From the NCBI GenBank assembly GCA_965644295.1, contig CBFFRP010000408.1, positions 186,001 to 250,000 of the forward strand: a DNA stretch of 64,000 nucleotides, written 5' to 3'. Position 1 is the stretch's first letter. Every line of letters begins with the position of its first letter. This DNA is from Paraphysomonas bandaiensis. Its lineage: Eukaryota > Protista > Chrysophyceae. Shown here in pieces: positions 1-64,000 of the stretch. Under the pieces are notes generated by a model, which was not told where the DNA came from, ran no database searches, and saw nothing but the letters and a program-made list of their open reading frames with translations. Position numbers and translations under genes: made by a program.

Positions 1-2933
1 GAGAATGGGGAGGATACTGGGTGTGAGTGTAAGCATCAAACCGCCTATCAGGAGAGTTCCCATACCCCTGTCCTTGTCCTCCCACCCAACCCTGGTGAGG
101 TCTGTGTCCACCCGTTCTGTGGTGGCCTCTACCTTCGCTCATGGGCTCTTGGGGATGCGATGCATAGTCGTGTGAGTAAGACGCAGATAAAGGCGGGCGC
201 TGGGCACTTCTCGATGTTCCGCGACGATGAGGTGAATTTCCATACGATGATCCCATTCGATGCGAGGGAATGGATTGCCCATGGTGATGAGGGGCCGACT
301 GGAAGCCAAACGACTGTAGATATCGACTTTCATCAATATCTGCGCGATTTAAAGCATGTCCAAAATCCGTGGGTCCACTTCCAATGCCACCTAATGACGA
401 GGCAAACAATGAGCTACCGTAACTCGACGCTGTACTGTTATATGACGAAGCAATCTTGTTCGACGAAGTCTGTTGGCCAGAAGCAGGCATCGGGATTGGC
501 ATCGATCCACTCTTGCTTTGTTCAGAGGGCGAGTCAAACGACTGCTGCTGATGATGAAAGAGAGAGCTGATCATGGACCCTGAGAATGAATAGGACTGAG
601 CCTGTTGCTGTTGTTGGGGCCCCATCTGATTCGAAGGAGATCCACCAAGGGAGGAGGAGTAGTATCCACCCGATACCCCCCTCTCCGTACCATGCTTCTG
701 TTGTTGCCATTGAAAGAAACTAGTCGGTTTCTGGTGCTCTGGGGGAGAGCCATATTGTGGACCAGAGTTTGGGTACCCTTGACCCCCTTGGGGATGCCGC
801 CGAGCTTGATGTGAGTAACTTGCGGGGTTGCTGTATCGACGAGGCCGTCCACTGTCTGACGCTGCTGCGCGAGGTCCATTACGTGAATCTTGCCGATGCA
901 TCTGGTGATGCTGTGGGACTGATGATGGAGTTGTTTCAGACCACATAGGCGTAGCATACGGTGGCCACACCTTGTCGTCGCCCGGCTGCTGAGTGACTAC
1001 ACCTACGTCTGATCCTGACACATTCCCAGATCCAGAGCCTCTCGTAGTTGGTGCCACATCACACCGCTGACCAAGATTCACTGGCTCAGATTCACGGCGA
1101 TCGCTCTTTTTCAAAAGGGAAAACTCACGAGTCTCCACTGTGGTACCGTATTTGGCGGAACACATTTGATACACAGAGTCTGGAAGTTTGCCGTGATACT
1201 GCCGAAGTCGTTCCTGAACGACCTTATCTGGCCTTGGGCTGTACGGCAAACACGCTATAACTCCGTCTTCACTACTACCTCCAATGCTTGAGTAATTAGT
1301 GATAAATGGGTGTTCCACAGCTTGCTTCGCCGTAAGTCGTTGCCAAGGGTCAAGCTTTAAGAGACCCTGAAGAAAATCTAAGAAGCACTTCCTCTTGTTG
1401 ATTTCTTCTCTCTTTTGCTGTTCTGTTAGCCTAGACTTTCTTGAAAGTGGGCACTTCAATATCACGTCACTCAAGACGTTATACTTCAAATAGCGCCGAA
1501 AGGTTGGGACCGTGGTATTGTTCTCCAGGGCGTACTCCTCGGCGGTTTTGAGGCGATAAGTGTGAGTTGGTCGGGTCGTTTGTGACTGACTACTATAGGG
1601 GTTCCATGCGCGGTCGGCTGGAACACTCGGACTGGTAGTAAAAAATTTAGTACCATTTTTACCGTTCTGTATGAGATAGTCTGGTATGGCCCCGAGCATG
1701 TCAACAATGCGAGTGAGCTGATTGTGCTGTGACACCCCTGGAAAAAGAGGAAGACCTAAAAACATCTCTGCACAGACACACCCAAGCGACCACATATCGA
1801 TTGCACCATTATAAGGAACACCTGCAAAGGTGGTTACCAGTATAGACTTTTGTGTATTAAATGGATCAGACAAACCAATTGACAAGTACACAGTACACAC
1901 TAAGTTATACACACCAAGTGCACACTAGTTTAGACAAAACAAAATTACCTAGCAACACCTCCGGTGAGCGATAAAACCTGCTCTGAATGTAAGAGTACAT
2001 CGTACGACCTTCAAAGCATGCCGATCCGAAGTCTATAACTTTCACGTCTGACCACAATCCGACTCCAGTGGAGATCTCCATCGATGGGCCCTGTTGGTCC
2101 TTCCCCTTTCCCATGTCATTCGTTTTGCCGTTAGAAACGTTGTCGGAGTCCTGTCTGCTATTGGTAATATCTGTAGATGTAGAGGATGCTTCTGTCTTAC
2201 TGTGGCTCCTCTGCTGCTTGTTCCTGTTGTACAGAAGGATGTTTTCAGGTTTCAAGTCACAGTGAATTATTTTCGAATCCTCAAGTACAACAAGCGCTGC
2301 TAATATTTGCCTAGCAAATTTCTGAACGGCATTGAGAGGTAGTCCGCGAAATTGATTCTGCGTTAAGATATCAAGTAGAGAGCTACCAAGAAGCTCGAAT
2401 ACTATGCACACGTGACCACAATATTCAAAAGAATCTAATATACGAACAATATGCTTCGAGTCATCTGGGTCGCCCTCTGTGTTTAGTTGTTTTGCGATCT
2501 TAACTTCTAATAATCCCTGGTTTCTATAAGCAGTTTTTCCTTTCACAACCTTGACAGCGACAATATCTCCAGTAGTACTCATCTGGCAACGGAAAACCTG
2601 TCCGAAAGTGCCAGTCCCTAACAGATCCAACACTGTATACGAACTAGTATCAGATTCAATTTTATCACGAACACGACATATCAAATTCCCTTCTACATTG
2701 TCATGGCTATTAGTCGCGCATGGTTCAGACGGTTGTGTCAATAAACGTGCCGGTAATTTCTCAACAACTTCAAAGTTCGGATTACAGTTTTTATAAGTGT
2801 CCGTTAAGCTGACTGTCGCCTTCATTAACACGCTGCCCTCGTTACGGATATTTTTCCCTTCAATCTCCTGAGTTTGATTGGATTCTTTGGGAGTAAAGCA
2901 TCCTAGTAATGGAGTGATCTCGATATTTTGCAT
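1..2933 (-). CDS. YAK1: YAK1/DYRK/HIPK-family (CMGC) protein kinase, runs off the window at its 3' end
   Basis: ORF 1905..2981 has LGTGTFGQV, VAVK, HCDLKPENILL, DFGSAC and YIQSRFYRSPE. After a GT-AG intron (~1822-1948) the frame continues GVPYNGAIDMWSLGCVCAEMFLGLPLFPG...LDPWQRLTAKQAVEHPFI, then a long S/Q/H-rich tail apparently open to base 1. First ATG at 2933. Confidence 0.88.
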
Positions 2934-3643
2934 GGTCACTTCAACTCTCTGCACTATACAACCATACAAAATATTCAACAATCAATTCAATTCTTAATGA
3001 TTCTCTCCTACGGAAAGTATCCGTGGAACAATGTAATGTATGAGCTGAGTCTTGTTGTATGTCTGATTAATTGAGCCAGCGGCTGTGTGTGTGTATGTAT
3101 GTGTGTGTAATTCATTGCCATCTTTTGCCGATACAACTCCACCCAAATACAGTGTAGCACAGCACAGCACAGCACAGTCACGTGTATATTCATCTTGTTC
3201 TGATATCACCAGCACCATACCCTATACGTACACATACAGCAGGAGTACAACATTGTACAGAGAATCTTCTTCGTATTTTATTTGCAGCGTAGTCCTCCCC
3301 ACATGTTCCTACCTCTGCTCTCTGCGAAAATACAATAGGGCGATTATACACGGGTGTAGTATCCGTATAGCATGTGTATGTCTGTACCAGTGTACAGCAG
3401 TGTACACGACTGTAGTATCCGTATAGCTGTGTACCTGTGTACCTGTCAACAGTGTGTAAAGATACTTTACTGCACTGCACTCACTGTACTCTGCTGCAGC
3501 ATATTGACGTTGACAACATGCGGATTCTCACTCCTTCTCATTAATTGTAATAACGAAGGCAAGTCCAAGATATTTTTAATTCAGCGTATTCTTATTCCTT
3601 TCCATTGTGTTATATTCAGTTACTCTTATCATACTTCTTAAAT

Positions 3644-3975
3644 ATGCCGAAGAAGGTGGACAGATCGAAAGGACCAGAAGCTACAAAGAATACGGGCTCT
3701 GTTAAGCTGAGTCAGACTACTCTGTACAGGAGAGGGGTGCAGTCATCAGAATTGAAAAAGGCTTCTGATATAAAGAAGCCAAAGGTCATTATGAAGAAGG
3801 ACAATGAGCCTCCGCTAAAGGAGGAAATACCGAAGTAGGAACTTTGTTGTGACGTTCTAATTGTGTGTTATGTATACATTTTTGTAGAGTTCTTGCGGTA
3901 TCCATATTTGTGGCTCTCATATTGTCCCTCTCGGCTCTAGGATACTATGGACTGCAACTGCTAATCGAGGATTGA
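3644..3975 (+). CDS. Small basic protein with C-terminal transmembrane helix (TRIQK-like), 92 aa, 2 exons
   Basis: Exons 3644-3834 and 3888-3975 (53-nt GT-AG intron) give MPKKVDRSKG...EEIPKVLAVSIFVALILSLSALGYYGLQLLIED*. Architecture (Lys-rich, then TM, then short acidic tail) recalls TRIQK. Confidence 0.7.
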
Positions 3976-4941
3976 TCAGATATTGTGCGGTAAATCATGG
4001 AATTTGTGCATCCCAGTTGAGCTGCTATGGGAGATATTGACACAACAAGCATTTTTATATTCTACGTACGCATAATATGCGTAGTTTTTGTAGTTTTTTT
4101 ACTTCGTTCTAAGTAGTCTTGAAGTGTTGTTGGGTATTCTGCCAGTGCCACCTTCCTTATTATATGGACATCAACGTGAGTAAATACAAATAATAATGAT
4201 AATGTTTATTAGTTATTACCGTAATTTAGAACAGTATCGGTGGGTATATATGGCCCCATATTTATGTTCTAGATTGATGTAAAGCGAATGTTCACAGCAT
4301 GTAGGAATACATGTTGTAGTGTAGAATGTAGAATGTAGAACTATCAAGGCTTCCATAAGATATGCTATATAAAATACTAAGTAGATAATGTAGTTGCGAT
4401 TAACAAACTGAATGTGGACTGATGTCCCGCTTTTCTGGCGGAACTATCCTCCCTGGCGGTCTCCTCGGAGAAATAAGAAACTAAATAGTACAGCATAACG
4501 CCATGCCTTTTATGAAATATTTATCATTCAAATTAGAACGTTGTATAGTAACAGAGGTAAATGTAGATTAATATTTTAACATAGTACCAGTGATATTATA
4601 GCTGGTTACCTACTGTCAAGGCTAGTTACAAGATCAGTTTATGGCTGATTCAAGTCTGTGAGAGCTTTAGTAGTTTAGCATATAAATATGGGTAGTATCT
4701 GTTGAATCCTGGGTGCAGTAAGTAATATATTCATGATTCGAGAATATATTCATGTAAAAATTGCACATATACATCGTAGGCAGAATATATTAAGTAGTTT
4801 ACGTGACTGGGCCAGAAAATCAACGTAAAATATTAGAAGTTGGACAGCATCTGTCAATAGCATACAGCGAATAAAGTGTGACACACTTCGAAAGATACAG
4901 TCGCATGAGGACTGCATATCTTCAGGTAGATATATTGGAAT

Positions 4942-5829
4942 CTATTTATCAGGCAGTACGTGTATTCCAGTCGCAAGATTGGCAAATATATTATCGTCAT
5001 CATAGCAAGGGAACGGGTCTAGATAAAGCCCACCATACTTCCCTTCGCTCGTAATCACGTCTTTAATACAATCGCCTAGTCTTCTATCTAATATTCGCTT
5101 CCCTCTTTCTTCTTCATCGACACCATTGCGCTCATAATACTGTCTCAGCAAATCACTACTAAATACGGTAATATATTTTTCCCCAGTTCTCAATATCCTA
5201 TCTGGGCCTCGGAACACAGAGTGTTCATGAACAAATGATATTTCTTTTTCTTTATTGTTGAAGTTAAATATCGTCGGCTTTAGATAACCACCTCCAGTAA
5301 CTCTTTGTAATGTCGCATGGAGTAGATAACACTTTAAGGCTCTGTCAACTTGCTCGGGTGTAGGGGAGACAACGTGTGTATCCTGGTTTACGGTTATGAA
5401 TATACCATCCACATACACGTCGCGATCATCATTCATTGCATCTCTGAAATTAGTAACCACATAATCTCCAGGAAAGGTCTGAGTAGATGATAACCGTTCC
5501 TTTGACGTAGAAGAAAGAAGCGACATACAGTAATTGTAATCTAAACTAGTATCATAACACATCATAGCGGCTGTTTTCCCACTAGTATTGGGATTCGGAG
5601 CAAGAATTAAACCTTTATCGTCGGCAGTAGTAATAAGCTGAGGGTGGGACAGAAGAGCTCGTACGGAATACTCCACCAGTGCGTTTCTGTCGGCTACATT
5701 GTCTTTATGGAGGCACTCCGTAAGCAGAGGGAGTACAATCGATAGCTGGGGATTTGCAAAGCTATTCGACTCCACAGAGAAATGGCGCCGTGAAACATAG
5801 CGTGATACTCTAGGAAACACTCGTATCAT
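4942..5829 (-). CDS. Hypothetical protein, 295 aa, probable mitochondrial presequence
   Basis: Single long ORF; Arg/Ser-rich, acid-free N-terminus MIRVFPRVSRYVSRRHFS; divergent from the next gene like other genes here. Confidence 0.75.
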   Translation of the reverse strand: MIRVFPRVSRYVSRRHFSVESNSFANPQLSIVLPLLTECLHKDNVADRNALVEYSVRALLSHPQLITTADDKGLILAPNPNTSGKTAAMMCYDTSLDYNYCMSLLSSTSKERLSSTQTFPGDYVVTNFRDAMNDDRDVYVDGIFITVNQDTHVVSPTPEQVDRALKCYLLHATLQRVTGGGYLKPTIFNFNNKEKEISFVHEHSVFRGPDRILRTGEKYITVFSSDLLRQYYERNGVDEEERGKRILDRRLGDCIKDVITSEGKYGGLYLDPFPCYDDDNIFANLATGIHVLPDK

Positions 5830-6060
5830 TATCGTAATGGCTTCTTTTCACCTCAATATGAGCATGAGCATGTTCGTGTTAATGTTCATGTATCTGCATG
5901 CTGTTCATTGCTGTGGCTTTAAATGCATACCATATACCGCACCGTATACCCATATACGGAGGTTGGGGTTGTATGGAATATGTACTGTATGTATATACGG
6001 AATACTGCGATTATACAGCATTGGACTGTTGAGAGTCTATGGACTGTACCCACATAATAC

Positions 6061-6168
6061 GTAGTACTCCTGTACCTACGTAATAGTACTCCTATACCTA
6101 CATAATAGTACTCCTGTACCTACAAGCACATAGTACTCCTGTACCTACATGCACATAGTACTGCTGTA
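6061..6168. repeat. Minisatellite of ~22-25 bp units (ATAGTACTCCTGTACCTAC core), ~5 copies
   Basis: Direct repeats of tagtactcct(g/a)tacctac visible in the divergent promoter; last copy partial. Confidence 0.9.
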
Positions 6169-6209
6169 CAAAGCAAGAGGAAGTCCATAGAGGGCCATCG
6201 TCCATATAC

Positions 6210-9200
6210 ATGAACGTGCACGAGTATGCCGCGTCTCGCTCCTTCCACCCGAACCTCCCACAACAAGCTCCCTCCTCACTTATTACTGTGTCCATTGCTC
6301 ACATGATCGCTAAAGGATGCGAGGTGTTTAAAGAGGGCGCGCTGGTAGCAGTCCAGACCCCCTCTAGTGCGAGTAGTTCCCTCTCATGCTCTGTGTGCTT
6401 GTGTTATATAGGGGGGTGGAGAGCACAGGTCAGTACGCTCCCTCTACTGCTATATCCCAGCCAATAAGTATATATCTGATAGGCTCATATACTCACTGAA
6501 GGGGCGACTGCACGAAACAGATGCAAACAGACAGCAGTGAAGAGCGGATTAGCGCACGCATGTGTTAATGAGTGCTGTCAAGAGGCGTTCTGCTCTCAAG
6601 CGTGTCTTATTAAGGGCATAAGAACTGGTCATCATTTAGAGTGTGGGATTGGAGTCATATGCACCAAAAATATTCTTGCTTGCTCGGAATGGAACAGTTC
6701 TGATGCGAATAACGCTACTGAGCAACCTGAAGTCGAGTGTTGTGGTGCTTCAGCAGCATCTGCGTTTCGAAAACACAGTATTCAGTATGACGAGACATAC
6801 CTTCTTGCTCGTAAGCTCATAATAACACTACTAGCCCCAGTCGTGTACAGCACAGAGTACGTTCCACACACTCAAAGTTGCTGCAGTGTTGACCATAGAA
6901 ATAATCTTTCCTCTTCGATACAAAGTATTTGCCATTTGGTTCACAGTGTTTTCAGTTTACCTGGCCAAAATATTTCATCTATAAATAATTGTACAGCTGA
7001 TGCGGACAATATTCATGATAGTTGGGTGTTGTTGATGACTGCCTTTACCCAAATGGATATATGCGTATCTTGTTTTGAGCCCCTGCTATCATATGATTTT
7101 TACAGTTGGATAATTAGATATGTAATTCCGGTACATATGAAGATGATGAGATGCGCAGAGTTGGAAAATGAAGAGGGAATTGAAGGGTGTGCCCGAATTC
7201 CTTCCACGGATGCATGTAGTCCATTGCATAGACGATTGCAGCAAGCATGCATTGCAGGTGTTTTCGAACTCCCTCTCAATACATTGGATGGAGATAGCAA
7301 AGATCTCGTCAGCTGCATTTCATCCTTGTTTCCACCTTTGTTTAAGAGTAGCTATAACGTTTCACTGTCCCTTCTGTCGCTGCTAGATCCTGGGACAGAT
7401 GTTTATGATGTGTTTGAGGCTGATAGACATAGTGTTGGGAGCGTTGTTGCTTCCAGCAAGGAGCGATTGGACGGAAGTATATCAGTCTGTATGACCCTAC
7501 TGTCCCAGTCGTCTGCATTTATTCCGCACTCTTGCATTCCATCTATTTCGTTCACCCACATTGTACCTGGCGCAGCACAGTCTGGAAGCGATTTGCTGCC
7601 GTCTGTCGTTGTCACCGCTACCGCTGAGGCTACAAGAGATATAAGTTGCATGTGCAATTGTCTCAATAATGTCGCCATTCACCATAGATGTGAATGTGGT
7701 GACAAGGGACTGAGTATATCTTACATTCCAGACCTGGATTGTTCAGATCACATCGTCAGACAGAGAGCACTTAAAACTCTCTTTAGTATAGTGGGGTCTG
7801 ATTTCCAATGTGTATGCATGCGTTGCGAAATTGAGAGCAAAGAGTTTTCGTATTATTGTATGGAGAAATACGACTCGGATGCGTTGCTCGCCTTAGCTTA
7901 CCTATATATGCAGTTGCAGCAATATGGATTGGCTCAGAAAGTTTTAAACTATGTCAGTCATGAGGTAAGTGACAAATTTATAAGAGCGAAAGCCTCGCAT
8001 GCGTTAGGAGCAGCACTCTTAGAGCAAGGTAAAGTCGTATTTATTAGCTCTCGATGCTTTTAAACTGTACATGTCGAATAGTTTTTTACGTTTCAAAATC
8101 TAACTATTATGTTAAGGTGATTGGCTGGCAGCGAGGAAGCTATGGCTTGATGCTTTACCCCTCGCATCTGCCTACCCACTACTTAACAATGAAATACAAA
8201 AACAGCAAGCGTACCCGGTATATACATCCAGTAATTTACAGGACTCCAGCACCAATACAGTGATGGAATTCGAAATTCTAAGTTGGAGTGGAGATCGTGA
8301 GACGTTGGTAATGAACTTGGGTGAATTTAGAGATATGTATGAGACTCTTGCAGTGTCACCTACACAGCAAGTGTACATTACAAATAAAGAGCACCCAATA
8401 TTGAATACTAAGGAGTGTAGCTACGTCGTATCCTTAGCTGAAGCGTACGCTGATCAGTCTGAATGGAGTACTAGCCGGCATTATGCTGTACCTACTACTG
8501 ATATTCCAGTTAACCGGGTACCAGAGTTATTGATCTGGTTCAACGATGTTATGAAGAGCCGCATTGTCCCTATGATAAGTATGCAATTGGTCGATGGTTA
8601 GTCCCAATTGCCCAAAAATATTCTCTTTGTATCTGATGTCTATAATGTGTTACAGATAGATTCACTTCCGTTGGGGCCTCTCTAAGTGTGTCTGTGCACG
8701 ATGCGTTTGTCGTAAAGTACGACGGAAGGATCGGACATGGTGACGTGCGTCAAATACTATTACCAATGCATAGAGACCAGGTGTTACGAGCACTATAAGC
8801 TGCAATTCATTCTAGCTAAGCATTTCTTTTGTCTACGCAGTCGGCGTTCTCGTTTGTGTTGGCTTTGAATGGACAAACTACTGATGCGTTGAAGCTAGCA
8901 GCAGGCAATGGATATAGTGGTGGGGGCACTTACTTCGCTACTTCGAAAAACGTATACTGTCCAGGTGAGTATTCTGCTGCTACCCAAAGCAGTCATGACA
9001 TTATTTTGAAATGTGAAGTATGTTAATTTCTTTGACTTACAAGTATTGACAAAACAGATGCCGGACACATGTTGTCGTTTGCTGGTGGCAATCTCCTACA
9101 CGGAGGTTCGCCCGTGACAAATGGTATTCGATATATACTGGCCGTGTTTTTAAACGTCTCGTCCTGTGAAAGTAGTAAAGATTGTACAACAACTAAAGAT

Positions 9201-9275
9201 ATTGGTCCGTCGCTAAAAAAATCGAAAATCGAATTTTCAGATAGTGCCCACCATACGTTTTCATTTGCATTTTAA
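6210..9275 (+). CDS. MYND-like zinc finger / degenerate SET + post-SET / TPR / 2OG-Fe(II) oxygenase (prolyl/lysyl hydroxylase-type) fusion, ~6 exons
   Basis: Spliced reading joins CSVC...CCQEAFCSQAC...HHLEC, FIPHSCIPS, LSISYI, FQCVCMRC, helical TPR-like segment, then WSTSRHYAVPTTDIPV, HDAFVVKY, LPMHRDQS (HxD), YSGGGTYF, LLHGGSPVTNGIRYILAVF. Confidence 0.8.
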
Positions 9276-9328
9276 ATAATTATCTGTGTATATTATAAAA
9301 ATATTTTTGGTGATTGTGGTGCCTTTAA

Positions 9329-10216
9329 GTCGAGGGAATACCACAACCTGGTAATGTGATTTCACCAGGTTTCATATCTAAGTATTGAATAATAAGGTAA
9401 AGAAAATGTCGCAATTATTGTTGTTATTAAAAGTGTTTATTGCGTTAAAAGTTGCCCCAGCTACTTGTGTTTTGTAATGTCATATTCTCTTATAGCTGCA
9501 TTTGCCTCTCTTGAGATTGCAAGTGCTCCAACCGAATAGCCTAATATTTGGATGTATATATTGTAACTTCGTGAAAGAAAGGGACGAAAAACAAGCAACA
9601 ATGGGAGATAGTGACAGAGCCTACAACAAAATGAGTGCGCTCTGAGATGCTCTCATCTGAGTGTGTTGTGACCGGAAAACGTCGATGTAGAAGTGGGGTA
9701 CCGTACAAAGAATAGCTTTATTCTTTTGACTTTTGAACATTTGTTTACTTGTCTAGATCGTGAAAGGAAAGATAGGTTGTTAGACTAGATAGATTATTAT
9801 TATCGCATAGGCAATTGTTCGTTATCATGTAAAACACACCAACAACATATTTTTTTACTTTTTTTTATCAGAGGTTTATCTTGAATCGTCATGATACTTC
9901 AGTTTCACAGTTATAGCTGCATAGTATGTTTGACTACGTATTACAGTTCAGTTCTCACATTGTAGTTAACGTATTCTACGGTTCCAACATACGTATTTCA
10001 AATTTCAAGACTGCTTATGAACTGTATAATAATATATATGATATATGTGTAGTCAGCGGCTTTTATTGATGTAAAACTGAAGCAATATATATCTAAGAAG
10101 GTAGTAAAAAATTCCTATGAATAACGTTCTTCACATTGTTATTAATATCTTCGTAGTTACTTTTTGTGCATTGTTATACCCCTTCCGACCATCATCAAAA
10201 ATTGCATTAGCTCGAC
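9329..10216 (+). mobile_element. Family A non-autonomous TIR DNA transposon copy, decayed and internally deleted
   Basis: Left end ttaa|GTCGAGGGAATACCACAACCTGG is the near reverse complement of CCAGGTTTTGGTATTACCTCGAC at ~53338-53360; degenerate right end attagctcgac at 10216. Segments ~9563-9720 and ~10020-10203 are clearly homologous to ~52970-53124 and ~53148-53316. Confidence 0.7.
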
Positions 10217-10550
10217 TTTTTATTAAAAGTATACTTCTGGTCCTAGTCGTTTTATCTTAATTTTATGGAATAAGTGCTCTCATGATGCTCAGTGGTGTTT
10301 CTAGCAGCTAGAACCAGATACGAGGTATCCCCCCTCGATTTTCGTATTTTAATGTACCAAGTGACACGCAGCCTTAGAGGAATTAGATAGTGATATAGCT
10401 CCGTTTTGACAATAGTGACATATTTTACAATGACTTATTACATGAAATCTCAGTACCACTACATTAACACATTAAATCATTTTCAATCGCTATGATATAT
10501 CGTACGCTTAATACTAATACTGCATACTACCGGAAATTTTTTATAAGGGA

Positions 10551-11600
10551 TCAGTCATCGATTTCTCTGTCCTTATTACTGACGTCTAGGATTCTTATGC
10601 AAGAGTCACCACCGCCAATAGCAACCTTCTCGTTGTCAGGAGAGAAGTCCACGCTGAATATTCCTCTTGTTAATCCTGTCACAGTTCCAACAACAGCATT
10701 GTCATTGATATGATCAAAAACCTTCGCCTCATTTGCTCCGCTTCCCCCCGCCATTATAAACCTGCCTTGCCCTTCTTTGGAGAACTGGGCGGCGTAGAGC
10801 ATACACGAGGGCCCGGAGGATAACTGCGATGAACTCCAAGGAACCTCTTCGATGCGCTTGCCCGAACCGAAATCCCACAGTTCTAGTTGATGCTGTGATC
10901 GCCAAGAACCAGACACAATCTCGTTGCGAAAGAGATCAAGTGAGTCCCCGCATATGTGTGGACCGTATATACTGCGTACCGCATGGCCTTCTCTAATATC
11001 CCATATTTGAATAGTGTTGTCCCATCCGCCAGATATAATAACGTTCTCATCCGGTGTATACTTTACAGAAAATATGCGGTTAGAATGGCCTGGTGTGGTC
11101 TTAACAGAGAAACCCACACCCCCTTGCATCGTTACAATGTTTGTTTTCGTTGCCTCGTCGTATACGCGAACAGCAGTGTCCTTTCCAGCTGTAGCAAACT
11201 TTGTCCCTTCATCATTATAATCTAAAGCATAGACTTGATTGTGATCATCTTCGAAAGAATGCAAACACTTTCCAGAAGTCATATGCCAGTGCTGCACAGA
11301 GCCGGCCGCATTTGCTGCTAAGAACACATTCTTCGTACGAGTAGAGGCCGTTACGGGCCGGAAACGAATAGCAGTTGTGGGCAGAGCCACATTCGAACCC
11401 CCCTCTAAATTATACGCAACCTTACCATTGGAGACATTGAATACACGTATGCCCCCATCGCCACACCCGGCTGCGAGGAACTTTCCATCAGGAGAAAACC
11501 GGACGCAAAATACTTCAGATGAATTGTCGCTTATAGTTATGCGAGGAATAAGTCGGAACTGTGTTGAGGAGACTGCTTTCTCATGTTTCTCTTCCCCCAT
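10551..11600 (-). CDS. WD40-repeat protein, ~349 aa, single exon
   Basis: Multiple WD repeats (VFCVRFSPDGKFLAAGCGDG, GHSNRIFSVKY..ISGGWDNTIQIWD, IFSVDFSPD). Probable start MGEEKH at 11600; the upstream ORF extension is promoter low-complexity sequence. Confidence 0.88.
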   Translation of the reverse strand: MGEEKHEKAVSSTQFRLIPRITISDNSSEVFCVRFSPDGKFLAAGCGDGGIRVFNVSNGKVAYNLEGGSNVALPTTAIRFRPVTASTRTKNVFLAANAAGSVQHWHMTSGKCLHSFEDDHNQVYALDYNDEGTKFATAGKDTAVRVYDEATKTNIVTMQGGVGFSVKTTPGHSNRIFSVKYTPDENVIISGGWDNTIQIWDIREGHAVRSIYGPHICGDSLDLFRNEIVSGSWRSQHQLELWDFGSGKRIEEVPWSSSQLSSGPSCMLYAAQFSKEGQGRFIMAGGSGANEAKVFDHINDNAVVGTVTGLTRGIFSVDFSPDNEKVAIGGGDSCIRILDVSNKDREIDD

Positions 11601-12200
11601 TCTATGAGTGTTGTGTGGTTGATTTATTGCTGTATGTATGTATGTATGTATGAGTTGGATGATACTGATACTTACATGGATAGATCCACCCGCACTCTCT
11701 GTGTACACCTCCATACAGCAACAGCAACATTGTAGTTCAAACTTGAAGATTGAACACCAGAGCAACCTGGACAGCAACACATATGTATGGAATACAGTCG
11801 ACACAAGGAGTATGTACAGTATAGAAAAAAAGGGAAAGTGTGTCTTGTTGACCAGCATTTTTTTGGAACTCTGACGATATGAAAAAAAGGCTCTCCTTGT
11901 TCTTCTGGATTGTGCCTGCCTGGTACTGGTGTAGGGGTGGTGTGTAGGGGTGGATGGTATGGTATGGAGTGGAGTGTGTATGTGGGGGGGAAGAGTGATT
12001 AATGGTGCAGTAAAAAACAAAAAAGGCAGAGACAAGAGACAGAAATTTGCTGGAACGGCGAGTAAATTAACTTGCGGAACACGCCGGGAGCCCATATGAA
12101 TATACACACCTCCTCACTATAAGTGCATATATAGCACTGACATAATACTATAAGGACTTCCTGTGTATAGAGTTCACACAAGATTCTATCATCAGTAGCA

Positions 12201-12991
12201 ATGAGTTTAATCGGACTTGCTAACGCTGCTGCCGCTCAGATAAAAGAAGATAAAGTCGAGAAGCCGTAAGTCAGTCTGCTCATATGCGCTGTGACTGTAA
12301 CTGTATACTTATATCCATTAGTCCTTTTCCTGTCCGGACCGCGAGCATGCCGATACTGAAAAGGGACTCCAGTGCTATGGATTCGAGCGGTCCTCTGCAA
12401 CATATTGCGTCTCAACAGCCGGTGCAGGCGAAGTGCGTAGATCTTAACTTTGAGTTAATAATTAATCATATTTTTTTAGAACTGATTGGAGACTTTTTCT
12501 AACTGGTAAGTGGCTGTTTTTTTTCTATTCATCGGTGTAACGTTGTGCAGTGGAAGAAAGACAATTGATACGGAGGAAAATATCCAGTGCGTATGAAACT
12601 AAAATTAAATCGTACGAGGAATTGCTGCAGGTATTCGGTATATTGATGTGTAGTGTTTCATTAATAATTTTCCATGTAGATATGCAGTGCTATAGAAGAG
12701 GAGTTAGTTTTTATCTCTGCGCCGTCACGGCTAGATTATTTCAAGGCGGGACTTCAGGTAACTTTATTGATACTTCTATGATAAAGCTGTAATCGCTCTT
12801 TTTTCTATCGTGGTTAGTATGAAAAGCGAGTTGTAGAGAAAAAGAAACAATTACCTGATGGCTCTGCTATTGTAGCAGAAGCCCAATCCCCATCAGTGTG
12901 CTCAACTAGCACATCTCCTGATATGCTTCCCCCCTCTAAAATAGAAGGAACAGAGGTTCGCGCCGCCAAGCGAGCAAAGACGTTAGAGTAA
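12201..12991 (+). CDS. Small KIX-domain (Med15/KIX_2-like) protein, 6 exons
   Basis: Spliced product contains TDWRLFLTVEERQLIRRKISSAYETKIKSYEELLQICSAIEEELVFISAPSRLDYFKAGLQYEKRV, matching the DWR...R..I..KI...EE..F..A.SR.DY KIX pattern; C-terminal AAKRAKTLE is NLS-like. Confidence 0.72.
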
Positions 12992-14049
12992 ATGTCAATT
13001 TCTATGCTGTGTTGTTACTGGAAAGGAGTGGCAATTAAAATTCTGTGTCCATGTCTTGCTCAGCAAGTAAATCATTGCGATGAAGTGTATAACAATATGT
13101 CCTACGTATGTTGTGAAATTGCGTTTATAATAATTTAGATATTACGGTTATATCCTTACCACTGAAGCTATTGGTAGATTCTGTAAACTAGCTGTAATTA
13201 AACCCCAGAATACACTATAGTATTTGGAACCAACAACTCAACGATCATTCTCATATTCAGCTTGCATATCCCCATTCAACAAAGTGGCCTTAGTATTGTG
13301 CCCATTGAAACATTCGTCAAGAAACAGATAACAGATACAACGCTGAAATTCTGCTCTAATCCTACGCAGTCGTCTACCTGTGCTCCCCGTCCACCATATT
13401 AAATGCTCACATATCACATAGAACGAGTGCAGAGGAACACTCAAACCGTCCACTTTGATTCTTGAAGCTGACACATACACAATGACGACCATAATAAAGA
13501 ATCTATAATTTTTTTCTTCTATCATTCATTCTGCTTCCACTCATTATAACGCCCAGTACACAGGGCTCCTTATAGCCGCGTGTGTGTCTCGAAAAGAACA
13601 ATACAGATCTAGTATTTTATTGCCTAATCTCTCCTTTTTCCAGATTGTGCCGTCTTGCTTAAGGGTGCATACAGCACACACGCCAGCACTACATTGCTTA
13701 GTTTATTCATCACTATCCTAGTAGAAATCTCTTCGGAATCGATTACTTCGGTATCAAATTTACGTTAACAAGATGAAGTAGCGGTTTGATATTACTGAGT
13801 TATTAATTTTTGAAATAAAAACGTCAAGCCAAGAAGTATAGGAATATTATAAAAAAACGACTATGGATAACATCTAGCGATGAAAGATTGTCGAATGAAC
13901 AGCTAAGAAGTTTTATTACTACTAAATAACGCAAAGCATAACAGCAAAATCGCACACTAATACCCAAACACTGGTTTGTCCATAGCCCTACAACAGCTAC
14001 ACACATCATATTCCATATATCATTATAGAAGGATTTCAATTGCGTGATA

Positions 14050-14660
14050 TTAGTAGTATATTCCATTTTTAACAAGTTCTGCTGCAAACTTAGTGATATG
14101 TGATCCTTCCCGTCCAGCAATAGGAGGCTGTAGATTCTGCGGTTCCCACCCAATCTAATACGTCAGATAAATATGTTATACACATGAATAAATATATCAC
14201 ATAGCGCACGCACCTCTTGCGAGGCTGTCAGCGGTACTTGCTGCTTTTGCTGCAGTGGACGTGGTAATCTTCTGTGTCGCCTAATTGATTCGAGAAATTC
14301 TGAGCTTGAACTCATATCGCAATTAGCAGCACGCTTTCCACTGGTTTCCTCTTCTTCACGTTCTGCAAGCGCTTTCAGGCTATTCAAAGTACTGATATAA
14401 TCCTCAAACGTGACAGTGTCCGCCCCCCCCTCAAAACACTCTGACAGTCGCTGTGCATCAAATGAAGGAACTGGCCCATGATACAATGATCGAAATATTT
14501 TATTTAACTCATCACCATTGCAAGACGAATTGTTTCCAACTATCTTCTTCCAAGCAGATTCGAAATCGTTAGTACTGAAAACATGAAGATGACTGGCGTT
14601 AGCTGCCGCGGCAGCAAATGTGTTTTGATATCCGAGAGCAGTTAAACCAAAAAAAGCCAT
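14050..14660 (-). CDS. TEX49/SPMIP11-like ciliary microtubule inner protein with EF-hand-like central part, 2 exons
   Basis: N-terminus MAFFGLTALGYQNTF resembles the TEX49 start MAFFNLYLLGYQNSF (from recall); spliced C-terminus VPLTASQEIGW...GSHITKFAAELVKNGIYY* fits the PLTxxQ..W...S..T.F MIP pattern. Confidence 0.68.
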
Positions 14661-15196
14661 GTGTCAAATATCAAAACACGGTTTGTACTTAAATAACTCT
14701 CCTCAGTGCCTCTACATACACCACTTCGATTGTTCGATATGATTCTGTCCATACCCCTCTGCTCTGCCTGTGTATGTATATGTATGTACATGTATATGTA
14801 TATGCGGCGTATGTATGTATATGTATACTGTACAACGATAATTGTGAAACGATTAACTACAACTCGGTATACCTGAACTACATACGTATTATGCATTGTT
14901 TGGGGACCGTGAGTACGTACCATACCGGCACTCCTTATGACCGTTTCGCAACAGTATATAACCACTATACGACCCTCCCTATACATACATACACACACAC
15001 GTGCACGCATATACACATACATACACATACATTCTTAGGGATAGTATCATAACCTCAGAGCCCACTCACTCACTCCCTGGCACCACATCATCTAACTTGT
15101 ATATCATACTATTGTAGTGTGCCGATTAGTCATTGTGCATACTCTTCTCTTCCAAGCGACAGTATCCATATATAACTGAGAGTCCTACCTGTTAAG

Positions 15197-16659
15197 ATGT
15201 CAGGCAGAGGAGTTGTAGTGTCCAGAACTGAATTAGATCGAATGAAACGGTCTGTTTTACCTCCAACTGAAAACTTTGCACGCGAACAGAAAGCCGCACA
15301 TTTAAAGAAGTTATCAAATGAACGTGTGAAGAATTGGCCGAATACACTAGAGGCACTCCGACACAAAAAAGAATCATACTTAAAAGAAAAGGAAGAAATT
15401 GAAGAAAAGAAACGACAAGAGATTGATAGAGAGGTGAGTATGTCTTGTGGTGTATGAGTAGTCATGCTGATTGTTTTGTTTTATAGGAAGCGGAGTTGAG
15501 GCGGAAGACTCGTTTAGATTCAATTGAGAGAGCAAATAATTTACTCTACGAGCAAACAGACAAAATGAAGTATTTGAGAAGCCAAGAGCTCTTGTCGGAT
15601 GTTGTCTACAGCCGCCAGTTTCAATTAGATGAAAAGAAACAACGTGAAATGAAAGCGAAAGAAGAAGCAGCATTACACCACGAGGTTATTTTGAAACAAG
15701 TTAGGGAAGGTGAAGCGAAGGAGCAGGCGCAACGCGAGCGCCTGAAGAAGAAAATGGAAGAAGTAACTGTATCGCGGAAGCAGCAACTCGATGAAGTTTT
15801 TGCTCGTCGGTCGGCTGAATTGGAAGAGGAAAGGCAGATAGGCATTGAACTCAAGCGAGAAGCTGAACTTCAGCTTGAAAGAGACAGAGTCGCCAGGTTG
15901 GAGAGACAAAAGCAGATCGATCAGAGTAATATTGAAATGGCTAAGGCTAACGAGCAGTTGAAGGTGCTTCGTGATGAGTACAGAGCTTTGGAGCTGGAAG
16001 AGATTGCCAGACGAGAAGCAGAAGTGGATGTGATAGAGAACCGAAAGAAAGTTCGAAAGGCACTAGAAATTAGAAAGTTTGAAAAGGCACAAGTGACACG
16101 ACAGCAAATTATTGATGCCGCCACCAAAGCACTTGCAGCACATTCCAACAAAGAACAAGCTCGAATGGAGAAACAGGCATCGGAACAGCGTGCCAAGGAA
16201 GATTTGGCGATTGCTCAAAAGGCAAAGAAACGTGAAGATGAATGGAATGACATCGTACGCAGTCGGGCTCAGCAAGTTGAACGGAAGAAAGCAGCGCGAG
16301 AGAGCGAGAGAATTGAGGAGGAGGAGCTCATTAAGTTGGCTCTGGAACAAGCAGCGGTCGCAGAAGAGAACGAGCGCAAAAAGGCTCAAAAGGCTAGAAA
16401 TGCAATAGTTCAAGTCAAGAAGGAGCAACTTGCTATGGCTGCCACAAAGCGGAAGGAGAAGGTGGAGGAGAGGTTACTCGACTATGAGCGCGAGAAGGCG
16501 TTGCACGCAGAAGATGGCAAGGATGATGCTAAGTTCAAAGAAATATGCAAGCAAGAGATAGCCCGATACAAAGCTGATGGGAAACCCCTTCTTCCTCTAT
16601 ACAGAGCAATGGAGCACAAGGCACCGGAGCTAATGGCTGTTACAGGATTTCGTATATAG
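15197..16659 (+). CDS. CFAP210: Cilia- and flagella-associated coiled-coil (TPH-domain) protein, CFAP210/CCDC173-like, 2 exons
   Basis: LKKLSNERVKNWPNTLEALRHKK motif, ANNLLYEQTDKMK, long E/R/K coiled coil, C-terminal GKPLLPL; intron ~15434-15486. Confidence 0.78.
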
Positions 16660-17849
16660 GGTACCACGTATTGTTGTGGTCTGTTCTTGTGTGAAGAGTG
16701 TGATTGCCACCGTGGCGTTGAATGACCGGAAAGCAGTGTTTAGTGTGCCCTGCTGTATTATTTACAAGAAGACCGTGCTAACCTGACGGTATGTTACATA
16801 GTGTTTGAAGTAGCTTCTACAATATCAACGCGTCTAATATTGATATAACAAAATGATTAATAATCAGTTTTTGTATTACGAGTATATTTTGAGCGTTATA
16901 CGTCCTAAAATTACGAAGCCCACTAAATGTCGTAGATTGTGTTTTCTATTCAGAATTTTTCATCATTTTGCAATGCTAGGAATTAGATGCTTAGCTAATA
17001 GCTAACCCTAATCGAATAGTTTGGATACCTGCCACCAATTAATTGTTAAGTACTATATGCAATTAAGGACTTGTTGAGTTCTGCAGTATGATGCGATTAT
17101 ATATTATATAATATATATGGGCTATTGAAGTTAGTAATTGGTTAATAGTATGCAATAGGTGAAATCAACTCATAGGTGCAACGGGAGAATGGAGAATATA
17201 GAATGTACTGACAAATGACAAAGGAAGAAAGGAAGTAAACTCAGCTTCTGATGTCTACGTAAGATATAGGAGTGGCTGGGAAATAGATGTTGCTGAGAAC
17301 AGATGTTCACCCTATGTTAAATTAATATGTTGTGAATTGTTTCGATTAAAAACTATAATTCTTACTTGAAAGTCTATTGTGTTCAACAAATCACGGTTAA
17401 CTTCAGTGAAATGTCCAATTCTAACAGAGTTGACAAAAACCACATTATTTGTTATGGAGATTCTCGTGCTACTAATCGTCTGACTAAAAACTTAAGACCA
17501 GCTACAACACAACAATTTGAACTACCGAACAAGCTTTGACAACTGATAATCAATCACAAAAATACTGATAGAGCATTTACCTCAACGATTCTACACACAT
17601 GAGAGTCCATGCAGTTCATAAATGCTCAAATAAGATGCAAATACGACGTGTGCAGACAGATCACGACAGCAGAGCATTATCACCCATAGATAACACAGAT
17701 AGCAGCAGAGATGATTCCATGTTCACAGTACTAGCATCAATTCTGTTTAACACATGTGCAAATCAGGTGTGCACACAACACGGTTACAGATATAAATGAC
17801 AAGCAGGGGTACCTACATCAATTTCCAGCTCATCCAACGGCGAAGTTCA

Positions 17850-19288
17850 CTAGTTAGTCGGGCGCTCCCACTGAGATACTCCAGTTCCTGAGTTATACCA
17901 GAACGTATTACCGTCTTCTGTCTTGTGCTCTGACCACCCAGCAGGGAGTGGAGGCGGTTTAGTCTGTTGCTGCGCTGGCTGTTGCACAGTCTGCTGCTGT
18001 CCTGTCCATCCCGAGGCCCCAGCACCGTAAGCAGAGGCGTTGGACTGGGAATACCCGCCTCCATACTGCTGCTGAGGTGCCATATATGGGCTCTGCTGCT
18101 GATACATACCTCCCTGTTGTGGAGGGTATCCGTACTGCGGCATACCATACGGCGCTTGCTGCTGGCCATAAAACGCGCCCCCCATACCACCCATGCCCCC
18201 AGGGGCACCCATCATACTCAAGCGATTAGGTCCATTCGCTATGATCTCCTGTACCATTTGTGCCGCTGCTACCACACATTGGGGAAGTCCCGTGATATTG
18301 ACCTTGCAGGGTGTTCCCTCAGGAACATTTTGATCAATTTGGACACGAGCACCGCTTCTGCCTTGAATTAGGTTTATAGTCTCCCCGCCGCGCCCAATAA
18401 TACGCCCCACGTACTGCTTGGCACACTCAATAATCTGTGATCCAGGGTTTGAATTTGCGGGCGGCATCTGTTGCTGAGGCATGCCCATACTGCCATCCAT
18501 ACCGAAAGAAGGAATCCCCATTGGGCCAGGTGGACCATTATCCATCACATATTTTATCATCATCGATGCCTGATGAACAGCATCTTGATTGCCAGTAATT
18601 TGAATCTTTCGGGGGACGCCCTCAGGAAAATCTTGATCAATCTGCACCTTCGCGGCGCATCTAGTTTGGATATCGCGAATGGTGGCCCCACCCGCTCCAA
18701 TAACTCTACCAACAAGGGATTGAGGACAATCAATTTCTTGGGTTATAACGGGTCCATTCAACATGTGTATAGCGGTAGGTCCCTTTTCAAGAACCATATC
18801 AACTAGTTTTCGCGCCGCCGCTATCTGCTCTTGTGTACCTGTAAACGTCACCTCCCTATTAACACCCTCTGGAAAATCTTGATTGACATGAATTTTGCAC
18901 CCAGATCGCGTCTGCATTTCTTGTATAATAGCACCACGTGACCCGATAATCTGTAAATAATATATAAGAGTGTGGATTACATCATATGATTATATACATA
19001 TACACGTATACGACTGACCTGACCGACTTTACTCGGAGACACTTCAAGCTTCTCAAAGAACTCTCCGCTGGCTGTCATATACGGGGGGGCATTGGCAACA
19101 CCGGAATCATTTAGTTTAGGTTTTTTATTGTCGTCGTTGTTGTCATCTGTGTGTTCAGAGGTGAGCTCCTCCCTCTTCCTCTTTAACTCCTGGTCCAGAT
19201 CATTGTCATGATTGTGCTCATGCTCCTCACTGGGGAGGACAGTCGCAGTGTCTTGCGCAGGACTGGATTCAGTGGCGTTATCTGACAT
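17850..19288 (-). CDS. FUBP/KHSRP-like RNA-binding protein with 3 KH domains and a C-terminal WW domain, 2 exons
   Basis: GxxG loops VGQIIGSRG, VGRVIGAGG, VGRIIGRGG; WW motif LPAGWSEHKTEDGNTFWYNSGTGVSQWERP; intron ~18951-19018. Confidence 0.9.
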
Positions 19289-21427
19289 GACAGACTATCA
19301 GTGTTTAGCCGATAGGAGAGATGAGTGTGTGTCTATTTATTGCAGAGGTATATATACACACACAGATTGGGCTCGTAGTACTGCTGTATTATATCTGTGG
19401 TATGGTGTGCCTGCATGAAATATGCGGACTCCACAGATATATCCACAGTCGTGTAGTAAGTAGATCTGCTGTATGTGTGTACATGTATGTGCAGTGCGCG
19501 TATCTCCCAACAATACCACACACTACTTGGACTGTACTTTGCGTATACCGCGTATACCAGGACAACATACGAGAAATCCCAACCACACATGAAAGTCAAC
19601 GCAAAATCATCAGTTTATGAATTTCTTTGTACAAAACTGTATGTTTTGGGAGGTATAAAACCCCATATCCTCGTAATATCGTCCACCCTCATATAGATAT
19701 CCAGATATAGTATAGAGCGATATCTACTCTATAAGCAGAGGCCGTTTCAGGGGATTCCATCAATTTTGTTTGTATTTATCATCAGGATGTTGGCTGTTAT
19801 GCATGAATGAGGGTGTGATACTGAGGCACTGGTCGAATCTATATCTGAGGGTCCTCTCGAGCTAGCTATACTAATATATATGCTCTACACACAAACCTTC
19901 AACACTGGCTTTCAAAGATACATGTAGAGAGAGTAATAGAATTGCTCCGTATATACACTTATATGAATAACAACACTTATAGCTGAATATACTGATATAT
20001 AAAGAGAAGCGGCGAGAGTATAGAGCCTTATGATTTTATCAACTGTATTATGTACAAGTAAAATCGTGGAGTGGAAATAACTGAAATAGTGAATCGATAG
20101 TTGGTACAGGGGTCGTAGACTGCCGCTTGATAAAGTCTTGTATACGTATTTGCAAGTTTTTAGCACTGTATGTACTATTATAGTCTTAAAAATGAAACAT
20201 GGGAACTATATTCAAATCCACAGTATCATACTCTTATTAACAACAGACAAAATTACGTTATCTACAATCTTACATTTGTGGCTCAACTTATATATCACTT
20301 TTATACGTGCTCTTACACGCACTACAATATGTAATATACGTAACCATCACGTAATATAATATTTATTCATACACCTTGCATATGGTACACCGAACTGCAC
20401 TACATAACACAGGTATACAAGAACGGCATACTTTATCCACCATGTATAGATTATTGACTCTACATTTCACAAATTCTTTATCTATTAGTATATATATACC
20501 TAGTCATTATTCCGAGTCTTTAAATAACATGAAATACACAAATACACTATAGATGAGACACAAAAGTCTCTGAGTCTGCTTGCTTCTAGAGTGAAGAAAT
20601 TGTATCTTATTATCACGATTCCGTGATCAAATGAATAAACATCATTCATATTCAATACCAAGCACATCAGTCTAATTCAGTTTATCACAATAACTCATCA
20701 TCAAAGTAGAAGAGAAGATATATTCAGTATTCTCATTGTAGTTGAAGCCTTGTGTACGTAGTTCCAAGCATAGTCAATAAACAATAAGCACTGAAAGAAA
20801 TATGTAAAGTACAACTGTATTACTGAATAATCTGGCAATACACGTGTATCAGCGTGTATATCAAACCCGGATTCTCCAGTAAACTTCTCCAGCCTTAAGC
20901 ATCAATATATATATGTATATAGTATATATGTATAATAATATATATATACACATCATCAATCAATATCTTCATCATTATTCTTCAATATGATAATCCTGTC
21001 TTTCTTTATCTTTTGAAGGGATATAAGTATCAATGATGAGCATGAGTTGTCATAGTCATAATATATCATATACCGTAATGAGAAATATAGTAATAATAAT
21101 ATAATAATCAACCTATGTTGCACAGATAGTATGTACAAACTTCAGATATACAATAGAGAGCTCACATAGTAGCTAAGAAAACCGAATAGCTGGTTATTAC
21201 ATAGACTATAGTATATAGTATATATATGTAATCTTGGTGTGTCCATTAGGGTCAGATGTGGGGAAAGAGTTGACTGATATCTAATATATGTAGCGATATA
21301 TAAGTAGTACACCCAGAACTAGCAAAGCCAATGACAAACTTCAGATGCTAGCAAAATTACCGGTATGAATTAGTCTTTTAACTACTCTGCATAATAAACA
21401 TTTAACTCCCAAATAGTATATGCCTAA

Positions 21428-22354
21428 CTACTCATTTCGCTTGAGATTATTTAGTCGTGCTTCGAGTTCACTCATGGCTGTTCCAGAGGAAGAACCTCCT
21501 CCTGGGGCACTTCCACCACCAACTCCTTCCGCCACAGCTATAGAGTCATGTAGTATTTAGGATGCGTCATGATAAAAACTACATTGCCATTACCTTTTTG
21601 TTCTGTAGGTTCGGCTGTCTGAGCAGATTCCTTTCCTTCGGGGGCATCAGGAACCCCTTCCATCTGTTGGATTCCAAGCTCATCGAGTACCTGCGAAACC
21701 ACCAGTTCTTCCTCTTCTTCTGCTCCATCTTCCTCCATAGCGTCATCAAGAGCATCGCCAATTGACTCCTGCACCAATTCAGACTTCTCATTCTCCCGAG
21801 CAAAATCCATCATTATTTTTTGTAGTCCTGGTACTGATACTTGCTTGTTCATAGTGGTCAAGGCTTTAGTCACTCCTCTCTGCAAACCAAGTTGAACATA
21901 TATGAACATGGTCATAGTATAAATAACGCACCATTGCCGAAGCCATTGCGTCTTGAGACTTCACTGTCTACTAAAGTCGTTAGGTACAAAATTTCATTGA
22001 AATCATATTTTACCAATAATTTCATTGATACTCCATTTAAATGAGATTTCATTTCGATAAAGCGGGATATGTTTCGTCTTGTCCGAACAAGATCTTTAGC
22101 CATCACTTTGGCAGCCGTCTTTATACCCAACGATGAAAGTATAAATAACTTCGTCAAATCAAACACTTATAGCAAGATGAACTTACATACTGATTTTCTT
22201 TGCCTGCTTTTTTAATATCACCTTCCAGTTTTTTCGCATTTCTTTCTAGGTTTTTAATTTCTCTGTCCAGTTCACGAATGGATTTGTTAATCATGCGCTG
22301 ATTTTCCCTAACAATTTCTTTAAGAGTTTTTTGAGGCCCGAATACGTTGCCCAT
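21428..22354 (-). CDS. CHMP2A: ESCRT-III subunit CHMP2A/VPS2, 5 exons
   Basis: MGNVFGPQKTLKEIVRENQRMINKSIRELDRE, AKDLVRTRR, LQKIMMDFARENE, VSQVLDELGI, and C-terminal MIM1-like ELEARLNNLKRNE*. Confidence 0.93.
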
Positions 22355-22943
22355 TTTAGTATAATGCTATACGAGATAAGACACTGCGGGGGTCTAAGTA
22401 TTCAATACGTAATATACAACAAACACAAAGCAGTGTGTTGAATAAGGTACTGCAGATCAGAGAGGTACGCTAATGTTGCTTCTAGCACAGCAGGTTCTTG
22501 TTAAGAGCAAGAGATATGCCGTCCAGGGGCTGCAGTGTGTATGTACTGTATGTTATGGTATGTGGATGATGTACATGTATGTATGATGGGTTTGTATATA
22601 CAAGATACAGTCACAGGGAGTGTTTTTTGGAAGGGAAAAAATGAGCTGAAGAAAAAGAGTCGCCCAAAGAACTCTCCTCTTGTTAGACAGTATACGGTTG
22701 TATATACTGTATATCAGCTGGAGATCGTATTACAGAATACTGCTGTATAAAACAATCGTTTCACTGCTAGTTTGGTAGTCGTCTGTATATTATGTATACG
22801 CAGCAGTAAGCCTCTATGCATAGAGCAGGTAAGTAGCAGGCTCTGGAGGTGGATGTTCAGAGTGTGTTATCTACAAGGATTCCAATGGAATTATCGGAGT
22901 AGTAAACTACAGTGTCTGTGTGGTGTGCGGTAGAACATTAACG

Positions 22944-24629
22944 ATGTCAGATGAATCTATCGACTACACATCTCCGTCATACATACTTCAAAACATCTCT
23001 TATCAGAACCACTTCGAGAAATTTGAAAGCATCTCATCAGACACTCGACTGCGTGTCATTCAAAACATTCGTGATCAAGTCTGCTTCTATGTTGCGTGTG
23101 TATTAAAGGCTTTCGTTCGAGCTGAGCGTGCTCCAACTATTGTTATATACGGCGCAGGCTTTGTGGGCTCCACTATTATAGAGGCTCTTGTGGACTGCGG
23201 ATGCAGCAGTCTATTGAGAATATTTACTAGAGATGAGACTACAATCGCAGCATGGAAAGAAAAGGGTATCAAGTCGACTACACGGTTTAGGAGCGGTTTC
23301 TTTGCGGATATTTTGATACTGTGTGCAAATTTGGCGAGTTTCAGTCAGTTTTGTCGAGATATGAGCCCACATATAACTCCAAAGACTTTTGTAATATCAT
23401 CAGTATTTGGTCTTCAACGACGACGTCTCTTCAGTATTTTGCGAACACCTGGTATATTTCGTGTATTCGTGGAACGCAAAACAAGTCCGTCTCCTGACGA
23501 CAGTCATACCCTACCTCGACTGGCATCTCCCCCACCACCTAGTAAAAGTAAAACCCCAACATCTCCTTTGTCAGCGACCTCGTCCGTACCACTTCGCAGA
23601 AAGAATTCTCGTCCTGGGAGCCCTCCTATGGAGAAGCATCCATCTTCCACACATAAACTAGCTCCATCTACTACTGCAGACTCCTCGAAAATGTCTCCGC
23701 AGGAAATTTCTGCAAGGTTCTTAGCTGGTCGCAAGAATTCTGTTCGGAATTTGATTATTATATTAGAGAATTATTTTATAATCAGCGGGATTCCTGCCAT
23801 AAGCGCACGGAGCGAAGCCCTGGACTCTATTGTTGGATCGGAATCTGTTCTGCCTGCAACAAGACTAAGTTCTGTGGCTGGCTCCACCGTCTCTGCGGGT
23901 GATCCACCTGAAGACACTTTTGAACCTGCTGGGTATTTGTCCCAACAATCGACTGCGTCTATACTATCAACAGGAGAGGTGTCAGACTCGCACGATGGAT
24001 TTAGTAATGCTGTCTCGGAGGAAAATAGTAATGATGACGTTGTCAACAATAAAATACTCGCACGGCAATCGTCACGGCGGCCAGCAATGTTTGTGGATAT
24101 GCCTTCCCATCTTAAGGTAATACGCCGAGCTCTAGGAGAGCTTAACACAAAGTACTGCGAGGCTTTTAAGCAAGAGCTTTCAAGGCATATATTAGTTATT
24201 GACTTGCCTACCGTTCAACAAGACGAGGCGGATGTAAGAAGCAGTCCACTGCCAAAAACAAGAAAAAATACTAGAAGTAAAATCAATCGCCTTCCCACAA
24301 GGGGCATAGTCTCAAATCCTGCACCAAACTGGGAGGAGTCTGTATTACGTGATGAGAAACTCTTAGATATATTTAAGGGAGATTCTGTGTCTTCATATTT
24401 GACAGATGGTAAGAGTGAGTATTTAGATGAAATCGACGCAGAGAGTGGCGATGAAGACGATGGAAACGGGGATACTACTGAATCCGATATACGAGAACAA
24501 CTAACAGAAAGATATTATATCGTTAGAAACGACTCTATTCCTATGGACCCGACTCGTCCACCACCTATGAATTTGCAGCGTATGCCGAAATCGTCTTTTG
24601 TGGATCTGGCACTTATGGGGCAAAAATGA
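22944..24629 (+). CDS. NOXRED1/P5C-reductase-like Rossmann-fold protein with long disordered S/P-rich extension
   Basis: IVIYGAGFVGSTIIEAL (GxGxxG), ADILILC; single ORF of ~561 aa from MSDES. Confidence 0.7.
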   Translation: MSDESIDYTSPSYILQNISYQNHFEKFESISSDTRLRVIQNIRDQVCFYVACVLKAFVRAERAPTIVIYGAGFVGSTIIEALVDCGCSSLLRIFTRDETTIAAWKEKGIKSTTRFRSGFFADILILCANLASFSQFCRDMSPHITPKTFVISSVFGLQRRRLFSILRTPGIFRVFVERKTSPSPDDSHTLPRLASPPPPSKSKTPTSPLSATSSVPLRRKNSRPGSPPMEKHPSSTHKLAPSTTADSSKMSPQEISARFLAGRKNSVRNLIIILENYFIISGIPAISARSEALDSIVGSESVLPATRLSSVAGSTVSAGDPPEDTFEPAGYLSQQSTASILSTGEVSDSHDGFSNAVSEENSNDDVVNNKILARQSSRRPAMFVDMPSHLKVIRRALGELNTKYCEAFKQELSRHILVIDLPTVQQDEADVRSSPLPKTRKNTRSKINRLPTRGIVSNPAPNWEESVLRDEKLLDIFKGDSVSSYLTDGKSEYLDEIDAESGDEDDGNGDTTESDIREQLTERYYIVRNDSIPMDPTRPPPMNLQRMPKSSFVDLALMGQK

Positions 24630-25503
24630 ATCATGTTATTCTTTTATTTGCTTAAGCTATATATTTACTCGATGTCTGTGTTGAACATTTCATCGTTGAC
24701 GATTTAGTGCTTCACTGGTGTACTTGTAGTGAGTGAAGTGTGACCTGTGGTTGCAGCGAATTGAAAGTTACGTAACCGTTAATGACTAGGACCTGTAAAA
24801 TAAGAATGTTAATAGATACTTATATGGGAAATAGCATTAACCACAATACGATGTTCCCAGAGAAAAATGATTAATGCAATGTTTTCTTTTCTATTGTGGT
24901 CCTGCCAATGTAAATGCTATATGCAATGAATACCAACACGTTCTAAAGTTCTTCATATTTTTTACAACTATATATAAAATATTAAACCTTCCGTATTCAA
25001 TTAGAGCTTTTAAGATAAGCTATTTTGTCTGACTATCTAGTCCGCAACTGCTCGTGGTAGCCATGATTGTGATATCAACAAGATAATCTCTACTCTCCAC
25101 TGATTCACTACTTCAGGATCAGTATTATCGTTTTGTGTGAGGGGTTGCTGCATGTCGTTACTATATATGTACATTTTAATAGATATCAACAACAAATCTG
25201 ATGACTCGGGCGAAATTTTTCATATCGTTACTGTCATACTGAAATGTTGCCATTCAGGTAATAGAAAACAGACTACTACTAGATACTAGACTCATTCGTG
25301 TGTACTGTGCACTTGTTAGTATATAACGCTCGAAGGCAGATAATATCTACTGCTATTCATTGGCACTTAATACATTGAAGTAATGGACAAAGTTATGTTT
25401 AACGGCCTTTTAGTTTAAAACGGCTAGTGGCAAGTTTTATGCAGGTCGAATAACACCAGTTCTATTCAATCCTTACAAGGTGTCAAAGATAACTCACACC
25501 AAT

Positions 25504-25844
25504 TTATTCGGGACGAGTGTACTCAGTTGCCAATTCTCCACGAAGGAAATGCTTTCTTGAATCACCAAACAATCTGACATCGGGAGATGAAGTCATGAAG
25601 TAAATACCATAGCTGGGAACAAATATAGCCATAGCAATGCATATTCCCATGACAGGATATGCCCCTTCATCAGAAAGCCAGATTTGCTTGAAAGTCTTCT
25701 CCTGAAACTTTCCAGTCCTTATTTTTGCGGTGCCTCCCATGTGTCTGCAATAATAACTCAACTGGGCAATAAGCGAATAGGTCCCTGATCATACCTGCAC
25801 GCAACTTTACTTCTAGAAAGAATTCTCCCTGCTGAAAACATCAT
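25504..25844 (-). CDS. B12D/NDUFA4-like small mitochondrial membrane protein, 2 exons
   Basis: Presequence MMFSAGRILSRSKVACR, intron, then WLSDEGAYPV-TM-SPDVRL typical of the B12D/NDUFA4 family. Confidence 0.75.
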
Positions 25845-26358
25845 CTTGACAGTTGTGGTGTATAGAAACTGTTAGGAGTAGTGTCTCTAATATATGTAAG
25901 GGGTGCAGTGAGTATTGTTGCAATGCCACTCTGCAATAATTCGGGCTATGAATGCAAAATATGTGCAAGCGATGTGCATAGCATACAGTGACGGTATACG
26001 TAGAGCTCCTATGCTCCTATACATACCCAACTGTTGCAATTCTAACCACAAACTGAACTACTCTAGAATACAATAATAGAATACAGTGCATTCGACATAC
26101 TGTCGAACTGTTTTTAATAAAAAGTTGCAGTTTTCAGTTTATTTTGAAATTTCGGATTTTTAGACCTCAAATATGGCGTTTTCTATGAATGTGTTTCAGT
26201 ACATTCGAAAACTATTTAATTAAATTAAATACAACTCAAACTATAGCATTAAGACACTGACATGCGTGCCACACCACCCGCCTTGCATTAAAACAAATCA
26301 AAGAATTCCATTGTGTACAGAAAGAGTTCCGTTATAAAGTGCATTGAATAAAGTCGTC

Positions 26359-28780
26359 ATGAGGAGGAGGGACAAGCCGCTGGATATTTATAAAAAATTG
26401 CAAATAGTTCGTGCAATCGAAGAATTAATATACGATGAAGAGACCGGGTTGGCTACTGAGCGGGTGAAAACTGTTGATGTCGATACCTTTAAAGCCGTAA
26501 GTTACATTAAACTGCATATCAAACCTTCTGACTGTTCGGCAGCCTGTCGTGCAGAAAAAGAAACTGAATATCCCTATCGGGGACGTTAGCTATGATGCCG
26601 ACTATGATACTCAAGTGCCTTCAGACTTTTCTGTACCACAAAATTATGTACGCTACACCAAAAAGATAGGTGATGACGAAGATATTACAGTTGATTATTG
26701 CTTAGAGAGCGAAGATATGGTTCGTTATATTCAGTTGCATGTACGTCTTTTATATGTGCGCTAGGTCTGGCTGAAAGAACACCCTAAGCTGAATGCTGAT
26801 ACAGAACTGAAGAATCACCTTACGAGTTCTGCATTTGAAAGGATTATTAATATATTTGAACGAAGTACAGGGTTCGGAGATCCGATTGATCAGGTTCGTT
26901 GAACGCTTTTTTCTCTAACCGTAATGCTTACTGTATTTTCGTATAGTGTACAGCTGAGAGACTAGTGTGTCAATTCTTGCAATGGCGCCCACAAATTGCT
27001 AATAAACTAGTAGTGGAGGTATATCAGCGGTGGCTATGGAAGCGCTCGCGTATTCAGAAACCACTTTGCCGCCGCTACTGGCCCCAGACTTCAGCTACTG
27101 ATACGAATCCTCACCTAGTCTTCCGCCCTCGGGAAAAAGAGAAATACAAACTAAGAAAGCATCGTAAGAACGATCTACAGTCCTTTAGGTGAGCATATTT
27201 AATCATATTTTCTGGGCAAGTAGTTATATCCACGACAGAAAGCTGCAATCCCTTCGCAAAGAGTTCGGAAAGGCACGTGTGCTTCTGCAGTTAGTTTTGG
27301 AGAGGGAACTCCTCAAGCAGGCGGAGCTACGCGTACAGGAGGAGATTTTTCATCAGAGACTGAGGGACTTAGGCTGCACAACGATTGAGCCTAAGCCCTT
27401 CCGATACTCTCTGCGGTTTGACCACCTTGTGATGGTGATGACTTTTTATCCACGTAGATATTTCTAAATGTATTTACAGAAGGAGCAGTCGACGGTTTCG
27501 TCAGGGGAGGCGGAGAGCGCTGGAGATGGTCTAAAGCTTACCCTGAAACTGAAGGGGTATGTCTCAATCTGTTGTGTATCTATGTAACGTCTATTATTCT
27601 GTAGCAGCTCAGACACAGCTACCACTGGTGCTGGCGACAGCACGACGGCTGCAACTCCCGCTGTGCAGCCTTCTGGGGCACGAAAGAGGAAATCAGGTTT
27701 TGCGTTTGCATTCGTTCTCGCTTTTGTTTTATTTTTATTTGTAGAGGGTGGGAGATCTCGCAAAAGAGACCGGGCTTCTGCGGCTAGCACCAGTGCAGCT
27801 GCAGCTGCACAGGAAGGGAGAGAAGCTTCAGCTGCAAGTGCCACACCCGCGCAGGATAGCGTTCCTTGGCGACCATGCCTTCCCCAGTGTCCTTGGCCCA
27901 GTTTTATGGAGCCACTTTCTACTCGGGAAGAAGTGGTGGTACCACAGTCCATGGGTCGGTATATGGAGGACCTGGAGTTGCAACATGATAGAGGGCGAAT
28001 CGCCAGGTTTCGTTGCAGGGGGAGGGTTGGAAGGGGTGGCCGCATCGTTATGGATAGAATACCGGTACTACCCTGCTTTGTTGTATATATGATGTCGTAT
28101 TATTTGTCTGTCCTTGAGCTGATAGACCGCAGGTATACTCCTCTGATTGTGAGTCCCCAGAAGCGGGAGATTCAGTCTGCACCAACTCCCTTTCTTCCAG
28201 ATTTCGTGATCCAGCTATTCTTGCTCGATCTAGAACGGGCAATCCTTGCAATGCTGTCGAGTACATGTACCCAACGCAGTTGTCTGATGTGAATGCTCAG
28301 CTGCGCATGCAAAAGATTGCTGAAGCATTAGGCTATGGTTCGCTTTCAGAAGGAGGGCAACTATCTAGTAGTCGAAGTGGTACGGTGTCAGGGTATGGAA
28401 CTCCTTGTGCGTTTCCCGTTGGCCTTGGCGACCTGCATAGTGCTGAATCTATGCAGGCGCTCACTCAATATCTTAACCCTACCCAGCACCAGGCTGTCCT
28501 TGGCTTAGGATCGTTGATGTCAGGAACAGCAATGCTTGCACCTCCTGAAAGTGATGCTGTGTCATCACTTGTGACTCCAGAAGAATTGGATATATATCGC
28601 ATGAGTGACTCAGAAGACGAGGTAGTTGAAGTCATTAGAGATCCCAACAGGCGCGGCCCAGGTACGCAACTAACTTATCTCTGTTAAGGATTTCTAAATG
28701 ATTGCCTTGTTACAGATGCCCTTATGGGTGATCGATACGTTGCAAATAAATCTGTAGTACGTTACACACTGAGAGCATAA
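26359..28780 (+). CDS. EPL1: Enhancer of polycomb-like protein (NuA4/Tip60 subunit), multi-exon
   Basis: KPLDIYKKLQIV, LNIPI, VDYCLESED, FERIINIFE, VYQRWLWKR, DTNPHLVFRPREKE, RKHRKND, RGRVGRGGRIVMDR; last exon ends YTLRA* at 28780. Confidence 0.88.
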
Positions 28781-29257
28781 CCGTGACGCATTCATTGCAA
28801 CCACTGGTATTGACGTATCGTGCAGTATGGTCGTGTTATATTATATTTAGGTGCAATCAAGAAGCAATATAGACCTGTTAAATACATGCGTCAGTGACCC
28901 ATATAGTATAGTCGTTGTGTGTGTTTGTTATTTTGCATACCCACTCTAACTAATGTGTTCTCGGAATTCAGTTTTTAGCATCTGATTATTTCGAAAAGTA
29001 ATAAGAAATGAGGAATGTGCAATGCGGTAATATCTTTTATATATATCTTTTAGAGGAACAAGATATAAATAACAAACAGAATGTATGATTGACGACTTGC
29101 CTAATAGAATCATAGGTTTACGTTATTAATGTGACGACCTGGTAGTGTCTTTGAGCAAGAAAGTGTAAGCAGTATGAATAGGAAGGAATTTTCATAGAGT
29201 CGTAAAATATTTTATATTTCGAAATAATACGCTGCCCTGTGTCCCAGGTCTGCGTAT

Positions 29258-30045
29258 CAGGGCTGCGTAATAATTCACTTCAGTAAATGACGATATGGGC
29301 GAGAAACTGGCTCAAAAAGTCATTTCACGAGTGTTCTTTGAGAAAATAAATGATAGTAATATAATAGCGAAGAGGTTGCAATACAGACTTGGCAATTCCG
29401 GAAGTGCCCTGTAGGAAAAGGTGTTCTGAAACGAAAGAAAGGTTTTGGGTGGAGCAATATGTCGCAGCATGCTATCAAGCATAAGGGATGGAAAGATAAA
29501 TTTTTGGCTGCCCCCAGCGAGGTGGTGGTGCGATGAGTAAATGTGTCGAGGGCAAAGTATCACCTTAAGCGTGGAATGCGTATCACTGATTGGAGTGGGT
29601 CCTTTATACATAATAGAGGATCTTCCTTTTTCTTTCGTGGAAAAACTATTGACACGAGAGTACACCAGGTTGAGTAATATTTCGGTTTGATAGTTGATGA
29701 ATGGATGTGCTGCAAGGAACGTTGATGGATGATGGCAGTGAGAGTCTAGTTGTTAGATTGATGGTAGAGGGCAGCGAAAGCGAGCACGACTTAACCAGAA
29801 ACTCGTTACCGCAGCATGAAGCACTTAGATAATATCATAATCAATAAGGTTGAAAGGTTGTTCAGTAGAGCTAAGATTGTTGTGACTGATTTGCATTTAG
29901 AATTACTTATGCTATTACGCATGAACCGTCGCCTCTGGAATGAAATGAATGTTGAAGTAGCAATATTGGCCTACTGGCAGGTAATGTAGTTTAGTACTAA
30001 ATAATTGCAATAATTATAATTGAAATTATTACTTGCTGTCTCAGT
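29258..30045 (+). mobile_element. Decayed, internally deleted hAT transposon
   Basis: CAGGGCTGCGTAAT terminal motif at 29258. Broken translation gives KRKKGFGWSNMSQH..KH (BED-like), IEDLPFSFVEKLLTREYTRL, and the C-terminal dimerisation motif NKVERLFSRAKIVVTD..LELLMLLRMNRRLW; several stops and frameshifts. Confidence 0.78.
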
Positions 30046-31100
30046 GTGTTCTGCAACGTAATTGATATAAAAAACTTATAAACTACGAACTATACAAACA
30101 CGAATGTAGAGGTGTGTTTTACTATTTAACACCATCAAAATGATTGCAACATCTCGTTGCTTCGTAACACCATTTTGATGAAGCTATTATTTCGCCACGA
30201 AACCAGATACATGTCAAATACTTTTCACGACAGGTAATAAAGTCACTTCTAATGTTTCCAGTCACTCTCCAGGCAGCAATATAACTATCACAGACAAGAA
30301 CACAGCATTGAGAGAATAAACAGTTTACGTCAGATGCTAGACGTTGACGCAGATATGTCTTCAACATTGACAAAACCTGAATTACAAGTCCACGATTACT
30401 ATTCGTATATCTACTCACCTCTCTAAAACAAGTGGATTCGTATATATTTCATTCGCATCTCTTATGCTACCCAGGTATATATGTCAGTGAAATGTGATAT
30501 TAAGCCCATGCAGTAACACACGTAAGCTACTTAATCCTATAAGGATTGAATAGTTTTCATTCTTCATAGAGGTAGTGGTAGAGACAGTTATGAGACAGAG
30601 TGAAGAGAGATATCGCAGTTGAAGTTCAGTTATAAATAGAGAGAGCGCTCCGTATAGCCATCGCTGTATAAGGAATGTATGCAGTTTCAAGCACACTGAG
30701 GCATGAAATGATACCATCCACTCAACTAGAATTGCAGTGAACACGATCAGTGCTTGCTAGCATCTCCCTAATCGATATCTACATGACTCCAGAGGCTTCA
30801 AGGACTCCACCACCCCTCGTACACTTCTACAGTTGATTTTGATGCTGATTTTGGACGAATTGCGATGAAAAACACAAAGCAGACCGTAAAGTTACGACTA
30901 AAAGATGAGGAGCGAGAGGACGATGCCGCTTCTGGAGCATGCAGCTCATGAGGCTGAGAGCCCCCTCAACGAGAATGTACGATGAGTAGTAGAGTCAATG
31001 AAGCCTTTGGATGAGAGTAACGATCCATTTTCGATCCACTGACAAACATATTGGGCTGATCAGTGATCATAATGAACTCATGCGCTGGTCTGAAGATACT

Positions 31101-31242
31101 AGCCGGCTTTAAACGCCAACCAACCGGCTTCTCAACCGCCGGCCGACCTCAACTGGCTTTTCAACCGGCTTCTCAACCGGCCGGCTTTTATTTAGTCGAA
31201 CCTCAAGCCGAAAACACCGGCTTCGGCTTCATAAATACAATG
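31101..31242. mobile_element. Probable DNA-transposon (hAT-type) terminus with clustered AACCGGCT subterminal repeats
   Basis: About 7 copies of (a)accggc(tt) or its reverse complement, ending in ggcttcggcttcataaatacaatg; decayed, more GC-rich sequence lies to its left (~30100-31050). Confidence 0.5.
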
Positions 31243-31552
31243 TATACCTCCTGTATTCCCAAGATGTGAGTAGTGGTGTACCCCTGTAGTCCTGTTGTAG
31301 TCCTGCTGTAGTCGTGTTGTATACAAGCCAGTCACATGAGATCAGGCAGTATTTTCAACGGTCACATTCAGCGTATGTATGTATGTATATGCACACAGAT
31401 CCTGCCTGCCTGCCTGTGAAGGACCTGCCGGAGCCTGTCAAGACAGAAGCAACAACCCCCTTCACACCTTCTTCCAGAACCCATTACAGTACTTATATTC
31501 TCCCATTCTCAGCAAGTGAGTGCAAGGCGATCCGCTCCTCTGATAGCATCCG

Positions 31553-32942
31553 ATGAACGACATGAGCGAATCAGACAAAATGTTTAACTGCAAACTCACA
31601 ATACAAAAACTTGAGGTAAGATCTCGACATGGTGATCCTGTCTGTGTGAGTGTGTGTATGCTGCAGGAAGAGTTGGCACTATACAGAAACGGCACCAGCG
31701 GCGAAGATCTGATCGAAGTGATTAACGAGAAGGACTGCGAGCTGAATGAGCTCAGAAGAAATCTCAGTGAAGTGACAGAAGGGTACACTAAAGTTGGCAC
31801 TGCATTGAAAGGGTTACTTCCTGAGTTTGATGCTTTGAAGAAAGAAAAGGCCGAGTTAACTCAAATGGTCGAATTGAAATGTGGTGAACTAGTGGAGAGA
31901 GATAGCACGATATCTCAACTTCGATCTGACGTGGAGTCATTAACAAGTCAGGTTTCTTCACTTGATGCTGATCTCAGTACCAGAAATGAAGAAAACAAAT
32001 ATCTGATGGCAGATGTTGAGAAATTACAAATGAGGTGTTCTGTCCTTGTCAATGAGAGCAGAGAGAAAACACAATTTCTTAATTCTGAAAAGAGTCTAAG
32101 AGCAAAAGAAGTTAAAGAGATGCGGGTAAAATACTTTAATGTCTAGAACTACACTTTTGATTTGAATATTCGCAGGATGAGCTAGATCGTGCGATGCGGT
32201 GCAATACTGAGCTGAAAGTTCTTAGCAGCGATCTAAACGAAGAAATTGAGACCAAAGATGCAGAATTGATGTCTGCGAAGAGTGAAATAACTTCCTTGAA
32301 ATCAGAAATTAATCGAATTCAGAATGAGTACACTGCACTACAACAGAAATTGAAAGGTGTTTCGACCGAACTATCCGCTGCACAAAGTCAAGTTTGTGAC
32401 AAAACTCGGGAGGCCGACGATTTGAGGATGGTGTACTCGCAACGCATTGAGGAAAGAAACAAAAGAGAACGAGAGTTACAACAGGTTATTGTCACTCGTG
32501 AAGACAGTATTCGAGAGGTATATAGATCAAAGTGTGCGTTTATGGTGTCTCATTTATGATGTAGTTGACACACGATTTGGATTGTGCCAAAAGGGCACTA
32601 CAAGATGCTAATCGTGACTCTCGTGTAGCAATGGAAGACCGCGAGCGCTATTGGAAAGCTGAGGTAAACAGGCTTGAAAAACTTGCGGAAACAAATGCTA
32701 CCCGACTGCAAAAGCTGGAGGTTGAAAGAGAAAAGTACCTTTCCGACAAGAGAGATTTTGACATTCTCAAGGCGAAGTATAGCAATCTCGAAGACAAAAT
32801 AAAACGACAAGAAGCCTATATGAAGAACAGATTGTTACGTGATCGGTCAAACACCTTACATGCTCCAGACGCTGTACTCAAGCCATCTATGCAAAATAAA
32901 ACACAGAGGAACTCAACTGTGTACCGCACAGAGGAGCTGTAG
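31553..32942 (+). CDS. Coiled-coil protein of unknown function, ~4 exons
   Basis: Consecutive heptad-rich ORFs separated by short GT-AG introns (~31616-31665, ~32126-32175, ~32518-32564). Confidence 0.78.
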
Positions 32943-33162
32943 ATACTGTGTGCTATGAGTTGTTATTTTTAGCACCACGCACGTTACAAAATGTTACAAG
33001 TTCTAATAATTTATTGATTTTCGTAACCACTTACGTATACGATAGGGGTAGTATTCGGGGTATTTTATATTATGCCGCGTCAAATATTTCACTGTGTGAA
33101 GGAATAGTTATTGTATATATATGCAAGCTTCTAACTTATTATATATTATTCAAGTGACATCA

Positions 33163-33512
33163 ATAAGTGTCACTTGTGTAGACGTCTTTAGGCCCTGACG
33201 AATAAACAGGCATCCGGGAATGGGCTCACCTCAAAAGCATCCAGGACAGGGCCCACCTGAAGGGTAACCGGGGTATTGGGCTGCCTGCTGAAGTCAAGCA
33301 TCCGGGATGTTCACCTTAAGAACTCAGAGCGGAAGTGGTCGTACCTTAGTGCTTGCGGCGACGCACAAACAACTTCCGTAGCGTTAAATAGTAGGAAAAA
33401 ATAAGTGTTTACTGATTAGCTGATTAGTTACAGGTAGAGGTTAGTTTGTCTAGCATTCATTTAGCTACTACGTTGGTGCAGGTTTTTAACGCCTCTTGCT
33501 AATAATAAGACA
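33163..33512 (+). mobile_element. Family B dispersed repeat (Helitron-like), copy 1
   Basis: Close reverse complement of ~40857-41172; contains three GCATCC(G/A)GGA subunits. Confidence 0.75.
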
Positions 33513-34559
33513 TTCAATATATGAAGAATATTTCCTCATTTTTGTGAAGAAGCTAGCATACATTAATATTAAAAACTATTGCTCTTTCTTTTCTTAATTT
33601 AGGAACGACAGCCATTTTAAGCAATGTGCAAATAAAATACGGTAGCAAACGAACTACTGTATGTATGAGCATTTTCTCATTGTTATTTTGGTGTAATCAC
33701 TTCTCAGCAAAGATTGATGCTTCGAAACCAAAATATTGATGGCATATTCGAAACCACGTACAGATAGATATTTAACAGAAAAACAAAGATAATTCACAGA
33801 CGTTACATATGTATATGAAACCTATCAGAAAAACTATACGTCGAAAGTACAAACCCTAACCCTAAGTTAGTTGATGTTAGTTTTTTAAGACAAGGTAATA
33901 ACTTTCCAGTAATATTCTTTGGGGTATTGTTGCGAAGCCTTAGTTATGAAGATTGACCACTTACACTGACATCACAACGCTTTTTTTCACCAAAAGGATA
34001 GAATATAACTTGGTGTGTTTGAGGATTTGGTTTTAAAAAGTTGAGTCATCATTGTGATTTCCCTAAATGTGTATGTAATGAAATCACATTCAACTGACTG
34101 TCAATATCATAATTAAGATGTAGAAGAAAGACAGTTGTTTATGCTTGAAGTTTGAACCGAATATTGAAGTTGTATATCAATAATTTCCCGGTCCTACTAC
34201 GAGCGTTCTGTTGAACACTATTCAGGTCAAAAACATTTTTTAGACGTAATGGGGATAAAGAGTTAATTTAGTAGACCTGATAAACTTAACGCCTTCCTAC
34301 GACATATTTTGAGTTATCAGATTGGTAGCTCTGTGTCACGACTACAAAGGCTCGGACTTCCCTGCAACGTGATATGCTGATGAACTATGCAGTCGTGATA
34401 CTCTACGATCACTCGTAAATAGTAAAAGGGGGCTAGCAAACAAATAATGGAAGCCGCATATTCGTGAATCCGCAGAGTACGAATATTCTTATTAGAACAT
34501 TTACATAAAATATTTTCTCAATATAGTATATTAGTTGAAACGAAAACAAAAGCATTTAC

Positions 34560-37500
34560 TTAGCACTCTGTCCTGAGAGCTTCCTGTTGTTCCAGCGACA
34601 ACATTGCAAACGCTTGATGTAAAATATCATTTGGCAACAATCCGTTGTGCATTTGTTGAACAATGCATTTCATGCGTTGCTGAGTAGTCGGATGTGCAAG
34701 CGGAATTTCTTTGAGGGATGTAAACACTTCTGCGAAGACACGTAAGATCTCGGACAAATTTTGATAATTGCATCCAAGTAATGTCTGGTCACCGGCCTCA
34801 AAAACATCACAAAGCTGTGCGCTAGCCATTTTAGCTTCACTTTCATCAGCGCGAAAAGGCAAGGCTTTTATCCAAATAGAAGCCACATGACTCGGTTCGA
34901 CCCCCCCCCAGTTTAGGTTGCGTAGAGAAGGATTAGTGTAGGCAATTCCTAATGCAAACAGAGCGTTCTCCGTTATTCCTTGGTTGGATTCATCAGAAGC
35001 GTCTGGACCAAGAGCAAGTTCAACAAGGGCAGGTATAACATGCTGAAGGTGAGAGGCACAGACATCTGGGGCAAATCTGATGGCTTGTGCAATACCATAT
35101 GCAGAACTCTGTCTTAAAACTGGATGCATAGACTTCAAATTATTCGCAAATATCTCTAAACACTGGGGGATATACTTATGAGAATCCTTGCCGCCAAACT
35201 CAATCATATCATCTAGCATGCACACAGCCACAACTTGTAAAGCTTCTGGATGAGTCGGCGACAAATACGGCGTAAAATTCGGAGCTATATCACGGTCAAA
35301 CAGTGGCATGAGAGCTTCGCCATACAGTTTAAGCAATTGCCCCATAGCATCAACCAGTGTTGATAGAAGATCTTCCTCTTCTTCAAGCTCTGCAGCATAA
35401 GCTTCCTCATCCTCCGGGTCCAGTCCTTCATTTCGTTTTATCGACTGTTCTTTCTCAGAACGCCGCACTACACTCTCCTGGCAGCGAACAAGCATGTCGC
35501 GAACAGACGTACAACAAAAATCGAATTCTGGACGGCAAACAAACTGAACCCGCGAACCATCTGGCATTTCTTCGCCTGATTCAAAGCAGGCCTGTAATAT
35601 ATCACGAAGAGACTCTACAGCACAAGAACGCGCCACAGAATTCACTTCACCCTTTATTGCCCCCAACAGTGTCGACACGCAAGAATTCATGATATTCTGC
35701 ATTGTATCACGTGTTAGGCACCCTCGAGTACACGAATCCAGGGCAGCCTCAAATAGCTTACTCAGGGCCAATGAGGCAGAAGAACGAACATCAGAGGAAT
35801 GCCTATCTGTAACCATCACGATGGTGGCACTTATGCAATCCCCGATATACTCTTTCAAATCGCCTTTCAAATTATTCGCATATTCATACATCATACGCCC
35901 ACACTGCAAAAAATATCATTACAAGTACGATAAACAGTGTCCCTTACTTGATTCTTCTGTTGCACTGCGTGGATATTTAACGTCACTCGCTTCCTCACAC
36001 CTGCTCCGAGAGATATAACTGCAGATTCCAAGCCAGTCTCTTCATCATGAATCATCTAAAACCGCAATACGTTACAATGGAAATAGTAATAACAATGAAC
36101 GAACTACCTCTCCTTCAGTCTCACCATCACCGGCATCTTCCATGGAAAACTGTATCTGTTGGCGTGCACCAGCGAGCAGCGGCTTCATTACGAATGGTAA
36201 AAAAGGCTCAAATCGGTGGCCAAGAGCATGAGATATTCGAGCACATGCGGGAAGGATGTAATCAAATGTCGTATCGTCATCGCACTCGCCCTAAATATCA
36301 TAACACTGTAATAGGTAGTAAAACCACAGGAACAACCAACCATCGCTGATAGTAGTATGTGCATCACTTCAAGGGCATCCGAAGCAAAGACATCATCACT
36401 AACTGCCTCTCCGATAAGTCCTACACATTCCATCGCTTTGCCTCTAAGGTCAGACATGTGTACCGCGGTAGCGCCCAGCATAATTTCCTTAATTCCCGGC
36501 ATAAATGAGGCATAATAAGGTGCGAACGCCGGTCCACACATTTGGGCAATGCATCTAAACAAATTACGCATTAGCCATCAATACAAAGCAACAATTATCC
36601 GTTACCCGAGCAACGTCAGACACACGGGTTGCACGTGAATCGACGAGTTTTGAAGGCACTGGCAAAGAGTAGATAGTAGGTTATCGAGCCTCGGTCCAGT
36701 CAGCAGCTGGGTGTCGTCGTCTGTATTATCATCTCTCGTCCGACACATATTGATCAGTGCCGACACAGAGTGTCCCTTCACTCTCTCGGAGGTATCAGCT
36801 GACCCCATTATTGCAACCAAGGTGTCAAAGTACAAATTACCAATATCTGGAATAGCTTCTGGAAAAAGGTCCGCGAATCTCCCAATGGCTTGTATGGACT
36901 GAAACTGCACTCTTGGCGACTTGTCGATAAGGACGCGTGTCAGGAACGCAAGAGCCAGCTGAAGATATTCCTTCTTGAAGAAAGTTGAACATCCTTCTGC
37001 CAAACGAGAAAGAGCTGCTACAGCAGCACGTCTATAGGTTGGTTCACTACTGGAGGCATACTCTTCTACTGCAGCCACAACAGGAGGTCCGCAAGTTCTT
37101 CCGCCCATTCCTGCTGCAGCTCGATGCAGAGCTTCTTCTCCAACAGCAGCGTTGTCGTCAGGTGGTTCCTCTGAATAGACACCATTCGCCCATTCCTCTT
37201 CCTCTTCTTCCACTTCAAGCATGAGGCTCATTGCTAGAGGAACCAAACCTTTAATAAGACCTGAGCACCTACAAGGAATTATAAGTGCCAATAGTAACTA
37301 TCAGTAAACAACCTACCGACGAGCAAGAGCTGGCGCAGTTTCTGTGATTGTCACCATCAACTCTAGCGCAATCGACCTTGTAGAAAATTCCAAACCGGAA
37401 GATGATGCAACAGTCAACATTGCGGAAACAATATGATCCATAGCACCTTTAAAAAACATTGGTTGAAACTGAGCCACAGATACCATGTATTCCATAATTC

Positions 37501-38242
37501 CTGTCGCGTCCACCTCATCACCAGAAGATAGCGTTAAACCAAGAATATACAGAATGGACTGAATAGCCGGTTTTAATTCATTTCGGGCAGAATCGTCGTC
37601 GAGATACACAATACACGCCCCAGTAGCTCTGGCAGAGGCAACCTGAATTGATAAAGTCTCAGAAGATAGATGAGAATCGAAGAAAGTTATCAAAGAGGAA
37701 AGGTGGGTTAAAATATCATCAGGACAGTATTCCGCTATAATTTCTATTAAGTTGAGTATCGGAATAGCGGATGCAGATCCTCCTGAATTGCCGTGAGCGA
37801 TGACGCAGGGAATCAACTCCATCCAATTCCCATTAGCAGCAGATTGCGCAATCACGTGAGATAATCTCTGCAATATGACATGATTATTTTCACAGGTCCA
37901 CATACGCAGTAGCTCCTGTCGAAGTTGTGTCATAGTGGCATCACTGATAGAGCTGCCTTGGCTGGTTGTCTTATCAACAGCTCGACGAAGAAGAATCCCA
38001 GCCAAGGATCTTATGCACACCGCCTAACCATAAGACACACACGGTAAGGTGAGGTAAGGAACATGCCAGAGAGAAGGAAGGACCTGTTGAACATCCCCAA
38101 CAATAGAAACAAGCGCATAGAGAACTCCTTCAGGGTCTCTCTCTTGCTGAGACATGAAGTAACTCTCTGCATGTCTACGAGCGTCATTGTCAGGAGACAT
38201 GAGCACGCCAAGCGTCTCAGAGATAGTTGAAGCCATCGACAT
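34560..38242 (-). CDS. IPO5: Importin-5 / KAP121 (karyopherin beta-3), multi-exon
   Basis: LMSPDNDARRHAE, RSLAGILLRR, LRGKAMECVGLIGEAV, acidic loop, LRQSSAYGI, ITENALFALG, LPFRADESEA; HEAT-repeat composition over ~1100 aa. Confidence 0.9.
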
Positions 38243-39780
38243 TTCAATTATGTAAAGCACAAGCCTGACGATGACGAGTCGGTCTGGTTGTTTCGATCTC
38301 AGGACACACACTGAGAGACTGCTGAGTGCTGTGCGGTGTATGCCATCATCCATGTTCTTAGACTACAGAGAATGCGGGTTTAAATATTCGAATTCAAACA
38401 TTTCAAATGATTTTCCACCTATTTTCAGCATCACAACATAAATGTGGTCATTTTCGGCCCACAGATATCTATATTTCCAGGATTTTTTAAGCCTCTTTGC
38501 CATACAAAATGTATATGTCGGATTTTTCTTTAGTTTTTTGCAGAATTATCTCGGTTTTCAACTACATTTCCTACTTCATACACTTGTCCAATCACCCGCT
38601 TGTACTTGCCATAATACTGATGTGATTGGAGGAGAGGAAACGGCTATCTCAACACGCCTCCAAACCATGTAGACGTTAATACTTGGCACACATGTAAAGA
38701 ACTCTTACAAGAATGTTCGGTTAGTATCCTCTTCAATGGCTTCGAATTCCAACCATTAGGGTCCCGTGCGTGCCATATGAGTACAAAGTTCTCACAAGAT
38801 GCAAAAATGGCATCAGAATGAGGTGAACAGCCCCTCAAGTGACTCATACTGTACAGAACTATACTTATGTCACATTCATGGCACATGTATATGCAGAACA
38901 TGCTTTTAACAAGACATCAAATGCAAGCACATGAACACTATGCAATAACCTGCATGGTAATGAGAGTGTGATTGACGACACAAAGATATATGCATACCTA
39001 TAGAGGTAATAGAAGTGTGAACATGTATGAGTATGCTTTATTGATTTCGAGTTCTTTCTATCTGCAGCTAGAGAAGGAGCAATACCAGTGCAGGGTAAGA
39101 TATATATGACACAGTATCAATGTGGAGTGTGTAGATCGTATGCTATAATGAATATGAAGTGCCGAGTATATGGTGTAGGTGGTATATGCATGGTAGTGAT
39201 ACAATGTGAAATGCATGATAAACATGATGACGGTTTAATAGAATACATATAAATCCATGTATGTAATAATAACACACACATAGCATATCACTAGCGAGAG
39301 GTCTCACTCGTTCTGGTGTAGCCCAATCATGGCTAGCAGTCACATAGTAATATATTGGCATCTCTCGTTCTCTGTTCTCTTCCTTCTTTGCCCCCTCATA
39401 CATGTCTTTTTCCCTATTCTGGGGGCTTCCTCATGCTTCTTCCTCTAGTCTTTTCTCTACAGTCTTCCTCCCTCAGGTACTTCTCTACAGTCCTTGATCT
39501 GCAGCAGGCTAGATCCGATCTCCTTGTCACCAATTCCACATCTTGGTATCTGTGTTTTTATCTTGCACCGTTGTAGACGTAATATCTGGCCACTTTTATT
39601 CTAGAACCTTTACCGTCCGTGCTTGATTCAGTAATACGGTTAATCGCTCTAAATATATCTGTCATGACTTCCTCACAGTATATTGGTCCCATATTGATGC
39701 CCTGGATGCTCTGCCGCCTGCTGTCTTGTCTCAGCCATCCAGTCTACTGTTTCCGCATGAGATTATCCTTTCATTGCAAC

Positions 39781-39993
39781 TTATTATTATTAGCAATAGA
39801 TGTTTAAGAGCCAATGCTTAACTCTGATATCCTACTATTTAGCGCAATGAAGCTGCTTGTGCGTCTCTGTAAGCACCAAGGTGCAACCACTTTCTATCAC
39901 TCAAAGCAAACGAAGTGAGATTGTTGTTATACCTGACATCTGCTGACTTCAGAATATTCGAGTTCTTAAAGGACTTCAGCAGGCAGCCCAATA
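39781..39993 (-). mobile_element. Family B copy 2 (fragment)
   Basis: Shares ttattagcaat, aagcaccaaggtgcaaccactt and gacttcagcaggcagcccaata with the other copies. Confidence 0.7.
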
Positions 39994-40333
39994 GTCAATA
40001 TCGCTTGTGAGGTATGTGAGATTCTTTTATAGCTCTCTACATATCTTAATTATGTCGTCAGCGGAGATTGTTGTGACGCACATGTCGATCTCCATATAGC
40101 CTCACAATGCAGCGAGGACCCTCATCAACAGTGATCCCGCCGATGTCATATAATGGCCCTTAGGAAGCTGTGGAACTGCACCGGACATGGTCACGAGAAA
40201 CTGTCCAATTCTCATTGGAATGCGACGTTGTAATGTGATGTATTGCATGTATACAATATCTGCATTCATTAATTGATGCTAGAGTATGTTCCCATGTTTG
40301 AAATTTGTTTTTGAAATATTTATTATTAAATGA

Positions 40334-40678
40334 CTAGGTTTTTACACCAAATTGACTAGATCCAATATAATATATCCCTAAGATGAACAGCCTGGATGCT
40401 TGACTTCAGCAGGCAGCCCAATACACCATATGCCCTTGAGGTGGGCCCATTCCCTGTTCCCGGATGCCTGTTTATTCGTCAAGGCCCAAAGACGTCTACA
40501 TAAGTGTCACTTATTTGTGCCCCCCCTGTACCACACACAAGTATTTGGTTATGAGTGGGCTAAACAATATCTGCTGATTATATATGCGGCTTACATTAGT
40601 TTCCAAGAGAAATATCTCCCGTACTTATCCACCTGTACACCACGAAAAGGTGCGAGTCCGACTTTGTTGACTCTGTTG
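40334..40678 (-). mobile_element. Family B copy 3, with putative Helitron 3' CTAG end
   Basis: ggatgcttgacttcagcaggcagccc...gacgtctaca...caccacgaaaag homologous to copies 1, 4 and 5; minus-strand end tttggtgtaaaaacCTAG|t. Confidence 0.7.
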
Positions 40679-40856
40679 TTGTAGTATTATGGTATCTTGT
40701 GTTTTTGACCCTTGAAGTTAGAGAGCTGAATTCAGTAAAGAAGACCCTTTAATAGATTAAAGTTGTTGTATAATTTCTTATCATTATAATTTCTTTAATG
40801 AATGTCTGATTAGTAGCAATAGGCGTGTAAGTGTCAGAAATAATGTATATATTGGA

Positions 40857-41308
40857 AGTCTTATAATTAGCAACAGGCGTTAAAAACCTGCACCAACTTA
40901 GTAGCTAGATGAATGCTAGACAAACTAGTTAGACCTCTACCTGTAACTAGTCAGTACACACTTTTTTTATCCTATTATTTAACGCTACGAAAGCACCAAG
41001 GTGCGACCACTTCCACTCTGAGTTCTTAAGGTGAACATCCCGGATGCTTGACTTCAGCAGGAAGCTCAATACCCCGGTTACTCTTCAGGTGGGCCCTGTC
41101 CCGGATGCCCGTGAGGTGGTCCCATTCCCGGATGCCTGTTTATTCGTCAGGGCCTAAAGACGTCTACACAAGCATTCGGCTATGAGTGGGCAGAAGAATA
41201 TCCGCTGACTATGGTTGCGGCTCACGTTAGTTTCCCAGAGAGAATCCCTCCAGTAATTATCCCTCAGACCTCAGAACACCACGAAAAGATGCGAGGCCGA
41301 CATTGTTG
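40857..41308 (-). mobile_element. Family B copy 4
   Basis: Inverted near-copy of 33163-33512 plus an extension shared with copy 3. Confidence 0.75.
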
Positions 41309-41654
41309 AGGGCGAAATAATGTAGCAAAACAATTTAACTAACTCGTTTTGATATTTTGGAATTCAGCATTAAGAAAATGTTAGGTCTAGTACTATTGAC
41401 TACTGGCAGTACTAAGCGACATAACAGTGCTGTTCTATCTTCCACAATAATTTCAAAAGTAGTACATAGATGCGATATATATATTTTCCTAGGTAGCAAC
41501 AAGAACCGTCAGCGACGAACACAGTTAAAATACCCATGAACTAGTTACTTCAAATACTAGTATATATGATATACAACTTCATACTAAATACATAATCACA
41601 AGCGCGACCTCCTCAGTGTTACGGAGACAAAAAATGATAACAAATAATGCCACT

Positions 41655-44640
41655 CTAATCTAATATATCAGGAAAGAGTACGACCTTTCTGTCTTCTGAC
41701 CTTTTTCTCGCTCTAACCATACGACGTAATTCATTGGATGCATCATAGTTCGAAAAGTCGCAGAGAACTTTGGGAGTCCCAATACTGGCATAGAAAATTA
41801 ATTCAGAAAAAATGCACTGGAGTGCTTCTCACCTCTCAGTCCCAATTTTACCTCCATTCGAATTGTCCAATTCTATGTCAACACTCCATATTTTCCCAAG
41901 AAACTCACCAATGTATGCCACACCTGCTCTGTCAGAAGTGTATGACCTTCTAACAGCAATTGATCTGGGCCACACAATTGCATTCGATCCGAGGCCATTG
42001 TACACGCTCAAACGGGACATCGTAAAGCTGTCCTCGCTAAGAATATTCACCTGGTTGTTGCTGGTATCGGGAACAGAAATGTACCTAATGACATGACATA
42101 AACCAAAAAAACATTAACGGATAGTGACTCACTGTTCATTCCATGATTTAAAAGTTGAGTTTGCATTTGACGCCAAGGGAAATACTCCAATACCATCAAA
42201 CCGCGACGATGTGGGAGCTCTAAGGACCCGAGTCATCCAGCGCGGCGTGTTTTGTAACGCCGGTGCAAGCCCCAGAGCATCAGAAAAAGTCGTGGATATC
42301 AACGAAAGTTGGTGCAACTCTAGCTTATACACACTTCCTTCAAAAAATGTCATGTATATGTATCTGTGATCAATATTAGTAAATCTATCTTTGAAACCGA
42401 AATAACCTACCCTCTGGCAACATCCCCCGCCAGTCCTCTAGGTTCTTGCAGACCTTTCAGTATAACAACATCTTCGGACGAATTTGGCGAGATTGTAGTT
42501 CCAGGAACTGCGCACAATTGAGTTCAAGAGGGCATATACAAATTAACATGTACCCTGCGAAGACAGTAATAGTCGTCCAAGCACGCCCCTCTCGGCGTCA
42601 ATATAGAATAGATATTGATCGCTTATCCCACCTTCGCTGATATGGATCGGCAGGATGCCATACACTCTCTTCGCCTGTCCCATACACATTATCATACATC
42701 AGCACACCTTACCCAAAATATAGAGCACGACTTATCTTACCCCGTCCATGACAACCTCAAGGGATTGTCCAGTTGCAGTACATCTATATATTCTATGTGA
42801 TCCTAAATCAGACCAGTAGATATATGTGTTCGCAGAATGTGTCATATAAGGAGAGTTGATAGGGTAGGCTACAGTGTAGGGCCTAAATGGGTAACTCGTG
42901 TCCGTTATTTTTGAGACAACAGCACGCTTTGAATTTCCTCGTGAAATTGTCAGGGGCTGCAGGTGAATGCCGGTGGAAAGAGAGGTCACAGTAGACACCA
43001 CAACATCATTATCTTCCACTTTATCCGTCCCCCTCAAGTGAACCACAGTGCATAAGATTTTCATAGGATTCACCAATTCAATCCGAGAGCAGTTCATATC
43101 TTTCACAGTGATATATTTAATGTCATTCATAGAGTGCGCAAGATTGTAACCCTGAATGGCTATAGTTTTGACACCAGAAACAAATCTGTTAATATCTACC
43201 ATAATATATTACACTCAATTTATGCGATCACTAAACACTGACCTTCTCCAGACTCCTTCATAGAATATAGTCCTTCTTGGGTGGTAAACAGCAGTCTGCA
43301 GAGAAATTATTAGTTTCCGACGACAGGGGAAGATCAACATAAACGACGTACTCGCTATTGTCTTCCCGATCCCCGCGATAGCCCAGAGACAGGCCTGTGA
43401 TGTAAGCATCTCTATCTCCTACAGTAAATTCCTCAATAAGGTTTGTTTTAGTTTCCGTGTTTGTTCCTATCATGCCGAGGCCTCCTCCTAGCATGCGTAC
43501 AGCGGTGAACCCATGGCCTTTGTACTGGTCAAATGTATCTACTGACGTGTCACTTTCAATAATTTCGTCGGTAATGACAGGAAAAGCATCTACAGACTCT
43601 TCAGCTTTACCAGGGATATATACCGACTTCGGATAGCTAGATAACCGGGGGTAGAAGCTCTCTGTTGTGCTAGGAGTATTACCCGATGCCAGGCAGTCGG
43701 GTTTATCGTAAGGGCACCCTTTAAAACATCCAATAGTGTAGGGTTGAAATGTCGGAGAGGGGACTGTGCTTACACAACATTTACTCTCCACCCGAGAGCA
43801 GTTCCCGGCGTTGTTTACGTATTCACTACACTCCCCGGTTCCTTGCTCACCGCTGATGTAGTACCGATACATGTATTCATCAACGCCCTCTAACTGGAAA
43901 TATAAGCCGTTACATTCGTCTAAACAGAATACGGGGTGTGACCCTTCCACGCCACAAGGCATCATAAGGATACCCGTTGGGCCAACAGGTCCGTATACTG
44001 GAAATCCATCCAGTGCCCAACCAACTTGAGGACTGTGCGCAATCACGTCTATATTCTCATTCAGCATCGTGTCCGCTAACTGGTTGAGCAGACATGCCGG
44101 CGGAATGTGATAATGATACATTCCACGGTCATCAACATGCCCGCCGCATTTGTCAAAACTACGTGCATCAGCTGCTACTGCATCCCCACAATATTTTGTG
44201 CCGTCGCGAATGCCAATAATGTCACAAGACTTGTCCCCTGAGCTTTGTCCCCCAACACTAGGCTTCACACACCTCGGCACTGTGTTGCTCATACTCTCAA
44301 TGCCAACTCCATTAAGGGCCATAGCTACGGTTCCATTGGCACAGGTTGTGTCCGTCGTTTCAATTGCAATAACCGGATAGAGCGGTATTTCGAAATACAT
44401 ATCCGTATGAGCGGCTCTGGTGGATATTTCACCCGCACACTCTGACTCCTGACACACACTGAAGTGGTTGGGACAAGAGTTTGACGACAGCACCCTCTTC
44501 CGCCTGGTGAAATCAATGGACTCCGAGTAGTGCCAGTCTTTACCAGCAGTGTCGCATAAGGAGCCGTTAGTATGCAGAGAGAGGGAACAGAGGGCAAGAA
44601 ATGCAGTCACGATCACATGCGAGTGGCTGAAGGAGCGCAT
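41655..44640 (-). CDS. Secreted Cys-rich YHYH-domain protein fused to LDL-receptor class B (YWTD-like) beta-propeller, multi-exon
   Basis: Signal peptide; SNSCPNH, AMALNGV, FDKCGGH..GMYHYH, HSPQVGWALDGFPVYGP, LDECNG, YRYY (YHYH family). Later exons include YIYWSDLGSHRIYRC..GQSLEVV, WPRSIAV, YIGEFLGKIW; ends FPDILD*. Confidence 0.8.
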
Positions 44641-45370
44641 GTCTGTGCCGTGTTACAGTTATAAGCTACTTTAAGTGTTGTGTTATGTACGTGTATAATA
44701 CACAGCCACAGACTGGAACTGCATGCAAGCCTGAAGGTGTGACAGCTGTATGTTCTCTCACTTCGCCTCTTAAAGTACCTCTATGCGCAGTATGGCAGAC
44801 TGTTGAGTGAGGTGCGGTGAGTTCCAGTTACATAGCAGCTCATACTATACTGTAGTCCAGTGTATACCGGTATACCGCATGAAATACAGATCTTGCAACG
44901 TACAGGAGGGTATTGTATACTATATACGTATTTTCATGTATTCTCAACGTATAAAAAGTCCCTTCTGAATCTCTTCATGTATGGGCAGTCAGCATCTTAT
45001 TTTTTCGGTAATTAATTGAAGCAAAATTCTTCTATATAACTACAATACAACTACGGCTGTAATACAGATAATTGTTGTCTCAATATTAGAGGCATCTTGG
45101 AATAAAAATATACGAAGGATGCCGATCTCAATAAAATTTTGTCCATTTCGTCCAATGCAGCTGCCGATTTCTTCCTACTTTAGAGGAGTCGTCCACATGC
45201 TTGTATAGATCCAGCGAATAGCGAAATGATTAGCGTCCAAACAACTGCATCAGTAAAGCCGACATTCCGCGAAACTGTCAAGATAAAGAAAGCTAATTCT
45301 TCCGTATCCAGCCAGCATCTTGCAATATCTAACACAGAATAACCCCCTAGAACCCTCGTATATCTCTATG

Positions 45371-45372
<2 letters not shown>

Positions 45373-45401
<29 letters not shown>

Positions 45402-45448
45402 TGTATGTATGTATGTATGTATGTATGTATGTATGTATGTATGTATGT
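45373..45448. repeat. (ATGT)19 microsatellite
   Basis: Perfect tetranucleotide run. Confidence 0.97.
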
Positions 45449-46562
45449 TGAACACTCTCATGTATATACACTCATATACACACTCTCATGTATGGGTGAA
45501 CAGACAGCTGGCGATTTAAAAAAAAGAAGTGGGAGAGCGACAAGTTGCAAGGTGGCTAAACGACAAACCCTTATTGAAACGGCTGCGCTGCTTGGCATTC
45601 GGGAATGGTATTGGAGGGAAAGTTGAATGAACCCTACCGTCGAGAATAAGCTGAAGTGCCTGAAGAAGATGGCTTTCATTATCTCCGAAGATTACACACT
45701 CTGGAGAAAGCCAAAGGTGATGAGATGGAGCTCTTACTCAGGAATGGTTCAATCATTCCGAATACCCACCTGAATGGCTTGCATTCTATATTCTTGGACT
45801 TCCATCTGGGGACCGAGCTCTTGAGAACCACAGGAGTAGTAGTGATAAAGCAACCAATTCTAAGCGCAAATTCGACTTGGAAAGTTCGACTGTCCTCGGT
45901 AGAGAAATGTCGAACAGGAAACCAAGACAGCGCAGGAATGTTACCAGCCCAGAGAGAGACTGACAGAGCAGTGGCCCATCAAAAAAATGAATCATATCAT
46001 TATACATATGACTGGTATGGAAGTCGACCAGACTCCCTTACACACAGAAAGGAAGAGCGGCGATCAAACTCATTGAGAAACAGATTTACGTTATTGGGAT
46101 AATGGGATTATTCTCGGCGATCAAGAGATTAACAAGCAAAGACTGAGCGATCTATATGAGAATTGTTCAATTTACTTGGCTGCGAACTACAGGAGTATCG
46201 TGCGAGACTTAAAGATAAGCCCTTTTAAAATTGAAATTCCTAATTGTCTGAGAAATATCGGTACTCATTTGACGCTATTGTGGCCGAAAGAGTACTGCAA
46301 CGAATAGAACAATCATAAGAAAGATCGTCTTGCATACTCATTCTCTAAATGATATAATGGTGTTTACGTGTAGTGCACCTGTGTCGTAATATTGTAATAG
46401 TATCCGATGGCAGTCTGACTTTCACGAATTTATCTTGTATCTTGCTTGTTAAATTAGCAACTAGCCACACGAGCATAGTATTTCGTCCATTGTTTTGAAC
46501 ACGTCAACATATGGCGAGGATAATGCATTTATCCTCCGGACAACGCATGTAATTATGTACTC

Positions 46563-46653
46563 CAGGGCCTGGTAACTGGTAACCGTTAATCGTAGTCCAG
46601 TTTCTAGTTCCCGGCCCTTTTTTGCCACTACCATTAACGGTTAACAGGCCCTG
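46563..46653. mobile_element. 91-bp hAT-type MITE with 8-bp target-site duplication
   Basis: TIRs CAGGGCCTGGTAAC / GTTAACAGGCCCTG (1 mismatch); flanked by ATGTACTC at 46555-46562 and 46654-46661. Confidence 0.92.
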
Positions 46654-46866
46654 ATGTACTCTGCTCGTGTCAACAAAGAAACAGTGCTGTATAAAACAGT
46701 TGTATCATGAAAAATTATATGATGCAATAAGCACCACTTGCATAAGTGCAAATTGATATATAAACAAATAAATACTAATTGACATCTATCGTTTATCGGG
46801 AAGTAAATTCGTACACTAAGCACACTATAGACACTGAGTGGAGAAGAACGACGACAAACTTGGCAA

Positions 46867-48165
46867 CTATAACCTAATATCGTCATCAAAATCAAAACAG
46901 CCATCTGTAACAACATCCGATAACGAATCGTCCAGTGCATCATCGAACGCCTTCAACTCAAGCTCAACCTGAAATGTAGAATTAGGTAATAAAATGGAGT
47001 CCCACTGTTATTCACGCATCACCTGACTAAGTGTACAGTACGCTATCGTCGAAGAATTCTCTTTCTCGGCATACTTTATACGCTTGTATATCCCTACAGA
47101 AATCATAGCGATAGCAATCCCTGTGGCATTAAGGACATTCATATGATCGCGGAACACTATCATGCTAAGCAGTATCTGAATCAATTCTTTGACTTGGCCT
47201 AAGACGCCCATGGTAAGTGAAGACGTGAGATTGACAAGATGAACCTCAGTAGTGATCAGTAAAAATGCTATTCCTCCTCCTACAGCAATCAAAGTGGCTG
47301 TCGCTGCCAGCCCAGCCGAAGAGGAACTCGAATAAAATGTCGACTGAAAAAACGGGACGACTTCAGTTACGAGGGCGACTGGTGTGATGGCCAGGGCGCT
47401 GGCTGGAGAAAACCGATGAATCGATACAAACACATTCCGGGAGTGATCGTCGACAGCCATTAGCTTTTGCACTAGGGCCCACCGCACGCCTCCGGCAGCT
47501 GCTGCGCAAAGAACCATAATCACTCCCACAAGTGAAACGTCAGTACTTGTAGCCACAGCTAGCCCAATGCCTCCCACGATACCAAGAACAGCACAAAATG
47601 TTGAAAGCCTAAATATCTCGATATTGAAAAGTACACCCCACAAAAACACCCATATAAGTACAGTACCCTTAATAATTGTATACAGGGTGAGGCTGATATA
47701 TAACAACGAGAAATTGGACAACATGACGTCGAGGGCCGTCGAGACGCCGATGGGTGCTGCGACGGTTAAGTATTGCCACCACGAAATGGGCTCTACACTA
47801 GCCCCTTGATCAACACAAGCCCAAATTCTTGATATCAAAAACTGCATGCACATATGAATAGATGTGTATATTATCGGAAATTCGAAGCCTCCTGAGGTGG
47901 CGATGTAAGGAAACAAGAATATAATGTAACAAAACCAGCTCACCGTGATACTCATTAAGAAACCACTACATAACATATCAGGAAATAAAACACACTAGTC
48001 ACCAACATACCTTATTAAAAATGGTAAAGCACACGCTTATGCAGTACCTGCGCAACACTGTCAGGAGATGGGGCGACAACAGACGACTCACCAGCGAGCT
48101 GTGTACGCAGCAATCAGAATTACCGCCAATGTATCTTGCAGTCTGCCGGGGTCGATGTGGCTCAT
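46867..48165 (-). CDS. Triose-phosphate/nucleotide-sugar transporter family protein (SLC35C2-like), 5 exons
   Basis: Spliced start MSHIDP...WYCISVCFTIFNKWFL..GFEFP, TALDVMLSNFSL, GGVRWALVQKL, TSSLTMGVLGQVKE; acidic last exon ending DDDIRL*. Confidence 0.87.
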
Positions 48166-48719
48166 CTTAGTCAGTCTGCCTTTAAGCGTCCAGTGGACTG
48201 CGAAAAGAGCCACCGTAGCGACCAAACTCGAGGCAAAATACACCCACAGCACAGTAAACTCCGCCATACTCAGATATCAATTGCAGTAGAGCTAAAGGTA
48301 CACCATACTGGAGCACGATAAGACAGACCTCTGGTTGGTCTGTTGCTGTCTCTACTCCCCTCGACCTGCAGAGAGATGCCAGATTCTCATTACAGCAGGG
48401 CGCATCTAGCCGGGAGAGACAGCAGCACACTAGATTGAAATACAGTACTACGGCACTGTATATTGGATAGATATGGGGACTGCTGTATACGATGGTATAC
48501 TCAGAATACAGCCACTTAACGGTATCTGTCATATGGAAGCGTGTATGTATATGTATGTGTATGTGTATGTGTATGTATGTAGACAGAGCAGCTCTTTCAG
48601 TTGATAGCATCACGGAGCAGCACAGCAGTGCTGACATAAGAAGATGCCCGCTCGATCTCATGCTGCATAAGAGAGAGTGATATTTATACCTTAGTGTTGT
48701 GTCCAGGAGGAGCAGCAGC

Positions 48720-51406
48720 ATGTCAACAGCTGTAGCTCTAGGAGATAAAGTGAGGAAGAAGGAGGCTATGGAGACTCTCGTCGAGGAGATATCGAGAGGG
48801 GAGGATGAGGGTCTCGCACCGTCACTGCGGAGTGCACTTGAGCGTGGCTGGGGCTTTAAAATAACTGATACGATATCTGAAGCGAAGGAGAGGCGCGAGA
48901 AGGAGATCGACAAGATATGCTCACGACACTACAGCGACTTTCTCGCATCTGTAAAAGAACTGCTAGCTATGAGAGGGTCCGCAGACATGATATACAAGTC
49001 CATCACTGATGTTCATGAAGTATTTGAAGCTGCGTATCAAGATTTGTCAGGCGTGTTGAAAACTTTGGAGATGCTACAGACAGAGCGGGAGAATAGCCGT
49101 CAAGCCCTTTTGGATATCGAGCGATGTAGAGAGCTTACTGGGCTTATGGTAAAAGCTAAAGAGTTTATTGCTTCAGAAGATTACTACCGCGCGCTGTCGA
49201 CGATTGAGACTTTGAGGGACGAGTTAAACCGGGTTGGCATGCGTCCATTTGCCTCTATTTTACTGACCTGGCTAGCCTCCCTGACTGACCAGCTGTTGGC
49301 GGCATCTAAGCTTGACCTCCAGGCATGGCTAGGCGAGATGCGTGACCGCAATTCTCTAATTGGAGAGACAGTGTTACACTTAAGCGCAGCACTCTTCCTA
49401 CGTGAAACTGAAAGGCCAGGGGATGACTTGGATGCTTTTTCTGATCCCACAACTATGTCACTTGAGATGGTGCACCGTCTTTCCGAAATGTACGACTGGG
49501 ACCTTCTAGATTACGACTCTCAAACGAACTCCACCATCCCTGAGGACTTTACAGCTGCTCTTCCGGCTGAGGGAAGACGATATTTTGAGAGTATTACAGA
49601 ATCGTTAGGCCCACTGCACAAGTCGCTACATATGCATACCCAGTTGGGCAAGCTACCTCAGCTGCAAAGTATATATTGCGAGAGTCGAGAGCTAATCATT
49701 GTTCACAACTTAATCAACAATAGTCTGGAGCCTCGAATAGCCAAGCATGGGTTTTCTGTCGCACTTGCAGATGTGCTCCGTTCTGTGGTGGGATTCTTCG
49801 CGGTTGAGAGTATCATTAGACGCTCTGTGAACAATGCAGAAGGAGGGGGCGTTTTCACCTGGAACCAATTGAAGGATCTCTGGGTCATTGCCTGCACTCA
49901 AGTTAGGGAGTTTTGTTTCAAGCACGCGGGTGCCATTGAATCCCCCGCTGCAATGCTGTGCGTGAAGGAACAATTGCTCCTGGCCAGCGAAACTCTCGCG
50001 GACGACGCCTTCGGGCTGAAGGATGGTGCACTCATGGAAGCGTGCGGAGTACTTTGGGACGCTTTTCTTGATCTACAGGTACAAAGTACCAGAGATGCGT
50101 TTACGAATTACGTGACATATCAGCCCATACACGTTACGTCAGTAGATATGCACGAAAGTCGAATCAAGCCATTTTTCATTGACAAAGCCCATTTCTCCCT
50201 TGACGACCACATGGGTGGGGGAGGGCAACATAGAGCATCCACTCATGCTAATCTGGATGCACTAGAAGAGGCACAGATGGAGTCTTTGCGGAATGCTTCG
50301 AGCACTCTTGATAGCAGTGATGATATTAACGGCACAGAGGATTCTGTGATTGGGTTCATCGGTGATCACTCTACATTTGTTCCTCATACCTTGCCATTCT
50401 CTGAGACTGTCCCGTCACTGATGAGACACCTTACATTTTTAGTAATTAGGTTTTCCCAATTTGTAGTACATAATGAGGGACTTGGTGAGCGGGGTGCGTC
50501 GGTCTGCAGTACTGTGGAGCGGGCCATAAACGCCATCGTCGATATGTTCAGAGAAGAGCTCACACGAGATGGTCCAGAAACTCCTCTATCTAAAGCATGT
50601 CAGATATCAATTGACGCCGCGACGTTGTCCTACTGTTGTATGGAGTTCAGGAGTACGATCGCAAACATGCTTGTTCAAGCCAACTGGATTGAATCTATTG
50701 ACTCACACCTGGATGAGGTTATAGTACGATGCAAAACCAATCTGGACAAACTGTCCCTTCAGGCGCAGGACTTGATATTTGAGCTTCTGAATACGAAGGT
50801 TATCGACCTTCTCGGCGACCTTTGTTTTGTGAATTGGGTTCCATCTTTGCTTCCTGCAGGCCCTCATGAGTGTATCGAGGAGATTGTGGACTATCTACGA
50901 GTCACCTTTATGTGGCTCACGTACCTCCCACAGACTGTGAGAGATGCAGCGCACTTCACATGCTGCTCTAGGATTAACCAAGACATATTAACATTCTTAA
51001 TTTCTCCGAAGGTGCAGCACATGAACATGCTGAGCATAAAGGCCCTGCAACTTGATTTCAAACATTTAGATGACTTTTCAAGTAGTTGTGGTGTACCTCA
51101 GCTGAGGGAGTGTTTCTCTGAAGGTCGCGGACTAATAAATGCACTTCTGCATCGGGACCTGCACAGATTTGGCGAGAATCCTGTAATACGAAGAGCAAAT
51201 TTTCCGGTGCTTGATCCCTACAAGCTTTCCTTATTAGCAGAGAAGGTATGTCCAAAGTGTTGAGTATATGTACTTCAATCTGATAATGCATGGCATATTA
51301 GGTGGTTCCTCTCCCCCCAGGAGCACAAACTCACTCTTCGATTCCTATTTATGACAAGAAAACTTTGGCGACTATCAGTAAATCTTTAAAAAATGCCAAG
51401 TCTTAG
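48720..51406 (+). CDS. SEC15: Exocyst component Sec15/EXOC6, 2 exons
   Basis: EIDKICSRHYSDFLASVKELL, YYRALSTIE, VGFFAVE, LPFSETVP, EIVDYL, CFSE..LINAL; short last exon 51302-51406. Confidence 0.88.
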
Positions 51407-52002
51407 AATTTTTATATAAGAATAATACATAGTGTTTGTTGATGTTTTTTGTGTCAAGTACTAAACGTACTTTCACATTGCGATGAAAATTACAATTCTG
51501 AATGAATAGATGATACGCTGTCGCTATTTCAGTGTGATTTGTGCTTACATTTCATAATATTTGTCTCGCTTTCTAGGTGTAGGGCGTGAAAAACGATGCT
51601 AAATTTATTATTCACTATCCGCAACAGCCACCTATACTTACAGCGAAAATATATACAATATAAGATGTTTGGTAAAGTAAAACTAGAACTGTTGGAAAAT
51701 AAAACAGCATCTAATCCAACAATATCAATGATGTACAGTTATATTGGTAGATGTGGTTGAAATATATGCACTATTGCTAAAGAATTTCGGGACAAGGGAC
51801 CGAGTCAATAATATTGATTGTATGGTATCTTGGGCAGTCAGAATGTGTACAGCTATGATGAATCAAACAATCAAACGAACTGCAAATCCTTTCAACATGA
51901 CTGCTCTTTGGTTTCATGACAACCATTTTCAGTTTATAGTTTTTGTGAGAGCGGTTGATGCGTGTTGTTACCATATTTGTACATTTCAATTGACACAAAT
52001 AT

Positions 52003-52052
52003 CAGGGCCTGGTAACCATTAATGGCCCATTAGTAGTAGTCCAGTTCCCGGA
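52003..52052 (+). mobile_element. Left-end fragment of the same hAT MITE family as 46563-46653
   Basis: cagggcctggtaaccattaat...gtagtccagttcccgg matches the MITE 5' half. Confidence 0.75.
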
Positions 52053-52146
52053 AATTATAATTATCGTAAATACATAAGTAGATAATACCTCTCATAAGAA
52101 ATAGTGTGATGCTCGTTCACTTATCGTTCATTTATAACTACTTACA

Positions 52147-52512
52147 CTAGTTTTTTTACACCAAAATTAGTGTGACTAGTAGAGGTAGTAGTACAAAAAT
52201 GCCTTGTTATTAGCAATATGCGTTTATAAGGGTCAGTGGTTAACACTGATATCTTAACATTTAACGCTACGAAAGAAACTTCTGTGTCACTTCAAGCACT
52301 CAGGTGCAACCACTTTCGCTCTATCACACAGTGAGCACAAGCAGAATGTTGACATACCTTCCATCTGCTTACTTCAGGATTATTAAGTCCTTAAGGTGGG
52401 CCGATTCCCGTGTGCTTGACTTCAGCAGGCAGCCCATAATACCCCGAATGCCCTTGAGGTGGGGTATCTCCGGCACTTATCCCCCAGAACACCTCGAAAA
52501 GGGTGTGACTAC
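52147..52512 (-). mobile_element. Family B copy 5 with hairpin + CTAG Helitron-like 3' end
   Basis: Homology to the other copies; hairpin acaccaaaattagtgt (52158-52173) 7 nt from CTAG (52147-52150), followed by T on the minus strand. Confidence 0.7.
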
Positions 52513-52601
52513 GAAATTTAACTATTTTGACTATAGGCTAAATAATATTTCCACAAAGTTTTAAATATGTCCCTCGCCCACACGAAGTTCTTTTATGCAT
52601 C

Positions 52602-53119
52602 ATGCGTATCAATGCAACCCGTTTAACAGAAAGTGATTCTGAGTCTGAAGAACAAGTGTCAGACCCAGAATCAGATTGTCATCGTTCGTCACCAACATTC
52701 GCAGTTGGTGAACTAGTTTCTAATATACACAATTTAAGAGGTATTATTTCTGAGGTAAGCAGCGACATGTATGTGTAACACATATATTTAATCAATAAAT
52801 GTAAGAGATATATATACTCAGGTACACAGCGACAATACTTACGATATCAAATATAATGATGGACAGTATGACAACAACCTAGCGGCAAGTTACTTGAGGC
52901 ACATAAAAGGTTAGTATATATAATAATATGATTATTATGTAAACGTTATAATATATTATATATTATACAGTAACTTCGTCAAAGAAAAGGACTAAAAAAC
53001 AGCAATGGGAAATAGTGACAGAGCCTACAACCGAATGGGTGGATCAAGGCGCTCTCTCATCTGAGAATGTTGTGACCGGAAAACGTCGACGTAGTAGTGG
53101 GGTATCGTACAAAGAATAG
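52602..53119 (+). CDS. Transposon-associated ~129-aa protein: acidic patch + Tudor-like domain + CHZ-like basic motif, 3 exons (possibly 5'-truncated)
   Basis: Exons 52602-52754, 52822-52909 and 52971-53119 with GT-AG introns splice in frame without stops: ...ESDSESEEQ...FAVGELVSNIHNLRGIISEVHSDNTYDIKYNDGQYDNNLAASYLRHIK...LSSENVVTGKRRRSSGVSYKE*. Confidence 0.65.
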
Positions 53120-53360
53120 CTTTATATTATGCTTGACGGAAGAGCTTGAACTGTATAATATATGTGTGTAGTCGGTGACTTTTATTGCTGTAAAACTGAA
53201 GTATTATGGAAGAAATTAGTAAAAAATATTATAAATAATACTTTTCACACTGTCATTAACTTCATAGTTACTTATTGTGCATAGTTATACCCTTTTCCGA
53301 CCATCACCAAAAATTTCACCAGGTTATACATCAAAACCCAGGTTTTGGTATTACCTCGAC
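52970..53360 (+). mobile_element. Family A TIR transposon, right arm
   Basis: Homologous to ~9563-10203; ends CCAGGTTTTGGTATTACCTCGAC|tta. Confidence 0.72.
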
Positions 53361-54057
53361 TTATGATGTGTACTAGTCGTCGCATTATCATAGGATACTA
53401 GGTTTTGATGTGAAATGTGTGGCTGCATTATAGAGCAACTAAATGCAATAGTTTAGGGCCACTGAAGCAATTATAACGTTAATGACGAATAAAGTACACA
53501 GTAGTTTAAATAATATTTTTACAATAGATTAATGAAGTGTATAAAATATAGTAGGTAAATAAGATAATTAGTTATTGGCTGACTGTAAATATATATATAT
53601 CCAATATATACTGAAAAAAGTCTATCACAATTACAATTTAATTAAATTGAGTGTGGTGTGTACAGAGTGCAATATGTAAATTACTGATTGTATAGTACAG
53701 TTAATAACTACTTATCGAGAAAACAATATTTCAAGTTGCCTGACAATATTGCTAATCATAAAGTGATAACTACTGTCGCCACACACTTTAGACTGATATT
53801 CACCAGCCAGTACTTTAAGTCTCTAATTTGAGTTGTAAATGTTCTAAGTTTGGATATTTCTTAATCGCTGACGTACCGCAGTTAATTTTAAACACATTCG
53901 GCACATTTATACGGATATAATAATATATAAAATAGTGAAAGGGAATTTCATTCGAAAGTATGTGCCGACATGGATATATCATTCATACCGTTGCATAAGA
54001 CAATATATTCTTGCAAGCGATGTTGGCTAATAGTTTATTATTAATTACACTGTTGTA

Positions 54058-56057
54058 CTACGTTTCGTTCTCAGATATCACCTCTATCAATGGTACTCGT
54101 TTCGGCTGGTCATCACAATTTTCACTCTGCGCCGGAGTTATGGACAAAGCTTCCAACCCAAGACTTGCATTCGCAACATCACTGCTATCTGTGTCATGTA
54201 ATTGTACAGACACATTCTCTTCTGTATTACTTTCATTATCGCTTTCAGTACTGCTATTCGAACTTGTAGTACTACTCTCATAACTTTCACTGTCTTCGTC
54301 ACAAGTGTACGCTCGTTCAATATCTAGTAAACCAAGCTGCAAATCACCTTTTGTTATAAATTTTTTCACTTCAGCTAATTCATTTCCCAGGGCCTTACAT
54401 ACAGAACTTCCATTCTCCAGCCTAGAGAGCCACACACAGTAGTCGTCAATGAACACTTTATTCAGAAGGTAATGTGTTTCGGTTCGCTCAAATATTCGAC
54501 GTATGTTCAATAAACACTTCAGCACCATTCGCTGGCCGGCGAGAAGAATTCTAACAACATCAGCAAATATCTTCCTTATCAGTGGCCACATTCGCAAGTA
54601 CGGATATATGAGGGCGCGTCTCGCACAGAATACCGCTACTTGGTGTAAAGTAATACTGTCTGATATTGACACTTCAGTGCTAGTGGATTCGGTACCAATT
54701 GCAATTCCTTCAAGTGTCTTCGATTTTTCGCATTTTCTTTCCAAATTGGTAAGTTGAGAACGCGAATTCGAACTTTCGTCGTTCCGTACTTCGTAGTATT
54801 CCAACCAGGACAAGGAAGGGCTTACCCTTGATATGGTGTAGGCAGACTCCACTGTAGGTTCTCCTTGAGTAGTGCGGCAGTCATACGCATAAGCAAATAA
54901 AATATCTACAAGAGAAAGAAGGACACTGCGCTCTTCGACAGAAGACGAAGGAATTAGGTAAGACCTGTTGTAACGTTGTGACGCGTAGGAAGTGTATAGT
55001 AGTACAAATACTAACAGCGTGTCGTATGTATAAATACAAATTTCCCACATGTACATTACTATTGCTAAAAAACTACCAGTGTGGTGAATATATGAGTGCA
55101 GTACCTGCGAGGCAACTTTCGTTGTGTCTCCTGCTCATCATCTGAATACCCTCCAATAGCATCGAACACTGATGCCTCACGTTGATCCTCAACAACCGAC
55201 AAGGGGGGTTCTGATTCGGCAGAGGGCGGGAGCGCTGTGGTAACACTGTCGCTTTCACATGCACTTGAAGATACAGGCTCTGTGGCTGATGGAGGGCCCA
55301 AAGGGCTCTCAGAAGGGCCAGAAGCTGTAGAATGATGAACCTTTAGCTGCTCCCAGTACATATCCCACGGAGCAGTATACGCCATAGACTCAATATATAT
55401 GGCATCATTTTCACCCTCAATCCAGTCACCAATATACCTATCTTCATTAAAATCAACACCTTCTGCTTGTAATCGCAAAATTCTTCGTTCCCGATAAGGC
55501 ACTGAGTCAGGACAACGGATACTTATCATATCTACCAATTCATCCCGAAGGTCGTTAAGCACACCTGAGTACCGCTGATTGAATCCGTAAGTATTACACC
55601 CAAGGGAAATATTCGGAGTCTCCAGGTCATTACTTTCAGAAATACTTTCTCCCATGCCAACTTCTACATCCGCAGAGTCGGTGGGGTTATCGTTAGTGGT
55701 TTCACTCACAACTTCAATCGAAGGAAAAGAATAAGTAGAGTCATCTTTCAATTTCCTCCTTAGCATTAATTGAGACGACAAATCGAGACCAGGAAAATAC
55801 TCCCCTTTATTTTTTTTTGGTAGCGTTGCAATGATGACTCCATTTTCTTCCTCAGGATCGTATTTAGCCGAGCATCGCTCATCTTCCTCCACTTCAGAAG
55901 GCAACGAAAGCTTTAAGAGGTAAGGCTTACAGAAAAAAGTAAACTCAGTCCCATCTGCGATAATTTCAGCATCCGACACACGAATATAAGGCACGAATAT
56001 CTTCACCACAACGCAGTCATCTGACTGAGAGACGCTAAACTTCGGAGTCAAAACCAT
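54058..56057 (-). CDS. SHQ1: H/ACA RNP assembly factor SHQ1, 2 exons
   Basis: MVLTPKFSVSQ, FFCKPYLLKLSLP, GEYFPGLDL, YGFN, LVDILFAYAYDCRTTQGEPTVESAYTI, RRALIYPYLRMW, YLLNKVFIDDYCVW; intron ~54966-55103. Confidence 0.93.
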
Positions 56058-56716
56058 CTGATGGATATCGTTATTGTAAGAGTCTGATAATCAGGAGAGA
56101 GAGGGGCGATCGGCACTATCAGCAAACAATGCGTATAGCACTATGAGAGCTCCATCAGTTGACTGCTACGAACACTGTTGTAAAGCTTATGACTTGGACT
56201 TGTTGGAGTGATAGAGTTACACGGAACCACTCCACACAATAGTCTAAAAGTCGACTTTATGGAATAAAAAGTATGGAATTTTACGAAAATCTAAATATAA
56301 ACTCAGTGATCAATATCAGCCAATCAAGACACATTGAGTAGAAACTGAAAAAAGTTCCCTTTGCCTCCTCAAGATCGAAAAGATCATGTCAACAGTGTGT
56401 GAAAGATGTTGTGTGGAAGGGAGTGTTGTATACTACTGCCGTAGACTCTACGTACAGCAGTGTATGTATGTAGATCTCGCAGCATAGCTCTATAAAAAAG
56501 AATCCATATGCATGTTTTTTTATGATTCTGTCCTACACATACATACATACACAGCACAGTGTTACTGCAGCTGTATGTACTTGTCTACTGCACACTGCAC
56601 TGTGATGTGCTGGGCTGGGACCGTAACATAATCATCACCACATCTCTCATATAGTCACACTGTCTGTGAAATTAATTGCTGTGGAGTAGTCCGATATAGT
56701 CTAGATCAAGTGAATA

Positions 56717-57610
<894 letters not shown>

Positions 57611-59931
57611 ACTAATGCGAGCCCACAACTGTTTTGTCTTTTACCGATTACGCCACGCCAGTTCCATATCAACCCCACTGTAGCTAGGATTCGTATATTG
57701 AATTGTGCTGTGTTGGAATGGATGAGTCGATTTCTGGCTTGTTCCTGCAGCTGTGCCCGTTACTTTGAAAGTAGTCGATGTCGAGGTAGTAATGGTAGTA
57801 TTCAGAAACAATATTATTGTAGTCTGTTCAGATTGCAACATAATAGCGTGCTCGGTTGGTCATTTTAACATTTAAGCTTACCGACTGAAACGCATCGTTG
57901 TAATGATTGAAGATAATTAGTAAGAATTGTTCTTGTTAAAATATTCGTATGGTCTAAAGTCTAAACTGGTTAATATTGGTTAATAGATCACCTACAGGCT
58001 TGCGTCACAATTGCCGACAGATATCCAACAACAATAATTGCAATTTGTATCATCCAATTAATTGTCACCATGTCTATTGCTTGATTTTAGAATAACTTTC
58101 TGAACTGTTATAATCTAATCCCAAAGATGCGGATTTGCACACAGAAACATCAACCTCGCTCGCTTCAAGGTCTCCCGAGGTGTCATTTGCTCACAAAAAT
58201 GTGTAATAACAAACTATACAAATGCTTCATGCAACGATATCGTGTTGGCAGCTGGAGCGATGCGTCTCTAAATATGAGACAAAAGCACTCCTATCCTGAC
58301 GTGATCTACTTCGCTTGGGATTAATTGCACCGCATCAACATCAAAAAACACACACGCAGATGAGTGGATAATGCCATCATTATATACCTATTGACCATAA
58401 CAATATTATCATATCGCATTCACCCTGATGCATTGTTTCGATTCAATAGGCTCTTTCCGACTGGACATTCTCTGCATTGCCATTATTTACAAACCCAACC
58501 TTATCAAATAATTACTATGATGCCATCCTGTTTAATAAATTATGCTACTAAGCATTGCTATTCCATAATTACTCTAGTTCATTGTTGTAGCACACACGCT
58601 ACGGTTCTTTGGTATGAGTGTATTCATGCACACGCACATACTACTGTTCCTCTGATAATGGCCCCTATAACGTCATTAACACATACGCTATTCTTGAATA
58701 CATAACTCAGCAATGTGGTCAGGCCTGCGTAACAATTATTTACTGACCACGCTTCACTTTCCTGGATGGAAATGTGCTCAGTTAGTTCTTTGCCAACGAC
58801 CTTTGACATGTTATATTACCCTTGCGTGCTGAGATTAAAATGTATACTGACCCTTATACTAACTTTTTCTTTTAATGAGGATGAAGAAGAAGATTGCAGT
58901 GAGGTTCTAGTTCGAAATGTCAACATCGAGCAGCGTTTGATTGTTGGTAACAGACAGCGAAAGTGAGCACGTCTTAATAAGCAAAGTCGATGTCGCAGGA
59001 GGAAGTACTTGCATACTACAGCAGCCATGCTACTGTATAGCTACTAGAGTACGTAGTCTAGAAACAATGAATAGGGATGGCGAATATAATAATTATTGCA
59101 ATTACAATAGACCAGACCCTGAGCCAATTAAATGACATAGGCTTAAAATGAACTTGGTATCTGCATATTATATCATAGTGATATTATAGTGATAGCCAAC
59201 GGTTTAACCTTGCAAAAAGGTGTACAGTCCTGCGGTTGTGTTGCTTGGGGTATTATTTTTGTATTCTGATATGTATAATAATTCATATTATATTATGAGT
59301 ATAATGACTACAAGCATTACGATGAGTATTTTAGTATAAAGAAGTAGTAGGTAGGTATTTTTTATCAACTTAGATGCTTGAATGTTCTAGTAACCACTTT
59401 GTCTTCATGCCAGACAGACCAAAATATCATTTTTCTCAAAAATAAGAAAAAATTGACATCTGATCTAAGATACTACTACACTATAAGTTGATTACGTGTA
59501 TAGAGTAAAAGATAATTACTAGCGATAGATATAACATTTAAAAATTAAGTGCTATTTAAGGGTGTAAAACTCGAAAAAAAACTAGAAATAAAGTTATCGC
59601 CAAAAATTTTAATACAGTATACACGATATACATAACATGCTGTAAAAATTTTGGCGAGAAGTTGGGAAAATTTCAGTTTTCCAACAACGCTATTTTTACA
59701 AGACCTCTTAGTTTATTTTTATAGCTATTATCAGAAACATCATATTGTAATGTCATAATATTTTTTGTGAAAGTGAATAATAAATTTTATTGCATTTTGC
59801 ATTGTGGAAGAGGTCGCTGGCATTAACTTTTAAAATATTGATGATCACTACATCGATGTCCATGACTCATTTTTCTGAGTTCAAAAGTGTAGTTAAGGAT
59901 AAGAATAACTTGTCAATCTCGCTTGTAGTCA

Positions 59932-60187
59932 GTTATAATTGCAATTATTACTTGCTGTCTCAATTTCAATTATTGCAAAAAATCATATAAGTAGCTATAC
60001 ATGTCGAGGAGACATACTCTTGGGCAAATCAGTCATAACAACCTTAGCTCTATTGAACAACCTTTAACCTTCTTATTGGTTGTGGCATGCAAGTACTTCA
60101 TGCTGTGGTAACAAGTTTGCTGGTTAAGTCTTTCTCGCTTTCGCTGCCTGCTACCATCAATCTAACGTCATTCTGAACTAGACTCGC
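59932..60187 (-). mobile_element. hAT transposase C-terminal relic, same family as 29258-30045
   Basis: Reverse complement aligns with ~29740-29895 (gttagattgatggtag...gcagcgaaagcgag...gcatgaag...ggttgttc..agagctaag.ttgtt.tgactgatttgc); translation includes RLFNRAKVVMTDL.KSMSP. Confidence 0.75.
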
Positions 60188-60467
60188 ATATTCTAAAGTA
60201 CACTTGCAACTTGCAATATTCTCAATGACACTGAAGTTCAATGTTGAACTTGGTGAGGTAGTTCGACGGACGAGTAGTCACAGATAGTGGTATCAGTGTG
60301 GCAGAATCAGGACAGCATCTTTATCATGTTTCTAACCTATAGATTGGCGTATTACTATCAAAGTACTTCATTTTCCCGATATATTGCACTTTATTACGGT
60401 AGTGCACGAAAATACTACTGTCATTCATCTGAACTGTATAATACATAAATACAATACAACTTAAGTC

Positions 60468-63400
60468 TCATCTACATTCCTTTAGATACGCCATCACTAA
60501 TTTTCCAACGCTAATAAACTGAGAGTACTTTTCGGTGCCTTCAAAGTCCTCTGCACAATCGAGAAGTTCAGCAAGCGAATCTCCTAAGGCATCATTTACT
60601 ACTTTATCGAAGTTGTTTCCATGCAACAATAAATTGTGAAACACCTTGATAATAAAGTTACATATAATAAAACCCACACTATATTATAGATAAAGGCATA
60701 CCTGGCATACAAGGGTTGTTAGAGGCAGATGCTTGAAGGATGAGCGCCTTAAAACTGCAGCTAGATTTTGAGCGGGCCGCTCCGAGTCAGTCAAGCAACT
60801 CAATGCTTGAGGATTAGCGCTGACATTGATCAGTGCCCCAGTGACCGCCAATAGAATCTCGAAGTCGCTATGGCTGAGAAGAAGAACCAAAGCTTCAGTG
60901 GCGCGAGTGACGCACAACGTCTGTATGACGGCGTCGCAGCGCGTCAAATTACCTACACAGCAAATCAATAAGTACAAAGTAAATAGGTTAACAATTGAAT
61001 ATCTTTCGATTTCGTTCAAGCATTCTACAGGAGCCCTTACAAACTCACCAAGTGCTCGTGCTGCCTCGAGAACAACCTCTGGATTATCGTGGAAGAGGTA
61101 GTTCGACAGGCGTGTAGCCATGGACTGTAGGTCCTTTGTGGTATCAGTCGCAGAATCAGGACTGCCTCTGGGACTTGCAACGGTGTCCATCTGAACTCCA
61201 TAGTCACAAATTACACTACGATTTCGCAGTAACAATAACACTCAGCTCAATACAATAGCAATTTCGACAACAAATGCACCATCAGAGGGTAACATAATCA
61301 CCTGACAAGAGTAAAATGTGAGGTTTGTGCAAGCTGCCACTACATTCAGCTGAAGCTCGTCGTGATTTCGTCCAACTTCACTGCAGGCCAAGAGCTCGAG
61401 CAACATCTGGTATATAATTTTCGTATAATTCAGAGGGCAAGATGAATCTGATACTGTATATATCCATACCTTCGTAGAATCTCGGCGCTTGGCGAGCGTT
61501 TTTCCGATCGACTCATTAATGGAAAGATTAGCAAACAGGCGTATAAGCTTAACGGTAGCATCCCCTAGCTCCTGCTCAGCTAGTCCCCCATCATCCCCTT
61601 CATCATCACTGCCATGATCAGACGATCTTTCACGACTACTGAATACATCATCCCTTTCGCTAGTTCCTTCGCTATCGTCATCATCCATGGAAGAAGTAGA
61701 GTAGAGGTGCATCAAACTGCATCCGCATGTCTGTGCAATTTAGATCACCATAATGATTTACTATAATGATTTATTTAAAAATACGGGATGCTCACCTGAA
61801 GTATCACAATTAGGGGGCGCAGACACCGACACGTGTTGGCAATCAGGAGTCTGAATATTTTAGAAACGATTACACTAGCAATTACACAAAAAGAACCATT
61901 ATCTGCTCTCTTAGATATATACGGATCACGTCACGCATAAAACAAGAACAAGATAATACTACCACTCACTAAACTTGTACTCATACACACTGAGCAAACA
62001 TCAGAAGCTACCTGTTAGCGTCATTAGTGGTTGTCATGTTGCCTAAAGAAAAAGCTGCCCGCGACAATAAGGGCCACGTGTGCCACGACGGCCATGAAAT
62101 TTCATCGTCTCCATTCATGACCCGCAGACACATTTCCGCTTCGTTTAAAATTACCTGTGTTATGGCAGCAATATATCGTGGATCAGTATTGAGTTGACTT
62201 CGGAATGGTTCTAGAAGAGATATTTTAGCCGTCACACGAACACAGTTCAGGCATAATTCGTGATTAGTCTCGAATAAATTCAAGAGATCGCAGAGATGGC
62301 AAATAGTGTAATTTGACAGCATTTGTTGTCGTCCAACAGAGTCTAGGGCAAAATTCCGGATAGTACCTACTACCTGAACCATGATATAGCCCAACTGAGA
62401 TAAAGTCACAGATTCATCACGAGACAGCGAATTCGATGCGGCGTCAACACCCCTGGCGGTCTTTGCTACTTGTTTCCTGTGGGCAGAATAAACCCGAATG
62501 ACAGCCTTCAAACCATCTGACAAAGTTGACATGGCTCCGATGTGTCCTAGTCTCTTGCGGTTTGTATCTTTCTTGGAATAACATCGCATGACGCCTGCCG
62601 CATGCACACCTGCCTCCAGGAACATCTTCAGACTCATGCCAGCATTCTGAGGAAGAGTCTCACGCCTTGCTGACTTGCCAGGTAGAACTCCCATTCCTCC
62701 TTTCACCTGGGTCCACACAACCCCCAGCAGCTCCAGAATGAGGTCAATACCACCCCGCACCATGACATCATCGTCTGCATTTACTCCAGCTTCCTCCTCC
62801 CCTGCACTCGGTGTGTCATCATTCACCGATAAATAAAGATCTCGTGTGGTTCTAAGTAGAATCCGGGCGTCATCTGGGGACAGGAGTTGAACGTCCACAG
62901 GGTATTTTGCCAAGTGCAGGCGTAATATATGACGACAAGTTTGCTGTCGAACCGCACGGCTCTGGGTCGAGTCAAGAATATGGCATAGTACTTCTACCAA
63001 TCGATTATAGAGCACTGCAATATATAAAGGAAACATTAGTACAGAACCAAAAATAAAGGTAATTAAAATAATATTCACCAGTATTATCCGAAAAAGACAC
63101 CGATTTCATATACTTCGCAAATTTGTCGACAGATTGGGTCATATTATGCAGCGCGGTGCTCAGGTAGCTCGCATCAACTGTAACACTGTGTAGGCATGTC
63201 TCAATTAGTGTGAGGTTATCTGATATATCAAGCAAAAGAAGGCTAATATCAGTTCCGGAACTGGAGTGTGTTAAGATGGGTTTAGAAGTATTAGAAGATC
63301 GTGAAGGCTCATGTGAGGATGATGACAAAATATTCGCATATAGAAACGAGGAAGTGTTTGACTTCGGAGCGCTATGAAAGTAACTATCAGATTCCGGGAT

Positions 63401-63735
63401 GTGGTCTACTCTTGCATCCAAACTGGCAGGAGTGACTGGTCGTGATGGCTCTTGAATTGTTGCTCTCGCCTGTTGCGAGTGATGAATGAGAACAACCCAA
63501 CACAGACATGTATAAACAATCAGTGTACATGCACCACAATACGGCATCACATATCTACGCAATAGTATAAGAGCACGCTGCATACACGGCACAACAGAAC
63601 ACTCATCGTCACTGATACAACACCACAGCAGAGCGAAGCAATTACCCCGGCGAGAACTTCCGCTATTCTTCCTCTTGATCTACTGGGTTTACAGGCCCTC
63701 GACCTCCCTCCTGATTCGTTGATATCACCGTACAT
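60468..63735 (-). CDS. ARMC2: Armadillo repeat-containing protein 2 (ARMC2/PF27-like), multi-exon
   Basis: Spliced N-terminus RIAEVLAGARATIQEPSRPVTP (ARMC2 RPxTP motif, from recall); ELCLNCVRVTAKIS, RAAFSLGNMTTTN, VKLIRLFANLSI, ELQLNVVAACTNLTFY, EAARALGNLTR, LVLLLSHSD...TGALINVS. Confidence 0.85.
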
Positions 63736-64000
63736 TACCTCACAAGAGACAGCACGAGTATGACATGTAGCCAATGGAGTGTGTATATAGAAACGTGTGT
63801 AGATGACATGCTTTGATACCGTGCGTGTACTTCACTGTACTATACTCTCATACACACACACACCTACACACTCACTGCGCGGGGGATTTCATACGTTGAT
63901 ATTCCTAACGGCCGCTCCGTACAACACACATATAAACTATACGGTGTATACTGGTATACGGCCTCATATACTGCTGCTCTGAGGTGACGGTATTCTATGT

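Follow-up and report, generated by a model that had tools for sequence, protein, structure and literature searches.

Chromodomains bias where chromoviral integrases insert their elements. Fusions of transposases with reader domains have been catalogued across eukaryotes, and mostly involve Chromo and PHD domains (bioRxiv 10.1101/2021.11.30.470311). Duplications of 3 bp are made by both Zator and ISAzo13 (PMC10045372), and the CHZ motif, of about 24 residues, is required for the binding of H2A-H2B by Chz1 and HIRIP3 (PMC10854748). The locus considered here lies in a window of 64 kb, the whole stretch of DNA that was analysed, which is AT-rich (41.9% G+C). A first-pass annotation of this DNA had described a TIR transposon carrying, as cargo, a compact gene for a chromatin protein with a Tudor-like domain and a CHZ-like motif. 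We conclude, with a probability of about 0.88, that the locus is the dead remnant, truncated at its 5' end, of a cut-and-paste TIR transposon that has many copies in a marine microbial eukaryote, and that its exons encode the last 128 residues of the transposase of that element. A transposase fused to a chromatin-reader-like domain is a known kind of protein, and the window copy itself is ordinary transposable-element debris. As in the chromodomains of chromoviral integrases, in hAT-Chromo and in PHD fusions, what is predicted is a small barrel of the Royal-family type placed C-terminally on an inserting enzyme. In contrast to the Chromo and PHD fusions, the barrel here would be Tudor-like, would sit on a DUF7869 transposase and would be followed by a conserved basic terminal motif.

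The window copy reads as three exons and two introns with GT..AG borders, which splice into a frame of 390 nt (129 codons) with no internal stop, as the first-pass annotation had described (Table 1). The stop codon ends 243 bp before the end of the element, close to the 240 bp given earlier. Upstream, the copy breaks off between 52603 and 52604; matches to the window from the marine metagenome contigs L001, L002 and L003, and from all RNA and DNA contigs, begin exactly at 52604. The ATG at 52602 straddles this junction, and only its G (52604) belongs to the family, in which the reading is ...EEQE-RINATRL, compared with M-RINATRL in the window. The ATG is a fortuitous product of the junction. 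No other transposase fragment was found in the window by tblastn with the family proteins, no left terminus for this copy was found within the window with up to 3 mismatches, and no Rfam family was found in the window. A promoter of its own, a start and a catalytic domain are all absent from this copy, and most likely it has no activity.

Table 1. Positions in the window of the truncated copy, its parts, the adjoining repeat and the second copy
Feature	Position	Strand	Basis
Unrelated high-copy repeat(s) abutting the truncation point	52003-52603		Related to 33173-33522 and 39784-41172
Remnant (759 bp, 5' end missing) of a TIR DNA transposon with many copies: last three transposase exons, 3' UTR, subterminal region and right TIR	52604-53362	+	Matches of all relatives begin at 52604
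First retained exon: acidic Ser/Asp/Glu linker and first strands of the predicted Tudor-like domain	52602-52754	+	Frame; comparison with P0003 and L003
Intron, 67 nt, GT..AG	52755-52821	+	Removed in RNA contigs of X12 and X18
Second retained exon: remainder of the predicted Tudor-like barrel (TYDIKYNDG...)	52822-52909	+	Frame; tail alignment; model
Intron, 61 nt, GT..AG	52910-52970	+	Length arithmetic; X12 record 10
Last exon with stop: basic linker and conserved C-terminal motif (about 53033-53116)	52971-53119	+	Alignment with P0107 and P0019 tails
3' UTR and subterminal region, where repetition within the family is highest	53120-53337	+	Summed contig depth
Right terminal inverted repeat, 25 nt, AAG terminus	53338-53362	-	Repeat search; contigs from other copies stop or part from the window at 53362-53364
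Copy 2: decayed, internally deleted, non-autonomous derivative	9327-10218	+	Repeat and alignment comparison
Copy 2, left TIR	9327-9351	+	
Copy 2, exon-3 remnant	about 9557-9721	+	
Copy 2, subterminal region	10033-10203	+	
Copy 2, right terminus remnant	10210-10218	+	

Relatives of the exons indicate what the window copy has lost. Databases and structure tools were queried with the separate exons, with the 51-aa core and with homologous proteins. An exhaustive phmmer search with exon 1 recovered P0003, a metagenome ORF that reads ...AARKREEQE-RINATRLTGSDSEAEE..., and because P0003 continues upstream in frame, the frame of the family runs through the ATG of the window. The other matches of that search (P0001, P0002 and P0004) were set aside as repeat-protein noise. 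P0003 and its relatives come from marine metagenome contigs, including Tara Oceans (L001-L004). One of these contigs, L003, carries on a single 1810-nt DNA a DUF7869 ORF (Pfam E 4.6e-27) and, downstream of it, exons 1 and 2, each with its following intron, and the beginning of exon 3; it is 97.2% identical to the window over 52604-53065. Farther upstream, P0042 (contigs L005-L007) adds 133 N-terminal residues and one further intron. From its start to the equivalent of 52604 the distance is about 1996 nt, which fits the 2057 nt of upstream transcript described below. By overlapping fragments, we estimate that the full transposase would have a length of roughly 860 aa.

The same arrangement is found in proteins encoded without interruption. 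A search with the 439-aa DUF7869 ORF of L004 gave 221 relatives, which stem from run assemblies and marine metagenomes and nearly all carry PF25273. Among 120 of these are three single ORFs (P0107, P0019 and P0023) that encode DUF7869, then an acidic linker and then the same tail as in the window. Their phmmer domain i-E values to the window peptide are 2.6e-14, 1.6e-9 and 2.7e-8, respectively. A word-based protein search with the tail region of P0107 returned P0107 alone. In the JGI metagenome contigs, a protein scan with P0003 found no relatives, and a scan with the terminal repeat found no match.

These relatives bear directly on the proposal that the exons form an expressed gene of their own, encoding a 129-aa Tudor and CHZ accessory protein carried as cargo by a TIR element. 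A stop-free spliced frame that opens with an ATG is what such a gene would show, as is a position just inside the terminal repeat that recurs in the second copy. However, the ATG straddles the truncation junction, all relatives run upstream in frame into the DUF7869 transposase, the exons stand at the 3' end of a 2404-nt RNA contig, and P0107, P0019 and P0023 are single ORFs, so that we consider a cargo gene very improbable. There is no separate chromatin gene; the exons are the 3' end of the element's own DUF7869 transposase gene. The first-pass annotation had itself raised the alternative that the peptide is the C-terminus of a single-copy host gene. A C-terminus is indeed what was found, and it belongs to the transposase of a multicopy TIR element, not to a single-copy host gene.

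Individual copies of the transposase gene are damaged in various ways. Relative to the homologue P0008, both L003 and L004 are shifted in frame by 1 nt at a run of G residues, which lies between the catalytic region and the linker (near ...GGIVPDPG / CFEGGGVYDPF...). Possibly the copy that is sampled best is defective, or else both assemblies contain the same error. We also considered a 38-nt intron that would bridge the two ORFs of L003 and L004, and prefer the frameshift because the stretch removed by that intron encodes the conserved ...PF(K/R)T(R/K)LFG... of P0009 and P0010. Compared with the window, exon 2 of L003 carries 2 inserted nucleotides, and L001 and L002 differ from exon 3 by 14 mismatches and 4 gap columns (frameshifts), with introns no more changed than exons. 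Since frameshifts in exons are as frequent as changes in introns, the individual copies are decaying neutrally, which is the pattern of a transposable element. L001 and L002 are in addition deletion derivatives whose transposase ORF has lost about 330 nt between breakpoints that show short microhomology. The retrieved contigs include no full-length element with its two termini, and the left half, any partner gene and autonomy rest on other contigs.

In the related contig L008, a divergently oriented 354-aa ORF with no Pfam match and a 153-aa ORF with a faint zinc-ribbon match (E 0.017) lie at 792-2453 (minus strand), beside the DUF7869 gene (3244-5484). This arrangement suggests a two-gene element layout. 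No usable inverted repeats were found in L008, which stops 99 nt past the gene.

Contigs of the runs X12, X17 and X18 and of the DNA run X1 were compared over 50900-54500. The first three behave as RNA, with an intron of the neighbouring Sec15 gene (51244-51299) removed and zero depth over single-copy intergenic DNA. Intron 1 is spliced out in the X12 and X18 contigs, with a GT..AG joint from 52752 to 52820. A 2404-nt RNA contig (X12 record 10) carries the spliced exons at its 3' end, in its positions 2058-2404, which correspond to 52604-52752 and 52973-53078 of the window. Intron 2 has been removed as well, since these 347 nt equal exon 1 from 52604, exon 2, and exon 3 up to 53078. Both introns proposed in the first-pass annotation are thus removed in RNA, the first as seen from the joint itself and the second from length arithmetic. 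The remaining 2057 nt or so of the contig, upstream of exon 1, do not fit the window.

The RNA in these contigs does not come from the window copy. The window has T at both 52644 and 52724, whereas all RNA contigs that cover exon 1 have G at the first of these positions and C at the second, and so the transcripts derive from a paralogue. No RNA contig over exon 1 carries the T alleles of the window, although contigs drop rare variants and some weak transcription of the window copy is therefore conceivable. One contig has a loose poly(A) end just after 53239, and the transcripts of the paralogue are polyadenylated near 53250. The paralogue is therefore transcribed, spliced and polyadenylated inside the terminus.

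A further possibility is that the window copy is expressed from the repeat upstream of it, and that the resulting Tudor tail, which lacks the transposase, acts as a regulator of the family, for instance by competing for the chromatin target. In its favour, the frame of the remnant is intact and only two differences in exon 1 separate it from the expressed paralogue. However, the exon-1 RNA contigs all carry the alleles of that paralogue, the sequence into which each of them continues upstream does not resemble the window, and the intact frame is explained by youth, so that we would give such a regulator hardly any chance of being real. The 129-codon frame has stayed open because the copy is young, as its 97% identity to L003 indicates, and not by selection.

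In the DNA run X1, the summed contig depth is about 76-82 over the single-copy flanks, 860-3450 over the exons and 13,000-26,000 over the 3' subterminal region. Relative to the flanks, this amounts to about 11-45 times for the exons and 170-350 times for the subterminal region, a rough proxy in which summed contig depth is not the same as copy number. On this estimate, exons are present in roughly tens of copies and the terminus in roughly hundreds.

The 25-nt terminal repeat AAGTCGAGGNAATACCANAACCTGG occurs exactly twice in the window, once on each strand, with a chance expectation of 0. The second occurrence belongs to copy 2, which the first-pass annotation had noted at 9329-10216 and which we place at slightly wider limits. 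Between the two copies, 52949-53125 aligns to 9542-9721 at 83% identity and 53154-53315 to 10033-10203 at 80%. The homology begins inside intron 2, and exon 3 onward is the only part in common, which agrees with the earlier description, as do the in-frame stops in the exon-3 remnant of copy 2. This remnant also carries indels. A TIR transposon family, as claimed before, is thus borne out by two copies with the same terminal repeat and with a subterminal region contiguous with the last exon.

These observations also bear on whether the sequences could be a multicopy host gene family, such as a domesticated transposase with a reader tail, with the TIR contributed by an unrelated MITE lying downstream. 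The paralogue is well represented in RNA contigs, and transposase-reader fusions can be domesticated, as in SETMAR (bioRxiv 10.1101/2021.11.30.470311). However, in each of the two window copies the last exon runs directly into the subterminal region and TIR, which form the most repeated part; copies decay by frameshifts, and copy 2 retains a terminus at either end and is flanked by a duplication. We therefore regard a host family as quite improbable.

Copy 2 is the only complete element available. Its AAG termini (AAGTCGAGG...CTCGACTT) are flanked by TTT on both sides (9324-9326 and 10219-10221), an agreement seen in one decayed copy, with a probability by chance of about 0.02 at this base composition. 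We also considered a TA duplication of the Tc1/mariner type with termini AGTCGAGG, and rejected it; TA stands to the left of copy 2 and to the right of copy 1, but TT stands to the right of copy 2.

Assignment to a superfamily depends on several weak signals that agree with one another. The NCBIfam model transpos_ISAzo13 (NF033519) matches one of the 68 family members used for the model of the core (E 0.0039), and Pfam DDE_Tnp_ISAZ013 matches none of the 68 at E up to 1. In one ESM Atlas cluster of DUF7869 proteins, 11% of the members carry Pfam DDE_Tnp_ISAZ013. The curated threshold of a named transposase family was passed by no member. The element is probably a DDE/D TIR transposon related to Zator/ISAzo13, with which it shares TIRs, a predicted core of the RNase H-like D-D-E/D type and what may be a 3-bp duplication, as read from the single complete copy. 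It differs in its weak sequence link, in a protein far longer than transposases usually are, and in having introns and a reader-like tail. Tc1/mariner transposases (Mos1, Metnase/SETMAR) match the catalytic core best in structure, but no Pfam Tc1/mariner domain was detected, and the sole complete copy has TTT/TTT and not TA/TA. Retroviral integrase cores score within 1 Z unit of the Tc1/mariner matches.

The catalytic core was modelled with AF2 from residues 1-560 of P0010 and 68 aligned relatives (pLDDT 88.9). From residue 214, the strands and helices of the model follow the order b1-b2-b3-a1-b4-a2-b5-a3, which is RNase H-like. All 68 sequences share D220, and at least 90% of them share each of D298, E336, D337 and D339. 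These acidic positions fit the model elements E214-221, E292-297 and H336-349, which place them on b1, after b4 and on the helix after b5. The third catalytic acid may be E336, D337 or D339, going by conservation. The best PDB match of the core by Foldseek is the strand-transfer complex of the mariner Mos1 (E 3.1e-4). With VIA, the core reaches Z 9.1 to the transposase domain of Metnase, of whose 204 residues 176 are aligned. Mos1 and the cores of retroviral integrases score Z 8-9, and all 50 of the matches listed are DDE transposases or integrases. On the strength of the predicted fold, we conclude that DUF7869 is a domain of the DDE/D transposase type. A full-text literature search found no papers on Pfam DUF7869.

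N-terminal to the core, a weak RFX-like winged helix is detected in 15 of the 68 members (best E 2.8e-5). Other modules occur sporadically among the 68 DUF7869 proteins, namely PTM_DIR17_Tudor in one member (E 9.5e-5), SAP in two and HeH/LEM in one. This variety of DNA-type and chromatin-type modules suggests that domains suited to tethering have been gained repeatedly by DUF7869 proteins.

The tail of P0107, P0019, P0023 and the window peptide is conserved in two parts, of which the first follows the pattern F.VG..V.N.HNLRG.I.E...TY.I.YNDG..D..L...L..I. A model of residues 440-556 of P0107, built from a shallow alignment, is confident only over residues 12-68 (pLDDT 73-91), where it forms a small beta-barrel. 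The closest VIA match is the Tudor domain of PHF1 (Z 7.7, rmsd 1.4 Å, 52 of 56 residues), followed by the Tudor domain of ERCC6L2 (Z 7.4) and then by PHF19/20, TDRD3, LBR and the MRG2 / MRG chromo-barrels. These Z values are middling, with KOW and SH3-like barrels within 1 unit. Foldseek of the tail model gave no match below E 0.001, and its top rows are Tudor, PWWP and chromo-barrel domains. The Pfam matches in the Tudor clan are all sub-threshold (Tudor_5 at 0.068 for the window core, Agenet at 0.029 for the P0107 tail and TUDOR at 0.11 for P0023), and ESM Atlas features of the tail point weakly to a Tudor-like domain.

A Tudor-like barrel in the tail is thus supported by the model, and the Tudor-like domain claimed in the first-pass annotation stands in this form, as a predicted fold that resembles the PHF1 Tudor domain. 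By eye, the candidates for an aromatic cage are only two conserved Tyr and one His. We did not accept the label of a methyl-lysine reader, as the sequence gives no clear sign of the usual aromatic cage. The DNA-binding C-terminal domains of integrases are also SH3-like barrels.

The second conserved part lies at the very end of the tails and reads EEW..G.....N[VI][VI].GKR.R....Y.K in the alignment of P0107, P0019 and the window. In the tail model this motif is disordered. To the eye, N-[VI]-[VI]-x-G-K-R-x-R...Y resembles the CHZ motif, a likeness that we treat as a lead only. Like the CHZ motif of Chz1 and HIRIP3, the tail motif is short, charged and predicted to be intrinsically disordered. 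The difference is that no match to the CHZ motif was obtained by Pfam or by PDB profile. Pfam CHZ does not match exon 3 or the homologous tails at E up to 10, and a profile of the terminal motif matches no chain in the PDB, including Chz1, at E up to 10, by HMMER filters that can drop weak short matches. We read the conserved basic C-terminal motif as real from its alignment, and do not place it in the CHZ family; of the histone-chaperone motif proposed earlier, what remains is the resemblance between short motifs. The KRRR stretch has the typical look of a nuclear localisation signal.

From these parts we suggest how an intact element of this family may work. The reconstructed transposase consists, in order, of the weak RFX-like winged-helix region, the DUF7869 core of the DDE/D type, a long charged linker, the Tudor-like barrel and the basic C-terminal motif, and its gene is transcribed toward the right terminus, with the stop 243 bp inside it. 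The ends of the element may be bound by the transposase, perhaps through the winged-helix region, and the D-D-E/D core would cut and paste the DNA. Where the element is intact, its transposase may be tethered to chromatin by the Tudor-like barrel together with the basic tail, which would bias the choice of insertion site, and KRRR may also serve as a nuclear localisation signal. Copy 2 is an old, internally deleted and non-autonomous derivative that has kept both ends and part of the last exon.

More specifically, the barrel and the basic motif could be two parts of one chromatin tether that steers a DUF7869 DNA transposon to a particular nucleosome state, by analogy with integrases that carry a chromodomain. 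One part would be a reader of a histone mark or of DNA, and the other an anchor on H2A-H2B or on the acidic patch. We hold this tentatively, as a possibility with somewhat less than even prospects, nearer to doubtful than to probable. We know of no described cut-and-paste counterpart of the chromodomains of chromoviral integrases.

For annotation, the consequence is that a 129-aa protein should not be called at this locus, which is transposable-element debris between the host genes Sec15 (48699-51263, plus strand) and SHQ1 (54058-56057, minus strand). More broadly, DUF7869, with its predicted DDE/D transposase fold, is part of TIR elements that marine protists carry in many copies and express. 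One DUF7869 lineage, ending in a predicted Tudor-like domain and a conserved basic motif, is a candidate for chromatin-guided insertion of a DNA transposon.

The surroundings of the truncated copy offered some minor observations. Near the 3' end of Sec15, the intron at 51244-51299, of 56 nt with GT..AG borders, is removed in all three RNA runs, and because it is spliced, the long ORF at 48699-51263 is not the complete coding sequence. The repeat family that abuts the truncation point has a summed DNA contig depth of 25,000-68,000, compared with about 76 for single-copy DNA. Copies of this repeat at 33173-33357 and 40988-41172 form inverted arms of 185 nt, 93% complementary, around 7.6 kb with importin-like ORFs. 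Microsatellite arrays of the (ATGT)n type lie at 45349-45461 and 48525-48588.
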